Source of the DNA: Candidatus Obscuribacteraceae bacterium
Lineage (GTDB): Bacteria > Cyanobacteriota > Vampirovibrionia > Obscuribacterales > Obscuribacteraceae
Assembly: GCA_044226015.1 (NCBI GenBank)
Contig: JBGAHS010000005.1
Location: 671,116 to 735,115, forward strand
Direction of reading: 5' to 3'
Length of the DNA: 64,000 bases
Shown here: in pieces, positions 1-64,000 of the stretch
How positions within the stretch are numbered: the stretch's first letter is position 1
Layout: every line of letters starts with the position of its first letter
The notes under the pieces: generated by a model
Told to the model about the DNA's origin: nothing
Database searches by the model: none
Seen by the model: the letters and a program-made list of their open reading frames with translations, nothing else
Program-made: the position numbers and the translations under genes

Positions 1-171
1 AGGCTTGCGCGACATCCAATTTGGTAAACAGTCTCTTCAAATCCGTCAACTTCGTAGTTCTCACGCAGTATTTCGGGAATGGTATGATCATTACTTTTCA
101 TCATCGGAGAAATCCAAGCCAACACTCTTTTATCCAAGTATACTGCCAAGTTACTGGCAAAACTATCTGGT

Positions 172-1389
172 TCAAAAGCACTGTCCAATCAAAACAACTC
201 CGGCAAAATTTCGGGCGTCTAGATCTCCTTTTCGAATGCAAAAATAGAGTTTTCCATTGTCTCCCCAGAAAAAGTTTGCTAAGTCGTCAGAAGCTATCTG
301 CAATAACAGCAGCCAGTTATTAGCTGGATCGCCCGGTTCCGAGGATGGCGTGACGAACTGCTTTTGATATTTCGGATCGAATCGTTCCAGTTCTTCGTAG
401 CAGTCCACAAACACGTCCTGCTGTATAAGTTGTGGATGACCAAGCAATTGATGTGTGGGTTCGTCATGCGCGTCACCCTGCCAACCGTAAAGCAGCTCCT
501 CGTATTTATCCCTTTCTTCGTCGGACATGATAATTGATCGGATCGTAGTCGAGCAACCGTCAGGAAGCGTATTTACGCAAGCAAATTCAACAGAACAGGC
601 TGGAAAAGTCTCTTCCGGAAAATCATCCCAGATCGGGTCCGGGGACGGCCGTTGTGCCGGCATTAAAGTGCTTTGGTTTTCAAAATGGAAAACTTTCCAG
701 GATGATGCTATACCGCCAAATGAGAATTCACTTGGATCGGCGAAGAACGAAAGTATGCCGTTTGATGGCAATCCTGAATCTGGCCAAACAGTTGCTATTA
801 CAGAAAGATCGAGCTGGCACAAAAATTCAAGTGGTGCTACAGCCTCACAGTCCACTACTGGCCATTCAAAATCTGGCGGCACATCTGGTATTTCGCCAAA
901 TTTTGTACTAACGCTGCCATCATGGTGCTGGAGCAGATTCAATCGAAGCGATGGCAAAGACAATACCTTCAAGTCATCAATACAATCAGAAAGTCCAACA
1001 AAGTCCAGAGCCTCTTGAAACTTACCCGCTACTGCTAATGCTCTTATTGTTGACTTGCGTTGCTCCATTTCAGCGAGTGTACGATTTTCAACATCAATCA
1101 GTGGATTAATAACATTTCTCAGAGACAGTAGATCCATTCTAATTTTCACATGTTCTTCGTCTTTGGAGCACAGCTTGAGCCCTTTTTCCACGTCTGCCAG
1201 CGCTCTTTTTGTCCACTCTCTCAACAAGCACAATTTTGCCCGCTCAAGAAATGTGACCGGTCGCGGCTCGTAGTATATGGACAGACCAAAGTATCTTTCT
1301 GCAGTTTCGAAGTCGCGAAGCTGCATTCGCTCAAGTGCTTTATTGAATAGCTTTGTGGCGTCCTCAGGATTGTTGCCTTCACTTAGCAT
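172..1389 (-). CDS. TPR-like N-terminus fused to YwqG/DUF1963-family domain
   Basis: N-terminal helical TPR-like repeats; C-terminal PLEFLCQLDL..LPSNGILSFF..HQLLGHPQLIQ..WLLLLQI..WGDNGKLYFCI..DF...Q pattern of DUF1963. Confidence 0.8.
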   Translation of the reverse strand: MLSEGNNPEDATKLFNKALERMQLRDFETAERYFGLSIYYEPRPVTFLERAKLCLLREWTKRALADVEKGLKLCSKDEEHVKIRMDLLSLRNVINPLIDVENRTLAEMEQRKSTIRALAVAGKFQEALDFVGLSDCIDDLKVLSLPSLRLNLLQHHDGSVSTKFGEIPDVPPDFEWPVVDCEAVAPLEFLCQLDLSVIATVWPDSGLPSNGILSFFADPSEFSFGGIASSWKVFHFENQSTLMPAQRPSPDPIWDDFPEETFPACSVEFACVNTLPDGCSTTIRSIIMSDEERDKYEELLYGWQGDAHDEPTHQLLGHPQLIQQDVFVDCYEELERFDPKYQKQFVTPSSEPGDPANNWLLLLQIASDDLANFFWGDNGKLYFCIRKGDLDARNFAGVVLIGQCF

Positions 1390-1426
1390 GATATTCCCTT
1401 AGTAAGCGGCTCTTACTAACCGCAGT

Positions 1427-1843
1427 CTACTCGGTTTTGCCTTTGAGCAATTTGGTCATTCTTTTGGTAAGTGCCTTCTCATCATCGTCAAGCCTCTTCC
1501 GCTGCTTTGACTTTACCTCGCTGACGACAGCGGCAAACTCATTTCGAGATTCCTCATTGTAGCTGTAGCCCCGCCAGGTCAGCTCATACAACACATCGAT
1601 TGCGGCTCCTTGTCTTGCCAGCATTCCGCAAACTCGATTTGTCATTTCTTTGATTGCCTGCGCATATGCTGATTCTTTCTCTAGTGTCTGCTCTTTTTCT
1701 CTTTGGTCGAGATAGAATGCAAGCGCCTCGTGTGCAATTTCGGTTTTCGTTTTGCCATCGAGCCTGGACAGGGCAGACAATCGCTCCTGATCTTTTGCGG
1801 ATAATCCAATGTAGAGGTTTTGATAAGTTTTGGGCTTAGGCAT
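1427..1843 (-). CDS. Ribbon-helix-helix (CopG-like) DNA-binding protein, possible relaxosome accessory factor
   Basis: LYIGLSAKDQERLSALSRLDGKTKTEIAHEALAFYL RHH pattern followed by a helical oligomerisation region; start set at MPKPK. Confidence 0.6.
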   Translation of the reverse strand: MPKPKTYQNLYIGLSAKDQERLSALSRLDGKTKTEIAHEALAFYLDQREKEQTLEKESAYAQAIKEMTNRVCGMLARQGAAIDVLYELTWRGYSYNEESRNEFAAVVSEVKSKQRKRLDDDEKALTKRMTKLLKGKTE

Positions 1844-2029
1844 AATGTACTCAGAGTTAAAAGTATTGCTATTCCTAGCATATACCGATTGTCCCAGAGA
1901 TATCAAGACCGGGGAGAAAAATTGCGGTACCCAAAACGCTAGCCAGTTCTCCGATTCGGGGAATGTGCATATTTCCCTTTATCCTGCTATCTTCGATAAC
2001 GATGGCTTGACACTGGAACTCCGGCTGAT

Positions 2030-2205
2030 CAAGCTCTACTTCGGGACGCTGAAGTAGGGGGAAGGCAAAACAGTCTTTATCTTTAGGACTTGATCCTGTA
2101 ATGGCAGATTTGTTTGCCTTCCCTATCCTGATATGCAGGTCGGACGATATCTAAGACCCACTTTGAGTGAGAGTCTGAATTTAGCAGGTTGACCAAGTCA
2201 GGCAT
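2030..2205 (+). ncRNA. IS110 bridge RNA (5' hairpin, target-binding loop, donor-binding loop); ends approximate
   Basis: CTACTTC/GAAGTAG hairpin; GGGAAGGCAAA/TTTGCCTTCCC stem enclosing CTTTATCTT (2075-2083) and GGCAG (2103-2107); GGTCGG/TTGACC stem enclosing ACGATATCT (2144-2152) and TAGCAG (2182-2187). Confidence 0.8.
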
Positions 2206-2234
2206 ACCATGCGTCTTATAACTAGAAAACTAGA

Positions 2235-3067
2235 ATGAAGAGGGATTGCATGTTCGACTGTTTTGTTGGAATCGACATCTCGAAAGATTTCTTTGATGTT
2301 TCCGTGGAGGTGACAGGGAAAGAGAAACACCATCAGTTTTCACAAACCGAAAAAGGCTTCCAGGGCTTCTTGCGCTGGTTGCAAAAAATCGGAGTTGTGA
2401 ACGCATTGTTCTGCATGGAAGCCACCGGTGCGTATTGGTATGACCTCGCTGATTTTCTTTCACTGGCAGGCGAGTCTGTTAGCGTCGTGAATCCGACTTG
2501 CATCAGGCGATTTGCTCAGAGTGAGCTGAAGCGAACCAAAACAGACAAAGTCGATGCTGGGGTAATTTCCAGATTTGCAAGAACAATGAATCCAAAGCAG
2601 TGGCACCCACCAGCTCCCGAAGTGTGTCAATTACAAATGCTGGTGAGGCGCCTCTACGATCTAACAAAAATTAGGCGCCAGGAGAGAACTCGCTTATCAA
2701 CAGAGAAAAGCAAACCATGCGTCATGGATTCGGTGAACCGCATCCTCAAGTGCTTAGATCTAGAAATCGGTCGTATTCGAAGACAACTGGTGGCATTTGT
2801 AGGTCTGGCCCCAAAGGAAATCAGATCTGGCAGCTCCATCCGTGGACGAACTCGACTATCCAAAACAGGAAATGCTAGATTGCGTTCAGCACTCTTTCTG
2901 CCGGCGATAGTCGCAAAAGATCACAATCCCGTCATTGCGCGATTTTATCGAAACCTAATCGCGAATGGAAAGGTTCCAATGAAGGCCGTTGGAGCCTCCA
3001 TGAGAAAGCTCTTGCACATCATATTTTGAGTACTTAAGTCTGGAACGCCTTTCCGTGACGACATAGT
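2235..3067 (+). pseudogene. IS110 DEDD transposase/recombinase with internal in-frame deletion and premature TGA
   Basis: VGIDISKD, CMEATG, KTDKVDA, GLAP..SGSS..LSKTGNARLRSAL motifs; the usual SIPGIG segment is absent (IRRQ joins directly to LVAFVGL); IIF-TGA-VLKSGTPF continues to TAG near 3066. Confidence 0.85.
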
Positions 3068-3571
3068 CTCCGCTTGAGCTGAGTGGTTCGACAGAGCTTG
3101 GCGCTTAATTCCTTCCAGAAGGGATCAGCGCTCGCGGCCGCATTGGGATCACCTCTAGAAACAATAGCGCTGATTGCGTATGGAAGGAAGCCGACGATGA
3201 AAAACGTCGCATGCCTCTGCTGTCCCTGATCTTGAGCTATTGACACTCGACACGATATCTGCCTTACCTTTATGGTCGGTCCTTCGTCCCTCCCGGCGGT
3301 AAGGCTCCGTGCCTTCAGCACTCCGATTCTGGTTGCGCGTCGTTGCCGACTCCGCGCCGCTGCAATCAAGTCCCAGAATTTCCCTTTCTCCCCGATGGAA
3401 GTATCCGATTACAAACCAGCTGGAGCTGTCAACCTCGGCGCAGCCGCCCGCAGGGCTTGGGGTTGACTGGTCCTGCGTTTGCAATATCATTAAACCGAGG
3501 GGAGAACGCCTATTGGCGCAATCGCGCTGTTGGGTCATAATATTAGTCGGTGAATAAGCAAGGTGCTGGGC

Positions 3572-3874
3572 ATGGACGAACTCATTACGAAGCATATCAG
3601 CAAGACTCCTGGTGTTTGTGGGGGCAGAGCTTGCATTGCCGGTCATCGAATTCGGGTGATGGATATTGTCGTTTGGCACCAGCTACGCGGTTACTCTGCC
3701 GATGAAGTTTGTCAGATGTATCCAGGAATTAATTTGGCCGATGTATATGCGGCACTGACCTATTATTTCGATAACCGCAAAGAAATTGACGATGACTTCG
3801 CAGCTGAGGAAGAGATCGCCAAAGAACTAATGACTCGCCATCCTTCAAAACTTCCCGGCAAGAGAAGTGCATAG
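3572..3874 (+). CDS. DUF433 antitoxin (VapB45-like)
   Basis: ISKTPGVCGGRACIAGHRIRV..GYSADEV..YP..DVYAALTYY. Confidence 0.9.
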   Translation: MDELITKHISKTPGVCGGRACIAGHRIRVMDIVVWHQLRGYSADEVCQMYPGINLADVYAALTYYFDNRKEIDDDFAAEEEIAKELMTRHPSKLPGKRSA

Positions 3875-4202
3875 CCAAATCAGATTCTATCTCGATGAGA
3901 ATATCCAATCTGCTGTCGCGCTGGGATTGAGGATTCGAGGAATTGATGTTCTAACCGCTCAGGAAGCTGGACTGCGTGGAGCATCCGATCTAGAGCATTT
4001 GGCTTTCGCGACTGCAAATGAAAGAGTGCTCGTCACATATGACACAGATTTCCTCGTTATTGACGCGAGCGGTCAGGAGCATAGTGGTATTGCTTGGTGC
4101 CATTCAACAAAATACTCCTTGGGTGCCCTTATTCTGGCGCTTGTTTACGTCCATTCCGTCATTACTCCCGAAGAGATGCGGAATCACATTGAATATTTGT
4201 AG
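3867..4202 (+). CDS. DUF5615 PIN-like toxin (VapC45-like)
   Basis: FYLDENI..LRIRGIDV..SDLEHL..RVLVTYDTDF..HSGI; overlaps the DUF433 gene by 8 nt. Confidence 0.9.
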   Translation: MHSQIRFYLDENIQSAVALGLRIRGIDVLTAQEAGLRGASDLEHLAFATANERVLVTYDTDFLVIDASGQEHSGIAWCHSTKYSLGALILALVYVHSVITPEEMRNHIEYL

Positions 4203-4286
4203 ACCGGCGTATCAGCTTCAAATGAAAGTTCAGTTATCTATGGAATTTGTGAATCAGACTATGGTCTTTAGTCAATTGAAGCCTGC

Positions 4287-4805
4287 TTGATGGTGCCGAT
4301 TCCTGTAGAATTGAAAAAAGAGGTGACAGTCCCGTCAAAAGCCTGGTGGACAATGTCAGAAGAGGAAGCGGAACCGAAAACTCAGGTTGAGAGCAGCAAA
4401 GGTGGGGCGGGCGGTTTTCCGCCAACGCGGATTGGTTCCGGCCAACATCCGCAGCTGCCTCAGCCAAATTCTGTGATCTGCTGCAGCTGCAAACAGCCGG
4501 TAACAAAATATCAGCCGGTCTTGCCGTTTATGGCTGCATATGTTTGCATGGATTGTATGAAAAAACAGAAGCAGAAACCTATTCCGGTCTCCGAAATCAC
4601 AAATAAGTCTTTTGCTCCATGGACATCGGAAGAAGTTGATAATATCAACGAGTACCAGCAGTCAAACAGTTTTCTCCCATTCGTTTGTCCAGCACGACAC
4701 ATTTTAAAAGCCAGAACCGAAGGATTCTATTGTTCCGCCTGTCCACAATTTTCTTTGAACTGGACATATCCTTGGGTACTTGATTTATTTTGGAAACAGC
4801 TTTAG
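4287..4805 (+). CDS. Hypothetical protein with several CxxC pairs (possible Zn-binding)
   Basis: CSC..CMDC and CPARH..CSAC motifs; 172-aa ORF. Confidence 0.55.
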   Translation: MMVPIPVELKKEVTVPSKAWWTMSEEEAEPKTQVESSKGGAGGFPPTRIGSGQHPQLPQPNSVICCSCKQPVTKYQPVLPFMAAYVCMDCMKKQKQKPIPVSEITNKSFAPWTSEEVDNINEYQQSNSFLPFVCPARHILKARTEGFYCSACPQFSLNWTYPWVLDLFWKQL

Positions 4806-4855
4806 TTATCTCCAGGTTGTCCGAGCTACCGCATCATGATTCGATTCTTTCTGGA

Positions 4856-6090
4856 TTAGGTTGTTTTTTGCTTAATCTTCTTTACCTGTCCTTTTCGTGA
4901 CAGCAACTTATTCGGATCTTTCAATGCCTCTTGCGCTTTTTCCAATGCCTGCCGCACTGGGTCTTGAGTGAGTCGAGCATAGACCGATGTAGACGCCATA
5001 GAGCGATGGCCCAGAGCCTTGCCTATGATTGTAGGGCTGACGTTCTGAATCGCCATGTAACTGCCAGCGGTGCGCCTTAAATCATGAATTCGAAGATCCT
5101 CGATACCAGCACGTTCAACAATTCGCTGGAACGCTTTTCTCGGTGAGACTATATGACCTTTATCGCCAGATTTCCAGCCTTTTCTGTCAGATGGAAATAC
5201 CCAGACCGGATGCAAGTCATCAGCTTTCTTCCGGTTACGCAAGATTTCCAGTGCATTTAGGGTAAGCGGAATTGTCTGCGAATCGCCGCTCTTTGTGAGT
5301 GGAATTCGCCACTGCTGCAGGTCAAAATTCACCTCATCCCACCGCATCGCCATTACATTTGACACTCGTGCACCTGTATACAAGCACATCCAGAAGAAAT
5401 CTCGAATCAGTGGGTAAGGTTCTGCGTTCAGCGCATTTGCAAATTTCTTGAATTCTTCACCTGGTTGGATGAATCTTTCCCTGGGTTTACTCTTGAATGT
5501 TGTAATTCCCTGGCATGGATTTTCGCCTGTGAAAATTCCTTGTCCAATGCTCCAGGTGAAGACGGCGCGCATGGTGTTGTAATTTCGAGTGGAGGTGCTT
5601 TTGCCATTAGTTCTTGCAAGATTATTCACCCAGCTCTGGATCTGTCGCGAGTAATTTTTGTGATCGGCCGCTTGTCGAACTGCTGAAAATAGCGTTGGTG
5701 GTTTTTCTCAATTTCCTTCCAGGTTACGGTGTGTAGGCTGGCATATTCCTCTATATATCTTCTAAAGATTTCCCCATACGTCGGCGGAGGCGGTTCAGTA
5801 ATCGAAGGATCTTTTCCAAGTCCAATAAGGTGATTCAGTTCAGTCGCCTTCGTTCTCGCCTGCTCAAGCGACACATCACCGTACTTGCCAATAGTGAACT
5901 CGATGATCTTGCGAGGCGATTCATTGTTGTCCGGCAGCCGCCGGTAATAAACAAAGGTCTTTACTCCACTCGGACGTACCCGCATACCCAGCCCTTGGAC
6001 TTCGGTATCCATCACTCGCATGTGCCGCCTCTTGGCTGGGCATACTAGCCCGTCAAGTTTGTCGATCCGAAAATTAAAGGTCGTGTCCAT
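4856..6090 (-). pseudogene. Tyrosine integrase (N-terminal arm-binding domain), split by one frameshift near 5645
   Basis: GLGMRVRPSGVKTF..TIGKYG..SLEQAR..GKDP arm domain; TGAR, TKSG, HDLRR, LGH, VY catalytic residues; KITRD/IQSWVNN frame change. Confidence 0.9.
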
Positions 6091-6132
6091 CCAGCCGATT
6101 TCCTACTACCAATATTAATAAGTACCGATTTG

Positions 6133-6154
6133 GGCCCTACATAGGCCCTACATA
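6133..6154. repeat. Tandem 11-bp direct repeat GGCCCTACATA, probable integrase arm-type site
   Basis: Two exact adjacent copies between the integrase start and the att copy. Confidence 0.6.
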
Positions 6155-6283
6155 GAAGCGAAAATTTGACCTATTTGCATCTATGCTCAGAAAATTATAG
6201 AACATCCAGAAGGATTATCTACATTAGCTTCGCGGCATTTCCATCAACAATCGGAAAACCCCGAAAACACGTTGACCCATTTT

Positions 6284-6325
6284 GTCCTAAGGAGGGTGTC
6301 GGGAGTTCGAGTCTCTCCGAGGGTG
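6284..6325 (+). repeat. att site: 3' half of tRNA-Arg(CCT), not an intact tRNA
   Basis: T-CCT-AA anticodon loop, GGAGG stem strand, T-arm GGGAG-TTCGAGT-CTCTC, acceptor strand CGAGGGT-G; no D-arm upstream. Confidence 0.85.
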
Positions 6326-7069
6326 AAGTTTAGGCAATCTTTTTGGGATTTGACGTTATGTAGACTGACTGATTGTCTCGGTTTCGATAAGTGTGGTTTC
6401 GGAAACGATTGACTGGCGGTCGTATTAGAGATGTGCTAGATCGGATTGTTCTAGTTGCGAGTCCTTTGGGGGTGCAATAGGGGTGCTTGGTTGTCAGAAG
6501 GCTTCCAGTTTTTGCTGTTTTGACTCCAAACAATTTCAGGTGCCAGTGTGTTAACGAAGTTGGGCTAGTGGCAGGTTCGCTGCCGATGTGCCGATACCAT
6601 CTCTGGTGCTACTGTACCCGCCCTGGCAAGTTGGCTTTTGCGAAACATGCCCTGCTCATGTGCTATCCCGGTGCCTGGAGGACAGGTCATTTGTGTTGGT
6701 ATGACTAGCGCCTTTCGGACTTGCTGTGCTTTTTGTCCACGTGGTACTAGCCTGCCCGCGCCACTGTGATGAAGCAGTGAGAGCATGTTAAGCAGTGGCT
6801 CCGCTATTATTACGTGCCTGCTATTCCAGGGCATGGATGCGCGTTGGAGCGAAGACGAGCCTAGTGCCACACCGGTAGGCTAGCGCCAGTGCGCTTGTAC
6901 ATGTTGGCGGTCGGACGTGGGCGGATCAGACTACGCCCTGCTGATAAGCATGCTTACGGTAGGGGCTACTGCGCCCATTTGCCCTGCCGCCTCGCCGGCG
7001 CCGGGCACTGTGAAATCCTGCTCCAAATAAGCCTGCATTCTGCTATGTTCCTGGCAGGGAGATCGAAAC

Positions 7070-7399
7070 ATGTATATCCATAATATATACAGCTCGCATG
7101 TTACCGCCGATGGCGAGCAACGCACCTATCAGAAACGTTTGCTGAGGGTCGCCCGCCGGCAAGGCGGCCGCATATTGAATCGAACAATCGCCAACGTCAC
7201 AAAATGGGAAGCAGAGAAGCTCTCCTTGTTGATGGATGCATTGGCTGCTAAACGGGGCGCCAAAGAGTTTTCTACGAGTGAGCAGGCTGACCAATCGCTT
7301 TTCTGTTTTTTACTCTCTATGGGTGTTGAACCCTGGCGCTTGATGCAGACTGATGCAACTCGCCATTCTGGAAAAAAGAAAAGGCGCTTAGGGATCTAA
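7070..7399 (+). pseudogene. Remnant resembling the N-terminus of an IS1634-family transposase
   Basis: MYI..Y..LLR..R.GGRILNRTIANVTKW pattern; no DDE domain follows. Confidence 0.55.
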
Positions 7400-7657
7400 G
7401 TCCAAGGCTAAAAGTATATTTTCTGCCAGGTCGCTATCGGTCAGTTCATGTTTATCAGGATCCCATTCTCCAAAATATCCACGGATAATCGAAACATAGT
7501 TGAGATTGCCATTGACGTAATTACACGCTTCTTCAAGCAGAGCTCGGTACTTTTCTTGTGACTTTGTGCTCTTCGACCTGCTTGCTTTTGCTGCGGCAGT
7601 TAATATTGGTCTGAGGTCTTGAACCGCCTGGCGTCTTTCTCGTTCATGCCTGTCCAT
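7388..7657 (-). CDS. Hypothetical protein
   Basis: 89-aa ORF with AAGGA upstream of ATG. Confidence 0.55.
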   Translation of the reverse strand: MDRHERERRQAVQDLRPILTAAAKASRSKSTKSQEKYRALLEEACNYVNGNLNYVSIIRGYFGEWDPDKHELTDSDLAENILLALDLDP

Positions 7658-7819
7658 TTTCCATTCCTTAATCCTGAATCCTGAGTTTCCGGGAGCTATC
7701 TTTTAGATATACATCAACCTTGAAAAGATCGCAAAATGACATCGCTTTTGCGATCGCTGGACTTTGTTGCTCGCTAATCGGCTTACCGGGAAACCGTGTA
7801 TTTCGTTGAGAGAAGCAAA

Positions 7820-8224
7820 TTAACGTAGCAAAAATTCAAATGTTGGATCAGGACCACCGGACAGGAAGAAACTAGTAAAAACATAGATCGCCATTGCTAT
7901 TGCTGCGAGCAGTTTTAGAAATCCGAAGATCACTCCATGCGGCGAACGCCAATTCGCAGTTTTGATGACTACTTCGAACTCACCTACCAAATAAATAATT
8001 GAGATGGGCAGCGCCATTGCTATGACTTCGACTAGAAGCAAGTCGTAACCTTTCAGCCCGAAAAACATGGGTTGGTTCGGCTTAAGCATTGCTAGGACTA
8101 ATAAAGGCAAGCCGATTATGGTACCGATAGCGAAAAAAGGCAGCCAACGAATCGATAGCTTTTCAGCCGTTGTAATATGAGTATCGGTTTCTCTTGCGGC
8201 TAAAACTTCTGCCAGCTTGTCCAT
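7820..8224 (-). CDS. Hypothetical membrane protein (about 3 TM)
   Basis: Three hydrophobic segments, GAGGG upstream. Confidence 0.65.
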   Translation of the reverse strand: MDKLAEVLAARETDTHITTAEKLSIRWLPFFAIGTIIGLPLLVLAMLKPNQPMFFGLKGYDLLLVEVIAMALPISIIYLVGEFEVVIKTANWRSPHGVIFGFLKLLAAIAMAIYVFTSFFLSGGPDPTFEFLLR

Positions 8225-8330
8225 TTAAGTGCCCTCTTAAAGCTTGGGTGATCTTATCGTTGCGACGTTGTAGCATCATTAGCAGCTGCTTACTTGAAAC
8301 CCGGCTTTGTTGCTTTCGCTAGAAAGTATT

Positions 8331-8597
8331 TTAGTCGCAGAACTCAGGCGAAGCCCATGATGGTGCTGCTCCTGTTATTTCGACCTCGTTAAGCTTGCCG
8401 TATTCTTCCATCAAGGATTGAATCTCTGAAGCTTTCAAGCCAAATTGTTTTTCCAAGCGCTGCCAGGATTTTCGAACCCAGTAACGTGAGTTACCGTGGC
8501 AATCGTCAGCATAGTCAGCGATAGCGTCAGTTAGATGCAGCGAGCGCTGCAATCGTTCTTCTTTCTGCCATCTTTCTAGTTTGCGTTTTGCAGTCAT
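8331..8597 (-). CDS. Small hypothetical protein translationally coupled to the upstream integrase
   Basis: ATGA overlap at 8594-8597. Confidence 0.55.
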   Translation of the reverse strand: MTAKRKLERWQKEERLQRSLHLTDAIADYADDCHGNSRYWVRKSWQRLEKQFGLKASEIQSLMEEYGKLNEVEITGAAPSWASPEFCD

Positions 8598-10177
8598 GAT
8601 TTCCCTTCTTGTGATTTCAACGTGTTGCGTGGATCTATGCCAATTTGGCTATGAAGCTGTGCTCGCTTGGCTAGCTCTTGAGCCTCTTTGAGTGACAGAG
8701 TGTCTGCTTTTCCAAGAGTAAATAGAACTTGTTCACCATTGAAACGGGTCTTGCAAAGGTACGATGAAGGACCGTTTTTATTCTCACGTATGCCTAGTCC
8801 GTCTTGCCAGATTGTTATGTTCTGAATCACGTGGCGATTCTCTTTGAGCTGCCTTTTTAGTCTGTTTAGGTTTTGCATTTTTGTATTGCAAGCTGCGCTC
8901 CAATATTTGCTTAGAGCTGTTGTGAATTGGTAGCTCTCTCCGCAGTAATTGCAGCGTCGGTTACCTTTCACGATTTGCCTAAATTTAGGTGGTTTACGCT
9001 TTGCTGCTTGCTTGCATGACAGGCGGCAATACATGCTTTTGCTTCTCTTCCTGCATTGGTATTTGATTCCGCATTGCTGGCAAGTTCGTTCCTCTTTCTC
9101 AACTGTTTTCGAAAACTGAGGAAATACAGTGTAACGCCCATCAGGTTTTGCTCTACTCTTTGGCATCGCTTCGCCCATCGCCTCGAACATAGATCCTACC
9201 GCTAGCTCCATTGCTTCCTTTACTGGATCGATGTGCAACCGAGCGTATATTTGCGTGGAGGCAAAACTTTTGTGATTCAATGTTCTGCTGATGATTGGCA
9301 GGCTGACTCCGTTAATGCTTTGCCACGAAGCAAGCGACCGCCTCAAATCATGAATCTGCAAATCTTCAATCCCAGATCTATCGAGCACAAATTCCCAGGC
9401 TTGGCTCAAGCTCCAAACAGGACCAGACCCATCTTGTTTCGGAAAAAATCAGATAGGATGACAGCGTCTCCTGCGTCTGAGAATTTCCATTGCTGGTTCG
9501 ATTAGAGGATTTATTTGAGAATCACCGTTCTTAGTCTCTTCAATGCGCCAGTAAGAATGTTGCTCGCTGATATCCGCCCATCGCATCTCTGAAACATTCC
9601 GGCGTCGTGCTCCTGTGAAAAGCAGCATGAATAGAAGATCTTTTGTGGTTTCGTTGCGCAGAGAGTGTACCGCTGCAAACCATGGCGCCAGTTCGTGAGG
9701 CTGGAGGAATCGCTCCCGAGCTTTGATTTTGCTGAGCCTTATTCTTGCAGCTGGATTGATACCTTCAAACATGTTCCAATCGATTGCTCTGTTGTAGAGC
9801 ATCCTGATAAGTTCAATGGCATGATTGCTTGCGCTCTTGCCATTAGTTTCGAGAAGCGAGACTTGAAGCGCGTGAATTTCTTTCCGTGTGATTTCGTTGA
9901 TGTCTTTGTCTGCGAGGGTCGCAAGATGATTCTTGAAAATTCCTTCGTATTTAAACCACTGCTTGCAGTGGAGTTTTGCGTACTGATCGAGCCAATATTG
10001 CATCAACTCATGCAGTGTCATTCTTTGCGATATCTTCAAAGAGCCTTGAGATGACATCAATCCAGTTAGTTTTGCGACAACCGCATCAGAGAGCAGGTCA
10101 GAGAATCCGGCTACTGTAAATGGCTTCTGTTCACACTCATCCGCATTATGCTCGCTGAGAATCAGCTCGTCAGACAT
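8594..10177 (-). pseudogene. Tyrosine recombinase with C-terminal Cys-rich and arm-binding-like domains; single in-frame TGA at 9449-9451
   Basis: ORFs 9449-10177 and 8594-9409 are in the same frame (HPI*FFPKQDG, where integrase 1 has HPVWVFP); TGAR, TKNG, HDLRR, LNH, IY residues. Confidence 0.85.
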
Positions 10178-10570
10178 GGAGGGCTCCTTTTAAGTCATAA
10201 AAATTGAATTGAATTCAGACTACAACAACTTTGTCCAAAATGCTCGAAAGGTAAGCTAATAGCTTGTTTTGCTGCTTTCAAAAACTAGATTGGGAAAGCG
10301 AAATCAACTTTATAAAAATTCTGCAAATTAGCTTAAGTCATCAAGCCGTTTGTGTCCTAAATATGGCTAGGTAAAGGTCAAATTCTCGTTTGTAGCCTTT
10401 ATAGCGTTTGCAGTTAGCTTTGAAGCCTCGAAGCCATAGATTTCAAAAAGTCGGTGAGTTTCATATTTTCAATCCTCGTTTCTGGTTGATAAAATTACTT
10501 ATCAAGAGGCTAAGCTATTAGCTTAAGTTGTCTGTTTGCTTTGGTTGCAAGTTTACGGGAGCCTTTACTT

Positions 10571-11635
10571 ATGGCGGAAAAGCGCTATCAAGTCTTTATT
10601 AGCAGTACTTATGTAGATCTTGTGGAGGAGCGCAAAGAAGTAATACAAGCGTTGCTTGAGCTCGACTGTATGCCTTCTGGGATGGAATTGTTTCCTGCAG
10701 CAAATGAAAGCCAATGGAACTTGATAAAGCAAGTCATTGATGAGTGCGATTATTACGTGCTGATTATCGGCGGGCGATACGGCAGCATCTCTGAGCCTGA
10801 CGGAATTAGCTACACTGAAAAGGAATATGACTATGCAGTAACCATAGGCAAACCAACAATTGCATTCTTGCACAAGTCTCCCGGAAAAATTGCTTCAGAG
10901 AAAACTGAATCAAAAGACAAAGGGAAAGAACTTCTTGCGGCGTTTAGAAAAAAGGTCGAGCAAAAACTATGTAAGCACTGGGATTCCGCTGCAGAACTAG
11001 GATCTGTTGTTAGTAGAAGTTTAGTTCAACTAATGAGATCTACACCAGCTGTGGGCTGGGTACGCGCCAATGAGCTTGCTAATGAAGAAGCAACAAAAGA
11101 AATCTTGGAGCTAAGGAAACAAGTAGACTCACTTACGAAACAACTGGAAACTTCAAAGACAACAGCTCCAAAAGGGGTTGAAGACCTAGCGCAAGGAGAT
11201 GACGAACACACGTTTGAAGTCGCTTTTCTTAGCAAAAAGAAAGTAGGCGGCTCAATTAGCGAATGGTTTTGGATTGACGTCAAAGCGACATGGAACGAAT
11301 TATTTGCTTATGTAGCCCCGACAATGATCCATGAGACTACAGAAGAGGCTTTTGAAATTGCCGTGAATAATTTCTTTTATAATTTCGCAAGTGATCAAGC
11401 CGCGAAGCAAGCAGAGGAGCTTCTGCTGTCGGGGCCAGAGAAGATTGAATTAGATGATGGCGAGATTCAAACAGTAAAGGTGCAATTGCTTGCGCTTGGG
11501 CTAATTAAAAAGAGCGAGAAGCAACGCAGTGTGAAGGACAAAGACGGCTATTTGGAATTAACTCCGTTTGGATATCAAACTATGACTCGGTTACGTGCGG
11601 TCAAGAAGAAAACCCCTCGCGTACATGGACTCTAG
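10571..11635 (+). CDS. DUF4062 domain protein, copy A
   Basis: [51 protein letters not shown]; then coiled coil and C-terminal domain. Confidence 0.9.
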   Translation: MAEKRYQVFISSTYVDLVEERKEVIQALLELDCMPSGMELFPAANESQWNLIKQVIDECDYYVLIIGGRYGSISEPDGISYTEKEYDYAVTIGKPTIAFLHKSPGKIASEKTESKDKGKELLAAFRKKVEQKLCKHWDSAAELGSVVSRSLVQLMRSTPAVGWVRANELANEEATKEILELRKQVDSLTKQLETSKTTAPKGVEDLAQGDDEHTFEVAFLSKKKVGGSISEWFWIDVKATWNELFAYVAPTMIHETTEEAFEIAVNNFFYNFASDQAAKQAEELLLSGPEKIELDDGEIQTVKVQLLALGLIKKSEKQRSVKDKDGYLELTPFGYQTMTRLRAVKKKTPRVHGL

Positions 11636-11893
11636 TGGTTACATGTAATCGGACATCATCAAGACATGTTGTGGCTGATTCTCTGCCTGTTCGTTGTTTA
11701 CGCCTAAAAAGGGATATCTTCGAATCAATGGCAAACTCGGGTATCTCTTAGCTTTGAAGAAACTTATGTGTCGATTATCACAAGCTGTGACACGTTTTTA
11801 GTAAATACGCTCAAACCGCATATACCATGGATCTCTGGATCTGAGCCAATAGATCAATTACTCTATTCTCAAGAGTTCTAGGAGGTTAAATAA

Positions 11894-12550
11894 ATGCATG
11901 ATCCAGTTTTTGCAGCCATGATTGCGGCTTTTGCCACATTAATGACTCTTGCTTGCAACAGCTGGCTAACAATGCATAAGGAAAAAGAGAATCGCAAATA
12001 TCAGTTGCTGCAAAGACGCTTAGATGAGTTCTACGGTCCGATGCTTAACCTGGTTGTGGAATTGCGATTGAGAGAACAGCATTATGTAGAACTTCTAGGC
12101 AAGATAACTGGAAAACAAATTTCTCTGCAAACCACTAGAGATTCGGATTCAAAAGACAAAGCTATGGAAGCTTGGAAGAATACCCATGAGCAAAGGAAAA
12201 GCAGATGGCGCGATATAGATATGTCTCTCTACGGAGAAATTCATGCACTGTTCAAAGCGAAGCAATACCTTGCAGAGCCTTCCACACAAGCATTTTATAA
12301 ACGGCTAATCAACTTACTAGAGTTGATGGAAATGATCAAGAATGATTACGTGCAGTCAATGCCTTTCGAAATAATGATGCAGTACAACGACAGTCAGTTT
12401 CTTCGAGAATTTCAAAATGACCTCGAATCGCATCGAGAAGCTTTACTCTTGAACATAACCGGATCTAAAACGAGCGAACAAGGGGTTCTCGATGGTGTCA
12501 AAAGTTTTTCACAGTGGAGCTTCGTTCAAAAAAGTTTGATGTCACATTAG
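11894..12550 (+). CDS. Hypothetical protein with N-terminal TM helix and helical body
   Basis: GGAGG RBS; hydrophobic residues ~5-25; RLDEFYGPM motif. Confidence 0.75.
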   Translation: MHDPVFAAMIAAFATLMTLACNSWLTMHKEKENRKYQLLQRRLDEFYGPMLNLVVELRLREQHYVELLGKITGKQISLQTTRDSDSKDKAMEAWKNTHEQRKSRWRDIDMSLYGEIHALFKAKQYLAEPSTQAFYKRLINLLELMEMIKNDYVQSMPFEIMMQYNDSQFLREFQNDLESHREALLLNITGSKTSEQGVLDGVKSFSQWSFVQKSLMSH

Positions 12551-12595
12551 TGGGCGCTGTTAAAGAACTGTCAAATGAGGTCATAAGCCACAAAA

Positions 12596-13690
12596 ATGCC
12601 TGAGAAACGCTATCAAGTATTCATAAGTAGTACCTACATCGATCTCGTAGAAGAACGCAGCCAAGTAATGCAAGCATTGCTAGAACTAGACTGCATGCCA
12701 GCAGGGATGGAGTTATTTCCCGCTTCCGATGAATCACAATGGGAGCTCATTACAAGAGTTATTGATGAATGCGATTATTACATCCTTATTCTCGCTGGTC
12801 GCTATGGCAGCCTTTCAAAGGCAGATGGCATTAGTTACACGGAAAAGGAGTATAAATATGCGTTATCGATCGGTAAGCCAACAATTGCATTCTTGCATAG
12901 CGACCCTGGAAAAATCATCGCCGCTAATACAGAGCGCGACGATGAGGGGAAAAGACTTCTATCGAAATTTAGGGAAAGCGTTCAGGAGCAATTAATTCGG
13001 AAATGGGATAATCCAGGTGATTTACGTGCCAAAGTAACCACTAGCTTAGTTTCCTTGATGCGGAGAAAACCTGGAATAGGCTGGGTTCGCGCTAATGAAA
13101 TAGCGAGCGTCGACGCAACAAGGGAAATTCTGCTACTCAGAAAAGAAAACGAATCTCTTCGTCAGCAAATTCAAAAAACGGCAATCGATGGACCGGTTGG
13201 TGTAGAGGAACTTTCACAGGGCGATGATGAAATCCAGTTAACGCTCACATTCGAAACCGTAAAAACTGAACACTATTCTGAAACGCCAGAGAATCACGCA
13301 CTTTCGGTACTCACAACTTGGAACAAACTCTTTGCTTCAATAGCTCCGACTATGATCCATGAAGCGACAGACGCTCAAATAAGAACCGCCGTAGCTGAAT
13401 ACTGTACGCAGGAAAGTCAGGTTGCTATACAAGAACTACTAAAGAAAGGAAAGCGAAAAAAAGCCCAGTATTTTGTAGTGTCGAATAGAAATTTTCAAAC
13501 TGTAAAAGTTCAATTGAAAGCCCTGGGCTTGATACAGAAAAGTGAAAAGAATAGAAGCGTAAGAGATACTGAAACCTATTGGTCGTTGACAGCTCATGGT
13601 GAATCCGTTATGACTCGTCTTCGAGCGGTCAAACGAAATCAATCTGGAAGCTCGCAGCAAAACTCTGACAATATTGACGAGCGAGATTAA
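12596..13690 (+). CDS. DUF4062 domain protein, copy B
   Basis: Same motifs as 10571-11635; clear paralog. Confidence 0.9.
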
Positions 13691-15013
13691 ATGGAAACCA
13701 AAAGCTTATCTACAGCATCTTGCATGTGATCTGGCGCCAAATGAGCGCATTTCAGCGTCATTTTGCAATCGCTGTGACCTAACAAAGCTCTTACTTTGTT
13801 CAAATCAACGCCAGCTATAACGAGCTTGCTTGCGAATGTATGGCGTAAATCGTGCCATCTAAATTCTTTATGTCAGCCAGCTTCAAAACGCCTTCCCATG
13901 ATGTGCGCATATCCGAGAATGGCTGACCCTTCTCATCACAGAAAACGTATAAAGATTTGACCGGCAAGTATTTGCTCTGACCTTTAATACATCGAGAGCT
14001 TCATTGTTCAATCTTATATGGCGTGTCTTTCCAGCTTTCGCAGTGCTGGCTTCGACCGTCAAATCTTTCTTTCGAAGTCGACGCTGCTCCATTTTAGTTT
14101 CAGCAATTCGCCACGGCGCATGCCAGTGTTCAGCGAAGCAATTACAGCTGGACTGAGATGATCAGCGAATTCATTGGCAGTCAGAATTGACTGAAGATCG
14201 CAGCCGCGCTCTGCTCGCCAAGCGTTTCCACTGGCTCTGCTTTCTCGCAATCTTAACTCTCTTTTTTCGAGCGCCCAGCGCAATCGTGCTTCCTCTTAGG
14301 AGTGAGATAACGAACAATGGAATTGCTGTCGCCATCGCATGAATCAACTTTGTCGCATGGATTGTTCAATTAAGCCCAAGTCTTTTGCCTTGTTCAAACA
14401 AGCTCGACGGTCATTCAATTGACGATTGATAGTAGCTGGTGACACTCCCTAAATTTCTAAGCGGCGTTGCTTCCTTTGCTCAATCATCAAGCTCGTGATG
14501 TCACAGAGCTTGATGATTGAAGTTCAGCGAATCTATTCTTGAGATTGTTGTATGTCTCTCTCTCCGAGGCGGAGTTATTCACTCCGCCTCGGAGATGGCT
14601 TACCAGGTATGGCTTATAAGTTGAGTCAAGAAAGTTGCGATAGTTCTCTTTAACTTCTTTCTCTGCTTGCAGCAATTCTGCTGTTTCAAGTTTGCTTCTC
14701 TCGATTGCTGCATTCTCAGCAGCCCGCTTTTCCGCTGCCTCTGCTTGCTTGTGAGCTGTTATTGGATCGATGCCGGTAAGTTCCAACTCGGCAAGAAATT
14801 TGCGCGCTCTCTTGCGAGCCTGGTCTAAGTCGAGCACATCTGAGCTTATGGTATAGCGCTTGCCTCTGCCATAGACAAGGCAGAATGACATGACGCCAGT
14901 TTTCCTTACTCGCAGAACCAAGCCGCGAACCTACTCCTGCTCGCCGTCCGGCAACTTTGTTTCAATTCACGCTTGAGAGTCTTAATGAGCGATGCTGAAA
15001 GTTCGACTGTCAT
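13687..15013 (-). pseudogene. Heavily decayed tyrosine integrase (several frameshifts/stops)
   Basis: Fragments [64 protein letters not shown]. Confidence 0.85.
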
Positions 15014-15152
15014 TTTGATGCTCCTGGAAAGTAGGCTATGGTGTGCAAAAAATGTCTGGGGGTGCAATGGGGTGCAGAGAAATTATACCTGGCTATACTT
15101 TCTAATCCCTAGTAAAACCTGAAAGTCTCATCTTAAACCGTTAAAACCAGCG

Positions 15153-16037
15153 TCAATCAGCGGTCTTAGGGAGTCGAGAATTGTAAGGAAGTATAAGCGA
15201 GTATAACTGAGACCAGAAAGGATTCGCCGTCCTAAGAAGGGTGTCGGGAGTTCGAGTCTCTAGCCGCGCAAGCAAGTCTTGTTCGCCCCTATTTGAGCCA
15301 TGATCGGCAGCCATTACCCTTCCCTTTCTAATCCAGTAAGTCGATCCAGAGCCAAAATGTTCTCCGAAAATTCGGCGCATATCCTGACGAGGCACTGCGT
15401 CTGAATTCAATACAATCAATCTAATTCTAGGATCTGCAATTTCATTAAGTGCATTTGACAGAGCACGAACGGTTGTAATTGCTCTCGCGTGATTTTGGTG
15501 ATACATAGTTACAACTCCGAAATCGATATCGGAAATCTCTCGACAATCCAGATCGTAGATTTCGATGCGGGCTGGGTCTAATCCATTGCAGTTTCTCATG
15601 ACCATTGCAGCGAAAAGATCTTCTTGTCCATCGCCTGCAACTGTTATCTCGATACCAGAAAATTCCAAGATTCTCTTTTTGAGTAATCTTGTAAGAGGTC
15701 CGTTGTGATAGCCGCGATCAGCATATCGTACAATGCCGTCTTTGATCCAAAACGATTCGCCATATCCGTGTGATACTTCACCCAAGATTTCCTCACATTC
15801 TGCGGGATTGCATTGATCGTTATCCACGATGCGTGCCGAAAATGCTGACGCCGGAGTTTGGGTGACGGCATCGCAGAAAGAGCTGAATGATGAAGTGCAT
15901 TGCCCGCTCCAGAGCGCCCGAATGAAGAGTACGCCAGTTCCGATTTCAGCAACCTGCTTTTTCAGGTCAAATGGACCATCCACAAACTGAATGCGTCCTG
16001 CAAGTTTCTTAGGTATTTGGCTTTCGCTGTGATTCAT
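15153..16037 (-). CDS. Hypothetical protein with two internally repeated thioredoxin-like units
   Basis: GVLFIRALWSGQC..GYGESFWIKDG and GVVTMY..GSGSTYWIRKG; no CxxC. Confidence 0.6.
   Translation of the reverse strand: MNHSESQIPKKLAGRIQFVDGPFDLKKQVAEIGTGVLFIRALWSGQCTSSFSSFCDAVTQTPASAFSARIVDNDQCNPAECEEILGEVSHGYGESFWIKDGIVRYADRGYHNGPLTRLLKKRILEFSGIEITVAGDGQEDLFAAMVMRNCNGLDPARIEIYDLDCREISDIDFGVVTMYHQNHARAITTVRALSNALNEIADPRIRLIVLNSDAVPRQDMRRIFGEHFGSGSTYWIRKGRVMAADHGSNRGEQDLLARLETRTPDTLLRTANPFWSQLYSLILPYNSRLPKTAD
15229..15261 (+). repeat. Second, truncated att copy (tRNA-Arg 3' fragment)
   Basis: GTCCTAAGAAGGGTGTCGGGAGTTCGAGTCTCT, one mismatch to 6284-6316. Confidence 0.85.
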
Positions 16038-16059
16038 TTTCCAGGCTCAATATCCTCAA

Positions 16060-16611
16060 TCAGTCGCTGATATTGGATGTGGTGCGCTGATTTGCAGATG
16101 CGGATGAGTTGAATGAATTCAATTCTTTTGCCGTAATCTCATGTCGGTATTTGAACATTCGTTTTATTTTCGCTTCGACAAAACCGCCTACGAATGGTTG
16201 GCTCAAGGCTGACAGTGGCAGCTCGTATTCGATTCTGTCTAAGAGCAGGCATTTGCCGTCTGCCATCGGCTCGAATTTGTGAAGGTGGCGCCAGAATGCA
16301 AATGGACCACTCTTTTGGATGTCCACGAATTGACGGTCGGCAATGAAGTCACAGTGACTGGCGACCCAATCGATCTTGCATGGTCCTGCTGCCATGCGAA
16401 GAATAGCTATGGCTCCATCAACGGGCCCTGTCGCGGGTTGTACAAGCTCCACAGGTTCCCATGGAGGAATGAGCTTTTTGAAGGTGTCCTTCTTCCAATG
16501 CCAGCGAAAAACCTCCTCCGCTGGCGCATTGAGCACGGTTTTGAATTCTAGTACCTGCCGTCGCTTTACGTTGACCAATGTCTCACACCTGTAGCAACTC
16601 ACTAAATCCAT
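16060..16611 (-). CDS. SRPBCC (polyketide cyclase/START-like) family protein
   Basis: APAEEVFRWH..LIPPW..FVDIQKSGPFAFWRHLHKF..DRIEY..MFKYRH; true start may be ~20 codons downstream. Confidence 0.85.
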   Translation of the reverse strand: MDLVSCYRCETLVNVKRRQVLEFKTVLNAPAEEVFRWHWKKDTFKKLIPPWEPVELVQPATGPVDGAIAILRMAAGPCKIDWVASHCDFIADRQFVDIQKSGPFAFWRHLHKFEPMADGKCLLLDRIEYELPLSALSQPFVGGFVEAKIKRMFKYRHEITAKELNSFNSSASANQRTTSNISD

Positions 16612-17000
16612 TATGAATCCAGGCAGTGAACAGAGAGTGAACGTTTGTATGAAATCCTGCCGACTTCGAGGGACTTTAGACCTGAACAGCCGTGTGAACA
16701 GGCTTCGAAACAGCCGTCGAAACAGCCGTCTAAACTGCCGGGTACCGCAATATTAAACTGTTCCCCAAGATATTGCCTTCACTTGAGCCTGGAAATGTTA
16801 GAAGCTAGCGGTTTTGCTATCCTTTCAGGCATATTGGTTTATACTATAGCCGACAGCTTGCTTCTGTTCTGCATCAGCTACTCTGCTTATCCATCGTGTC
16901 TATCCGGCAACTCAAAACAAGTACGGAGCTCATCAGCCAATTTATGGATAATGCGCGAAAAGACAGCAAGCCATTCCTCGTTTGGCATAACCCTACTTGC

Positions 17001-18155
17001 ATGAATCTACCCAGGAAAAAATCGTTAGCGCAAACGTTGGCAAATAGCAAAATGAGTTCGCGAATTGATGGCATCAATGCTGCTGCTTCAGCCCTATTAA
17101 TTTTGACACTGTGCGGACTGCTCTTGATCCCCGTGCAATGTCATGCAATGGGAACTGAGGCACAATTTTTGCCGACGAAGTCGAATTCATTGCACAACTC
17201 AGGCAAAGCACCATCAGGCATGGTCTGGATTCCGGGTGGTGAATTCTCTATGGGAAGCGATGACCCAACCGAAGGATTATGCAGCGGACGCGAGCATATG
17301 CCAGACGCACGCCCAATTCACCGCGTGTATGTTGATGGGTTCTGGATGGACAAAACAGAAGTGACAAACGAAGAATTTGCCAGATTCGTCAAGGAAACGG
17401 GATATAAAACCGTAGCCGAAATTGCACCAACAGCAGAAGAATTTCCAACAGCACCAAAGGAGAATCTGGTAGCAGGCTCTATCGTGTTCACGCCAGCACC
17501 GCATCCGGTACCACTCGATAATATGTTTCAGTGGTGGCGCTATCAGAAGGGGGCAAACTGGCAACATCCTGAAGGTCCAGAAAGTAATATCGTGGGGAAA
17601 GAAAAATTTCCGGTGGTTCAAATCGCATATCAGGACGCAGAGGCGTACGCAAAGTGGGCGGGCAAACAACTTCCAACTGAAGCAGAGTGGGAATTCGCTG
17701 CACGTGGAGGCAAGAGTGGAGAGCCCTACACATGGGGAAAGGAATTTCAACCGCGCGGAAAATGGATGGCAAATATTTATCAGGGTACATTTCCTGTGAA
17801 GGATTTGGGAAGCGATGGGTTTGCTGGTATAGCACCCGTTGCTAAATACCCTGCGAATGGCTATGGACTCTACGATATGACAGGCAATGTTTGGGAGTGG
17901 TGCAAAGATTGGTATCGGGCGGATTATTATGAGCAACTGTGCGCTGCCGGAAAGAAGCTAGCACGTAATCCTCAAGGACCAGAAAATTCCTGGGACCCAG
18001 CTGAGCCATCAGCAAAGAAACGCGTGCAACGTGGCGGTTCCTTTCTTTGCACAGCGCAGTACTGCACCAGATATATTGTCGGAACCAGAGGAAAAGGTGA
18101 ATTCTCCTCTGGTTCAAATCACGTTGGTTTTCGTTGCGTGAAGCCAAAGTTTTAG
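17001..18155 (+). CDS. Formylglycine-generating enzyme (FGE-sulfatase) family protein, exported
   Basis: MVWIPGGEFSMGS, FWMDKTEVTN, LPTEAEWEFAARGG, GLYDMTGNVWEW, RGGSFLC..YC..GFRC; start uncertain. Confidence 0.9.
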   Translation: MNLPRKKSLAQTLANSKMSSRIDGINAAASALLILTLCGLLLIPVQCHAMGTEAQFLPTKSNSLHNSGKAPSGMVWIPGGEFSMGSDDPTEGLCSGREHMPDARPIHRVYVDGFWMDKTEVTNEEFARFVKETGYKTVAEIAPTAEEFPTAPKENLVAGSIVFTPAPHPVPLDNMFQWWRYQKGANWQHPEGPESNIVGKEKFPVVQIAYQDAEAYAKWAGKQLPTEAEWEFAARGGKSGEPYTWGKEFQPRGKWMANIYQGTFPVKDLGSDGFAGIAPVAKYPANGYGLYDMTGNVWEWCKDWYRADYYEQLCAAGKKLARNPQGPENSWDPAEPSAKKRVQRGGSFLCTAQYCTRYIVGTRGKGEFSSGSNHVGFRCVKPKF

Positions 18156-18347
18156 AAAGCTGAAGCAGATTTGCAGAGCGATTCGCGTAGACCTTGCCGT
18201 TTCAGCATTAGGCTTCTAAGGAAGTTGATTATCTGACAAAAACTTTGAAAGATAAGCAGAGGAAGCTGCACGAGATCGAATTGGATCTTCGCGATTTGAA
18301 AAATCGATTCATGCAGGCTGAGACAAGCGCAGCAAATTGAGTACTTC

Positions 18348-19112
18348 TCACTTCGGCGAATTCAGAGTGCGTTCAATATCAGAGCTGATGTCTAGTGGTT
18401 TTACCGTGGGCGCGTATCGCTTCATCACAGTGCCGTCTTTGTCTACCAGAAATTTTGTGAAGTTCCACTTTATGCCCTGAGAGCCAAGTGCGCCTGGTGC
18501 CTTGCTCTTAAGAAACTTGTACAGAGGGTGCGCGCCGTCTCCATTAACGTCAATCTTCTCAAACATTGGAAAGGTTACACCGTAATTCTTCTGGCAGAAG
18601 TTCGCAATCTCGCTGCTGTCACCAGGCTCCTGATGTCCGAATTGATCGCACGGGAACCCCAGTACGACCAAGCCTTGCGGCGAGTACTTCTGATAAAGTT
18701 GCTCTAGTTCAGTGTATTGCGGAGTGAAGCCGCACTTGCTAGCAGTGTTGACGATTATTAGGACTTTGCCTTCAAACTGTGAGAGCGAGAGCTCTTTGCC
18801 ATCCAATGATTTTGCGGTGCAATTGTAGATACTATTCACGCCTGGTGTTGAGTTCTTACTCACGGCGGTTGATCTCCAGAGAATTAGTGTGACGAGCGCG
18901 AGGAGTATTATCGCAAAATTGCGGCGGGTAAGTTGGGCTTTCTCAGGCACGGAAGTTTTCGCCTCTTTTCTGCTATTCGACTTCTTCCTTCGCACTTTAG
19001 GCTGAGTTCGTGAACGCTGCGTGGTCTCTTGTGTGGTCTCTTGTGTGATCTTTGTAATCACCAACATAGCCAGATGGTCGTCCATGCTTAGTTCACGTAG
19101 ATGTGGTGTCAT
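18348..19112 (-). CDS. Glutathione peroxidase with N-terminal membrane anchor
   Basis: VNTASKCGFTPQY, GFPCDQFGHQEPG, IKWNFTKFLVD; start uncertain. Confidence 0.92.
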   Translation of the reverse strand: MTPHLRELSMDDHLAMLVITKITQETTQETTQRSRTQPKVRRKKSNSRKEAKTSVPEKAQLTRRNFAIILLALVTLILWRSTAVSKNSTPGVNSIYNCTAKSLDGKELSLSQFEGKVLIIVNTASKCGFTPQYTELEQLYQKYSPQGLVVLGFPCDQFGHQEPGDSSEIANFCQKNYGVTFPMFEKIDVNGDGAHPLYKFLKSKAPGALGSQGIKWNFTKFLVDKDGTVMKRYAPTVKPLDISSDIERTLNSPK

Positions 19113-19276
19113 TAATGATGCATAGCTGGGTGATTCGTTGGTAAAAATGCTACTGATGACAGCTGTTGTTGTCAGGAAAATAGGCTTTACCGTCTAAGAC
19201 TCGTCTAAATCTAAATTGAAACCATCGTGACATGCTATACAAAAGTGGGTCGAGCCAGCAGTAGGAGATATGGACT

Positions 19277-19714
19277 ATGTCATGGCTCTTCGTAGTGAAT
19301 CTAGCATCCACCTGGTTTATGACCGGTTTAATCTGGTTTGTGCAAATCGTTCACTATCCCCTATTCACTTATGCGGCTGGTGAAAAATTCCAGGAGTTTG
19401 AACAAACACACTGCGACCTCACTGGTGCCATAGTGGTACCGGCCATGGTGACAGAGTTATTGTCTTCATTTGCTTTAGCGATTCTATGGACAGGACAACA
19501 GCGATGGTTACTCTGGCTTAATTTCGCTCTGGTGTGCGCGATCTGGATTTGCACTGCGGCTCTCTCGGTTCCTTGCCATAGCCGCTTTTGCAGTGCGGGA
19601 TATTCTGCTGCAGTCCTCAGCTTTCTTGTTGGGAGCAACTGGATCCGAACACTTCTCTGGACGGTCAGAGGTCTAATACTGGGATTCCTGATGCTCAGGC
19701 GAACTGTTATCTGA
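19277..19714 (+). CDS. Conserved-type 4-TM membrane protein
   Basis: MTGLIWFVQIVHYPLF..VPCH..NWIRTLLW; AGGAG RBS. Confidence 0.8.
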   Translation: MSWLFVVNLASTWFMTGLIWFVQIVHYPLFTYAAGEKFQEFEQTHCDLTGAIVVPAMVTELLSSFALAILWTGQQRWLLWLNFALVCAIWICTAALSVPCHSRFCSAGYSAAVLSFLVGSNWIRTLLWTVRGLILGFLMLRRTVI

Positions 19715-19726
19715 ATCTTTCTCGGT

Positions 19727-19770
19727 TCAGCACTAAGAATTCTCCAGGAGCGGATAATTCTTAGTGCTGA
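19727..19770 (+). terminator. 15-bp inverted repeat, probable terminator hairpin
   Basis: TCAGCACTAAGAATT / AATTCTTAGTGCTGA just after the stop at 19714. Confidence 0.55.
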
Positions 19771-19892
19771 GTATTCTCTAGATATCCATTTGTCAGTATC
19801 AGATTACAACAGTACGATTCTTCGCATATTCTTCTTCTTCTGTAGCGGGCATGTAATGTTTGGATTTCTGCCGGAAACATGGAGACTCAAGT

Positions 19893-20229
19893 GTGACCAT
19901 AGCAATTTGTTTTTCTTGCGGTAAAATAAAGTTCGGTGGGTACTTGCCTTGTTCTAGCTGCAAGCTAGAGCCAAAGCAAGAAGATGAGCTGGTTTATTCT
20001 TGGTGCTGACAGACCATTATTTTGATCGCGCGACTCTTGAGCAAATCAGTCAGGCTATGCAAGTGGACATCCTCGCCCATCTTTGCCTGCGGATCAATAT
20101 GAGCAAGTTTTAGAGACCATTCGCAAGCGTGAAGCACGAGAAACGTCTGCTAAACTCAAACCAATCATTCTCATCGTTTCGATTATTGCTGCCATTGTTG
20201 GAGCCTGGTTCCTCTTTGTACACCGCTAA
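19893..20229 (+). pseudogene. Small Zn-ribbon + C-terminal TM protein broken by two frameshifts (absent from ORF track)
   Basis: GGAG RBS; MTIAICFSCGKIKFGGYLPCSSC..ELVYS / LVLTDHYFD..ISQAM / SGHPRP..IILIVSIIAAIVGAWFLFVHR*. Confidence 0.6.
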
Positions 20230-20346
20230 AAATCTCAATGGTCCTAGACGGCATGGCGAAATCTTGCACCATGTGTCTGTCACGATGAGATCGTTCATGG
20301 CGAAATCTCGCGCAATGTAAACTTCACGACGAATTCGCTGCAAGAG

Positions 20347-21405
20347 CTATTTGTAATATTTGTCATAGAATTTTATTGAGTTCTCTTGCGGTGCTCCTTC
20401 AACTTTGAGCGTCGTTGATGCATCATGCCCAAAGAACCAGATATTTGATTGAGCGACCTTCTCGACTTTTACCTGAGCCCTTCCATGTGAAGCTTCATAC
20501 TTATTGACGAGGTCTACCACCTGCTGAAGTTTGTCTGGACCAGCCTTTTGAGCCAGCTTAAATGACGCTGCGATATCATTGAATTCAGTTTTGTCTTTCC
20601 CAAAACTGCCCTGATGGTCATTTACTGAGTGAATTCTTTCGCTAACGAGGTTTGCCAATTCTTGAGCAAATTGCTTGGTCCAGCCTTCTTTTGCATATTT
20701 TTCGTATGGATTTAGTTTCACGAAGTCTTGCGAGTGATCATATGCGAACGGATAGCTAAACGCTTCAAGTTGTTTGTGCCAGTCTCCGTATCTGCCACCC
20801 TTTATGTTGATAGCAATTGATTCACCAGTTTGGCTTCCTATCATTCCTGGCTTGGCAGGAGGGGTATGAGTTACCTCAATCTTTAACTTTCCGTCGAAAG
20901 GCGGTTTCTGGAGTCCTTCGTTTAAGTCCTTTATGAATTCCGGCAATTTGTTCGCTACCCCAGCCATTTCTAGTGCTGTGCGTGAATCTTGCCATTGCTC
21001 ACTCTTAGTGCCGAATTGCCCTTTCGCACCTGCTGCAGCGATGCAATCCAGAGTGTTTCTTACCAGGTCTTTGTGCAAGTCTTCTGTCCAACCATTAGCA
21101 TTTAGGCGTTCTGCCGGAGCTAATTGTTTGAACTGCTTGGTGAATTCATAAAAATTGTGCGGCGTATATTTTGCTGTGGGATTATTGCCTTCTTTTATTC
21201 TTGTGAAGGCTGTGCCTTCTTCAAGTAAAGGTTCTGGAAACAACTTGTCGACTGTTTTCTGGGCATGTTGCTCCCCAGCATTCGGTTTAGTGATTAACGT
21301 TGATGATTCAACGTGTGTTTTCTCGCTCAGCGTGACATTGTCTTGTTCCGGTTCATCAACGGCCGTATCTGGCGATTTCTCTTTATCTTCAGAAAATCTG
21401 TCCAT
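20347..21405 (-). CDS. Hypothetical protein with internal repeat
   Basis: GGGAG RBS; repeated GWT..L......G.FG units. Confidence 0.75.
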   Translation of the reverse strand: MDRFSEDKEKSPDTAVDEPEQDNVTLSEKTHVESSTLITKPNAGEQHAQKTVDKLFPEPLLEEGTAFTRIKEGNNPTAKYTPHNFYEFTKQFKQLAPAERLNANGWTEDLHKDLVRNTLDCIAAAGAKGQFGTKSEQWQDSRTALEMAGVANKLPEFIKDLNEGLQKPPFDGKLKIEVTHTPPAKPGMIGSQTGESIAINIKGGRYGDWHKQLEAFSYPFAYDHSQDFVKLNPYEKYAKEGWTKQFAQELANLVSERIHSVNDHQGSFGKDKTEFNDIAASFKLAQKAGPDKLQQVVDLVNKYEASHGRAQVKVEKVAQSNIWFFGHDASTTLKVEGAPQENSIKFYDKYYK

Positions 21406-21539
21406 TTCTTTCTCCCAATATCAAAAGAATCTACCGGGCATTTGTGACAAAGCCGTACCCTTCTATTTGAGTCACAATGACATAGCCAATGCCATTTCCG
21501 GTAGCAAATCAAAATTCGGATGGGATAGGAAGCTGTTAG

Positions 21540-22322
21540 CTAATCTGTTCCAGTATTGGCCACGACAACTTTCAGCTTCGGATTTAGCGCTTGCAGTTCC
21601 GCAAGACCCAGCTGTGATGATTGCGGCATGTTGTAAGCAAAGATGCGCTTCAACTTCGGAAAGCGGCTTAACAACTTAAACGCGTCATGCTCTGCCCAGA
21701 CATGCGAGAGTGAGATTTCTTCGAGTTCAGGAGTGTCAAGTCCGGCAAGAAATCCTTTACTGAGTTTGCTTCGTCGCAGGCTGAAAAAATTCAATGCAGG
21801 CAAACTGATGTGACATGATGGAGCAGAAGTAATTGTCGTGTTCTCTAAAAGCAGCCTCTTGAGTGTGGGAGGTGCAGCTGCTGCGAAGCTTGCGCAGCCC
21901 GGCAAATCAGTTGAAATTTCAAGGAAAGAGAGATTCTTGAATCGATGTATACATTGCAGATCTGCCTCCGTGAGTGGTGCCATTTGACTTACAGCAAGTT
22001 CTTCAATAGTGGGATGATTATTCGAAAGATCACGAAGTGATTTTGCACAGTCTGTGGAAGCGATAAGAATGACTTCTTTTAGTCCTTTTAGAGAATTCGG
22101 GTTCTCGAACAGAGACACGTCCGAAGCGCTGAGCATGTGAACAGAGTGAACCGCCCTTTTGTTGATTTCTTTCCAATCATCATCTGACGGTGGCGCCTCT
22201 ACCTCAAGGCTGCCATCGTGAAATTTTACAGCGTCTGAGCGATATGGTTGCTGTCCAAAACCGTAAGCAGCAAGAGTGGAAGTAAGAAAAAGAAACAGCA
22301 AAATGAATCTGGAAAATCTCAA
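21540..22322 (-). CDS. Secreted leucine-rich-repeat-like protein
   Basis: Signal peptide; recurrent LxxLxL units (LKEVIL, LSFLEI, LKRLLL, LEEISL). Confidence 0.7.
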   Translation of the reverse strand: MRFSRFILLFLFLTSTLAAYGFGQQPYRSDAVKFHDGSLEVEAPPSDDDWKEINKRAVHSVHMLSASDVSLFENPNSLKGLKEVILIASTDCAKSLRDLSNNHPTIEELAVSQMAPLTEADLQCIHRFKNLSFLEISTDLPGCASFAAAAPPTLKRLLLENTTITSAPSCHISLPALNFFSLRRSKLSKGFLAGLDTPELEEISLSHVWAEHDAFKLLSRFPKLKRIFAYNMPQSSQLGLAELQALNPKLKVVVANTGTD

Positions 22323-22636
22323 GACGAGGACCTCTGAGCTTTGTCGTCATGAGATAGTAGCAAACAGTAGTCGTCTTTTCCGGAGTTGAATCTAATCATC
22401 GCAGCCATTGAGTGTCAGTTTGTACTGTTTTAGATTGAACCCGCCAAATGAATATTTGACAAGCTAAGGAGCCTTCACTATTCTCTAAAGTTCATGAGAG
22501 GTTAGTGATGATCGCCAGTTTTCTCCTTGCAAAATCCTGCTTCGCAAAGCTGATTTTCTCTTTATTCTATAATCAGGAGACACCACTGTAGCGCCACTGT
22601 TAGCAGTGGCGCTAAAAATGCAGTGATAGTTTTCAA

Positions 22637-23626
22637 CTATTTCTTGTCTATGCGATGTTCTTCGATGTAAGCTTGAGGCTTTTGCGGAATTTGCTCAAGT
22701 AACTTTTGAATCTTCAATGGTTCAATTTGAAGAATTTCTCGAGGCGCTGGTGCTTGCTCTAATTTTGGCGCAGCATGCTCTCCTATATTCTTTCCTAGCG
22801 CAGCAGCTGCACCGATAACAGCGGCTTCGGCCGCTTTTCGTGCGTTGTTAGCATCCACATCCGCTTCGACTGCATTTCGTTCTCGATTTGCTCTGACGTC
22901 ATCTTTGAAAAACTCATGTAGTCCTTTGAACTGTTGTGCGTCAGCATCTTGCCTTCGTAGAAGTTCCATGTTCGATTTCAGATCTACTGGCACCACAGGA
23001 AACATAGTGTAGGAGCTACTCACCTTAATGCTCTGGTATTCGAGAGCAGGTTTGAGGCTGAGGTTCTTAATATTGAAGTCCTTTGGCAAATTCAGTTTGC
23101 CCGGGTCTAGAGTAACTTCGCGAATATTGCGCGGATTTGGTTCACTGAATTTGAAGTCGAGCAGCTTCGGGCTTCCAGCTGTTTTGAAACCTGCATATCC
23201 TGCAAGTGCCATTGTTGGATAATCTACCAAAGCGGTTCCTAAATTGTTTGCGACAATCATTTTGTTTTGGTCAAAATTATTGCCTGATTTCCATGTGTCT
23301 GCCATTGCTCCCAGAGTTGGAACAGCGCGCCTTCCGACGTCGGCTGCAGCTGCGAGTCCGCATACACCGCCTACTACTTTAGCTGCAGCGCCCCAACGCC
23401 CACCTGCATTAAGTGCAGTTTTTAGAGCATAAGCACCGGCAAAAGCAATTCCTGAGTCACGTAAAATTTCGCCTGGGTCTGACAGTCTGTGCCGAACCCC
23501 GTCTGCAATTCCACCTCTTAGAAGATCCGCTTCGCGCTGAAGCTTCGTAAGCGTTCCTTCTTGAACATTGTTTTGTCCGTTAACCTGTTTTTCTTCAATG
23601 ACTGGTCTAAGTATATTATCTGGCAT
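22637..23626 (-). CDS. Hypothetical protein with Gly/Ala-rich hydrophobic helices
   Basis: 329-aa ORF, GGGGAG RBS; 11-bp hairpin 22589-22614 downstream. Confidence 0.7.
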   Translation of the reverse strand: MPDNILRPVIEEKQVNGQNNVQEGTLTKLQREADLLRGGIADGVRHRLSDPGEILRDSGIAFAGAYALKTALNAGGRWGAAAKVVGGVCGLAAAADVGRRAVPTLGAMADTWKSGNNFDQNKMIVANNLGTALVDYPTMALAGYAGFKTAGSPKLLDFKFSEPNPRNIREVTLDPGKLNLPKDFNIKNLSLKPALEYQSIKVSSSYTMFPVVPVDLKSNMELLRRQDADAQQFKGLHEFFKDDVRANRERNAVEADVDANNARKAAEAAVIGAAAALGKNIGEHAAPKLEQAPAPREILQIEPLKIQKLLEQIPQKPQAYIEEHRIDKK

Positions 23627-23851
23627 AAGATCTCCCCATCTATCTTTATGCCAACCAAGCGATGATAAGAGCTTAATGCAGATTTACACTGCTACAGCTG
23701 TGTATTTCTACAGTCTTCCCGCGGAAATTACGTAGTAGGAGCTCACCCATTTCCATAAGTTGGCACTGATGCCTCTTTCGCCCTGGCGATTGAAATATCA
23801 TGCTACCTTGTGACGGCAATGAAGCCCTGTGAATTTCCGCTTCTATGTGGC

Positions 23852-24352
23852 TCATGCACTAGCTTTGTTCGTTTCAAATTGCTTCTTAAAATTATTCATC
23901 AGAATTGGCATCTTCTTTTCCGTATCAATACGCATCAGTGGTGCCAGTAATGATGCGAGGAACCCATTTGTTTCAACGGTGATGTGCAGAACCAATAGGT
24001 TTTCTGAGTGCTCGGACAATTGGTGGAAAAATATGAATCTTGAGCCGAGAAGAGTGAATTCGTCAGTATATGAATGTGGTTCATTGAAGCTTGTCACCAC
24101 AAGCTCTACTTCAGGTCCACCCTTCATTCTTAATTTGCCCTTGCTGCCCAACCGCAAGGGTCCGTCAAATATAACGCTCTCCATAAAAATGTCCCAAGTG
24201 TGCATTGTTTGCCAATCCACAAGCTTATGCCAGACGGCTTCTAGACTTCCTTGAATCTGAATTTTACTATCAGCAATTTTCATCGATTGAGTTACCTTGC
24301 AAGCAGATTGCTCCGCAGTCATCACGACGTGATTATTTGTAGACCTTACCAT
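23852..24352 (-). CDS. SRPBCC family protein
   Basis: IQIQGSLEAVWHKLVDW..W..DGPLRLGSKG; start likely at MKIAD. Confidence 0.75.
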   Translation of the reverse strand: MVRSTNNHVVMTAEQSACKVTQSMKIADSKIQIQGSLEAVWHKLVDWQTMHTWDIFMESVIFDGPLRLGSKGKLRMKGGPEVELVVTSFNEPHSYTDEFTLLGSRFIFFHQLSEHSENLLVLHITVETNGFLASLLAPLMRIDTEKKMPILMNNFKKQFETNKASA

Positions 24353-24394
24353 TACAGCAAAGCAGTTGGGCGCCAGAGTTTCATAGTTGCTATA

Positions 24395-25222
24395 TTAACT
24401 CAAAAGTAGTTCCAGCAGCGCAGCGGGACCCGCCCTGGTGATGTTCAAGGTCGCTCTGTCCAGAGATAATCTAAGCACTTCATCCAGGTTACTTGATTTG
24501 CCGATTGATGCCAAAAAGGTGCCTGCAAATGTATCGCCCGCTCCGGTAGGATCAAATTCTGTGACATTTTTTGCCGCTGCATTTCTAGACATTCCGTCAC
24601 TGTAGATGGTTGCGCCTAGCCTTCCCTGGGTCACGCAAATGATTTGCTCACCAATTGGTTTCAAGGGAAACGATGTCGGCTCGAATATTGCTTTGCTTTC
24701 ATTTTCGTTCATGAAAATAAAATCGCAATTAGAGATAAGCTCTCTTACTGAACCAGTTTCACCATAGGCAATCTTTCCATAGGTGCCTGCTGAAATTTTG
24801 CACTTGGACTGGTGTTTTATGGCGCGCAAGAAATCCAGTTGTCTTTTTGCGCTGCTAAGTGCTGCAATATGAACAATGTCGAATTCAGCTAGGTTTGCTG
24901 GAAGATATGCCGGGGTAAGTTCTGACTCTGCCCCCCAGCTTGCTGCAATCAGCGTGGCGCGATCATTTCCATGATGAATGATTTCCAGATGTGGAAAGGC
25001 GTCTGAGGACGTTTTTGGTCCTATCCATTCGAACTTCAAGTTGTCGAGGTTCTTACAAAATTCGAAGTCAGGTTTGGGCGCCAGCAGGGTAACTTCAGCA
25101 CCTGCAGCACAAGCTGCCAGAGACGAATAGAAGGCAGCACCACCAGTAGTATCGAAGCTCTTTGCCCTTGTTTCGAGATGGATGCGGTCTCGTGATGCGC
25201 ATCCGATAAAAAGCAGTTTCAT
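24395..25222 (-). CDS. PfkB-family carbohydrate kinase
   Basis: GGAAFYSS, FMNENE, VTQGRLGA, DPTGAGDTFAG. Confidence 0.9.
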   Translation of the reverse strand: MKLLFIGCASRDRIHLETRAKSFDTTGGAAFYSSLAACAAGAEVTLLAPKPDFEFCKNLDNLKFEWIGPKTSSDAFPHLEIIHHGNDRATLIAASWGAESELTPAYLPANLAEFDIVHIAALSSAKRQLDFLRAIKHQSKCKISAGTYGKIAYGETGSVRELISNCDFIFMNENESKAIFEPTSFPLKPIGEQIICVTQGRLGATIYSDGMSRNAAAKNVTEFDPTGAGDTFAGTFLASIGKSSNLDEVLRLSLDRATLNITRAGPAALLELLLS

Positions 25223-25370
25223 GCTAGTACTTAATCCATGGAAGTGCGAAAGCTCTAAGTCTATCAGCTTGTAATCTGCAAATATCCTGATGGACGGCAC
25301 AAAGCCATCCAATATTAATTTCCATACGATGTTCATTGGGTATAATCGTGAAGCAAGCCACAGAACAAAC

Positions 25371-27317
25371 ATGATCAAAATTGGTAGCGTCTTCGACAAT
25401 AGGTATCTCATCGAGAAAGAACTCGGTGAGGGCGGTATGGGTAAGGTTTATAAAGCCCGCCAGATAGATGCAGATCGTGAGGTTGCTCTTAAGCTGTTGA
25501 AAGAGATTCACGATGTGGAGAATAAAGAACGCTTCTTCCGTGAGTTCAAGATTCTTTCTGAGCTTCAGCATCAGCACATTATGACTGTCTATGGGCTTGC
25601 CCTGTATGCAGACTCGGTTCCTTATGCTGTATGTGAGCTTTTGGATGGGAAGAGTTTGAGGCAGCTCTTATTAGAACGTGGGCATTTGTCCTGGCAGGAA
25701 GTTGTTGAAATCGCTCTGCAAGTCGCAAGTGCTTTGAGCTTTGCTCACAAGAGTAGCGTGATACATAGAGATTTGAAGCCGGAGAATATCATTCTTGTTA
25801 ATAAGCCACGAGAAAACTATGTAAAAATTATCGATTTTGGATTGTCCAAAGTGCTGGATACTTCCGATGAAAAGCTTACCTCTACTGGGCAATTGCTTGG
25901 AAGTCCTATGTACATGAGCCCAGAACAACTAACGCAGGTTGCCGACTCGCGAAGCGATATTTATTCTCTAGGTTGCATCATATTCGAAATGCTTGCCGGT
26001 GAGAATCTGTTCCCTTCTGATGTTCCTGTTGCTGCGCTGTACAGGCACACGACCGATCGTGCCACCGAGCGTGTTAGTGCCATCAAGGACGAAGTTCCTG
26101 AAGACCTGATCAGACTTGTGCTCGGTATGCTTGCGAAGGACCCTGCTCAGCGCATTCAAACTGCAGATGATGTCTTTCTGCGCTTGGACCAAATATTGCA
26201 GAAGCCTGGAAAGTTTATGCGCTCGCGGTCAATTCTTTCAAGTGACAAGGGTAAGTCATGGAGGCTTCGGCTTGTTGCAGGGCTGGCGCTAATAGTAATA
26301 ATAGGGTTTGCAGTGGATTCAGCTCGAAAACGCGAGCTTCTCAAAGAAACTGCTCCAATACTCAAACAGGCCGTTGCTAAACAACTCGGGGAAATCGTCA
26401 GGATCCGCAGCAAGTTCCATACTGCACTCGTTCTTTCTTCGTCTCGAAGCGGTCAAAAACCACTTAGTGAAACTGAAGGTAGCGAAGGTCGTAAATGTAT
26501 TAGCTGGTTGAAAAAATTGGAAAATGAGGCAAAAACAAGATCTGACAAATTCAATGTTTATTGGTTGGAAGCGCAGTTTTACGGTGATCTTCAAGAACAT
26601 GGCGCGAAATTGTTAGCCCTGCAGAAATGCTTAAGCCTTCTCACTAGTGATAACAGAAAAAGGTATGAAGAGACGCCGTCAATTTTTGCTTTAATTGCAT
26701 CTACTTGTCGTTATGGTTTTGATAAAGAGCATGAAAAGGCATTGCAGTACTGCAAGATGGCAATTGAGGCAGGCAGCGAGAATTCCAGATGGGTAGCCGC
26801 TGGTCATCAACTTGACAGGCTTTGTACCTTGAGAGATGGTCCACCGGTGGGAGACGATAATCACGTTCACGCTCTGTTGGCGGAAGAGTACATGCGCCTC
26901 GGAGATTACCGAGATGCTGCGAGGGAAGCGAAATTCGTTAGTGATTTAGAAGAAGCCGCTTTTCCTCAAACCTATCCAGGTAATGCCACCATCACCAACG
27001 TCGTGATGTACGCTGAAGCATTACGAATGTTGGGACGAAAAGATGAGGGTGCAAGGCACATCGATAGAGTATTGGCCAGAGTTAACAAAAGAGATGAATT
27101 GCCTCCAAGAGATCGTGTTCAGCAAAGAGCGCTTGCTTGCGATCTGCTTCGGATTTATAGTTCGGCGATATACTGGTTCAATGCACATGGATTTCAGCAT
27201 CTCACCAAGAAGTATGCAGATATATCGATGGATTTTGCGAAGTATTATGGTCTGAAGTATGATCCTTATTCGAAATTGCCACCATCCGATCCCGAATATG
27301 ACAACTCTTCACATTGA
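25371..27317 (+). CDS. Ser/Thr protein kinase with TM helix and TPR-like C-terminus
   Basis: LGEGGMGKVY, VALK, HRDLKPEN, DFG, YMSPE; TATAAT at 25341. Confidence 0.93.
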   Translation: MIKIGSVFDNRYLIEKELGEGGMGKVYKARQIDADREVALKLLKEIHDVENKERFFREFKILSELQHQHIMTVYGLALYADSVPYAVCELLDGKSLRQLLLERGHLSWQEVVEIALQVASALSFAHKSSVIHRDLKPENIILVNKPRENYVKIIDFGLSKVLDTSDEKLTSTGQLLGSPMYMSPEQLTQVADSRSDIYSLGCIIFEMLAGENLFPSDVPVAALYRHTTDRATERVSAIKDEVPEDLIRLVLGMLAKDPAQRIQTADDVFLRLDQILQKPGKFMRSRSILSSDKGKSWRLRLVAGLALIVIIGFAVDSARKRELLKETAPILKQAVAKQLGEIVRIRSKFHTALVLSSSRSGQKPLSETEGSEGRKCISWLKKLENEAKTRSDKFNVYWLEAQFYGDLQEHGAKLLALQKCLSLLTSDNRKRYEETPSIFALIASTCRYGFDKEHEKALQYCKMAIEAGSENSRWVAAGHQLDRLCTLRDGPPVGDDNHVHALLAEEYMRLGDYRDAAREAKFVSDLEEAAFPQTYPGNATITNVVMYAEALRMLGRKDEGARHIDRVLARVNKRDELPPRDRVQQRALACDLLRIYSSAIYWFNAHGFQHLTKKYADISMDFAKYYGLKYDPYSKLPPSDPEYDNSSH

Positions 27318-27439
27318 GACGCGAAACCGTGAATCTTGCTCGATTTCGGATTATGCGTGAAATCGTTGCAGCAAGCGGATCGTCACGTGTAAAATCGCTT
27401 GTGAATCTGAGCACTGCTACAACTGTGCACTACTGTTTA

Positions 27440-27499
27440 TTGACGGTTAACTTTGGCATTTAAAGTTGACGGTTAACTTTGACAGTTAACCTTGGCATT
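27440..27499. repeat. Three copies of TTGAC(G/A)GTTAAC between convergent genes
   Basis: Copies at 27440, 27466, 27479. Confidence 0.6.
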
Positions 27500-27531
27500 C
27501 ATCTTTGTCGCAAGAAGACTCGCAGAAAACA

Positions 27532-28077
27532 TCAGTGCTCGGCGGAACCTTCTGTTGCTGGCTCGCCAAGAATCGGACCATCAGCAGGGTCTCTCTGCGA
27601 CAGTATTTTCCACAACATTCCTTTTCCTAAAGCTTTATCTAGACCCCGAGCGACGAAGAGAGTGTAGAAAACAATGAATAATCCAAAGATGTGTGCAGCA
27701 GCAAAAAGAACACGCTCTTTCATGGCTGCATCAGCGACGTGTTTGGCAAATATTTTCTCTTCAACCTGTCCACCTAAGAATACTATGATTGCCATCACTA
27801 TCGCTTTGTAAGCGGTTGCTCGTAAAATCGGAGTATGATCCATCTTCTTAAGGAGTGAGATGTTTTGCGTCAGCACTACGATTTTGCCGAGTGCGAGGGA
27901 CTCGATTAAGGCGGTAATATAACTGTGTACGAAGTCGTTGATTCCTACTTGAATCAGGATAAGCGATTTGCCTGTTGCTATAAGGCTGAAGCTAACTGCG
28001 AGGTAGCTAACTATAGCTGTGAGTTCTTTTAACTCGTGCATTAGTCGCTCTTTCGGTGACGCCATGTTGTTCTCCAT
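27532..28077 (-). CDS. 4-TM membrane protein
   Basis: Four hydrophobic segments. Confidence 0.75.
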   Translation of the reverse strand: MENNMASPKERLMHELKELTAIVSYLAVSFSLIATGKSLILIQVGINDFVHSYITALIESLALGKIVVLTQNISLLKKMDHTPILRATAYKAIVMAIIVFLGGQVEEKIFAKHVADAAMKERVLFAAAHIFGLFIVFYTLFVARGLDKALGKGMLWKILSQRDPADGPILGEPATEGSAEH

Positions 28078-28129
28078 TTTGCCATGTGTTCTGAATTCGA
28101 TCTCTGTAAGTTTCTAGTGTAATTTTCAG

Positions 28130-28687
28130 CTAGTGTCGATGCATGATTGTAATCAGTACTACTGCAGCGATTCCGCAAGCAATGTATATGCCCTGGAAAG
28201 TGCAAGCGACGTGCCTCTCTAATTCGGCTAATGAATTCAGGTCTGATCTGTGCGTATGAGCCTGAGCTGTTATCGGCGCTGCCAACAAGTACTTTTCCAT
28301 TCCTTGAAGTACGTGTGTTTGCCTTCGGTGAAGTTTGCCATAGGCCTGCAAGAGTCCAGCCCAATTTCGATCGAGCAAATATCCGACCAGCGAAAGTGCC
28401 ACAGTCATTATCATCAAGTTCGTTACTCGATGCTCGTGCAAGAATACTTCGAATGATTCTTTGAAAATAAATCCGATACCTGCTAGAAGAAATGTATTCA
28501 GGGAAAGGAAGAATCCGTTGATAGCCTGTCGGCGTGCTGCAAAAGAGTCACTAGATTGAACGATGGATTTGTACTGGTCGTAAAGCAGCTTTAGCTGATC
28601 GGAATCGTAGTTAGTTCCTGACGGGAAAAGGACTTTTTCGAGTTCCTCATTTTCTTGCTGAATGTCTGATTTGTCTTGATTTGACAT
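28130..28687 (-). CDS. Small 3-TM protein resembling RipA/octameric membrane protein family
   Basis: YDQYK..S....RRQAINGFFLSLNT..W......Y..L......L..ME pattern. Confidence 0.6.
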   Translation of the reverse strand: MSNQDKSDIQQENEELEKVLFPSGTNYDSDQLKLLYDQYKSIVQSSDSFAARRQAINGFFLSLNTFLLAGIGFIFKESFEVFLHEHRVTNLMIMTVALSLVGYLLDRNWAGLLQAYGKLHRRQTHVLQGMEKYLLAAPITAQAHTHRSDLNSLAELERHVACTFQGIYIACGIAAVVLITIMHRH

Positions 28688-28926
28688 GACTGATTTCCGG
28701 CGTTGGAAAAGCTAAATTCTACATACTTGCAAACTATGCAATCAAGTAAAATATGAGTGCTTCTGTGAACCTGAGCTCGCTATTGATCCTCTCAAAGGTT
28801 GCCAGGTAATTAAACGGGCAATGTGGTAAGTAATCAGGCTGGTCAACATTCCAGTGCCTCGAATGCCAATGTAAGATCGTTTGCGAAGTCACGGTGTTAG
28901 AATACCTGTCCTTCGGAGGGGCGGAA

Positions 28927-29886
28927 ATGTCGAACATATTGGGAAGAGATGGTTTAGCAGGGCGTGTTCCCTACCAGGGGCTGGTTACATTTTGGCGTAC
29001 TCCCTACACTCAGGCGCTTGAAAATGTTGATCTTGCCGTTTATGGAGTTCCATTTGATTGCGAAATATTCAATCGTCCTGGCACCAGATTTGGACCTCGA
29101 GCCATACGTGAGCAGTCTGTTTATGTTGGTCTGGTGGGTCAGCATTGGCCGTTCGAATATGATTTGCGTGACAGAAGCAATGTGATCGATTTTGGTGACA
29201 TTCCGTTTTATCCTGGACAGACCGAGGAAATGCTGCTGAATGTTGAACAGCATGTTTCTGAGATGTCTTCGCGCGGTATCGGAACAGTCGGACTCGGTGG
29301 AGATCATCTTGTAGCTTACCCTGCCGTCAAAGCGCATGCAAAAACACATGGCAAGCTATCGCTGATACATTTCGATGCACATACAGACACTCATGATGGA
29401 CCTTTTCTCAATCACGGTAGCATGTTCATCTATGCGGCGAAGGAAGGACTGATAAGCGCTGAGTCCTCAATACAAATCGGCATTCGTACTCTTATTCCGC
29501 AAGGCACCAAGTTCACCGTGTTGAATTCGCATGAGTGCCTTGAGATGAAGAGTAAGGACATAGTTCGGAGAATTCGCGAGACCGTTGGTGATAACCCCTG
29601 TTATGTGTCACTTGATGTAGATGGTATGGACCCTGCTTATGCTCCCGGAACAGGCACGCCCCTTCCGGGTGGTATCACGTCAGCGATGCAACGAGAAATT
29701 TTGTGGGGACTTCAGGGACTAAACATCGTAGGTTGCGATGTGGTCGAGGTATCTCCACCTTATGATCCGTCCCAGATTACGGCGATTCTTGGTGCTACTT
29801 TGGCTATGGATATGTTGCATATTCTGGCTGAGTCCCCGGTTCTCAAAAAAATGAAAAAGGCTGTGGAGTCAGGAAAAAATCAATAA
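28927..29886 (+). CDS. speB: Agmatinase / ureohydrolase
   Basis: RPGTRFGP, GGDH, HFDAHTD, HG, SLDVDGMDP..APGTGTP, DVVEVSP. Confidence 0.85.
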   Translation: MSNILGRDGLAGRVPYQGLVTFWRTPYTQALENVDLAVYGVPFDCEIFNRPGTRFGPRAIREQSVYVGLVGQHWPFEYDLRDRSNVIDFGDIPFYPGQTEEMLLNVEQHVSEMSSRGIGTVGLGGDHLVAYPAVKAHAKTHGKLSLIHFDAHTDTHDGPFLNHGSMFIYAAKEGLISAESSIQIGIRTLIPQGTKFTVLNSHECLEMKSKDIVRRIRETVGDNPCYVSLDVDGMDPAYAPGTGTPLPGGITSAMQREILWGLQGLNIVGCDVVEVSPPYDPSQITAILGATLAMDMLHILAESPVLKKMKKAVESGKNQ

Positions 29887-30698
29887 TGAAAGTAATTCAT
29901 CTCAATTCTGATTTGATTGCGCGCCTTGACGAGGCTGAGGCAGCATTCTTTGGTGACCTTTCAAAAGTCACAAACGAATGTCATAACAGCGAGGTTTGTA
30001 AGCTTATCGAGCTTCCTGGTGCGCGAGCTTTTGTTTCACCGAAGGTGAACGACCCGCTTTTGAATCGAGTGATTATTTCGGGGAAGTGCGATGCTGCCTC
30101 CGTATTTAGTATCGTTGATGAACATTTTGCCGCGGCTGGCGGTGTGCCGGTTGAAATTAGTCCAGGCGCCCTTGAGCATGAACTAAGTGTTGGGCTTCAT
30201 AAGCGCGGTTATGCTCAGACTGAGTTTTTGCCAGTGCTCGTTAATTATGCGGAGAATATTGTTTCGGAAGCACCTAAGCTGCGAATCAGCAAGGTTGAAT
30301 CAGAATCTGAACTTAGCAAGTTCAAAGAACTTTTGATAGCTGGCTGGACGATACCGCCGGCGCAGTTTCCTGAAACTCTTACATCATCTGTAGAGAAATG
30401 GATCAATCTTCCTGGCTGGACCCTTCTTCTATCATATGATGGTGATGAAGCGGTATCCTGCGGGATTTTGCATTGCCATAAGGGAGTTGCTTTTCTTGCT
30501 GTCTCTGCAACGCCACCACAGTTCCGCGGAAGAGGAGGGCAATCAGCAATTGATCGCGCTCGCGTGGCAGAAGCGATTAAGCAAGATGCCGAGTTGATCT
30601 GGAGCCGAACTTATTTCGCCAGCGTTAGTCAACGGAATAAAGAGAAATTCGGCTTAAACGTTCTCTATCTGAGATCATGTTGGACCAAGGTCGAATAG
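29886..30698 (+). CDS. GNAT-family N-acetyltransferase
   Basis: ATPPQFRGRGGQSA..SQRN; TAATG overlap with agmatinase. Confidence 0.85.
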   Translation: MKVIHLNSDLIARLDEAEAAFFGDLSKVTNECHNSEVCKLIELPGARAFVSPKVNDPLLNRVIISGKCDAASVFSIVDEHFAAAGGVPVEISPGALEHELSVGLHKRGYAQTEFLPVLVNYAENIVSEAPKLRISKVESESELSKFKELLIAGWTIPPAQFPETLTSSVEKWINLPGWTLLLSYDGDEAVSCGILHCHKGVAFLAVSATPPQFRGRGGQSAIDRARVAEAIKQDAELIWSRTYFASVSQRNKEKFGLNVLYLRSCWTKVE

Positions 30699-30720
30699 AT
30701 GAGAGCATTTGTCCTCTGGC

Positions 30721-31719
30721 TCAATTCTGATGCTTCGATTTCTCTATGTACGACTCAATAGACGATTTTACTGCTTCAGTCGCTATACTCGGAATGTTGC
30801 TACCGACTTTAGCGGCAATTTCTCTCAATGCTTTGTTATCTTTGGAGTCCGACAGCTGCTCTGACTTCGCCAGAAATTTCATCGACTCTTCGAACACCAC
30901 TTTTGCGGCACCTTCAGTTGGGTTCAGTTTTGAAAACTTACTCGCCTCAACTAGAAAGCCAAGTGCCAGGTCTCTAGCCCGTTTCCCATTTAGCCGATCA
31001 TCCGGTGATGGTTTCTTGTAAAAGTCATTGTTCATATGCAGAATTGCTTTGCTTAGATCCGGCGCAGTCTCGGGGTTTAATGCTACTTTTTCCAATTGAT
31101 CAAATACGGACGGTATGTCATGTGAGCCATAGATTTGATCAAGTTTCGTTTCAACTTTCTGTTGTTCATCATGTAATTGTTTCTTGTATTCTTCATTCAT
31201 AGGCTGTCCATTTATTACCTCACCTTTGTGAGCGTCTACGTCGTTCTGAGCCTCTAGAAGAGTGCCAGCAGCAACACGAAGGAAAGTTGTGGCTTCGCCT
31301 GTGAAATCATAATTTAAGCCTTGAAGGATACGACCCTTCGTATCTGCGTGCGATGTTAGATCCAATCTTGTTCCTGAGTAGAGACGAAACTCACCGAGTG
31401 CTGCTGACACAATAGCTCTTGCTCGCTTATTTGGTGTGCTGTCATTCATTGCGTCTCGCATGTCCAATTCAAGGGTAATCTCGTCTTTCTTTCCGATTGC
31501 TACGCCTTTGTTGATGGCATTGTCAAATGAGTAGTTCGTTTTGTCTTTCTCATCAGCAGCAAGAGCCACATGAAAATCATCGAGCATAGCTGCCGCTGTG
31601 GGGCTTATTCTTTTAGGTGGATGTTCCCCCAGGAATTCTTGTTGCAATATGTTTGTCGCATCTGTCCAGCGAGTTGTTGTCTTGTTCTCGCTATTCTCAA
31701 CCTTGCTGTCATTCGCCAT
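30721..31719 (-). CDS. Hypothetical helical protein
   Basis: 332-aa ORF, GAGG RBS. Confidence 0.7.
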   Translation of the reverse strand: MANDSKVENSENKTTTRWTDATNILQQEFLGEHPPKRISPTAAAMLDDFHVALAADEKDKTNYSFDNAINKGVAIGKKDEITLELDMRDAMNDSTPNKRARAIVSAALGEFRLYSGTRLDLTSHADTKGRILQGLNYDFTGEATTFLRVAAGTLLEAQNDVDAHKGEVINGQPMNEEYKKQLHDEQQKVETKLDQIYGSHDIPSVFDQLEKVALNPETAPDLSKAILHMNNDFYKKPSPDDRLNGKRARDLALGFLVEASKFSKLNPTEGAAKVVFEESMKFLAKSEQLSDSKDNKALREIAAKVGSNIPSIATEAVKSSIESYIEKSKHQN

Positions 31720-31951
31720 TTTTTTTGCCTCTAAGAGATTAAGCTCATAGTGCTAAGGTAAATTCCACAACGTGAAATGGATGTGTGTCTGAGGCTGTCT
31801 ATTTGTACAGTCTTTGCTCGAATATTCAGTACGCTTATGCAGGCTAGCGTTTTAATTGTCATACTTGCGTATTCTCTTATCACGAAGCACATTGAAGATA
31901 TTCTTTCGCGGTGACCCTTCAAGGGTATAATGTGCAAAAGAGGATGCGAAT

Positions 31952-32740
31952 ATGGACAAAAAGCTTGGCTTGATTTTATTTGCGCTAACACTTAGTTGTG
32001 AGGCTCATGCTGGATCGAATGAGGACTTTCAGCAGTATTTGGCTAACAGGAAATACAGAGTCAATCTTCTAAACCAGGCACAACGCTTAAAGGAAACCAA
32101 TTATCCTGAAGCGGAAAAGACTCTACTCCAATTTTTTACCATTTCACAGAAATCACCTGCAGGCTCGGATGAAAGAGTTTCGGCGTACGAAACGATGTTT
32201 TCTTGGTACAGTCATTTGGAACTATACAAGGCAAAAGAGCATCCAGAGGCTAAAGCTAAGTGTGAGTATTACCTTGGTTTGCTAGAGCCTCTTTTGGTAA
32301 ATCGGTCAAAAGAAACCAACAACCAATCGATTTTGCGTTACATGCAGTCTGTTTCTAGTTATTACGAACAAAAGCGACGCTCGGACAAAGTCGATTTCTA
32401 CTACAAACAAATGGTCGACTTGAGTAAACTCAACCCGATGGGTTCAGTGCAAACTGCGACTTTGCTAGACGAGTGGTCGGACAAAAAGAATAGAGCTGGA
32501 GATTACAAGCAAGCTGAGCAACATATGGTGGAAGCTCTCTACTACTGGGACATGTTGCCTCCAACCGATCAGCATCGAGCCAATGCTCACCTGCGAGCCT
32601 ATAACTGGTATTTCAGATTTGGTGAAACTCAGAAAGCAGACCGGCAAAAAACCTTGCTTACAGAGATTCTTGGTGCCAGGGCGAGCGAAGAGCTTCTAAA
32701 ACCGAAAAAACACATTTGCTACGGTTGCGGGCGAGGATGA
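31952..32740 (+). CDS. Secreted TPR-like protein with C-terminal CxxCGxG motif (candidate MNIO substrate)
   Basis: Signal peptide (AHA), helical repeats, ends HICYGCGRG; TATAAT at 31926, GAGG RBS. Confidence 0.75.
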   Translation: MDKKLGLILFALTLSCEAHAGSNEDFQQYLANRKYRVNLLNQAQRLKETNYPEAEKTLLQFFTISQKSPAGSDERVSAYETMFSWYSHLELYKAKEHPEAKAKCEYYLGLLEPLLVNRSKETNNQSILRYMQSVSSYYEQKRRSDKVDFYYKQMVDLSKLNPMGSVQTATLLDEWSDKKNRAGDYKQAEQHMVEALYYWDMLPPTDQHRANAHLRAYNWYFRFGETQKADRQKTLLTEILGARASEELLKPKKHICYGCGRG

Positions 32741-32742
32741 TA

Positions 32743-33960
32743 TTAGCTGCCCGATTTTACAGCCCACTTTTTTGTCAAAGTCTTCGCCAGGTGAATCATT
32801 CTCGGTTCAAAAGTCTCTATCAATGTTCGAAAAGAAATCAATTTCGGGTCTTCGATAAGTGTGTTTTTGATTTCTTTTTCTTCGAGATTCCCAAACAATA
32901 GGTCGAGTAATTTCTCCTCGTAATAATCCAGTATTTCGAGTTCGTCAATATATTCAAGTTTGGCATCAATCAGCTCGGAGTTTGCCAGGGTGGATTCGCT
33001 GTAATCTCTTGAGCTCGTGCAATTCTTGGGAGTGTTTTTCGTTTGAACGCTACTAACATATTGAGGTGATGCTGATTTTACGAGCGAAGTGCCGCTACAA
33101 AATGACTCAACCATATTTTTTGTCTCGCGATAATCGTTGCGGAGTTGTTGTGCGTCTGACTCCGATTGTATCGTATTTGCGAGGCGCTCAAAAATTACAA
33201 ATTCCAATGCCGGGCAGAACTTGAGTGCTAGAGGCAAAAGCTCGAATAAGGATTGCGGTATTTCATTGTCGTGAGTATCTCTTCTTATCAATTTAGAATT
33301 GTCGTATGACGACCAGGAGCCGCCTGAGATGTGAATCTCTTTCACGCGAGAAAGTGGGTACCATGACAATATTTCTATAGCGTCTAAATCAAAGTTCTCC
33401 ATCTGACAATAGAGATTGTGCAGGTCGAGTAGCAAGAAACCGTTGGTTAACTCTAGCAACTCTCTAATGAAGCCCGCTTGATCCTTAGCTTCTTCAGCAC
33501 TAAATGCGAAGGCAAGATTCTCCAATCCAATCGGACAAGAAGAGAGCTTTGCTAATACTCTCAGTTTGTCGCTTGCTAGAGCTTTTGCGGTTTTGCACCG
33601 CGGTACGGGCAGTGGACTTGTGTCATCAAATCCGGTGGCGCGGCTGAATCCATAATGTTCGGAAATGTGAAGGTAATTTCGGACTTCACACTCATGTCTA
33701 AACTGTCTTAACCAATCATCTTGAATGTCCGAATCTTTTGCTGTTAGCGCTGAAAATCCAACTCCATGACCAAGCAGTCTGTTACTGCTGCTAAACTCCA
33801 TCAATCGAGCTTGCACCCAGTCAGGAAGAGGTTCTGGTCCCCATCCCATGTCGAAGCTCCACTCAAGTACCTCTATGATTTCTTGCTCAAATAGTTCTTT
33901 TGTAGCTGTGTAAAAATCGGAACTCGGCATCAACGAAATTCCGCAGCGAATTGATGACAT
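32743..33960 (-). CDS. DUF692 / multinuclear non-heme iron oxidase (MNIO), ChrH-like
   Basis: LEWSFD, HGVGFS, ISEHYGF, GLENLAFAF, LLLDLHNLYCQ, EIHISGG, RRDTHD, IFER. Confidence 0.9.
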   Translation of the reverse strand: MSSIRCGISLMPSSDFYTATKELFEQEIIEVLEWSFDMGWGPEPLPDWVQARLMEFSSSNRLLGHGVGFSALTAKDSDIQDDWLRQFRHECEVRNYLHISEHYGFSRATGFDDTSPLPVPRCKTAKALASDKLRVLAKLSSCPIGLENLAFAFSAEEAKDQAGFIRELLELTNGFLLLDLHNLYCQMENFDLDAIEILSWYPLSRVKEIHISGGSWSSYDNSKLIRRDTHDNEIPQSLFELLPLALKFCPALEFVIFERLANTIQSESDAQQLRNDYRETKNMVESFCSGTSLVKSASPQYVSSVQTKNTPKNCTSSRDYSESTLANSELIDAKLEYIDELEILDYYEEKLLDLLFGNLEEKEIKNTLIEDPKLISFRTLIETFEPRMIHLAKTLTKKWAVKSGS

Positions 33961-34027
33961 ATTCGTGTTTCCTTCCATTGTGCTGTTGGTTGATATGCGT
34001 GCGCAGTGCATCGCAGAGTTTCCGCAC

Positions 34028-35299
34028 TTACTCTAGCTGTATTTTTGAATCTTTAGAAATACTCTCGCTATTGGTGTTTAGAACACCTGCTGCAGCCTTA
34101 TTTTCCCAATCTCTTACAGCAAAATACATAAACGACATGCTCCAAAGTTGACCCAAGGCTACTGCAGTTCCAAAATGTTGGAACCAATTATCAGCACCAG
34201 AATTGAGAGCAATCCACAATACGCTAAGTGCAGGTCCTAAACCTGTAAGCAAACACCTGTATGGAATTCCGGTTTCTCGCTTTGTGGTGGCATCTTCGAG
34301 ATCTTTAGAGAGTCTGTAATAATATAACCCGATGCCAAAGGTTTGAATCAATAGGGTCGCAACAACTAGCCATGTGGAAAATGCAAGAGCTAAAATTACG
34401 CTCGTTTTATCAAGGCTTTGGGTCCGAAGAAACAATGTGTTGATGACTTGCGCTATCACGGCAACCATAATGCCTGTTGTTGTTAAAGTACCAATGTTGG
34501 CTCCTACCCATGCCTGAATCGGACCCAGGTAGGCAAGCGCCGGGTTCTTTTCTTTCAAGCGTTGTTGAGTTATGACTGCGAGCCAAGACTGTATTGGATC
34601 AAAAATCGCAGCAAAAATTCCTACACTTGTAATTGCTCCCCATCCAGGAATGTATCCCAAGCATGTTAGTGCGCAAATTCCAATTAGAGCTATGACTGCA
34701 TTGCGGTATGCAGAAGAAATTCGATGGTCCTCTTTTGTTTGCGATTTTAGTGCAGTCCACAGGGCTGCTGCCCACCCGACACCACTCCATCCCAGCAAGG
34801 TATTGAGTAAGACCACTAAATTACTTTTAGAGCTTTTTCGAAATCCAGCCAAGATCATGGGCAGGAAAATGAGCACGGGGATGATTAGATAACCAGCGAA
34901 AACTCCTGCTGCCGTGGGCATCAAGTATGGCATGGGACCTGGAGTGAAAAATGACTGAACTGTAGCAATGCTTATAGATGAAATGACAACTACAATCCAT
35001 GCAAGAACACAATGGTGCGCGAGGCTCTTCTTAGCATGGATCTTGGGCAGATCAATTTGCCTTTCCTTGATCTGCGGATATTCTTCTTGTTTGATAACTG
35101 ATTGGTTGGCTTGCCCTTCTGAATCATGCAGTTCGCGCGAAGAATTCTGTATTTGTGAGTCGAGCTTTGGAACGGCTGCTGGAGCTGCTTTAGCCGCAGC
35201 TTGAGTTGCAGTGTTTTCTTCTGCGTCAGCTTTAGCCGTGACAATCGTTATGTCATCCGGACGCTGTTCTAGCTTTTGCTCGTTTGTTTCTGAATTCAT
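34028..35299 (-). CDS. Multi-TM protein with embedded superinfection-immunity (T4 Imm-like) domain
   Basis: IFLPMILA..RK....V.LLNTLLGWSGVGWAAALWTAL plus several further TM helices. Confidence 0.75.
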   Translation of the reverse strand: MNSETNEQKLEQRPDDITIVTAKADAEENTATQAAAKAAPAAVPKLDSQIQNSSRELHDSEGQANQSVIKQEEYPQIKERQIDLPKIHAKKSLAHHCVLAWIVVVISSISIATVQSFFTPGPMPYLMPTAAGVFAGYLIIPVLIFLPMILAGFRKSSKSNLVVLLNTLLGWSGVGWAAALWTALKSQTKEDHRISSAYRNAVIALIGICALTCLGYIPGWGAITSVGIFAAIFDPIQSWLAVITQQRLKEKNPALAYLGPIQAWVGANIGTLTTTGIMVAVIAQVINTLFLRTQSLDKTSVILALAFSTWLVVATLLIQTFGIGLYYYRLSKDLEDATTKRETGIPYRCLLTGLGPALSVLWIALNSGADNWFQHFGTAVALGQLWSMSFMYFAVRDWENKAAAGVLNTNSESISKDSKIQLE

Positions 35300-35308
35300 T
35301 GAAGAGCG

Positions 35309-36124
35309 CTACGTTTTGATTTTAATGGAACATAAACTACGCCAGAGAATTAAGAAGACCGATCCGATCACCATTGGTGGGGCACCGCCCGCCCACATGG
35401 CTGGGCAAAAATGCCAGTTTGTTTGAGCACCGTATATAATGGCATAGACGCCTTGTGCGCAAATCAATGAAATGAGTGCCAGCAAAGCCGGGCTCAAGGG
35501 GAGGGGTGATAACATGTATGGCATGTCTTTTTCTACGCCAGGCGATTCTGAAATTCTCTCCGCCAGATCATAGAATTCGTTTTCTGAATCTATGCCACCA
35601 TTCTTGATTATGCTCTTCCCGTCTTTACACCTTATTTGCAGTGTATAACCTTGCTCTATGCCATTTCGCGTCTGTCGCTTTCGTACCCGAACGCCGCTGA
35701 TACTTGAAAGCGGAATCTTTTGAAGAACATTTCTAAATATGCCTGATTTTCGTACGATTAGTTTCTTTCCTTTTTCATCTAAGCTAAGGTCCGTGTTTTC
35801 GGAGAAAAGTAAAACAATAGACAGAATCAGGAACATGCCAGAAATGAGGCGAATTATGGCGATGTCTTCGCCAGATTGATTTGCGATTTTGGCTGCGAAC
35901 ATGAGAATAAAAATTGAAATAGAAGCTAAAATGCAGGAGAAAGCTAGAATTCCTCCTGCCTGCGATTTTCGAACTACTTGTTTGCTCACCGAAGCTTTCT
36001 CAGGTACTGTTTCCTTAGTATTCCCGTTTGCTTGAAACCAATAACGGGACGCTTCGATAAGGATTGCAACTTTAAGTTTGCCTTTAGCTTTTCGTCGGAT
36101 TAGGTTGTTGGCGAACCTTTGCAC
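35309..36124 (-). CDS. Membrane protein (2 TM - PH-like insert - 2 TM)
   Basis: Hydrophobicity pattern; start uncertain. Confidence 0.6.
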   Translation of the reverse strand: MQRFANNLIRRKAKGKLKVAILIEASRYWFQANGNTKETVPEKASVSKQVVRKSQAGGILAFSCILASISIFILMFAAKIANQSGEDIAIIRLISGMFLILSIVLLFSENTDLSLDEKGKKLIVRKSGIFRNVLQKIPLSSISGVRVRKRQTRNGIEQGYTLQIRCKDGKSIIKNGGIDSENEFYDLAERISESPGVEKDMPYMLSPLPLSPALLALISLICAQGVYAIIYGAQTNWHFCPAMWAGGAPPMVIGSVFLILWRSLCSIKIKT

Positions 36125-36228
36125 CTCGCAAAATTCCTAGGCTATCAACTTGAGAAAATTCCTGAGCTCTCAAGCATGGTCGCGTAAGAGGAACTGAGTG
36201 CGGCGCTGGCTAGATCTTATCAAAGTTG

Positions 36229-37317
36229 CTAGCTATGCGGTTTCGATTTTGATTCGTAATCGGGAGGCAGCAATATGAACGTTCCGTTTTCTTCATTAAA
36301 GGAACTGTTGCCTTTTAGCGGTTCATATATTCCAACTCCTTTGCTTGACGAGTTGTGGTTGACCTTCTCCTCTCCTGGATAGGCATAGCCGATGTGGCCG
36401 GCCTTTTGCAGTTTCATGTGGTCGTCCACTTTTGGTGGGCGCACAATTATTGCCAGGTCATTGTTCTCGTCGATTCCCTGCGCTAATTTCATTGCGGAGT
36501 CAATTGATGTGGGCTTGAAGCCTGCTACTAGAAGTTGTCCGACGGCTCCGTTAACATCAAGGTCGTGGTGTACTAATCCTGCAGCCGCCAATGGAGTGGT
36601 CACATAGTCGGCACAACCCAGTCGTCCGCTCTTAGTTTCGTCGGAGTAGCCGTTCTCCTTCCAAATAGATCGGCCGACCTGCTGCATGCCAAGCCTATGT
36701 AATTGCTCATACATCGAGTCATTCCAAGGATGGTCTTCGTTGAGTTGTTCTCTCCTGAGTTCGGCCGCTGTTTCAAGAGCATATTTCTGATTTTCTACAT
36801 TCTTTAATTCAGCAGGGCTAGGTAAATGGTTTAGTTTTACAGAAAGAATCGCCTTTTCCAGAAGAAACTCATGAGCATTATTTGAACCTGGTTTGTCTTT
36901 CATTATTTGATTGGCTGCTTCTCCTAACAGCCAGTAGTAAGCCTCATGTCGCACCTTCTCTGGTAAATGTCCTGATGAAATTTCTAGCCCAGGAAGATTT
37001 CGCAGTGAAGTGTCATCGGGTTTCGATTTCAGCGTTTCCTTCGCGTCTGCAAGCTTATCTTTTGATTGCTGTGGAATCTCGTTGTAATAAGCAGCTTTAT
37101 TAAGGAGAGGGGTGTCAAAGGCTTTGAGCCAGCGTGCTAATTGTTCAGTCCGTAGATTTTGGCTTGGATCTGAGCCAGGCTTGTCGTGTTGATTGCAGTC
37201 GTTCTGGCATATATCTGCAAGGTTCAAACGAGATGGAAGTTTACTCTCTTCATTTGTATCTCTTGCAATTTCGTCTTTGCTCATATTTTGTACTTTTCGA
37301 TTTGAGTGCCTGTACAA
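36229..37317 (-). CDS. Hypothetical protein with C-terminal papain-like/amidase-type domain
   Basis: GRLGCADYV..GHIG..HNSSS Cys/His pattern. Confidence 0.6.
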   Translation of the reverse strand: MYRHSNRKVQNMSKDEIARDTNEESKLPSRLNLADICQNDCNQHDKPGSDPSQNLRTEQLARWLKAFDTPLLNKAAYYNEIPQQSKDKLADAKETLKSKPDDTSLRNLPGLEISSGHLPEKVRHEAYYWLLGEAANQIMKDKPGSNNAHEFLLEKAILSVKLNHLPSPAELKNVENQKYALETAAELRREQLNEDHPWNDSMYEQLHRLGMQQVGRSIWKENGYSDETKSGRLGCADYVTTPLAAAGLVHHDLDVNGAVGQLLVAGFKPTSIDSAMKLAQGIDENNDLAIIVRPPKVDDHMKLQKAGHIGYAYPGEEKVNHNSSSKGVGIYEPLKGNSSFNEENGTFILLPPDYESKSKPHS

Positions 37318-37512
37318 GAACGTAGCGCTGGGCGAAAGCTAATGGATAGTAATTTCGCTAATCAGGCGATTTTGATCCTAAGTTCGCCCACGTGAATTTT
37401 TCATGAAAATAAGAGGTTCTTTTTGAAAAGATCCTTTTTACGCATTGCATTTGATTAGATCAAACTTGTGGCAGAGTAGCATGAGCAGTTGCAAATTGAG
37501 CCTTTCTCAAAC

Positions 37513-39831
37513 TTAGAGTGCTTTTGTTTCATTCTTGCCATACTTTGTGCGTTCCCGCTGATATTCTTCGCTCACTTGCTTTGCTAATGATTGATCTACC
37601 TTTGATGAAAGCTGGTAAAGTTGGTTAGCTTTGCACAAGGGAATAAGATGTTCTGGTTGCCAGCCAAAGCAGTCCCATCGCTTGTAGATGCTCCATAATT
37701 GAGCGGCTAAAGTTGCTTTTGACTCCTCTAACGGTCCATCAGACATCGTTTTCGAGAGTTCTGTTTCTGCTTTGATTTTCTTGCCGAGCAAGGAGAGGCA
37801 ACAATATTCTTCTGCCGAGCACCTTCGGAAACCTGCTATATCCCCACGGTTTTTGCAAATTTGTTTTGCTTCTGCAAAGAGCTTTCTAGAGTTCTCTACC
37901 TCATCAAGCCACTCTTTCGGGTGTAAGTTTCGATAGCGAATCTCACCAGAATTTTGCTTTTCTGCCCAGGTGTTCATTGACCACTCGGCAGAATAAGAGA
38001 GGAAATTGGCTTTGTCTCTTTCTGCAATCGAAGATATTTGTAGATACCCTATTTCGTCGGTTGGGCTGAGTCCAGCGATCGATTTCTTTTTCGATTTTTC
38101 AGCAAGACTGGCTCGTTTTGTAGTAAATGATTGTAATAGCTGTCTCGCAGATTCCCAGCGTTTTGCGATCGACATTTCTATTGCTGCTTCCAGGGCTCTT
38201 TGCCCCTGTTGTTCTTCTGACGCTTCGCTATATATCAGCTTATCTGCTCGACGTTTGGCCTCATCAACTCGATTGAGGTTTGACAATACTCTGATTCTGT
38301 ATAACTCTAATTTAGGAGATGCATGGAGCTTCTTTGCTTTTTCGATTGTCGCCAGTGCGCTGTCATATTCTCCAGTTCCGTTTCTTCCTTCGATTAGACC
38401 TTGATATGCGATCCACCTTTGGTCGTTGGTTAAAGTCTTGCTCTTCTCTACAAAGTCATTGAGGCGATTAACGTCGTCTCGATATGCTTCTGTGTCGGAG
38501 TTTGATCCACTAGCGGTCAGTCTCATACTGATGATTTTACAGAGAAGTCCATCGTCTGCTTTGCTCTTTACCGAGTCATAGATTGAGTCCATGAGTTTTT
38601 GCGCGGAAGAGGCTTCCCCATCCGCCAGCATCAGGTGCGCTAACAAAATGTTTGCGTCCACCAAAGATTCACTGGACATTGTTGCTCGATTGCTTGCTTG
38701 TTGCAGCCATAATTCCAAAAACCTTCGGGCTTCCAAGAATTTTCCTCGCCCTTGCAACGAGTTGACTATGGATTGAATTTCTTCCCAGTCACAGTGCCAT
38801 AAATTTCGTGGTTCTTTTGGTGCTGAGACCTTGCTTTTGCTTTTCTTGGTAAATCCCATCTGGACGCTTCTTTTCTGCAAATAGAGTCCGCTCAGAAGGA
38901 TGCTTACTACAATTGCTGCAACTGCTAGTAGTGGCATCATTGAGCGGGCTGTCTTCCTGCTCGTGGGTCCACCTGTGACCTTATCATCATGTCCATTTAA
39001 AATAGCTGTGATGTCGTTAGCCATTTCTTCTAAATTGCCATATCGATGCTGCGGTTCTTTTGCAAGTGATTTGTACAAAACCCGATCGATTGCGCGGGGG
39101 ATCGACTCTTTCGGTAGGAGTTCTTCCAATGTGACCCATTGCTCATTTATGTGTTTGTGGAACACACCAAATGCGTTGTCGGCCTCGTATGGAACGTGTC
39201 CCGAAATTAATTCGTAGAGGATCACCCCGATTGCATAGGTGTCTGATGCAGCTGTTGATTTCTGTCCCTGGCATTGCTCTGGGCTCATGTATTTTGGCGA
39301 GCCCAGTAACATTCCTGTAGCAGTGAGTGTATTGCCTTTTTGAGAAAATCTGCCCAACCCGAAATCAATTATCTTTATCTCGTCGCTATCATCAATCTTC
39401 AATATGTTTTCTGGCTTGAGATCTCGATGGACAATGCCAGCTTGATGGGCGGACTGCATTGAAAGACATACTTTTCTTATCAGGTTCAGAGACTCTCGCC
39501 AGTGTAGCTTCTCATTCGCATTCAAAAGTCCGCGCAATGATACACCCTTCACATATTCCATTGCGAAGTAGACCAGGTTGTCGTAAGTACCGAAATGGTA
39601 AAAGCTTACAATTCCTGGACTATTGAGATCGGCTAGTAGTCTTCCTTCGCGAATGAATCTTTCTCTATCTTCTTCATCAAATTGTTCTGCAGACATGATC
39701 TTCAGTGCAACCTGACGCCCAAGATCTTCCTGTTCGGCAAGGTAGACTGTTCCCATTCCGCCTACGCCTAATAGCTTGATTATCTTGAAGCGCTGGTCAA
39801 TTATGCTTCCTTCTTTCAGTTTTATCGCCAT
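37513..39831 (-). CDS. Ser/Thr protein kinase, TM + TPR-like
   Basis: LGVGGMGTVY, HRDLKPEN, DFG, YMSPE. Confidence 0.93.
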   Translation of the reverse strand: MAIKLKEGSIIDQRFKIIKLLGVGGMGTVYLAEQEDLGRQVALKIMSAEQFDEEDRERFIREGRLLADLNSPGIVSFYHFGTYDNLVYFAMEYVKGVSLRGLLNANEKLHWRESLNLIRKVCLSMQSAHQAGIVHRDLKPENILKIDDSDEIKIIDFGLGRFSQKGNTLTATGMLLGSPKYMSPEQCQGQKSTAASDTYAIGVILYELISGHVPYEADNAFGVFHKHINEQWVTLEELLPKESIPRAIDRVLYKSLAKEPQHRYGNLEEMANDITAILNGHDDKVTGGPTSRKTARSMMPLLAVAAIVVSILLSGLYLQKRSVQMGFTKKSKSKVSAPKEPRNLWHCDWEEIQSIVNSLQGRGKFLEARRFLELWLQQASNRATMSSESLVDANILLAHLMLADGEASSAQKLMDSIYDSVKSKADDGLLCKIISMRLTASGSNSDTEAYRDDVNRLNDFVEKSKTLTNDQRWIAYQGLIEGRNGTGEYDSALATIEKAKKLHASPKLELYRIRVLSNLNRVDEAKRRADKLIYSEASEEQQGQRALEAAIEMSIAKRWESARQLLQSFTTKRASLAEKSKKKSIAGLSPTDEIGYLQISSIAERDKANFLSYSAEWSMNTWAEKQNSGEIRYRNLHPKEWLDEVENSRKLFAEAKQICKNRGDIAGFRRCSAEEYCCLSLLGKKIKAETELSKTMSDGPLEESKATLAAQLWSIYKRWDCFGWQPEHLIPLCKANQLYQLSSKVDQSLAKQVSEEYQRERTKYGKNETKAL

Positions 39832-42113
39832 ATTTTTCGCGCCTCGGCACCATATATGGAGAGTTCTTTAGCTAAAGACTCTTGAACTCGCCTTGCTGTA
39901 GCGCAATTTGGAATAGCTGATTTGCTATAGAGTTCAGCCGATTTTTCGAGGGGAATGATATGTTCAGGTGTCCATTCTAATGAGCACCAGTTTTGTCCGA
40001 TGTCCCAAAATCTAGCAGCCATTGAAGCTGCGGTTTCTTCTTCATTGGCAGCATTCAGCGCTTCTTGTAAGACACGCTCTGCATCATTTTTCTGCCCCAG
40101 AATTCTGAGGCAGCAGTATTCGTAAGCAGTATTCTTGTATAAACCGCGTAGGTCATTCTTGCGCTTCATTAAATACTTTGCTTTATTGAAATATCGGAGG
40201 CATTCTTTCACCGCTCTAAGCCAGGGCTCACGTTGTTTTGTGCGGTGGTAGGTGAACTCTGCTTCATCAAATGACCATTCAGCATATTCCGAAAGGACGC
40301 TATCAAGCTGTTTCGCTTTCATGATTGAATCTTGATAGGAGTCCAGTGCTGGCGAACTGTCCTGCTGATTTTCAGTAATTGATTCTTTTGTTTGGGTATC
40401 AAGTTTTCCGAGGTACCCGCGCAGAAGACTAGCTGCATAATCACAACGCGACGCATTTGCTGCGGCTCTTCCAACTACGACCGCTCGCAAAATTTCTGTC
40501 TCATTGCTTTCGTGGAGGATGAACTCCTGTGCTTGTTTTTTCGCTTCATCATCCCGCTTTAACGCGAACAGAATTTTGATTTTCAACAAAGTAAGATCAG
40601 GTGAATGGTCTAGTTGCGACGCTTGTGAAACTAGTCCGATTGCTTTTTCATGATTTCCTAAGCGCTCTGTCGCATTAATCAATGCCCGGTAGGCCATCCA
40701 TTTTTGTTCATTGGTCAGCTTCGTGCTTGTGCGAATAATTCGCTCTAGATTCTCTGTGTCAGACTTGAGCAGAGCCTCGTTCGTAGGGGAAAGGTTCACT
40801 GATATTCTTGCAGCTAAGAGCTTGCACTTGTCGGCATCATTTGCTTTTTGCGCGACAGTTTTGAAGAGTTTGTCGATTACTTCAAAGGTACCTGCTGGGT
40901 CATCGATCATCATGAGCTCAACATGAAACCAGTATTTTGTAATTTGCTCGCTGATGCTTGCATCTTGGTTGCTATTAGATGCGAGCCAACTCTTGGTTAT
41001 TTCCTGCGCTTCGTTGAAGTTTCCTTGATCTGTCTTAAGTCGTGCGACAGAAAGAATTTCGTCCCAACCGCAGTGGTCATATGAGTGTTTCGATTTCTGA
41101 ATAGCTCGTTTTGTTTTCTGCTTTTGAATTGGTTTTGATGAGTCTGAGTTGTTTTTGTTGAACAGTGGCTGAGCCAAAAATGGTATAGCGGCGAGTAATA
41201 CGATACCTACAATTAATATGGGCATCTTCTTTGATGCATTGTGCTTTGGCAAGGGGATCTCGGCAAAATCTTCTTCGTCTTGCAGTAGGGTCGTTATGTC
41301 ATCGGCCATTTCGGCCAGGCTGGCATACCTTTGCTCTGCTGATTTTGCAAGTGATTTTTCAAGAATGTGATTGAGTCCAAGTGGCAACTTCTCAGCAGGA
41401 AGGGACTGCTTCAGACTGTTCCATTTTTCTTTACTGTGCTTGTGCATGACACCGAATGCAGTATCAGCTTGAAATGGTGGCTGTCCTGTGATCAGTTCGT
41501 AGAGTATAATTCCAGTGGCATAAATGTCTGACGACATAGTAGCTTTTAGACCCTGGCATTGTTCGGGGCTCATATACTCTGGCGAACCAATTATTAACCC
41601 GGTTGCTGTTAAAGTTTTGCCTTGTTCGGAGAATCGCCCGAGACCGAAATCAATTATTTTGATTGAATCATCGTTGTCCTCGACGAGTAAAATATTTTCT
41701 GGTTTCAGGTCTCGATGCAATATCCCTGCGCTGTGAGCACTGTGCATTGCCAGGCACATATTTCGGACGATTCGCAGCGCCCTTCTCCAGGGAATTCTTG
41801 TTTGCTCTGTTATCAGTCGCCTGAGTGATTGACCTTTAACGTGCTCCATAGCGAAGTAGACAAGATTGTCGTCCGCGCCGAAGTGATAGAAGCGTACTAT
41901 CCCGGGGCAATTCAGTTCGGAAAGTATTTGACCTTCTCTTATGAAGCGATCCTTATCTTCAGAGGAGAATTGCTCTGCGGCCATAACTTTCAGAGCTACA
42001 GTCCTATTGAGGTCTGCTTGCTCTGCAAGATACACAGAGCCCATGCCGCCCGTTCCGAGCAGCCTTATAATTCGAAAACGTTCGTCGATGAGCACATTTT
42101 CTTGTAGTTTCAT
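39822..42113 (-). CDS. Ser/Thr protein kinase, tandem paralog of 37513-39831
   Basis: Same kinase motifs; shared HCxWxEI, AxEYCCL, WxPEHxIPL in the C-terminal part. Confidence 0.93.
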   Translation of the reverse strand: MKLQENVLIDERFRIIRLLGTGGMGSVYLAEQADLNRTVALKVMAAEQFSSEDKDRFIREGQILSELNCPGIVRFYHFGADDNLVYFAMEHVKGQSLRRLITEQTRIPWRRALRIVRNMCLAMHSAHSAGILHRDLKPENILLVEDNDDSIKIIDFGLGRFSEQGKTLTATGLIIGSPEYMSPEQCQGLKATMSSDIYATGIILYELITGQPPFQADTAFGVMHKHSKEKWNSLKQSLPAEKLPLGLNHILEKSLAKSAEQRYASLAEMADDITTLLQDEEDFAEIPLPKHNASKKMPILIVGIVLLAAIPFLAQPLFNKNNSDSSKPIQKQKTKRAIQKSKHSYDHCGWDEILSVARLKTDQGNFNEAQEITKSWLASNSNQDASISEQITKYWFHVELMMIDDPAGTFEVIDKLFKTVAQKANDADKCKLLAARISVNLSPTNEALLKSDTENLERIIRTSTKLTNEQKWMAYRALINATERLGNHEKAIGLVSQASQLDHSPDLTLLKIKILFALKRDDEAKKQAQEFILHESNETEILRAVVVGRAAANASRCDYAASLLRGYLGKLDTQTKESITENQQDSSPALDSYQDSIMKAKQLDSVLSEYAEWSFDEAEFTYHRTKQREPWLRAVKECLRYFNKAKYLMKRKNDLRGLYKNTAYEYCCLRILGQKNDAERVLQEALNAANEEETAASMAARFWDIGQNWCSLEWTPEHIIPLEKSAELYSKSAIPNCATARRVQESLAKELSIYGAEARKIWR

Positions 42114-42332
42114 GGGCTGAATATTTTGCACATCGCGGTAATCGAAACTTCGAAGACAAGGGCTAATCTTTCTTTCCCCGGCGCTTGGATTGTTTAACTG
42201 GCGGCTGAAAGCTCAGCAGGTCGGCTGTTCTCAGTTATGGTGCTCAGCCATGATTTGCTGAGAACAAGTTTACAGGCGCTTGTTTCCACGGCTTTGCTTT
42301 CAAACGTCTACATTGGCAGGTGCTAGCGAAAA

Positions 42333-42537
42333 GGATTTGGGGATCTGTGGAGCTGTGGAGCTGGGGAGCTGGCGAGCTGGGGAGCTGGCGAGCTGGGGAG
42401 CTGGCGAGCTGGGGATCTGGAGATCTGGAGATCTGGGGAGCTGGAGATCTGGGGATCTGGAGATCTGCGGATCTGGAGATCTGCGGATCTGGAGATCTGC
42501 GGATCTGGAGATCTGCGGATCTGGAGATCTGCGGATC
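42333..42537. repeat. 8-bp tandem repeat, about 25 units (NGAGCTGG / NGATCTGS)
   Basis: Read directly; units drift from GGAGCTGG/CGAGCTGG to alternating GGATCTGG-AGATCTGC. Confidence 0.95.
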
Positions 42538-42697
42538 AGTCTACGAAATGGTGTAGTAAATGACAAGAAAAAAATTGGAGAGCGAAAAGATAGCCGATGA
42601 ATTGTATAGAAGGGGGAGAGCTTTTAAGGCTCTCCCTGAGGACCTAGCTTGTCGATGGTTTGTATTGCTGGGCACCATTAGTGGTGCCTCGTTTTTC

Positions 42698-42961
42698 TTA
42701 GAATCCGGTAGTGCCGATGATCCAATAGGCGCCAAAGCCGAGAAATTCGACGAGGGCGATTGCCTGCAGCCAAATGAGACCGAACTTGACGTTCATCCTG
42801 TTGAGTCCGTATGCGCTTAGCCCTGCCAGGGCGACAGCGTAGATTTCGGTGAAGCTGACCTGAAATCTGTAGCGCAGCCAGAGGCGAAACACTCCCGCAA
42901 GGAAGGTGATGATCGCCGTAGCGATGATGATGGTCTTCAGTTTGCTGGCGTCGGCTTTCAT
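42698..42961 (-). CDS. Small 3-TM membrane protein
   Basis: GGAG RBS, hydrophobic. Confidence 0.7.
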   Translation of the reverse strand: MKADASKLKTIIIATAIITFLAGVFRLWLRYRFQVSFTEIYAVALAGLSAYGLNRMNVKFGLIWLQAIALVEFLGFGAYWIIGTTGF

Positions 42962-43128
42962 GAGGTTCTCCGGTTCATGCTTGTCTGCTGTGGCGAAGTT
43001 CTATAAGCTGTGAAAAGAGAGGGCAGCTAATGCTCTCTCTTCTCTTTCTTGGGCACCGCATTCAGTGCTACACAGATTGGCGGTGCAAGAGGCTAGGTCG
43101 CAACTCAAAGTTGCGACCATCCTTCAAG

Positions 43129-44352
43129 TCAGTCGCGGGGCTTACCCGGAATGACGACCGCCGGACCGCCCGAGTGCGTCGGCGCCGTGTGGACCGAAGA
43201 CCCCGAGCCGGGCTTCTTCGGAACGACGACGACCGGACCACCCGAGTTGCCCGAGTTGCCGTCTTCATCGATGACCACCGGACCATCCGTCGGCTTCTTC
43301 GGAACGACGACGACAGGACCGCCCGAATTGCCGTTGCCATGCGGGTCGACCACGATGACTTTCGGGCGATGCAGATTGCCCGGCGCATTCAGGATGACGA
43401 CATTGCCGTCGTTGACGACCTCGTTATCGAACGCGACGGCATAGACCCGACCGTCGATGATGGCGGTCCAGACCTTCCAGCTCGAGTTGTAGGTCGCCAT
43501 CGCCGTGTCTATGATGTCATAGTCGAGGCGCTGGAACTGGTCCTCGTGACGATAGGTGCGCGTCACGCGAAGCAGAACATTGTAGCCGTCGCTGGTGAGC
43601 GTATAAGGCGCGACGCTGACGTTGATCTGGTTGTCGTTCCAGTCCATCTTGTTGAAGCGCGTCCCCAGGTCAGAGTAAGCCTTCGACGAAAGGTGGCGGA
43701 CATCGGTGCTGCCCATGCGCACGCTGTAGAGCTGGTTCTGATACCAGCCCATGTGCGCGCGCTGCTCCGGCACCCACTGGGCGCTGAAGCTCGCCCGAAT
43801 CGTGTAGGCGCGATCGAGATAGGTCTCCTCGTGCTTGTAGCGATGCGTGACGTTGATGGTGCGGAAGTTGCCGTTGCTGGAAATGTTGCCGGCGCCGAGC
43901 TTAGCGATCTCGTTGGAGTCATCCGTCGAGATAGCCGAGCTGCGTTCGCCGAGTTCGATGACCGGCTTGGCGATGACCTGACCGGGCTTCTGCCCCTCGT
44001 GGAAGGCGATGAAACCGCCCTCGTCGTCACGCAACATCCACTGGTTCAGCTCGCTGACCCAATTGGCCGACGTGGTGACCTGAATCTTGTACTTCACGTC
44101 GTGACCGAAAGGGTTCCAGAAGCTGTGCGGGTGGAGAAAGGTGAAGGTTTCCGAGACGGAAACCTGCGCGTCGCCGATAGCGGGCGCGGTGTAGGCATGC
44201 GCAACGCGCTCCTTGACCGGGTCGCTCGGGTCGATCTTCGACGTGCGAATGCCGCCGTCATCGACCTTGGCCGCCATGGCGGGGCCCGTCATGACCGAGA
44301 GGGACGCGATCAGGGCGATACCGGCAACGGTGGCATGCAGATGCTTCATCAT
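43129..44352 (-). CDS. Secreted beta-rich protein with repeated GNSGGPVVVVPKKP tail
   Basis: Signal peptide (AMA-A), strong codon bias, low-complexity repeated C-terminus. Confidence 0.8.
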   Translation of the reverse strand: MMKHLHATVAGIALIASLSVMTGPAMAAKVDDGGIRTSKIDPSDPVKERVAHAYTAPAIGDAQVSVSETFTFLHPHSFWNPFGHDVKYKIQVTTSANWVSELNQWMLRDDEGGFIAFHEGQKPGQVIAKPVIELGERSSAISTDDSNEIAKLGAGNISSNGNFRTINVTHRYKHEETYLDRAYTIRASFSAQWVPEQRAHMGWYQNQLYSVRMGSTDVRHLSSKAYSDLGTRFNKMDWNDNQINVSVAPYTLTSDGYNVLLRVTRTYRHEDQFQRLDYDIIDTAMATYNSSWKVWTAIIDGRVYAVAFDNEVVNDGNVVILNAPGNLHRPKVIVVDPHGNGNSGGPVVVVPKKPTDGPVVIDEDGNSGNSGGPVVVVPKKPGSGSSVHTAPTHSGGPAVVIPGKPRD

Positions 44353-44565
44353 GTGTTTTGTCTCCGTGTTTCTGTTTCGAGTTTGCAAGTTAGCTTGCGT
44401 GTTTGCGCACTATGCGCGTCTACTGAACGCCGAGCGAAACGCAATGCATTTCGCCCGGCATAACTCACAAGACCTCTGGCACCGAATGCGATGCCAGTGT
44501 TGCTGCCCGCTGAAGAGATTCAGCGAGCAGCTATTTTATGGCGACGAATGAACTGCGCTTGCCGT

Positions 44566-45657
44566 TCACTCGCCGTCGCCGACGACCCAGCGCGACGGAG
44601 TCAACTCGTCCTTCGCGTTCTGGTTCGGTTCGACGCCGGCGCCACGCCAGGCTGCCAGCAGCTTGTCGACGTGCTGCGGAAAGCCCAGCTCGCGCGCGGC
44701 TTCGATCGTGTAGAACGCGAACGAGCCGAACGACGGGTTGCTGCCCGCCTTCTTCCGCGCCGCGAACCAGATCTGACCCGGCGCTTCCCAGGCCCAATCG
44801 CCGCTCTCCATGACGAAACGTGCGAACACACCGTTCGGAATACCCGAATTGGAGTGAACGCCTCCGTTGTCCGAACGCGTGACGATATAGTCCTTCATGT
44901 GAGCCGGCTGCCGGTCGCGACCCAGCTTGGGGTCGTTGTAGGCGGTGCCGGGCTTCAGCATGTTGCGGAGACCTTCGCCGTTGACCGAGCTGGTGAAGAT
45001 GCCGCGGCCGATGAGCCAGTCGATGAGATCCGAGCGCGACTTCTTCGACCAGATTTCGACGAGCTTGCCGAAGACATCGGAGAAGTGCTCGTTGAGCGAA
45101 CCGGACTGACCCCAGTAGATGGCGCCCGACTCGTATTCGGTCACGCCATGGGTCATTTCATGACCCGTGACATCGAGCAGAACGAAACGCGCGAAGATGA
45201 TCTGGTCGCCGCGGCCGTAGGTCATACGCCGGTTGCTCCAGAACGCGTTGTTGAACTTCTGGCCGAAATGAACGACGGAAACGAGGTTCATGCCGTTGGC
45301 GTCGATGGAATTGCGTCCGTGAACCGAACGATAGAACTCGCGCACAACGCCGGTGAAGGCGAAGGCGTCGTCCGCGTCACGGTCGCCGACGTCCGGGTCA
45401 TTTTCGCCGCGAATCTTCACGCCGACGCGGTCTTCCTGGTCCTTCGCATCCCAGATTTCGCGCAGCGCGAGCCCGGGAGTACGCGGGTCGATGGGGGAAT
45501 GTCCGGTTTCCGCGATGATGCGCTGAACGAGCTTGATCTGCTCGGCGATGATGCGCTCGCGTTCGGCGTTCTGCGAACGCTTCATGATTTCGTCCAGCAT
45601 GACGGGCGGAATGATGCCATTGCCACGGGCAGCCGACGGAAGAATGATGCTTGTCAT
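44566..45657 (-). CDS. M4 metallopeptidase, protealysin-like (copy 1)
   Basis: IIPP propeptide, NNAFW, HEMTH, GSLNEHFSD, DNGGVHSNSGIPN; no signal peptide. Confidence 0.92.
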   Translation of the reverse strand: MTSIILPSAARGNGIIPPVMLDEIMKRSQNAERERIIAEQIKLVQRIIAETGHSPIDPRTPGLALREIWDAKDQEDRVGVKIRGENDPDVGDRDADDAFAFTGVVREFYRSVHGRNSIDANGMNLVSVVHFGQKFNNAFWSNRRMTYGRGDQIIFARFVLLDVTGHEMTHGVTEYESGAIYWGQSGSLNEHFSDVFGKLVEIWSKKSRSDLIDWLIGRGIFTSSVNGEGLRNMLKPGTAYNDPKLGRDRQPAHMKDYIVTRSDNGGVHSNSGIPNGVFARFVMESGDWAWEAPGQIWFAARKKAGSNPSFGSFAFYTIEAARELGFPQHVDKLLAAWRGAGVEPNQNAKDELTPSRWVVGDGE

Positions 45658-45881
45658 TTTTGAGTTTCCTTTCTTCTCAGGTGAGGAGAGGTGAGTTTGA
45701 CGCTCACGCTCTCCGATGCTTTTGCTTTTGCGAAACTGCTTTAGCAGAACGCTAGTAGACTCAGACAGCATCAGTAGAAACTGATGTTGTCACTTCCAAA
45801 AGGCAATCACTAACGAAGAGCTCCTTTGCCGCCGTCAGTAGATTTCGGTGACGGTGCGGATTAAGAGCTCCCCAGCCGCCG

Positions 45882-46316
45882 TCAGTCGACTTCGGTGACG
45901 GTGCGAACGACGAGCTTGCCGTTCTCGATGTAGACCTGCACGACGTAATCGATCGCGACGCCCCTCGTCGTCTCCTGGAAGGTCACGTTGACGACGAGCG
46001 TGGACTCGCCCATGAGCGACCAGACGCGAGTCGCGACCTCGTACATGGCCGCCCGAGCCTTGAACTTGTTGTCGAAGACAACACTGTCGGCGAAGAGCCC
46101 GTGAATGGTCTTGAACCACTTCCATTCGGCGGTCGACGAGGGCTGGTCGGGCTGGATGGTGTAGACGACCTGGCCCTGCCAGGTGCTGACGTTGATCGCG
46201 ACGGCGATGAGATGCTCGGTGCCGAAGAAGCTGTAGCCCGAGGCAATGCGCTTCTGCAGGTTGGTGGCGCCATCGAGGAGGGCAGCGATCTGCGTGTTGG
46301 TCAGCATGTGTTTCAT
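45882..46316 (-). CDS. Hypothetical protein, paralog of 46411-46845
   Basis: LLDG..NLQ.R....EH..VVNVTFQ..G.AID..VQVYIENGKLVVR. Confidence 0.8.
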   Translation of the reverse strand: MKHMLTNTQIAALLDGATNLQKRIASGYSFFGTEHLIAVAINVSTWQGQVVYTIQPDQPSSTAEWKWFKTIHGLFADSVVFDNKFKARAAMYEVATRVWSLMGESTLVVNVTFQETTRGVAIDYVVQVYIENGKLVVRTVTEVD

Positions 46317-46410
46317 CCTTTCGAATTGCTCTTTCTGAGCGCTTGCAGCTTTGCTTAAGGGAAACAGCAGCAGGCTGCTCTGCTGCTGTTCCGTATGCTG
46401 AACGGCGCGA

Positions 46411-46845
46411 TCAGGCGACGCTGTTGTCGACGGTGTCGACTTCGCGCACGATGAGCTGGCCGTCCTGAATGTAGACCTGGATCGTGCGGTCGATGGCGCG
46501 TCCGTTGACGGTCACCTGGAACGTGGCGTTGACGACGATGCTGTCCTCGTTGAACGCGTTCCAAGCCGACAGCGCGACCTCACGCATCGCCGCCATCTGC
46601 TTGATGCGGGTGCTGAGCATAGCGCCGTTGCCGAACGTGCCGGTGTACATGTCGATCACGGGATTGCGCGATGACGACGGCGCCGGCGGCGTAACCGAGT
46701 CGAGGACGTGACCCTGGAAGGTCGTGTACATCACGGTCAGCACAATCTTGTGCTCATAGAACTGACCGGAGAACTGCGCCGCAACGCGGTCCTGCAGGTT
46801 CTGGAGCCCTTCGAGCAGCGACAGGCGGGTGGTGTGAGCAAGCAT
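46411..46845 (-). CDS. Hypothetical protein, paralog of 45882-46316
   Basis: AAGGAG RBS; same motif pattern. Confidence 0.8.
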   Translation of the reverse strand: MLAHTTRLSLLEGLQNLQDRVAAQFSGQFYEHKIVLTVMYTTFQGHVLDSVTPPAPSSSRNPVIDMYTGTFGNGAMLSTRIKQMAAMREVALSAWNAFNEDSIVVNATFQVTVNGRAIDRTIQVYIQDGQLIVREVDTVDNSVA

Positions 46846-46891
46846 TTCTATCTCCTTCGTTGAGGTTTCGTGAAGTAGACTCAGCGTTCGC

Positions 46892-48670
46892 TCAGTGAGC
46901 GAACGCATTCGGGTCGACGATGACGGTGCTCAGACGAATGCCGTGGTCGGCATGCGCCTTCTCGATGAGCGCCCAATACTTGCCGCCGAACTCGACCTGA
47001 TCGACAGCCTTCGCCGCGACCAGAATGTCGCGGAAAAGCACGGTGTGCTGCGGCATGTGCTGAATCACACGAATGCGCAGTTTGCGGAAATTCGCCAGTT
47101 CCGTTGCGATGTCCGCACCATCGGCGGTGAGCATCGCGAAGAGCAGGTCGGACCAGGCGCCGCCAATGATGAGACCGTCGGCGTGGACTTCGCCTTCCAT
47201 GTCCTTCGGATAGGTCGCCTTGTTGAGCTGGTTGCGAATGCCCTTCGGGAACTTGACGTATTTGCCGATGGTGCAGAAGAACTTGCGGTTCTGCTGCAGC
47301 CATTCACGGTTGAACGTGATGCCATACTCGTGGCCGAAGTTCAGGAGGAACCACGCTTCGGTCGCGAGAGCGACGGCATCGCCGGCGAAGCCTTCATGAG
47401 CGGCGCCGCCTTCGTCGCCATAGAGATTGCGATTGGGCGCATTCCAGGCGACTTCCTGGTGACCGCCCTCGTGAGCAGGCACGCCACCATCATAGGATTC
47501 GTGCTTGGCGAGTCCGAAGTTGCCTCCGGTGCCGATGCCCATGTGAATCTCGCCGTCGTGCTCGACGCCGGTGCCGTCCTTGTCGTCATAGGCGTTGTCC
47601 CGCACGTCCGGGTCGTCGATGAAGACGGCGATCGGCTTGTCGGGGCGACGCGCGCCTTGCTCGGCGTTGGCTTCGAACTGAAGCGTCAGCCAGGCAAAGA
47701 CGTTGACCGCCGAGAACTCGGCCGTGTCGATGGCGAATTCATAGTTGCCATCGGCGTTCGGCTTCACATCGACCCAGCCGAGACCGTTCCAGATCTTCAT
47801 GATGACCCACCCATTGGCGAGCCGTCCCGGATTCGGCAGAGCCGAGAGCTGGTGCTTGCGCATCTGCGCCGCGGCGGGGCTGTCGAACTTGGGAACGGTG
47901 TGGAAGATCATCGAGGATGTGCCCGCCTCGGCCTGCATCAGCCGATGGTCGAACTCGTTGACGATCTGCGGCGTGCCGCCGGCGACCTTGACGAGGAACT
48001 CCCGATTGAAGGAGTTGGCGCCCTTCTTGATCAGCTGGACACGGAAGCACGGGTCGAACTGACCGTTCCAGAGCGACGCCACGAACTCGACGTTGATGGT
48101 GCAATCCGCGGCGCGAGCTTCGACCGCTTCCAGAGCGGTTTCCACAGCCTTGGCTTGCAGGGCGGTGAGCTTCGCTTCGTCCATGGACAGTTCCGCCGAA
48201 AGCGTTCCGTGGCGCAGGGTGCTCTGGATCATGTAGACGGTGCCGTCGGTCTTGATGTAGAGCTGAATGAAGCCGCCGCGCGCGCGAACCGGCTTCTCGC
48301 GACCGGCGACATGCAGCACCTGCGAGGCCGCGACCTGCCAGCCGAGACCCGGAAGTTCGAAAGCTTCGAACTGGAGAAGCGTGACCTCGCTGACCTTGAA
48401 GAGATCACGAATCTCCGGAATCTCGACGACCTTGGCGGCGTGAGCGACGGGGTCGCCGTTGAAGCCGATCGGCGCAGCGAAGCCGTTCTTGTCGGTGCAG
48501 AGAAGCTGGCGGATGAATCCGTTGGCGTCGCTGCTGAATTCGATGCCGCTGACCTTCAGCGAGAGCTGCCCGATGAGCGTAAGCAGCTCGCCCGAGGGCG
48601 CCCTGGAGACGGCCGGAACGGGCTTGCTGCGGGGGCGGGGTTTCAGAGAGGGATTCGGTTGAAACATCAT
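46892..48670 (-). CDS. M36 (fungalysin)-like metallopeptidase with long propeptide
   Basis: DNAY, YDGGVPAHEGGH (HExxH), AHEGFAGD, GEVHADG. Confidence 0.75.
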   Translation of the reverse strand: MMFQPNPSLKPRPRSKPVPAVSRAPSGELLTLIGQLSLKVSGIEFSSDANGFIRQLLCTDKNGFAAPIGFNGDPVAHAAKVVEIPEIRDLFKVSEVTLLQFEAFELPGLGWQVAASQVLHVAGREKPVRARGGFIQLYIKTDGTVYMIQSTLRHGTLSAELSMDEAKLTALQAKAVETALEAVEARAADCTINVEFVASLWNGQFDPCFRVQLIKKGANSFNREFLVKVAGGTPQIVNEFDHRLMQAEAGTSSMIFHTVPKFDSPAAAQMRKHQLSALPNPGRLANGWVIMKIWNGLGWVDVKPNADGNYEFAIDTAEFSAVNVFAWLTLQFEANAEQGARRPDKPIAVFIDDPDVRDNAYDDKDGTGVEHDGEIHMGIGTGGNFGLAKHESYDGGVPAHEGGHQEVAWNAPNRNLYGDEGGAAHEGFAGDAVALATEAWFLLNFGHEYGITFNREWLQQNRKFFCTIGKYVKFPKGIRNQLNKATYPKDMEGEVHADGLIIGGAWSDLLFAMLTADGADIATELANFRKLRIRVIQHMPQHTVLFRDILVAAKAVDQVEFGGKYWALIEKAHADHGIRLSTVIVDPNAFAH

Positions 48671-48817
48671 GTGTGTTGTGTCCTTTCATTTGCGACAGGT
48701 CGCGTTAGAAGAAGCCCTGCGCAGTAATCGTTGACTGCTCAGTGGCGATTTTTGCTTTGTAGACTTCGTTGTGGCGTGCCCGTTAGCGCCGGCATTCAGC
48801 CGACTTCGACGCGTGCC

Positions 48818-48936
48818 GTGATACCGATAGCGGTGCCCTCGGGAGCGTGCCCGGGAGTGCCGCCATCGACTTAGAGCATGACACCGGTAATGGTGCTTGA
48901 TTCAGAGGAGCCGAGTGATACCGCTAGCGGTGCCCT
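48818..48936. promoter_or_regulatory. Three quasi-palindromic TGA(T/C)ACCGNTA(G/A)(C/T)GGTGC sites
   Basis: 48818-48839, 48878-48896, 48915-48936; fourth copy 53975-53992. Confidence 0.55.
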
Positions 48937-48982
48937 GCGAGCGCTGGCATCCTGCCGGCTTCGACTTATAAGCGACTTGCGC

Positions 48983-49702
48983 TTAGTTCGTCGCCGATTC
49001 CAGGCGAGCCCGGATGGCGTCGCGCGACTCCTTCTTGCGAGCCTCGGTCAGCTTGCGATCGGCCTCGTTGGCGCCGACGTCCTCGAAGCGAGCCTTCGCC
49101 TTCTCGTATTCACGTTCGATCGAGTTCAGGTCTTCGCCGATCTCCTTCGTGCTCGAGGACAAGTCGCGAGTTTTCTCAAGAAGGTCCGCCGTGACGCGCA
49201 GCGAGGCAGTCACCTCTTCCTTGCTTCTGGCGGTTTCCGCCTCGCCTTCGAGCTTCTTGAGCTCGATGACCATGGACGCATAGCCGAGGCGGGCCGAATC
49301 GAGCGCATTCTTCGCCAGTTCGATGCTAACTTCCTGCGCACGAATCTCCGCTTCCTTGTCGGCGATCTTGTCGATGATGCTGTCTTCGACTTCCTTGCCG
49401 AGGGCGTTCTTGACCGCAAAGTCGAAGTCCGCCTTCAGCTGCTTCAGCTCGCCCTTGAGGGCGGTGAGTGCGTTGATTTCGAAGTTGACGTCGCCGCGAA
49501 GGTCAGAGATGCGATAGCCCTCATCTTTGATCTGTTCGCGGAATTCGCGCAGGCGCAGATTGATGCGCTCTACACGGGTCGTCGCCGTCTTGAAGAAGCG
49601 ATCCATCCAGATCTGAAGCGTTTCATTCAGCCCCTTCTTATAGGGGTTGGGAATGATCATCGCGAGGATGAGAGCGATGACGAGAATAGCGATGAGCGGC
49701 AT
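48983..49702 (-). CDS. PspA/IM30-like coiled-coil protein with N-terminal TM helix
   Basis: Long coiled coil, KAKARFE..DRKL..IRARL tail; paralog of the next gene. Confidence 0.65.
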   Translation of the reverse strand: MPLIAILVIALILAMIIPNPYKKGLNETLQIWMDRFFKTATTRVERINLRLREFREQIKDEGYRISDLRGDVNFEINALTALKGELKQLKADFDFAVKNALGKEVEDSIIDKIADKEAEIRAQEVSIELAKNALDSARLGYASMVIELKKLEGEAETARSKEEVTASLRVTADLLEKTRDLSSSTKEIGEDLNSIEREYEKAKARFEDVGANEADRKLTEARKKESRDAIRARLESATN

Positions 49703-49796
49703 GTTTCAGTTCTCCGATTGCTTTGTTAACTGCTGATTTGCGAAGTTGACTGTGAGGCAGGCAAGCTTGCCTGCCTCGATTTTTGCTGAGTGGAAC

Positions 49797-50462
49797 TTAG
49801 CCCTTGTTCTCGAGCCGCTTGCGAATTTCTTCGCGACGCTGCTTTTCGCGAGCCTCTTCGAGCTTGCGCTCCGTCTCATTGCCGCTGGCGTCTTCGAGGC
49901 GCGCCTTGGCGCGTTCCCAAGCCTTGTCGATTTCGTTGAACTCGGAGGTGATTTCCGAGCTGTCCTTGGCGAGATTGCGAGTCTCGTCGATGATCTTCGC
50001 CGTCGAGGTCAGCGTCGCGGTCGCTTTCGCGATCGCCTGCTTCGACTTCAGTTCGCCCTGAATCTTCTTCACCTCGGCCGCCGCCTTCGCCACGCCGAAG
50101 CGCAGAGTGTCGAAAGCCTTCTGGACCGTCTCGACCACCGTCTTCTGCAAGGCGACCGTTCTCTCCGCTTCGGCGACCTTGTCCAGCGCGTCATTGAGTT
50201 CGTCCTCGGTGACGCCCGGCTGTTTCGCCAGCAGCTTGTAGTCCGCTTCGGCAACGCCGACGTCGGACTGCAGGGCGCTGAGAACATCGTTCTCGTGATT
50301 GAGTTCGCCGCGCATGCTCGAGAGAGCGCGCTGGTTGGCGGTGAGCTCGGCGACGAGTTCGTTGATGCGCAGCTCGGCGCGTTCGGACGGCGTGCTGCCA
50401 GCCTTGCGGAACTTGTCCATCCAGATCTTGGCGAGGTCGATGATCGGGTCGATGATGCTCAT
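49797..50462 (-). CDS. PspA/IM30-like coiled-coil protein (soluble)
   Basis: 221 aa, IWMDKF..TPSERAELRI.., KSKQAIAKA, EEIRKRL. Confidence 0.65.
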   Translation of the reverse strand: MSIIDPIIDLAKIWMDKFRKAGSTPSERAELRINELVAELTANQRALSSMRGELNHENDVLSALQSDVGVAEADYKLLAKQPGVTEDELNDALDKVAEAERTVALQKTVVETVQKAFDTLRFGVAKAAAEVKKIQGELKSKQAIAKATATLTSTAKIIDETRNLAKDSSEITSEFNEIDKAWERAKARLEDASGNETERKLEEAREKQRREEIRKRLENKG

Positions 50463-50561
50463 TTGTCTTTCTCCATTTTTCAGCGCTCTTGCGCTATCGA
50501 TGTGTGTGCGGAAGCAGGGACTACTGGAGTCCCTGCTTGTAGACTGATATCAGATGCGGTG

Positions 50562-53500
50562 TCAGTAGTTGATGCCGCCGGCGCCACCGTCGCCGCCACC
50601 ATAACCACCGTCGCCGCCGTTGTTGCCGCCGAAACCACCGTTCTGGTTCTGACGTTCACGCTCCTGCCGTTCACGCTCCTGACGCTCGAATTCAAGGCGT
50701 TCGCGCTCCAGGCGCTCGCGCTCTTGCCTCTGGCGTTCCTCCTCCTGCCATTCAGCGATGAGTTCGGCGACCGCCGCAGCGAGCTGAGCGTTTGCCCAGG
50801 ACTCTGCACTGTCCGCCGCACTATCGGCATCTCGGCAATGTGCCAGAGCTGCTTCGTAGTCGCCGCTTGAGATATCACGAGCGACAGCGTTTGCGGCGCT
50901 GTATGCTCTGGACAGGTCAAGACTCAGCGGCAGGGAGAGCACTTGCACGCGACCGCCCCAGCTGACAGTCTGTGCGAAGTTACGAACCGCCAGCCCATGG
51001 ATACGTGAGTTCACGGAATCCAACGAATCTTGCGCCTGCCGCAGCAGACGCACGTCTTCGTTGGCGAGGCTTTCAGCAGCTTCGGCCTCGGACTTGAGCT
51101 GGTCGGCTCGCGTAGCAAGAGCCTTCCAGTCCGACTTCGGAGTGCTGAACTCATGCTCGAGGAGACCGAGATGAGTGCCGACCAGCTTGAGCGCAGTTCG
51201 CGCCCGCTCACGGACTCCGTTGCGATTCACCGCAGACTCCGCATGGGCGTCGGCGGATTTTGCAACATTGAGTCGCTGCACAGCGCTCTGATGCGCAAGC
51301 AACGAGGCTTCGATGGACTCGCCAATGCTCTTGAACTCAGCCTCTACGTGCTGAGCTAGAACAACGGCAGCCGGCCAATCGCTCATCTGCTCAGAGCAGA
51401 TTTTTTCCAGCTGAGCAAGCGGAGCTTGCGCAGTCTGGAACTGAGTGTCGACCGCCGCCGGAACGAAGAAAGTCTCTTTGCTCAGCCGAGTGCGCAAAGC
51501 ATCTGACTGCGCTTTGAGTTCTTGCAGTTTTGCTTTCGCAAGGCTGCGTTGATGCCGCAGATAAGCAAGGCGCTCGCTGATTTCAGCCAACCCCTTGCTG
51601 TCGCTGCCGACTTCTTCCTCGTTCTGGAAGAGCAGGTTCGCCGCGCCGATGAAGTCCTGGGCGAAGTAGAGATCGTGAATTCTGCCGAACTCGTTTTCGA
51701 CACGAGGACCATTGGTCTTCGCGCGTTCGAGTTTGGCAGCTTCGCCTTCGAAGCTCGCCGCCGGAAACTCGACAGTCAGAGACTGAAGAGATGCTTGTGC
51801 CCCCGGGATGGCGGCGGTCATCTGTCCGAGTTTCTGACGAAGTGCGCCGAGATTCTTTTCGACGAGCTTCTTCGCTTCGAAGGTGTTGAACACGATTTTC
51901 TTCGCGAGCTCGATGGCTTGATAAGCAGCATCACGCCATTTCGCCGCCTGCGAAAGGTCGCCCTTGCGCAGTGCCGAGAAGAGTTCATCGTCAGCTTTCC
52001 GAGCATCGGACAGTGCCACGTCCGGGTTCGACCCATCGGCGACGATGGTGAAGAACTTGCCATCGCCGGTGGGGTCGCCGTCCTTCGCTTCGGGGTAAGC
52101 GTAAGTCAGCGGCGTAGTGCGAGCCTCGGCGATCTGCGATTCGGCTTGGCCGATCTTCGCAGCGATATCCTCGCGCGTCTCGGCGATTTGCAGAGCGTCC
52201 TCTATTTTGCTCTTCAATTCGCCGGCTGCTGCTTCCACGATTTCCGTGTCGGACAGAGCCTCCAGCGGGTCGCCGTTGATGAGCGCCAGAGCGGCGTCGC
52301 GCTCCTTGCAGACCTCCTGGTATTTGGTCTGGTAAGGAGTGAAGTCCAGCCCTGCGGCTGTGAGTCGCAGCTTCAGCGCGTCGATGGCGCTGACCAGAGC
52401 TTCGATGTCCTTTCTGTTCTGCTCCGTTCCATCGAAGGCTGCCTTGATTTCGGCGAGCGCCGCTCTCGTGTTCTCGAAGAGCTCCTTCATGTCTGCCAGA
52501 ATCTCCGCCGGCGCCAGAAGCTGCTCTTCCACTGTGCCCTTAAAGAACTCGGCGTCATCGACGCTGAGCACTTTCTCGCCGACCGCGACCTGGCGCTCGG
52601 TGAGAATGAGGATGACCTCGTCGAAGGCATGAATGCTCGGCCAGTGAGCACCGTCGAATTCGGACTGCGCCGCGCTGAGAACACCGTCGGCAGCCAACTT
52701 CCGCGTCGTCAGCTTGGCGTACCAGGCGATAGCCGCAGCAAATCGCTTGGCCGTCTTGCCGTCGGGCGTGAAACGCTTCTGCCAGTTCTTCTGCTGCTTC
52801 AGGAAGCCGAGGTAGCCGTCCTGCAGTTCGCCGTACCAGTGGCCGGCGTTGAGGGTCTTTTCAGACCAATCAGCAAGAAGCGCTTGTGCTTCCTTCTTCC
52901 GGCGCTGATAGCGGACGGCGAGGAAAGCGAGCGTTCCAAGCAGAAGTGTAATCGGTGCACCGATGATGGTGACCGTCCGAATCTGCGCATACCGCGCTTC
53001 GGATTCCGCAGCTTCTTTCACCGCCGCCACACGCTCAGCTTCCTGGCGCTGCTGGAACGCTGCGCGGTCGCGAGCGATTTGTTTCTCGCCCTCGATGCGG
53101 TCGCGCTCAGCCTGCACCCTGTCCGACTTCACTTGCTCGACGCCGCTGTTCACGTTGCGCACGATTTGAAGAATGGCATTCTTCGGGTCGCGCGGCATGA
53201 ACTGGCGCAGTGCCGGAAACATCGGACCGTTGGGCGCACGCATTTTGCTTGCGCTGAAACCGAAGGACTGCAGCTTGTTGCCGGCGTAGCTGGCGAACGA
53301 ACCATGGATGGGATCGTTCTCCTGGCGCACCCAGACGATCATCAGATAATCGTCGTTGGAGAAGCCCGGAAGCCCAGACCAACGCGCCTGCAGATCGTTG
53401 GCGATTTCCTCGGAGATGACCTGCTTCGAGGGGAAGCTGCGTTGCGTAGCAACCACGAAAACTTGCAGGTGATTGGCGCGAGCAAGTTCCGCCAACTCGG

Positions 53501-53678
53501 TTTCCATGCCCTTGAAGTTGACCGGATGGTCCGAGGTCTTCAACGCCGGGTCGACCATCACGTGATTGTTCGGGTCGAACTTCGGCAGCCAGCCAGTCTC
53601 GGTCGCAAAGCTCGAGCTAAGCGACGCACCGAGGACGATGCTCAGAAGCACCAGCATTCTTGTGAGCCTAAAGAACAT
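50562..53678 (-). CDS. Large membrane protein: signal peptide, TPM-like domain, TM helix, long coiled-coil body, Gly-rich tail
   Basis: LQVFVVAT..LQARW..DDYLMIVW TPM-like pattern; GGFGGNNGGDGGYGGGDGGAGG end. Confidence 0.75.
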   Translation of the reverse strand: MFFRLTRMLVLLSIVLGASLSSSFATETGWLPKFDPNNHVMVDPALKTSDHPVNFKGMETELAELARANHLQVFVVATQRSFPSKQVISEEIANDLQARWSGLPGFSNDDYLMIVWVRQENDPIHGSFASYAGNKLQSFGFSASKMRAPNGPMFPALRQFMPRDPKNAILQIVRNVNSGVEQVKSDRVQAERDRIEGEKQIARDRAAFQQRQEAERVAAVKEAAESEARYAQIRTVTIIGAPITLLLGTLAFLAVRYQRRKKEAQALLADWSEKTLNAGHWYGELQDGYLGFLKQQKNWQKRFTPDGKTAKRFAAAIAWYAKLTTRKLAADGVLSAAQSEFDGAHWPSIHAFDEVILILTERQVAVGEKVLSVDDAEFFKGTVEEQLLAPAEILADMKELFENTRAALAEIKAAFDGTEQNRKDIEALVSAIDALKLRLTAAGLDFTPYQTKYQEVCKERDAALALINGDPLEALSDTEIVEAAAGELKSKIEDALQIAETREDIAAKIGQAESQIAEARTTPLTYAYPEAKDGDPTGDGKFFTIVADGSNPDVALSDARKADDELFSALRKGDLSQAAKWRDAAYQAIELAKKIVFNTFEAKKLVEKNLGALRQKLGQMTAAIPGAQASLQSLTVEFPAASFEGEAAKLERAKTNGPRVENEFGRIHDLYFAQDFIGAANLLFQNEEEVGSDSKGLAEISERLAYLRHQRSLAKAKLQELKAQSDALRTRLSKETFFVPAAVDTQFQTAQAPLAQLEKICSEQMSDWPAAVVLAQHVEAEFKSIGESIEASLLAHQSAVQRLNVAKSADAHAESAVNRNGVRERARTALKLVGTHLGLLEHEFSTPKSDWKALATRADQLKSEAEAAESLANEDVRLLRQAQDSLDSVNSRIHGLAVRNFAQTVSWGGRVQVLSLPLSLDLSRAYSAANAVARDISSGDYEAALAHCRDADSAADSAESWANAQLAAAVAELIAEWQEEERQRQERERLERERLEFERQERERQERERQNQNGGFGGNNGGDGGYGGGDGGAGGINY

Positions 53679-53767
53679 TCGTTGCTCCTTGTTCAGGATT
53701 GCGTTCGTTTACTTGAAGGGAAGTCGGGTGTGCTTCGCACCCGACTTCCGTATACTATTGCGCCGGC

Positions 53768-53956
53768 TTAGTTGCCCGACTGCGGAATCACCTCGACGGG
53801 CGCCGTCTGCTCGACCGGACCGGAGGACGCCGGCGCGGAAGGAGCCGCCATCGAGAGCTTCGCCTGATTGCCGACCCAGACGATCGCATTGCTGACCCAG
53901 AGGCTGCCAGCGACGACAGCGAGGACGAAGATGGCGATTTTCACGAACTTCTGCAT
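53768..53956 (-). CDS. Small single-TM protein (62 aa)
   Basis: AAGGAG RBS, MQKFVKIAIFVLAVV. Confidence 0.7.
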   Translation of the reverse strand: MQKFVKIAIFVLAVVAGSLWVSNAIVWVGNQAKLSMAAPSAPASSGPVEQTAPVEVIPQSGN

Positions 53957-54107
53957 TTGATTTTCTCCTTTTGTTGATACCGGTAGCGGTGCGCTACCAG
54001 TTGGAGTGTCGCGGAATGCGGCACTCTTCACTGAGGGCATTACCCGCAGAGAAGAGCGTCGCCGCAAGAGGCTGGCAAGTTCGAGACTCGCCAGCCAGAT
54101 TGCTTGA

Positions 54108-54470
54108 TTAACTGTTCCTTTGTCGCTTGATGCCGCTGACCACAGCCTGACCGCATACCATATATTGGAGCGCGAAGCCCGTATGGTAGAGGCAGAGAAA
54201 ACCCAGCACGGCCAGCGTGTAATATGGGTTCTTCTCAACGTGACCAATCAGAGCGCCGAGCGCGCCGGCGACGACCACGAGAACGAAGCTCTGCACGGCG
54301 GCCAGGGGAAGTCCTGCCAGAACCGACTGCGGAGTGTCGCCAGCCGCTTCCGCCATGTCGCTGTGCTGCACGTTCCAGACGAAGCGGGAAAAGACTCCGA
54401 GCACTATCGCCAGGATGCCCATGCAAACCGCAACATGCGGTATCAGATTCGGTGCTATGGAGAAGAGCAT
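54108..54470 (-). CDS. 3-TM membrane protein
   Basis: AAGGA RBS, hydrophobic segments. Confidence 0.7.
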   Translation of the reverse strand: MLFSIAPNLIPHVAVCMGILAIVLGVFSRFVWNVQHSDMAEAAGDTPQSVLAGLPLAAVQSFVLVVVAGALGALIGHVEKNPYYTLAVLGFLCLYHTGFALQYMVCGQAVVSGIKRQRNS

Positions 54471-54510
54471 TTTTGGATCCTTTTGTTTGTCGATTGCGTT
54501 TGAGCTGCCG

Positions 54511-54612
54511 CTAGCGAAAGTAGCTGAGAAGCTCCGTGAGAAGGAAGTAGCACAGGACACCGAAGATGGCGATGCCAGAGAAGATGACTACGACCTGATC
54601 TGTTGACTGCAT
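54511..54612 (-). CDS. 33-aa single-TM micropeptide
   Basis: AAGGAG RBS; MQSTDQVVVIFSGIAIFGVLCYFLLTELLSYFR. Confidence 0.65.
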   Translation of the reverse strand: MQSTDQVVVIFSGIAIFGVLCYFLLTELLSYFR

Positions 54613-54640
54613 TTGTTTTCTCCTTTTGCCGAAGCGCCTG

Positions 54641-54787
54641 CTACAAGGCGGCGCTCTTGCTGTTCGCTCTCGGGGGACGGAACATTTGTTTGATGAGGAA
54701 ATAGATCCTGACCCCAACGGCGGTGATAACGATGTAGGCGAGAAATGCCTCATCGACCGAACCAACCACTTTTTGTGCAGCGTTCAT
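54641..54787 (-). CDS. 48-aa single-TM micropeptide
   Basis: AAGGA RBS; MNAAQKVV..AFLAYIVITAVGVRIYFLI. Confidence 0.55.
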   Translation of the reverse strand: MNAAQKVVGSVDEAFLAYIVITAVGVRIYFLIKQMFRPPRANSKSAAL

Positions 54788-54893
54788 CAGATTTTCCTTT
54801 CCAAATCTTTTGATACTAGTTCCTAGAAGCCGCAGGATGGCGGCGCTCCCAGGCACGCTGTGCAAGCGAGTGGATTTACTCGCTTGCAGTGGA

Positions 54894-55214
54894 CTAGTCG
54901 CCCTGAAGTTCGCGCGCCTTGACGAAGATGCCCAGCGCGGTGGCGAAGGTGAATACCGTGAAAATTTTCAGGCCGAATTCGAACTGGGCCCCCAGGTGCA
55001 GACCGCCCAGATGGAAATAGCTGAGGTCAGACAGCACGTATGCCGCGATGCCGCCGATGACGAGCTGTATCGTCGTCGCAATCATGTAATGAGTCCAACG
55101 CCATTCCCTCCGCCCGCGCAGGCAATATCTCGCCCAGTTATAGCCGAGAAGTGCGGCGGTCCAGGCGAGCAAAGTCTGAATGAGTTCCGGGTGATTGTTG
55201 GCGAATTCGATCAT
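54894..55214 (-). CDS. 3-TM membrane protein
   Basis: AAGGA RBS before MIEFANN. Confidence 0.7.
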   Translation of the reverse strand: MIEFANNHPELIQTLLAWTAALLGYNWARYCLRGRREWRWTHYMIATTIQLVIGGIAAYVLSDLSYFHLGGLHLGAQFEFGLKIFTVFTFATALGIFVKARELQGD

Positions 55215-55290
55215 GTCTTTCCTTTCTGCGTTTTGCTGGGTTGGCGGAACCCCGGTCTCAATTTTCATCGAGACCGGAGCGATGACGACC

Positions 55291-55833
55291 TTACTTGTTC
55301 AGGTCGACGCCGAGATTGTCGAACGCATGCAGAGCCATGCCGACGATGGCTTTGCTGTCGAGATTGCCGCGCTGCATTTCCTCGACGCCCGGCGCTTGCG
55401 CGTTGGGGCCGTTCTTCACGATGAAGACCGGGTAGGCGAGCTCATTGCATTCCGCCTCCTTCTTGCTGGAGTCCTTGAGGCAGACCGCCTTGTCGCCGGC
55501 ATCCCATTCCCGCGAAAGTTCGGGAAGGTTGGCGGCAAGCGACCAGCTGAACTTCAGCGTCGTGGACTTCTGCCTGGCCGCCGCGGCAGCAGCCTTGGTG
55601 AAGTCCGGGTCGGACTCGGCGGACTTCAGCGCCTGCTCGGTCGCCTTGCATTCGGTGGCGTCCTTGCAGATGACCAGAATGACCGGACCGTTGTAGTCGA
55701 GGACCTGCGTGTCGAGCAGATCGGGATTGCGAATCTCCAGCGGCTGCGCATAGGCAGCGGTCGCCGCCACGAAAGGAGAACCGATCGCGGCGAGCAGGAG
55801 AGCACCAGCGATGGTGCGAAGTTTCGATTTCAT
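55291..55833 (-). CDS. Secreted thioredoxin-fold-like protein
   Basis: Signal peptide; VLDYNGPVILVIC..C..YPVFIVKNG; non-canonical Cys spacing. Confidence 0.6.
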   Translation of the reverse strand: MKSKLRTIAGALLLAAIGSPFVAATAAYAQPLEIRNPDLLDTQVLDYNGPVILVICKDATECKATEQALKSAESDPDFTKAAAAAARQKSTTLKFSWSLAANLPELSREWDAGDKAVCLKDSSKKEAECNELAYPVFIVKNGPNAQAPGVEEMQRGNLDSKAIVGMALHAFDNLGVDLNK

Positions 55834-55898
55834 GTTTGACTCCTTTGTTAGCTTGCTTTTGCAAGCGATTGATGATTCAGAAGCTAGCGCTTCGTCTT

Positions 55899-56987
55899 CT
55901 ACTTGGCGAAAGTAGGCTCGATGCCGACTTCCCGCCAGGCCATCAGCAGAGTGTCGATGTGCTTCTTGCTGTCGAGCGCATCGCAGGCGTTGATGGTATT
56001 GCCAGCGAAACTGGCGAACGTTGCACGCTTTTCAGCATGGTTTCGCGCGTGATACCAGATGTGTTGCATCTGGTCCCAGGAGAAGCCGCCGATCTTCATG
56101 CATGCCAGCGCAAAGGCTCGGTTGCAAATCCCGTTGTTGATGTGCGCGCCGCCGTTGTCTTCGCCGGTTTGCACATAGTCGCGCATGTGAGCCGGCTGCC
56201 GGTCCTTCCCGATTTTCGGGTCGTCGAACGCCGTGCCAGGGTTCAGCATGTGGCGAAGCCCGACGCTGTTGATGCCGGCTCGATGTATGCCGCGCACAGC
56301 AATCCAATGGTATTTCTCCACCGGAATGGCTGCCCGTCGCATTTCGATGATGGCGGCGAAGGCGTCCGACACGTGTTCGTTGAGCGTGGCCGATTCCCCC
56401 CAGGGGAAGAAATCAACTTCGGACCGAGTGACACCATGAGTGAATTCATGGCCGGCGACGAAAGGATGGACGAAGGTGTTGAAGAAATTTCCATCACCAC
56501 TTCCGTAAGTCATCTGGTCGCCATCGAAGAATGCGCTGTTGAACGCATTCGGAGGGTCGGCGCGGAAGTGTACGCGCGACACAAGTGTCATGCCCTGGTC
56601 GTCGATGGAGATGCGACCGTGCACGGCTTTGTAATACTCGTGCACGAGACCTGCAAGTTCGTAGGCCTCGTCGATGTCGAAGTCGCCATAGGGGCGAGAC
56701 CCCTCGCTGCGAACCTCGAAACCCTGCCCGTTGCTCTCGTGCGCATCCCAGATTTCTCGCCTCAGTTCGCGTCCGGTGATTCTGGGGCTGAGTCCGTGAG
56801 CTGCAGTTCGAGCCGCTTGAGCTTCTTCCATCAAGCGTTGCGTGCTCGCGATGGTAGTTGCCGCAGCTGCTTTGACCTCGGGGTCAGGGCTTCGGCTCCC
56901 AATTTCGCGGAGCATGTAACCCGGAATTATGCCTCCTCGGCATTCCTTCAGAGTCTGATCCGCGACTTCCTTTTTTCCATTACTCAT
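55899..56987 (-). CDS. M4 metallopeptidase, protealysin-like (copy 2)
   Basis: IIPGYML propeptide, HEFTH, LNEHVSD, DNGGAHINNGI. Confidence 0.9.
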   Translation of the reverse strand: MSNGKKEVADQTLKECRGGIIPGYMLREIGSRSPDPEVKAAAATTIASTQRLMEEAQAARTAAHGLSPRITGRELRREIWDAHESNGQGFEVRSEGSRPYGDFDIDEAYELAGLVHEYYKAVHGRISIDDQGMTLVSRVHFRADPPNAFNSAFFDGDQMTYGSGDGNFFNTFVHPFVAGHEFTHGVTRSEVDFFPWGESATLNEHVSDAFAAIIEMRRAAIPVEKYHWIAVRGIHRAGINSVGLRHMLNPGTAFDDPKIGKDRQPAHMRDYVQTGEDNGGAHINNGICNRAFALACMKIGGFSWDQMQHIWYHARNHAEKRATFASFAGNTINACDALDSKKHIDTLLMAWREVGIEPTFAK

Positions 56988-57053
56988 GAATTTTTCCTTT
57001 CTGTCTTCTATGGGAGGGCGCAATTAGCTGCGCCCCCCCGTGTTAGAGCTGCC

Positions 57054-57701
57054 CTAGTTGAGATCGGCGAGCAGCTGAGGTGTAGCCAGGACACCAAGCG
57101 ACATGCCGAACTGCAAGGCTTCGCTCGGCTTCATCGAGCTTTCCTTGACCTTGCTTGCCTCGACGACGACGATAAATCCGCTCGTCGGATTCGGCATGTG
57201 GGGGACGAACAGCACATAATGCTTGGGCTTGCCGGCTTCCTCCAGTTCGCTTGTGACGAACGCCAGGGTGTTTATGCCTGTCGTCGGCCATTCGATGAAG
57301 ACCACCTTCTGAAAGCGATTTTTGTTCGACTCACCCAGCGTGTTGAGCAGTTTACGCGCAGCTGCATAGACAACGCGCAATATCGGCACGCGCAAGCAAA
57401 GCGTGTCGATATTTTTCAGCAACACCTTTCCAATCGCGAAGTCCGCGATCAGTCCAAGCAGCGACAGAGTCACCGCCGCTAGTATCGCACTCAGCCCGGG
57501 CACATGGCCGTTGCTGAAATGTCCTTGCACCGCCTGCGGTAGCAACATTCTCGCCATCCATGCACTGACATCGCCAACCATCGAATTCTCGATGAAGTTG
57601 TAGCCCATGCCGATGACGATGAAGCTGACGCAAAGCGGTGCGATGACAAAGAGCCCGCCAACGATGAGTCTTCGCAGGCGGTCCATGAGTTTTTCATTCA
57701 T
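57054..57701 (-). CDS. DUF502 membrane protein
   Basis: RVPILRVVY, FQKVVFIEWP, FVPHMPNPTSGF, SLG. Confidence 0.9.
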   Translation of the reverse strand: MNEKLMDRLRRLIVGGLFVIAPLCVSFIVIGMGYNFIENSMVGDVSAWMARMLLPQAVQGHFSNGHVPGLSAILAAVTLSLLGLIADFAIGKVLLKNIDTLCLRVPILRVVYAAARKLLNTLGESNKNRFQKVVFIEWPTTGINTLAFVTSELEEAGKPKHYVLFVPHMPNPTSGFIVVVEASKVKESSMKPSEALQFGMSLGVLATPQLLADLN

Positions 57702-57735
57702 GTAATCGTCCTTTCTTGTATAACTGGTGCGGAAC

Positions 57736-59541
57736 TCACTCCTTGTTTTCAGAGTGATCGAGACCGAGCCGAGACAACAACGTGTCAACGCTGCGCCAGA
57801 AGGTCGGCTTGTAATCGTGGGCTTCGAGCAAACGAGTGCTGCCGTCGCTTTCGATTTCGAGGATCCAACTGGCGTATTTCACCAGGTCGGGTCCGTTGCC
57901 GGCGATGAAGAAGTTGATGCCGAGAGTCTTGATCAGTGAGATCAACAGCTTCTCGTTCTCCGGCTCCATGGCATTGGCCGCTTCGTCGATGAGTACGAAT
58001 TTCGGCTTCTTGTTGATGATGCGAGCGATTGCCAGTCGCTGCTGTTTGGAATCCGAGAGCAGTTCCGCGAAATTGTATTCGCGGTCGAGTTCCAGATTCA
58101 ACTTGTCGCTGGCGAGAAGTTCAGACAAATCGACCAGCTGCAAGATTTCCCGAATGCGAGCGTCGCTCGTCGTCGTTTCGTCGACCGAGGGGTAGCTCAG
58201 AGCCGTGCGCAACGACATCGGTTGCATGAACGGCTTCTGACTGATGGTCATCACGTCGCGGCGAGCCGGACGAGAAACCTTGCCGCTTCCCCACGGCCAC
58301 ACCGAGATGAACGACTGCAGCAGTGCTGCCTTCGCCGTCGCCTGAGGACCACGAATCAGAACGCCCTGACCAGGCTCGAGAGCCTGATGAAAGGTCAGGT
58401 CTTTGACCAGGGTGCTGCCATCGGCTGCGCTCACAGTCAAGCCATCGCAGGTGATGGCATTGCTGCCCTCAGAGACTTCGATGAACTGACCTGCCGGAAT
58501 CGGATTCGCCTTCTGTTCTTGCAGAAACTCCAGCAGAGTGCCGAGTCGATTACACAGCGCCGAGAGCAGCTTGAGAGCGTTCGTTTGTCCGACAAAAACC
58601 GCCATCCCGACGAACATCGAGTTGAAGGTGTTTTGCGCCTTTGCAATGGAAGCGAAGTCGAGACTCGGGTTGGCGAGATAGAGCGCACCCATGATAGCCA
58701 GCGGCAGCAGAGGTGCCAGCGGATAATACAGAGCGGTGAAGCACTGCATATTACGGTTGACGAGCATGATGCTCATCGCCGTTTCCACGACATTCTTCTG
58801 TCGGTCGCCCGCCAGCTTAAGCACAATTTCTTGCGCTCGATAGGAGGCGATCGTTCCGGCCTGGTTGCGTGACTCTGTCAGTCCAGCCCGCAGACTGCCC
58901 TCGCTCTTCTGCATCTTTTCATTCAGGGCTGTCAGAGATTTTGTGATGAACGCCGCAATCACCGAACCTCCCAGCGCGTAGGCCACATTGAGCAGCGTCA
59001 GCTTCGGCGAAATCTGATAGAGCACCGCCGCCATCGTGCCAACCGTGATGATGGCGTCGAGAAAGGCGAAGAAGACCGCAATCAGATTGTCCGTGAGAGA
59101 CGCGACTTCAGAGGTCATACGCCATTCGGGGTTGTCGATGCGCTGCTCTTCCGGCAGCGTTGCGTTGCTTTGTTCCAGGCGCAGTGCAGCCATTCCGGCG
59201 AAATACGAGGCGAAGAACTCATTGCTGAGATACTGCCGCCAGTTGATTCCGAGAATGGTCTTGCACATATTGCCTATGACCTCACAGGGCATAAGCAATC
59301 CGACAAGGGCAAAGTTGAGCGCCAGATAGAGCCAGAAGCTGCTCTCACTGCCGTTCTTCAGCGCGCCCCAAACATTGCCGTTCACGTCATTGACGTAGAC
59401 CGTAAGGGCAACCTTCGAGACGACGCAAATGACCGCAATCAGCAGAAGTCGCAGACCCGTATTACGGTTTTGCGACGTCCAGTATGGTGCAGCCACCGAG
59501 TAGAGGCGCTTCCAGGGGAAGCTCTGTAGCTTGGTAAACAT
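57736..59541 (-). CDS. ABCD/YddA-type ABC transporter (TMD+NBD) with degenerate ATPase motifs
   Basis: IDNPEWRM, WPWGSG, QKPFM..SLR..LSYP, QQRLAIAR, VLIDEA. Confidence 0.85.
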   Translation of the reverse strand: MFTKLQSFPWKRLYSVAAPYWTSQNRNTGLRLLLIAVICVVSKVALTVYVNDVNGNVWGALKNGSESSFWLYLALNFALVGLLMPCEVIGNMCKTILGINWRQYLSNEFFASYFAGMAALRLEQSNATLPEEQRIDNPEWRMTSEVASLTDNLIAVFFAFLDAIITVGTMAAVLYQISPKLTLLNVAYALGGSVIAAFITKSLTALNEKMQKSEGSLRAGLTESRNQAGTIASYRAQEIVLKLAGDRQKNVVETAMSIMLVNRNMQCFTALYYPLAPLLPLAIMGALYLANPSLDFASIAKAQNTFNSMFVGMAVFVGQTNALKLLSALCNRLGTLLEFLQEQKANPIPAGQFIEVSEGSNAITCDGLTVSAADGSTLVKDLTFHQALEPGQGVLIRGPQATAKAALLQSFISVWPWGSGKVSRPARRDVMTISQKPFMQPMSLRTALSYPSVDETTTSDARIREILQLVDLSELLASDKLNLELDREYNFAELLSDSKQQRLAIARIINKKPKFVLIDEAANAMEPENEKLLISLIKTLGINFFIAGNGPDLVKYASWILEIESDGSTRLLEAHDYKPTFWRSVDTLLSRLGLDHSENKE

Positions 59542-59633
59542 CTGTACTCCTTGTGCAGTTGTCCGGTGTCGAAGCAAGATGCCTCGACACCGTCATTCAT
59601 GCAGCGGAGCCGTGGCTCAGCGCGTTGCTTGCA

Positions 59634-59909
59634 TCAGCGCTCGCCGACCTTGGTGAAAGCCGCAGCGACCACGCCGAACAAAATCAGGCCGATGACGCCG
59701 AAGAACATGCTGTGGAAGAGCAACCCGATGAGGCCGACAATGACCGCGATGATGCCGCCGAAGACGGCGACATAGGCGTAACCGATGCCCTCGTCGGCGA
59801 CGCGAATCGGTGCTCGCATCCAAACCAGCAGGCACCAGAAATAGCTCACGACGAAGCTGCCGATGAGAATGGCCAGGTTCGTGTTGGAGAGGTCGAATGT
59901 TACGTGCAT
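59634..59909 (-). CDS. Small 3-TM protein
   Basis: AAGGA RBS, hydrophobic. Confidence 0.7.
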   Translation of the reverse strand: MHVTFDLSNTNLAILIGSFVVSYFWCLLVWMRAPIRVADEGIGYAYVAVFGGIIAVIVGLIGLLFHSMFFGVIGLILFGVVAAAFTKVGER

Positions 59910-60037
59910 TTGTTTTCCTTTCTGTCTGTGTCAGATTTTTGAATTGCGACTATGTCGCGTTGGAGTTGACTTTTCGCCATAGCGAAAAGGAGGGCGATTG
60001 CTCGTCCTCCCTTATCTTGAGTCCTCTTTTTTCGGAC

Positions 60038-61492
60038 CTATTGCTGCTGTCTGCGCCCTTCGATAATCTGTACGAAGGAACGAGTGCGAATTTCTTCCAG
60101 GCTGAGCCCAGTCAATTTTTGCACTTCTTCTTCGCTTGCAGCGCCGCAGTTCACAGCCTTGAGCATGAAGTTGAGCAGACCCTGTCCGGTGGCGGCGTCG
60201 TCGAAGTCATTTCCAGACAACGTCGCCTGAGCTGCTTTTTCCATGAAGGCTTTGAGACGTTTGCTCGCCGGACCCATGCCTGAACGGAAGAAGGTGAAGC
60301 ACGCTGCATAGCGACTCACCAACTGCGCCGGGTGAAGGTCCCACCCCTGATAAAGTCCGAGACGAAGTGACTCCATCACGTTCTTGTAGGCGATAAGCCA
60401 GGCGTCATGAACTGCGCGTTCGTTGGCGGCAAGCTGGCTTTCACTCAGCGGTTCATCTGACTTGACCTTGAAGGGAGCGATCGGCATTTGCACCGTCGCA
60501 CCGTCCGAGAGCCAGATGCCAGTGCCACTGAGGGCGGTGACCATCATCTCGCGAGCGAAGTAGCACGCGGGATGATTCATTGACTGGTGAGTCGCGACCA
60601 CGCCACAAGCGGCTGTGTAATCGTAAGTGCCGAAGTGCATGCCGCGAATACGACCAACACCGGCTTTTGCGAATTGCCGCAGAGCGATTGCGCCGTTGGA
60701 ATTGATGATTGACTGGGTCGTTTCGACCATCAATTCCATCTTCAGCGTTCCGTAGTCCAAGCCGTTGGCTTCCTCGAACGACTCGAACAGCTCTACCAGT
60801 GCTGTGACCTGCTCGGGTATGGTAACCTTCGGAAGGGTCACAACGAAGTTGTCGGGCAGAGTTTGACCTGTTTTCAGGAAGCTGCTCAAGAATATGTCGA
60901 GCGTGCGAATGCTGCGCTGCGACAATTCGTTGTTCAGCGGCTTGATGCGAATGCCGATGAAGGGCGGACATGTCTTTCCTTCGATTGCAGCAGCAAGTTC
61001 GATTGCTGCCTTCTCGGCATCGCTGTCTTCTTCGTCGTCGGGGGGGAAGCCGTACCCGTCCTCGAAGTCGATGCGCTGGTCCTGCACTGCGCCATGGCGC
61101 AGACGCTGACAAAGCAACTGGTAGATGGTTTGAGCCATCTCAAACTCCGGGGCGACTGTGTCGTCGTCCGGATGTTCCCAGGTCGCCGGTTGAAGCTCGA
61201 TGCGCTCATGACCGGGCAACTCGAACACTTTCGCGAACACGCGCCAGTTAGGTGCGTACTGGTTGAGTGCATTGAAAGCCAGGTTTCCGAGCTTCACCGC
61301 GCTGTCGCGCTTGAAGAGGTTCGCGCCACCATAAATGGTGTGCACGGGCTGAGCATCGCCGGAATCGCCCGGATAGCTCCGAGCGAAAATGGCGTTCGCC
61401 TGCTCCAGTCGCGAGAGAATTCCTGCGCTGGTGCTTGGCGAGATAGTTCCTTTTCCTTTTGGCGCCATGAAGCGCTGAGTGGATGACATCAC
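60038..61492 (-). CDS. HpcH/citrate-lyase/malate-synthase-like TIM-barrel enzyme
   Basis: QPVHTIYGGA, RIDFEDGYG, GIRIK, TLPKV, MVET, HFGTYDY, SDGAT, YQGWDLHPAQL. Confidence 0.85.
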   Translation of the reverse strand: MMSSTQRFMAPKGKGTISPSTSAGILSRLEQANAIFARSYPGDSGDAQPVHTIYGGANLFKRDSAVKLGNLAFNALNQYAPNWRVFAKVFELPGHERIELQPATWEHPDDDTVAPEFEMAQTIYQLLCQRLRHGAVQDQRIDFEDGYGFPPDDEEDSDAEKAAIELAAAIEGKTCPPFIGIRIKPLNNELSQRSIRTLDIFLSSFLKTGQTLPDNFVVTLPKVTIPEQVTALVELFESFEEANGLDYGTLKMELMVETTQSIINSNGAIALRQFAKAGVGRIRGMHFGTYDYTAACGVVATHQSMNHPACYFAREMMVTALSGTGIWLSDGATVQMPIAPFKVKSDEPLSESQLAANERAVHDAWLIAYKNVMESLRLGLYQGWDLHPAQLVSRYAACFTFFRSGMGPASKRLKAFMEKAAQATLSGNDFDDAATGQGLLNFMLKAVNCGAASEEEVQKLTGLSLEEIRTRSFVQIIEGRRQQQ

Positions 61493-61571
61493 GTTTCCTT
61501 TCTGTCTATCTACCTTTCTCTTTTGGGTTGACTGATTTTATCACCGAGTCACTCGCTGCGTCTGCGTTGAC

Positions 61572-62495
61572 TCAGCAACTCAGGACTGGAATTTTGTTTC
61601 CAGCCCGGTTGACTGCGACAAAGGTGATTTTGGCGCTTGTTACCGGGAGAATCTTACCCTGGCGTTCGACCTCGGCCTCGATGTGCACCGAGACCGAAGT
61701 CGTCCCGATGCCTGTGAGAACGCCGTAGCAGCAGAGAATGTCGTTGACCTCGACAGCCTGCTGAAACTCGATTTTATCCATGTACCGACTGACACAGACT
61801 TCGAGTTCGTCGTTGGTGCAGGCTTGTTCGGCGATGACCGAACCAGCACCTTCCATGAGAGCCATGAGCCGACCGCCGAAGATCTTTCCGCGTCCGTTCG
61901 TCTCGTTGGGCATCATCACTTTCTTCAGCGCGATAACCCTGTCACCACTGACCGGAAGCGGTGCCTCGGGCAGTATTATGGTTTCGGGGCGCAACGCAGC
62001 GAGAATTCGCGGACGCAGGGTCGAGAACGAAAACCGACCTGTCCGGTCGCCGTTGATGGGCGTCGCCTTGCCGGTTTTGTCAACCGCCACGAAGACTGCG
62101 GTGGCTTCGGTAACCTTGATGATCTGTTTCCTGCGCAGCACCTCGACTTCTGTTTTGACGGTCACTGATGTGCGACCGACATGTTCGATGCTGCCATAAC
62201 AGGTCAGCAGGTCACCGACGCGCACTGCGCGTCTGAACTCGACCTCGTTCATTGCTCGGGTCACCAAGCCGAGTTCATGATTTGGCAGCGCATCATACGC
62301 CACCACTGCAGCACAGAGGTCAATCTGGCTGAGTATTTCGCCACCGCTGATGATGTCATGCTTGATCGCATGACAGGGCAGCATATGCAACTGCCCTCCG
62401 AGTATCCTGTTCATGTCTTCTGTCCTGTCCGTTTTTCGTCCAAGGTCAAGGCAAAGCTGCGCACCGGCTTGCAATACTTGCTGGCTAACGAGCAT
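61572..62495 (-). CDS. Double-hotdog acyl-CoA thioesterase (YciA-like x2)
   Basis: ISGGEIL..D..VGRTSV..FVAVD and NGRGKIFGG..E..IGTTSV..FVAVN; start may be MNRIL. Confidence 0.85.
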   Translation of the reverse strand: MLVSQQVLQAGAQLCLDLGRKTDRTEDMNRILGGQLHMLPCHAIKHDIISGGEILSQIDLCAAVVAYDALPNHELGLVTRAMNEVEFRRAVRVGDLLTCYGSIEHVGRTSVTVKTEVEVLRRKQIIKVTEATAVFVAVDKTGKATPINGDRTGRFSFSTLRPRILAALRPETIILPEAPLPVSGDRVIALKKVMMPNETNGRGKIFGGRLMALMEGAGSVIAEQACTNDELEVCVSRYMDKIEFQQAVEVNDILCCYGVLTGIGTTSVSVHIEAEVERQGKILPVTSAKITFVAVNRAGNKIPVLSC

Positions 62496-62606
62496 ATCAA
62501 CGTTGACTGATGGAAGAATTGAATTAGACGAAGGGAAAGCACACCCTTCGTCTAGTTTGCGATTAAATAAGCTAAGGAATCTGCGCTTTTAGTCGCACTC
62601 AGTGCA

Positions 62607-62666
62607 TCAGCTGAAGACAGCCATGAGCACGATGTAGGCAATCACGCCATAGATGACGTAGAGCAT
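62607..62666 (-). CDS. 19-aa hydrophobic micropeptide
   Basis: GGGAG RBS; MLYVIYGVIAYIVLMAVFS; hairpin 62525-62554 downstream. Confidence 0.55.
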   Translation of the reverse strand: MLYVIYGVIAYIVLMAVFS

Positions 62667-62835
62667 GATGTTTCTCCCTGGTTAAATTTACTGTATCGGG
62701 ACGTTTGTCTCATTCTTGTCCGAAGTCGATGTGCTGATGGTGCAAGCACTGTCCTCAACATTTGATTAAGACAAACTTGTATGCTCGGTGAAGAAGGGGT
62801 GCTTTTGCACCCCTCCTTCTTGCTCGGACTGTGGA

Positions 62836-62907
62836 TCAGTCTTTCGCGTTGATCGCCTTGTAGATGAAATAGAGGGCGACGAGTGCGATGAAAACAACGA
62901 GAACCAT
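62836..62907 (-). CDS. 23-aa single-TM micropeptide
   Basis: AAGGAG RBS; MVLVVFIALVALYFIYKAINAKD; hairpin 62795-62814 downstream. Confidence 0.65.
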   Translation of the reverse strand: MVLVVFIALVALYFIYKAINAKD

Positions 62908-62999
62908 GAGTTCACTCCTTCTTTGATGGCGGCCATGCCGCGTTATTGGTGAGTATTCTCGTGGGCTGGCTTCATAGCTTCACTTGCGTTCAGCCTGGC

Positions 63000-63092
63000 T
63001 TATCCCTCGATATCTTCGAATCGAGTCGGACGCCTCGTTGAAGTAGGCCGAGCCAGCGCGACGATAGCGAAGAAGGCTACGATATACAGCAT
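63000..63092 (-). CDS. 30-aa micropeptide with hydrophobic N-terminus
   Basis: AGGAG RBS; MLYIVAFFAIVALARPTSTRRPTRFEDIEG. Confidence 0.5.
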   Translation of the reverse strand: MLYIVAFFAIVALARPTSTRRPTRFEDIEG

Positions 63093-63160
63093 GTGAAGTC
63101 TCCTGTTTCAGCTAAGCTAACGACCGAAGATAGACTTCGGTCGCTTGCTTTCCTGGCTGC

Positions 63161-63646
63161 TCAGCCGGCGCGCTTCTCGGCGTCGAGGTAACGCTCCAGA
63201 ATCAGAAGCGTCATCGCCGCGGTGATGGCGATGATGCTCGAGATGATGCTCACGAGGAATTGCGCTTTCACGATCGCCGTGCTGCTGCCGATGATCCACG
63301 CCACCGGACCGAACACGCCGAGAGTGGCGAGAACCGAGCCGATCAGAGTGATGATGAGCGCCTTGACCAGGAAGCTCTTCGAATCCATCGGCTTTTCGGT
63401 CATCGTGATGAAGGCGACGCCCATCGCGGTGTAGAAGTCGAAGAACGAGACGAGCCAGGCGCAGAACGCTGCGGCCAGCGGATGAAGACCGAGATGAACG
63501 CCGACGAAGAGTTGGATGGCCAGAAGAACCACATAGGCAAGCGGCGCCCGAATGCCGGCCTGTCCGCTGACCATCACGGTCATGAAGTTCCAGTAGCCCT
63601 TCAACGAATTGACGACGATTCCGAGCAGGAATTTGATCAGTCCCAT
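63161..63646 (-). CDS. Multi-TM membrane protein
   Basis: AAGGAG RBS, 4-5 hydrophobic segments. Confidence 0.75.
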   Translation of the reverse strand: MGLIKFLLGIVVNSLKGYWNFMTVMVSGQAGIRAPLAYVVLLAIQLFVGVHLGLHPLAAAFCAWLVSFFDFYTAMGVAFITMTEKPMDSKSFLVKALIITLIGSVLATLGVFGPVAWIIGSSTAIVKAQFLVSIISSIIAITAAMTLLILERYLDAEKRAG

Positions 63647-63763
63647 TTGTATCTCCTTTGCTTGCGTTACGTTCGGCTCTCTGAGCCGACGGTGAATTGT
63701 AAATTCACTAAGGAAAAATGAGCAGCAGCACTTGCTGCGCAGTAAAAGTTTCTCTTAAGGATG

Positions 63764-63797
63764 AACAGGAAGGCACTATATTCAGTGCCTTCCTGTT
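63764..63797. terminator. 14-bp inverted repeat hairpin
   Basis: AACAGGAAGGCACT / AGTGCCTTCCTGTT. Confidence 0.55.
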
Positions 63798-64000
63798 TCG
63801 ATGTCCCAAACCGTTTTCGCGGTTTGTCAGTTCCAGCTCTCCGATTCTGAGTCGTCTACACTACATGCGTACTCAGTGCGAAGTGGAATGCCGGCTGGAT
63901 GCACTACATTTCGGTGCGAATCAATATCGCCGCAGTCACGCCGTAGAAGAACAGGGCCGCGCTGCCACCGACCATGCTTCGGGAGGTCAGAGCGAGCAAT

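Follow-up and report, generated by a model that had tools for sequence, protein, structure and literature searches.

The insertion sequence (IS) at positions 1977..3265 of the window, by which we mean the whole 64,000-nucleotide stretch of DNA analyzed here, belongs to the IS110 group and is of the IS621 type, with a bridge RNA in its left end. We consider it highly probable, from the sequences compared, that the guides of this RNA match the motif CTTTATC-YT-GCMTTAC at the junctions of the element itself, that this motif is likely a MOB-P-like nick site of mobile elements, and that the IS is therefore likely to home on mobile DNA. The mechanism is a known one, that of IS621, and the kind of target is new.

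Structure of the element

The site and the element comprise the following features, in window coordinates.

1427..1843, minus strand: gene for an RHH (NikA-like), relaxosome-accessory-like protein of 138 aa, starting approximately 135 nt from the motif and directed away from it
1947..1963, plus strand: imperfect inverted repeat on the 5' side of the nick-like motif, a candidate relaxosome binding arm, its putative role taken from the layout of MOB-P oriT (PMC3772185)
1977..1985, plus strand: left target CTTTATC (1977-1983) and CT core (1984-1985), which with the next GC form TATCCTGC, the MOB-P nick consensus
1986..2249, plus strand: left end of the IS, with the right donor GCTATC, the -10 box TATCTT (1988-1993), and the bridge RNA
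2036..2057, plus strand: 5' stem-loop of the predicted bridge RNA, from the fold
2075..2083, plus strand: left target guide (LTG) CTTTATCTT, whose U at core position 8 forms a Watson-Crick pair with TT targets and a wobble pair with CT
2098..2109, plus strand: right target guide (RTG) GTAATGGCAG (2098-2107, containing GGCAG at 2103-2107) and handshake AU; with one bulged base, it fits GCCTTAC or GCATTAC
2144..2152, plus strand: left donor guide (LDG) ACGATATCT, matching at 9 of 9 positions
2177..2189, plus strand: right donor guide (RDG), with the core part TAGCAG at 2182-2187, extended by GAA.., and handshake GU
2250..3077, plus strand: IS110 recombinase gene, broken by a 141-bp in-frame deletion at approximately 2783-2786 and a TGA at 3027-3029; natural stop at 3075-3077
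3078..3260, plus strand: right end of the IS, with the -35 box TTGACA (3240-3245), the left donor ACGATAT (3252-3258), and the CT core
3261..3305, plus strand: right target GCCTTAC and the oriT-like site's 3' half, which contains an inverted repeat with 8-bp arms (3261-3268 and 3298-3305)
4856..6326, no strand assigned: frameshifted tyrosine integrase and a 43-bp att copy of tRNA-Arg(CCT), bounding the host island

The target CTTTATC-CT and the donor, core, guide, and promoter motifs previously read from the letters were all found where they had been placed, with the CT core of the window copy at 1984-1985 and 3259-3260. A profile search identified the domains PF01548 and PF02371 in the product of the recombinase gene, in which D9, E57, D99, and D102 represent the RuvC-like DEDD residues and an SGSS motif at residues 193-196 the Tnp domain with its conserved serine. 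Alignment with an intact relative of 319 aa (P0002), which scored above the cut-off of NF033542, revealed that 47 residues are absent in frame and that a stop occurs 16 codons early, thereby bearing out the earlier note's description of the recombinase as broken. Since the gene is broken, the window copy is non-autonomous, yet it is still a member of the IS110 group.

Across the joined ends, TTGACA and TATCTT are separated by a spacer of exactly 17 nt in the sequence, as had been claimed, and a sigma-70-like promoter is predicted at the circle junction. The circle joint itself was not seen in the read contigs of four runs, from which rare forms drop out. Regarding classification, the guides lie upstream of the gene and there is no long downstream non-coding region, on which basis the element falls outside the IS1111 group, and it encodes the IS110 recombinase only, with neither a relaxase nor an integrase of its own, which places it apart from IME_oriT.

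Bridge RNA and guide specificity

The guides are arranged upstream of the gene in the order LTG-RTG-LDG-RDG, and all four in this order never arose in 20,000 dinucleotide-shuffled left ends. Four guides in the known order had been described before, and all are present; the RTG is longer than it had been read, extending to the sequence listed above with one bulge. The dinucleotides AU and GU follow the right guides and positions 6-7 of the donor are AT, a handshake pattern of AU and GU that has been described for IS621 (PMC13626964). In six distinct elements, every guide fits its own flank best or equal best, and this co-variation of guides and flanks, together with the empty orthologous site described below, supports the assignment of an IS621-type IS110 with a left-end bridge RNA that had been proposed.

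The related claim that each guide sits in an internal loop holds in part. The MFE structure partly pairs the LTG and RTG (mean unpaired probabilities in the single-sequence fold, 0.52 and 0.47), whereas in the consensus fold of 18 homologous left ends the four guides all lie in a pair of loops that are closed by co-varying stems; 11 of the 15 consensus pairs show two-sided changes. The single-sequence fold is stable (z -3.6), and the form with all guides open costs 5.5 kcal/mol. In the shuffle control for the consensus fold, which leaves the kinship of the homologues uncontrolled, 0-1 of 500 shuffles reached the observed value on four of five measures and 356 of 500 on pair types. An Rfam scan of window positions 1-8000 gave no matches.

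The true target and the empty orthologous site

The target is longer than first thought and reads CTTTATC-YT-GCMTTAC. The form CTTTATC-CT-GCCTT given in the earlier note was correct in sequence and place; its right target has 7 nt, GCCTTAC, and the first core base may be C or T. An empty orthologous site, which had been suggested as a check, was found in a sister species (L170 in G002), where the whole 16-mer stands scarless and without an IS as CTTTATC-TT-GCCTTAC, with TT as the core, and the flanks are identical to those of the window at 89 of 90 nt on the right and 39 of 47 nt on the left. Both ends of the IS are fixed by this site. Two right ends of a related element in genome G004 also finish in GCCTTAC.

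The initial search pattern for the motif was derived from the flanks of the IS. The 14-mer TTATCYTGCMTTAC gave 110 matches in 52 of 103 other genomes of the family, against 9 for the reversed pattern used as a control. When the variable positions were freed, the first was C or T in 90 of 94 matches and the second C or A in 91, both conditions holding in 88 (hand count); these C/T and C/A variants are the ones readable by the guides. The combination of U in one guide and G in another at core position 8, together with the bulge of the RTG, would let one RNA read both variants of the site, which suggests that one guide may read two natural targets and bears on bridge-RNA design.

The stretches GCMTTAC and TTTATC are common to all copies of the IS, as would be expected if they belonged to its ends, the boundaries were misplaced, and the match to a host motif was an artefact. 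This reading is refuted by L170, which has the whole 16-mer without any IS, and no IS110 gene starts directly behind the 14-mer at 96 of 97 sites; we regard it as hardly credible.

Association of the motif with mobilization genes

Of the 110 motif sites, 97 were fetched; RHH and relaxase profiles were built from the first set of 32 sites, and the remaining 65 were held out. An RHH and/or relaxase gene adjoins the motif at 50 of the 97 sites, with both genes at 44, and lies 5' of the motif in divergent orientation at 31 of the 65 held-out sites and 19 of the 32 training sites; no other arrangement of these genes relative to the motif occurred among the 97 sites. The distance between motif and gene is mostly 130-185 nt, and the chance rate of this arrangement is approximately 3e-4. 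The remainder consists of 43 sites with neither gene, three with short flanks, and one filled by an IS.

The nick consensus described for MOB-P elements is (C/T)ATCCTG(C/T), flanked 5' by an inverted repeat and located upstream of the relaxase (PMC3772185), and the 9-mer 3' product of an RP4 oligonucleotide puts the cut after G (PMC3772185). The left junction in the window, TATCCTGC, fits this consensus on the expected strand. Across the family, ATCCTG is present exactly at 39 of 97 sites, and ATCTTG, one base off the published consensus, at 58. At the window site, the arms at 1947-1963 are 7 bp long and imperfect. In the 8-bp inverted repeat on the other side, one of the other copies in the genome (C9b) carries the compensatory change GCATTACC/GGTAATGC. 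An attC-like reading of the flanking hairpin was dropped because the sites stand before RHH/relaxase genes.

The fixed spacing of 130-185 nt from the RHH start in most linked sites might also be explained if the motif controlled the RHH gene, as its operator or part of its promoter, and were not a nick site. We consider this very unlikely, since the core is constant though the RHH proteins are only approximately 26-80% alike and the 5' flank is variable, the MOB-P nick consensus is matched on the expected strand, and RHH is absent at about half of the copies, some of which stand in tandem arrays. The target motif is likely the conjugative nick site (oriT core) of MOB-P-like elements, and the family, for which we found no literature on conjugation, gains with it a candidate oriT resolved to the predicted nick base, along with a natural guide-target pair. 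The earlier note spoke of a new instance with its own specificity; the instance is confirmed, and the wording understated the specificity, the target being a conserved relaxase-linked motif that fits the MOB-P nick.

In the genome of the window, the only near-exact empty site is on a 70-kb contig with overlapping ends (C2), where it precedes a NikA-like RHH gene (E 1e-4, below cut-off), a PF03432 relaxase gene (above cut-off), and a gene for a VirD4/TraG coupling protein. This relaxase scored below the cut-off of NF041267 and has a visible Tyr and 3H-like motifs; the best match in a PDB search with it had an E of 0.2. The contig (L171:1900-6040, G000:C2) is probably a plasmid, carries the sole relaxase of its family found in the genome, and is a candidate helper for islands. 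The site in the window lies in an island of approximately 14 kb at tRNA-Arg and has RHH alone beside the motif, with no relaxase there or in the island; the RHH protein is 35% identical (E 6e-24) to that before the C2 relaxase.

Several further observations concern the islands. A frameshift near 5626-5629 divides the integrase in two, and islands in tandem are suggested by additional att copies at C8:663724 and C8:686344. A DUF433/DUF5615 (PIN-like) pair of the toxin-antitoxin type is found at window positions 3563-4202, where the island would have its leading region. Elsewhere, tandem orphan oriT-like units with differing 5' arms stand approximately 175 or 350 nt apart (L190:3586-4122; L214, L242, L246, L258, and L177); an excisionase-like gene is nearby in some, and they look like oriT mimics for several helper specificities.

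Other copies in the genome and evidence from reads

Two further copies are present in the same genome on contig C9, approximately 2.5 kb apart. The earlier note had considered that other copies might have different ends; the ends are common to all three copies, as is the 16-nt target. The three read YTTTATC-YT on the left and CT-GCMTTAC on the right, and both C9 copies have TT at the left junction and CT at the right.

The C9 copies are indel-rich in the assembly. Short-read contigs of a sample that may be the source contain a gap-free 952-nt coding path over 2252-3062 (X3 record 17) in which the missing segment is present, with C9-type letters and no early stop; chimerism is possible in a contig path of this kind, and two deletions of 2 nt appear at low depth in X2. 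The depth of the IS in X1 is approximately 33 versus 12 in the flank. From this path and the raised depth, the C9 indels probably arose in assembly, and the genome probably contains an intact copy. The early stop codon of the window copy was seen in the read contigs (X1 record 4), and the 141-bp deletion is known from the assembly and absent from the read records shown. With two more copies and a gap-free full-length coding path in the same sample, the mobilization of the window copy in trans by the protein of another copy, as had been proposed, is plausible.

The C9 copies (L001:5250-10650, G000:C9) point the same way on either side of a 766-aa LRR/TPR gene, with which they could make up a composite unit. 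On the 5' side of copy C9a, a non-coding stretch of 140 nt (L001:10790-10930) recurs at G000:C12:322091-322224 with 75% identity.

Related IS110 lineages

The element in the window represents clade A, the sister of which, clade B, comprises seven loci at approximately 43-45% identity with the same RNA scaffold and the same left donor guide, its target guides being shifted 4 nt downstream on the same motif (ATCTTGC-CT-TAC). The clades join at 93/78 support, a node that is not starred in a tree with a midpoint root, and likely had a single origin; their independent convergence was considered and is unsupported, as they are sisters. IS621 cuts after the core (PMC11208158), and by analogy the cut of clade A would fall 1 nt before the predicted nick and that of clade B 3 nt after it. 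The left ends of clade A begin with GC, rebuilding TATCYTG^C, and four of six left ends of clade B begin with TAC, rebuilding the whole motif. In a relative of clade A (L174), a changed right guide matches GCCTC in a second motif, YTTATCCTGCCWCYG; RHH and relaxase genes adjoin four of its 14 matches, and a further four, which have no IS, are similar to the L174 site.

Further IS110 clades of the family (L104-L108 and L183) have the same RNA scaffold as these elements, with different guides. A second right-end-like sequence and an empty motif follow a clade B element at a distance of approximately 0.7-0.9 kb (L180:2264-2433), possibly a remnant or a non-autonomous derivative. A metagenome scan returned only five distant relatives at 27-33%, a scan of viral contigs two matches, neither of which was an IS end, and no relaxase is annotated within 4 kb of the best match on a plasmid (Leptolyngbya, 45%); a search with the pattern GACGATATCTNNGNNCC was uninformative.

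Occupied and empty sites, and what the element may gain

We compared 93 empty sites with the 15 filled sites for which 1.5 kb or more of 5' flank was available. Those left out were L195, L199, and L201 (not IS ends) and L194 and L204 (ambiguous), which came from 14 matches to the left-junction pattern, as well as L180 (312-nt flank). RHH and relaxase are both present at one of 15 filled sites (L187) versus 44 of 93 empty sites (Fisher p 0.004), and either gene is present at three of 15 versus 50 of 93 (Fisher p 0.024), related sites not being independent in either comparison. This depletion speaks against simple hitch-hiking. The sites on C9 are orphan copies near an integrase; the 5' flanks of these copies resemble those of relaxase-linked sites even when the motif is masked (p 0.002 and 0.0007), and no significant likeness of this kind outside the core motif was found for the filled sites L174, L175, L176, L178, and L187. 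The simplest reading would be that insertion into the only oriT of a plasmid is costly and that insertions persist in spare copies; islands with an oriT and no relaxase (iOriT) have been described (bioRxiv 10.64898/2026.01.13.699239).

A mechanism may be proposed by analogy with IS621. The IS would be excised as a circle, its joined ends forming a promoter from which the bridge RNA is made, and the top strands at the target would be cut after the core, 1 nt 5' of the predicted nick. A left end starting with GC would rebuild TATCYTG^C, with the conserved 3' CTTAC displaced. Insertions appear to survive mainly in spare copies of oriT on islands that lack a relaxase; a resident relaxase, for example that on C2, would mobilize these islands in trans, and the window copy would be movable only with protein from another copy. 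Use of the nick site, which would be a new class of target, would offer an element of 1.4 kb a route between cells and may act as a brake on plasmid transfer.

Whether the element benefits is a separate matter. The motif may be the oriT core and nevertheless serve as a mere repeated intergenic landing pad, as REP does for IS621, so that insertion damages transfer, the survivors are those in spare sites, and nothing is gained from conjugation. This account, to which we assign somewhat short of an even chance, agrees with our preferred explanation on the identity of the target and differs from it on the benefit. It is favored by the depletion of complete RHH and relaxase modules at filled sites and by the removal of the conserved CTTAC from the 3' side of the nick upon clade A insertion, whereas the restoration of the entire motif by four of six clade B left ends, the one filled site that both genes adjoin (L187/L197), and the re-aiming of a relative at another relaxase-linked motif instead of an arbitrary repeat argue against it. 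Going beyond our preferred explanation, the IS110 lineage may be specialized on conjugative nick sites, with guides that slide by 4 nt or are re-programmed across oriT families and left ends that rebuild the nick, such that the IS is the first to enter the recipient as an RNA-guided hitch-hiker. We put this forward tentatively and lean against it; if true, the bridge RNAs of the lineage could be read as a directory of unknown oriTs.

Comparison with known systems

The intact relative P0002 matched the structures of IS621 and ISCro4 (IS622; PDB 8wt6 and 9t56) with E values of approximately 1e-64 each. The element shares with these two (PMC11208160, PMC11208158, and PMC13626964) the left-end RNA, the LTG-RTG-LDG-RDG order, the CT core, the junction promoter, the AU/GU handshake, and AT at donor positions 6-7. 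It differs from them in that its target is oriT-like and not REP, the RTG is longer and bulged, the LTG carries TT at the core, and the copy is broken.

The natural targets described for bridge and seek RNAs in the literature consulted are REP, attC, and the inverted repeats of Tn21 (PMC11187229; bioRxiv 10.64898/2026.03.19.712850). ISKpn4 and ISPst6, which insert into attC, and IS4321 and IS5075, which insert into the Tn21 inverted repeats, resemble the present element in the RNA-guided insertion into a conserved functional site of a mobile element, but are of the IS1111 type with the non-coding region downstream (PMC11187229). The term oriT has no match in the main text of that article (PMC11187229). 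No report of an IS110 element aimed at oriT was found in a literature that was mostly open-access, without supplements or ISfinder, and the supplementary table of targets in PMC11208160 may be relevant to whether the finding is new; the available portions of bioRxiv 10.64898/2026.08.14.744561 and PMC9709138 do not report one.

The streptococcal IME_oriT (PMC7563843) are likewise mobile elements that integrate in the oriT of a conjugative element. They differ in having their own relaxase and recombination module, separate excision and transfer, and MobT ICE targets, and their abstract does not describe an RNA guide (PMC7563843). The island in the window resembles the iOriT islands in carrying an oriT(-like) site with the relaxase absent; the abstract of that preprint covers six nosocomial species, among which the host group of the window is not included (bioRxiv 10.64898/2026.01.13.699239). 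The target itself is most readily compared with the MOB-P oriT of RP4 and of tfs4 from H. pylori (PMC3772185), with which it shares the (C/T)ATCCTG(C/T) core, the position upstream of the relaxase, and possibly the 5' inverted repeat, and from which it differs in that ATCTTG is the commoner form in this family and the 3' CTTAC is conserved.

Follow-up and report, generated by a model that had tools for sequence, protein, structure and literature searches.

The closest described system is the mel cluster from Candidatus Melainabacteria. According to the main text of Chen et al. (PNAS 2026; PMC13056109), TPR-containing precursors of more than 30 kDa end in CPACGMG, and MelA1 (34 kDa, a stable dimer with a secretion signal predicted to be of the SPase I type) was shown by mass spectrometry to be converted by MelH to a macrocycle-hydantoin product (-4 Da), with MelHc being required. 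The same text describes ChrI as dispensable, and lipidated products of the ChrH subfamily (DAG-RiPPs) as established for short peptides. For DybH, a tag of seven residues is reported in the main text of PMC12636315 to be enough on GFP, and the variants CPPCGMG and CPAACGMG to be accepted. The iron ligands of DybH are H65/H102, H210/D179 and D228/H230; a thioaldehyde is formed first and the ring is closed last, glutathione being captured when the first Cys is missing, and methylation of the product is non-enzymatic (bioRxiv 10.64898/2026.10.27.762324). For ChrH, the modified region includes the amides of Gly and Met, the two residues that follow the second Cys (Ayikpoe et al., 2023; main text of PMC10214503). 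Among openly readable papers, literature searches on ChrH-type MNIOs, their precursors and chryseobasin, and on MNIOs of Obscuribacter and Melainabacteria, listed nothing relevant beyond these.

We analyzed a window of 64,000 nucleotides (the whole stretch of DNA under study) from a Candidatus Obscuribacteraceae genome, the assembly of which comprises 8.19 Mb and is 92% complete. An earlier note on this DNA had singled out an intact DUF692 enzyme gene whose stop codon lies 2 nt from that of a 262-aa protein ending in HICYGCGRG. Both frames are indeed intact and have the claimed coordinates, the two genes are arranged tail-to-tail (convergently) with their stop codons 2 nt apart, and the C-terminal residues are confirmed in the translation of 31952-32740(+). 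The pair has the following features:

31952..32740, + strand: 262-aa MelA1-like precursor, all-helical and TPR-like, with predicted secretion; likely MNIO substrate (sequence, profile, model, fold search)
31952..32011, + strand: predicted signal peptide, aa 1-20 (sequence inspection, script)
32477..32716, + strand: conserved C-terminal helical module, aa 176-255, common to precursors beside ChrH-like enzymes in related genomes (alignment, profiles)
32717..32737, + strand: CYGCGRG core motif with Cys256 and Cys259, where macrocycle and hydantoin are predicted to form (motif scan, family tails)
32752..32940, - strand: fused C-terminal helical domain of the enzyme, aa 341-403, homologous to the small separate MelHc-type proteins that come after split ChrH-like enzymes (alignment)
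32941..33093, - strand: Ser/Thr-rich linker of the enzyme, aa 290-340, not conserved (alignment)
33094..33960, - strand: MNIO (DUF692) catalytic barrel, aa 1-289, ChrH/DybH subfamily (NCBIfam score, alignment, ligands)

The MNIO frame (32743-33960(-)) encodes 405 aa from the ATG at 33960; it is open from 34011, and a purine-rich stretch lies ahead of 33960. Since the two genes are convergent, they do not form a single transcript. The MNIO gene may share a transcript with the gene for a 423-aa membrane protein with a superinfection-immunity domain (34028-35299(-); PF14373, E 1.4e-10), located 67 nt upstream on the same strand. Promoter and terminator signals for the pair were at the level of shuffled sequence (10 versus 7.4 and 7 versus 5.0, respectively), and no repeats telling of an inversion were found there. 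The five bases CGAAT precede the ATG of both genes (31947-31954(+) and 33958-33965(-)), which may be chance.

Elsewhere in the window, 2235-14921 looks mobile on inspection, with a transposase-like frame and several partial integrase-like frames. Two 364-aa DUF4062 proteins are encoded at 10541-11635 and 12596-13690, and 3563-4202 holds what we take to be a toxin-antitoxin-like pair. The frames at 25290-27317, 37513-39831, 39822-42131, 44566-45771 and 28130-28687 encode three proteins that on inspection resemble Ser/Thr kinases with helical C-terminal parts, as well as an M4 peptidase of the thermolysin family and a membrane protein of the 8xMP type.

Judged by its sequence, the 405-aa enzyme is an MNIO of the ChrH/DybH subfamily, as had been claimed. 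Pfam PF05114 is matched with 96.8 bits (cut-off 25), and the best NCBIfam model is MNIO_ChrH (NF050165) with 308.6 bits, versus 85.4 bits for BufB. At 600 bits, the ChrH equivalog cut-off lies above this score; it is narrower than the subfamily, because six other members also score only 320-463 bits. In a quick tree, built without the ChrH, DybH and MelH sequences themselves, the enzyme falls within an 80-row clade of ChrH-like enzymes (SH-aLRT 100), on a long branch (0.82) and apart from the three remaining MNIOs of the genome, which reach 51-62 bits on the MNIO_ChrH model and have different neighbors. Its nearest relatives there are two enzymes from the same genus (loci L061 and L062), whose precursors are short, of low complexity, and end in CxxCGRG; the named close matches include Candidatus Obscuribacterales. 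As for the three other MNIOs (C10:12098-14261, C7:778519-780966 and C4:277738-279974; loci L001-L003), one is bufferin/oxazolin-like and beside a signal-peptide protein with KSCK repeats, another is fused into an 815-aa protein, and the remaining one is beside a membrane-like protein with a Gly/Cys-rich tail.

Residues H65, H102, D179, H210, D228 and H230 of the enzyme correspond to the six DybH iron ligands with identical numbering, a match based on residue numbers and motif conservation, as the DybH sequence itself was not in the alignment. Together with 33 homologues, the enzyme also conserves E147, N182 and E258, and it retains 58 of the 62 columns that are conserved in at least 90% of these homologues, the changes being G129A, G162A, V234I and G261A (the last beside Glu258). 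The C-terminal domain aligns with both fused and separate Hc domains, with 49% identity over 59 aa between aa 341-403 and a separate Hc protein. No signal peptide is evident in the enzyme, and a sequence search of solved structures returned no ChrH-subfamily member, only two distant DUF692 chains.

The 262-aa protein starts with a hydrophobic stretch (residues 5-13) and AHA at positions 18-20, found by inspection and script, and probably has a signal of the SPase I type, cleaved after AHA. Its predicted model is all-helical, with 12 helices and a mean pLDDT of 87.2; its tail is predicted to be flexible, with a pLDDT of 58. The top Foldseek matches are TPR proteins (best E 7e-4), and TPR clusters of the Atlas are matched at 0.93-0.94; Pfam TPR_12 taken alone stays below its cut-off (E 0.023). 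The model and the fold search thus support a body of TPR-like helical repeats, as the earlier note had suggested.

A single-sequence search with the 262-aa protein retrieved only the protein itself among 428 candidates, and relatives surfaced solely via gene neighborhood and profiles. Its last ~85 residues are common to the neighbors of ChrH-like enzymes in related genomes. When a profile was built from nine foreign precursors, with the Cys tails removed and the window protein left out, the 262-aa protein ranked first in its genome (domain E 1.4e-9, versus 0.009 for the next domain; the next best whole-protein E, 4.4e-8, came from generic repeats). No second module-bearing protein was found in this genome by the profile search. 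The 262-aa protein can be aligned to the precursor at locus L081 (22% identity over 212 aa, pairwise E 2e-11). For the precursors at L075 and L081, the calculated mass of the LysC tail fragment (1388.616) equals that given for MelA1 in the main text of PMC13056109 (1388.62). Indirectly, the fragment mass and the L081 alignment make it likely that MelA1 belongs to the family of the window protein.

A family search covered 1.84 billion representatives. Of its 70 best matches of up to 400 aa, 60 ended in a two-Cys CGxG tail and 10 did not, a count that is partly circular because the profile contained the tail and some matches were its own rows. Among the 60 tails, 44 were CxxCGxG (six of them CYGCGRG), 7 had 3-9 and 9 had at least 10 residues between the cysteines. 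None of the 79 matches longer than 400 aa had such a tail.

The tag is unique in the genome. Among 159,288 six-frame ORFs of at least 15 aa, one ended in CxxCGxG, and this was the 262-aa neighbor of the enzyme; CPxCGxG was seen in none of them, at any position. By chance, one would expect 0.44 such ends among all ORFs of at least 15 aa, and 0.005 among the 6,401 ORFs of at least 150 aa (~8e-7 per ORF). Eleven ORFs end in CGxG, and the other ten had no precursor features on inspection. A separate short precursor, which the earlier note had not found near the pair, is also lacking genome-wide among ORFs of at least 15 aa ending in CxxCGxG, and the idea of one was rejected. As the assembly is 92% complete, a further substrate could be missing from it.

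The unique tail, the first rank with the tail-less profile, and the family link make the 262-aa protein very likely to be the substrate of the enzyme, in agreement with the earlier proposal that the MNIO tailors a large exported protein. We also predicted the complex of the enzyme with residues 170-262 of the protein and three irons. The score was 0.46, versus 0.16 for the best control, with at least 47% of contacts shared between runs and a partner pLDDT of at least 67. Of 157 solved complexes, 116 reach the mark used for such predictions, as do 2 of 215 mismatches; with scores of at most 0.60, only 18 of these complexes do so, along with both mismatches. Structure prediction of enzyme and tail, as suggested earlier, hence lends weak support to the pairing and changes its odds little.

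Enzyme and substrate family are found together in the host order. A ChrH-like enzyme was found in 64 of 107 genomes and the C-terminal module in 42, and 40 of these 42 also had the enzyme (the genomes are kin and not independent). We inspected every one of the 68 enzyme loci found in other genomes, 13 of them with ~9 kb on either side and the other 55 with 6 kb of upstream and 3.5 kb of downstream sequence; contig ends cut several of them short. The helical Hc domain is fused in 24 of them and separate in 43, with one truncated case. A tagged or module-bearing ORF lies beside the enzyme at 56 of the 68 loci. All 108 precursor ORFs are on the enzyme strand (103 upstream, 5 downstream) and none on the opposite strand, which makes the convergent order of the window pair exceptional. 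In a wider genome collection, 24 of 26 loci had a CxxCGxG ORF, and all 29 such ORFs were on the enzyme strand.

The CxxCGxG tail recurs in relatives, with variation. Among the 47 short tails in the host order, 26 have Pro at position 2 and 21 have another residue (Tyr in 4); at position 6, Arg occurs 21 times and Met 19 times. The published consensus CPxCGxG is therefore too narrow for this group, in which the window protein is no outlier. CYGCGRG, the tag of the window protein, has Tyr rather than Pro at position 2 and accounts for 3 of the 47.

Some precursors are encoded far from an enzyme gene (L129-L155, L159, L162, L165 and L168). Module matches away from any enzyme had an intact tail at 23 of 27 loci, a proportion biased by the tail in the search profile. 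Of five enzyme-positive genomes without an adjacent precursor, four carry the tag at the end of a frame of 92-197 aa at a different site, be it at a distance of 16-18 kb or 1 Mb or on a separate contig; in five enzyme-negative genomes, none of 14 raw pattern matches ended a frame longer than 25 aa. Some ChrH-like enzymes of relatives would thus act in trans. Large tagged proteins of other kinds were also seen beside ChrH-like enzymes: 267-275-aa Planctomycetota proteins without a clear Pfam family (L036:4196-4999 and L038:2664-3491), a 539-aa canonical TPR protein (L076:4233-5852), and a 349-aa frame of uncertain start in a Polyangiaceae record (L052:3917-4966).

With these data, the pair can be compared to the described systems, as far as their main texts go. 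Like mel, it combines a ChrH-subfamily MNIO with a secreted (here predicted) TPR protein that carries a C-terminal two-Cys motif, the helical C-terminal domain of the enzyme is homologous, and ChrI is unmentioned for mel (PMC13056109). The tag differs (CPACGMG in mel, CYGCGRG here), as do the Hc domain (separate versus fused) and precursor size (34 kDa versus 262 aa); the window precursor, unlike those of mel, is single and convergent with its enzyme, and the enzyme is outside the clade of the L075 and L081 enzymes in the quick tree. With DybH/DybA from Dyadobacter, the pair shares a fused two-domain enzyme, identical ligand numbering and the lack of a partner protein, and by analogy the predicted product would be alike (-4 Da). 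DybA is a short lipopeptide, whereas the substrate proposed here is TPR-like and most likely carries a signal for SPase I. The chryseobasin system, ChrH/ChrA, is similar in subfamily and motif type, NF050165 being the best model, and differs by the ChrH equivalog cut-off, the presence of ChrI and a precursor that is not large; S-methylation is not expected here. No Anthrone_oxy/DUF1772 match was found in the genome, and a 145-aa membrane ORF considered as a ChrI candidate (19277-19714) has no Pfam match. The earlier note had taken the pair as a candidate for an undescribed system and had named the thiomethyl product of ChrH with ChrI as its precedent. Mel is already this kind of system, demonstrated by mass spectrometry, and the expected product is unmethylated (-4 Da) and made without need for ChrI (PMC13056109, main text). 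The window pair belongs to the already described mel-type system, with minor variations. The main text of PMC13056109 contains none of the terms 'CGRG', 'MelA2', 'paralog' and 'Obscuribacter', and the substrates tested in the main texts of PMC13056109 and PMC12636315 include none without Pro and none with Arg replacing Met or Leu.

By analogy with these systems, we consider it probable that the ChrH/DybH-subfamily enzyme would oxidize the CYGCGRG tail of the 262-aa protein to a thioether macrocycle plus hydantoin (-4 Da) before export. This reading builds on intact genes, the iron ligands, the C-terminal helical domain, a genome-unique tail and the family link. Following the steps shown in print for relatives, Cys259 would be oxidized to a thioaldehyde, the backbone would rearrange to a hydantoin using the amide nitrogens of Gly260 and Arg261, and Cys256 would close the ring last, leaving a free thiol, with neither enzymatic methylation nor ChrI involved. 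An enzyme without evident signal peptide and a tail predicted to be flexible suggest that the tail is modified in the cytoplasm before export, an order also proposed in the main text of PMC13056109, rather than on the folded protein, as the earlier note had it. Sec and SPase I would then free a protein of ~28.5 kDa, whose helical repeats would act as a scaffold for display of the ring. Modification of this tail is put at risk by its Tyr and Arg residues, by the fact that the two genes are transcribed separately, and by the divergence of the enzyme; the residue at the position of Arg, which is Met or Leu in tested substrates, gives its amide to the hydantoin.

What the modified tail would do is a matter of tentative argument. 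It may form a ligand-binding head in which free thiol and ring bind a metal or some component of the envelope; we prefer this, with reserve, to a peptide antibiotic that is set free. Alternatively, the TPR body could be a mere carrier, with the modified tail cut off after export (for example at the KPKK stretch) and acting as a small cyclic peptide. The tail does follow a basic stretch and is predicted to be flexible, conservation of the precursors is confined to their C-terminal part, and the closest, same-genus enzymes at L061 and L062 use short low-complexity precursors with like tails. However, no protease gene is evident adjoining the pair, the residues ahead of the tail are basic in the window protein but Pro-rich in most homologues, relatives retain folded bodies of ~330 aa in arrays, and MelA1 is a stable dimer (PMC13056109, main text), so that a carrier role appears unlikely. 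Nor do we expect the 262-aa protein to be a lipoprotein, lipidated at Cys16 and thus a membrane-anchored, protein-sized DAG-RiPP. Residues 6-16 fit what we take to be the PROSITE-type relaxed lipoprotein signal pattern, with Cys16 as the presumed candidate site. Just 2 of 106 homologues have this pattern. With the sequence T-L-S-C, the lipobox departs from the canonical form, and a good AHA site for SPase I lies downstream. Among described systems, lipidation in the ChrH subfamily is established for short peptides, and MelA1 is predicted to be an SPase I substrate (PMC13056109, main text). Taken together, lipidation is improbable.

Two further explanations were weighed. The convergent order, unparalleled among 108 precursors of relatives, the long branch of the enzyme and a Tyr/Arg tail unlike the assayed substrates could mean that the pair is a decaying remnant after rearrangement, in which the two cysteines of an unmodified tail serve only for a disulfide or for metal binding. 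Both frames are intact, though, all iron ligands and the Hc domain are retained, and CYGCGRG recurs beside related enzymes and in 6 of the 44 short-tail family matches; we rate decay as quite improbable. The earlier note had also imagined a general C-terminal tailoring enzyme for many tagged, unrelated proteins genome-wide. For this assembly, with its single CxxCGxG ORF, the idea was dropped and is largely refuted, given that the ten other CGxG ends lack precursor features and that no second module protein was found; we regard it as very improbable indeed. For relatives, with their arrays and distant copies, part of it stands, and weakly so, on the intact distant tails (23 of 27 loci, by a tail-containing profile) and the unlinked tags on frames of at least 92 aa (four of five enzyme-positive versus none of five enzyme-negative genomes), but the dispersed substrates mostly belong to one paralogous family. 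The preferred reading remains modification of the one tagged protein by its neighboring enzyme.

Outside the window, related genomes contain precursors with a much longer loop. At 24 of the 68 loci, we found 55 such precursors (53 distinct loops) with 15-19 residues between the two cysteines. The loops start with CG-x-x-x-WW (WW in 53 of 55), and their second half is variable (mean majority 0.21, versus 0.69 for the module). The precursor genes often form tandem arrays of 2-5, located upstream of split ChrH-like enzymes that belong to one clade; all 24 loci fall into a single 28-row enzyme clade of the quick tree (SH-aLRT 100), with the window enzyme outside. Examples are arrays of ~330-aa predicted secreted TPR-like proteins ending in C-G-x14-18-C-G-[M/L/R]-G (L063:2290-5294, L095:2932-6005, L096:4426-7585, L109:1734-6045 and L122:4466-9370). 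Long-loop precursors are candidate natural substrates for large rings, which would be chemically plausible, by analogy, since ring closure comes last and an outside thiol is accepted. At further loci (L079:4450-5463, L107:4429-6378, L140:2190-3137 and L147:654-2755), we observed spacings in between, of 3-6 residues, and another type of long loop that lacks WW, which suggests a continuum of ring sizes. The long loop had been considered as a beta-hairpin, and the predicted model shows no hairpin; a fold search with this model gave generic helical-repeat matches only (best Z 10.8, rmsd 4.5 over 174 residues). The main texts on ChrH, DybH and MelH make no mention of long-loop arrays; the supplements of PMC13056109 may show long loops or tails with Arg.

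Because MNIO tailoring of the C-terminus of a secreted TPR protein is already published, the window locus alone will not surprise the specialist. The pair is nonetheless a handy test case: the enzyme is fused, a single substrate is proposed for it, and the natural tail lacks both the 'conserved' Pro and the Met. Modification of this tail would widen the tag for site-specific macrocyclization of proteins and would bear on the likeness to the B ring of lantibiotics that has been suggested. The greater value lies in the family survey, with the enzyme in 64 of 107 genomes of the host order and the long-loop arrays, which make testable the maximal ring size that is closed and the role of the modified proteins. 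Tentatively, and with more doubt than confidence, one may imagine that the ChrH-type enzyme of the host order runs a protein-display system. A single enzyme would serve a family of secreted TPR scaffolds, whose genes lie partly in arrays and partly at distant loci, and their conserved last helical hairpin would help to present the tail. In one enzyme clade, the ring would have grown from 2 to 15-19 intervening residues, one half of which is hypervariable, and the window pair would be the minimal short-ring member with Arg. If true, these genomes would encode libraries of large macrocycles displayed on proteins.
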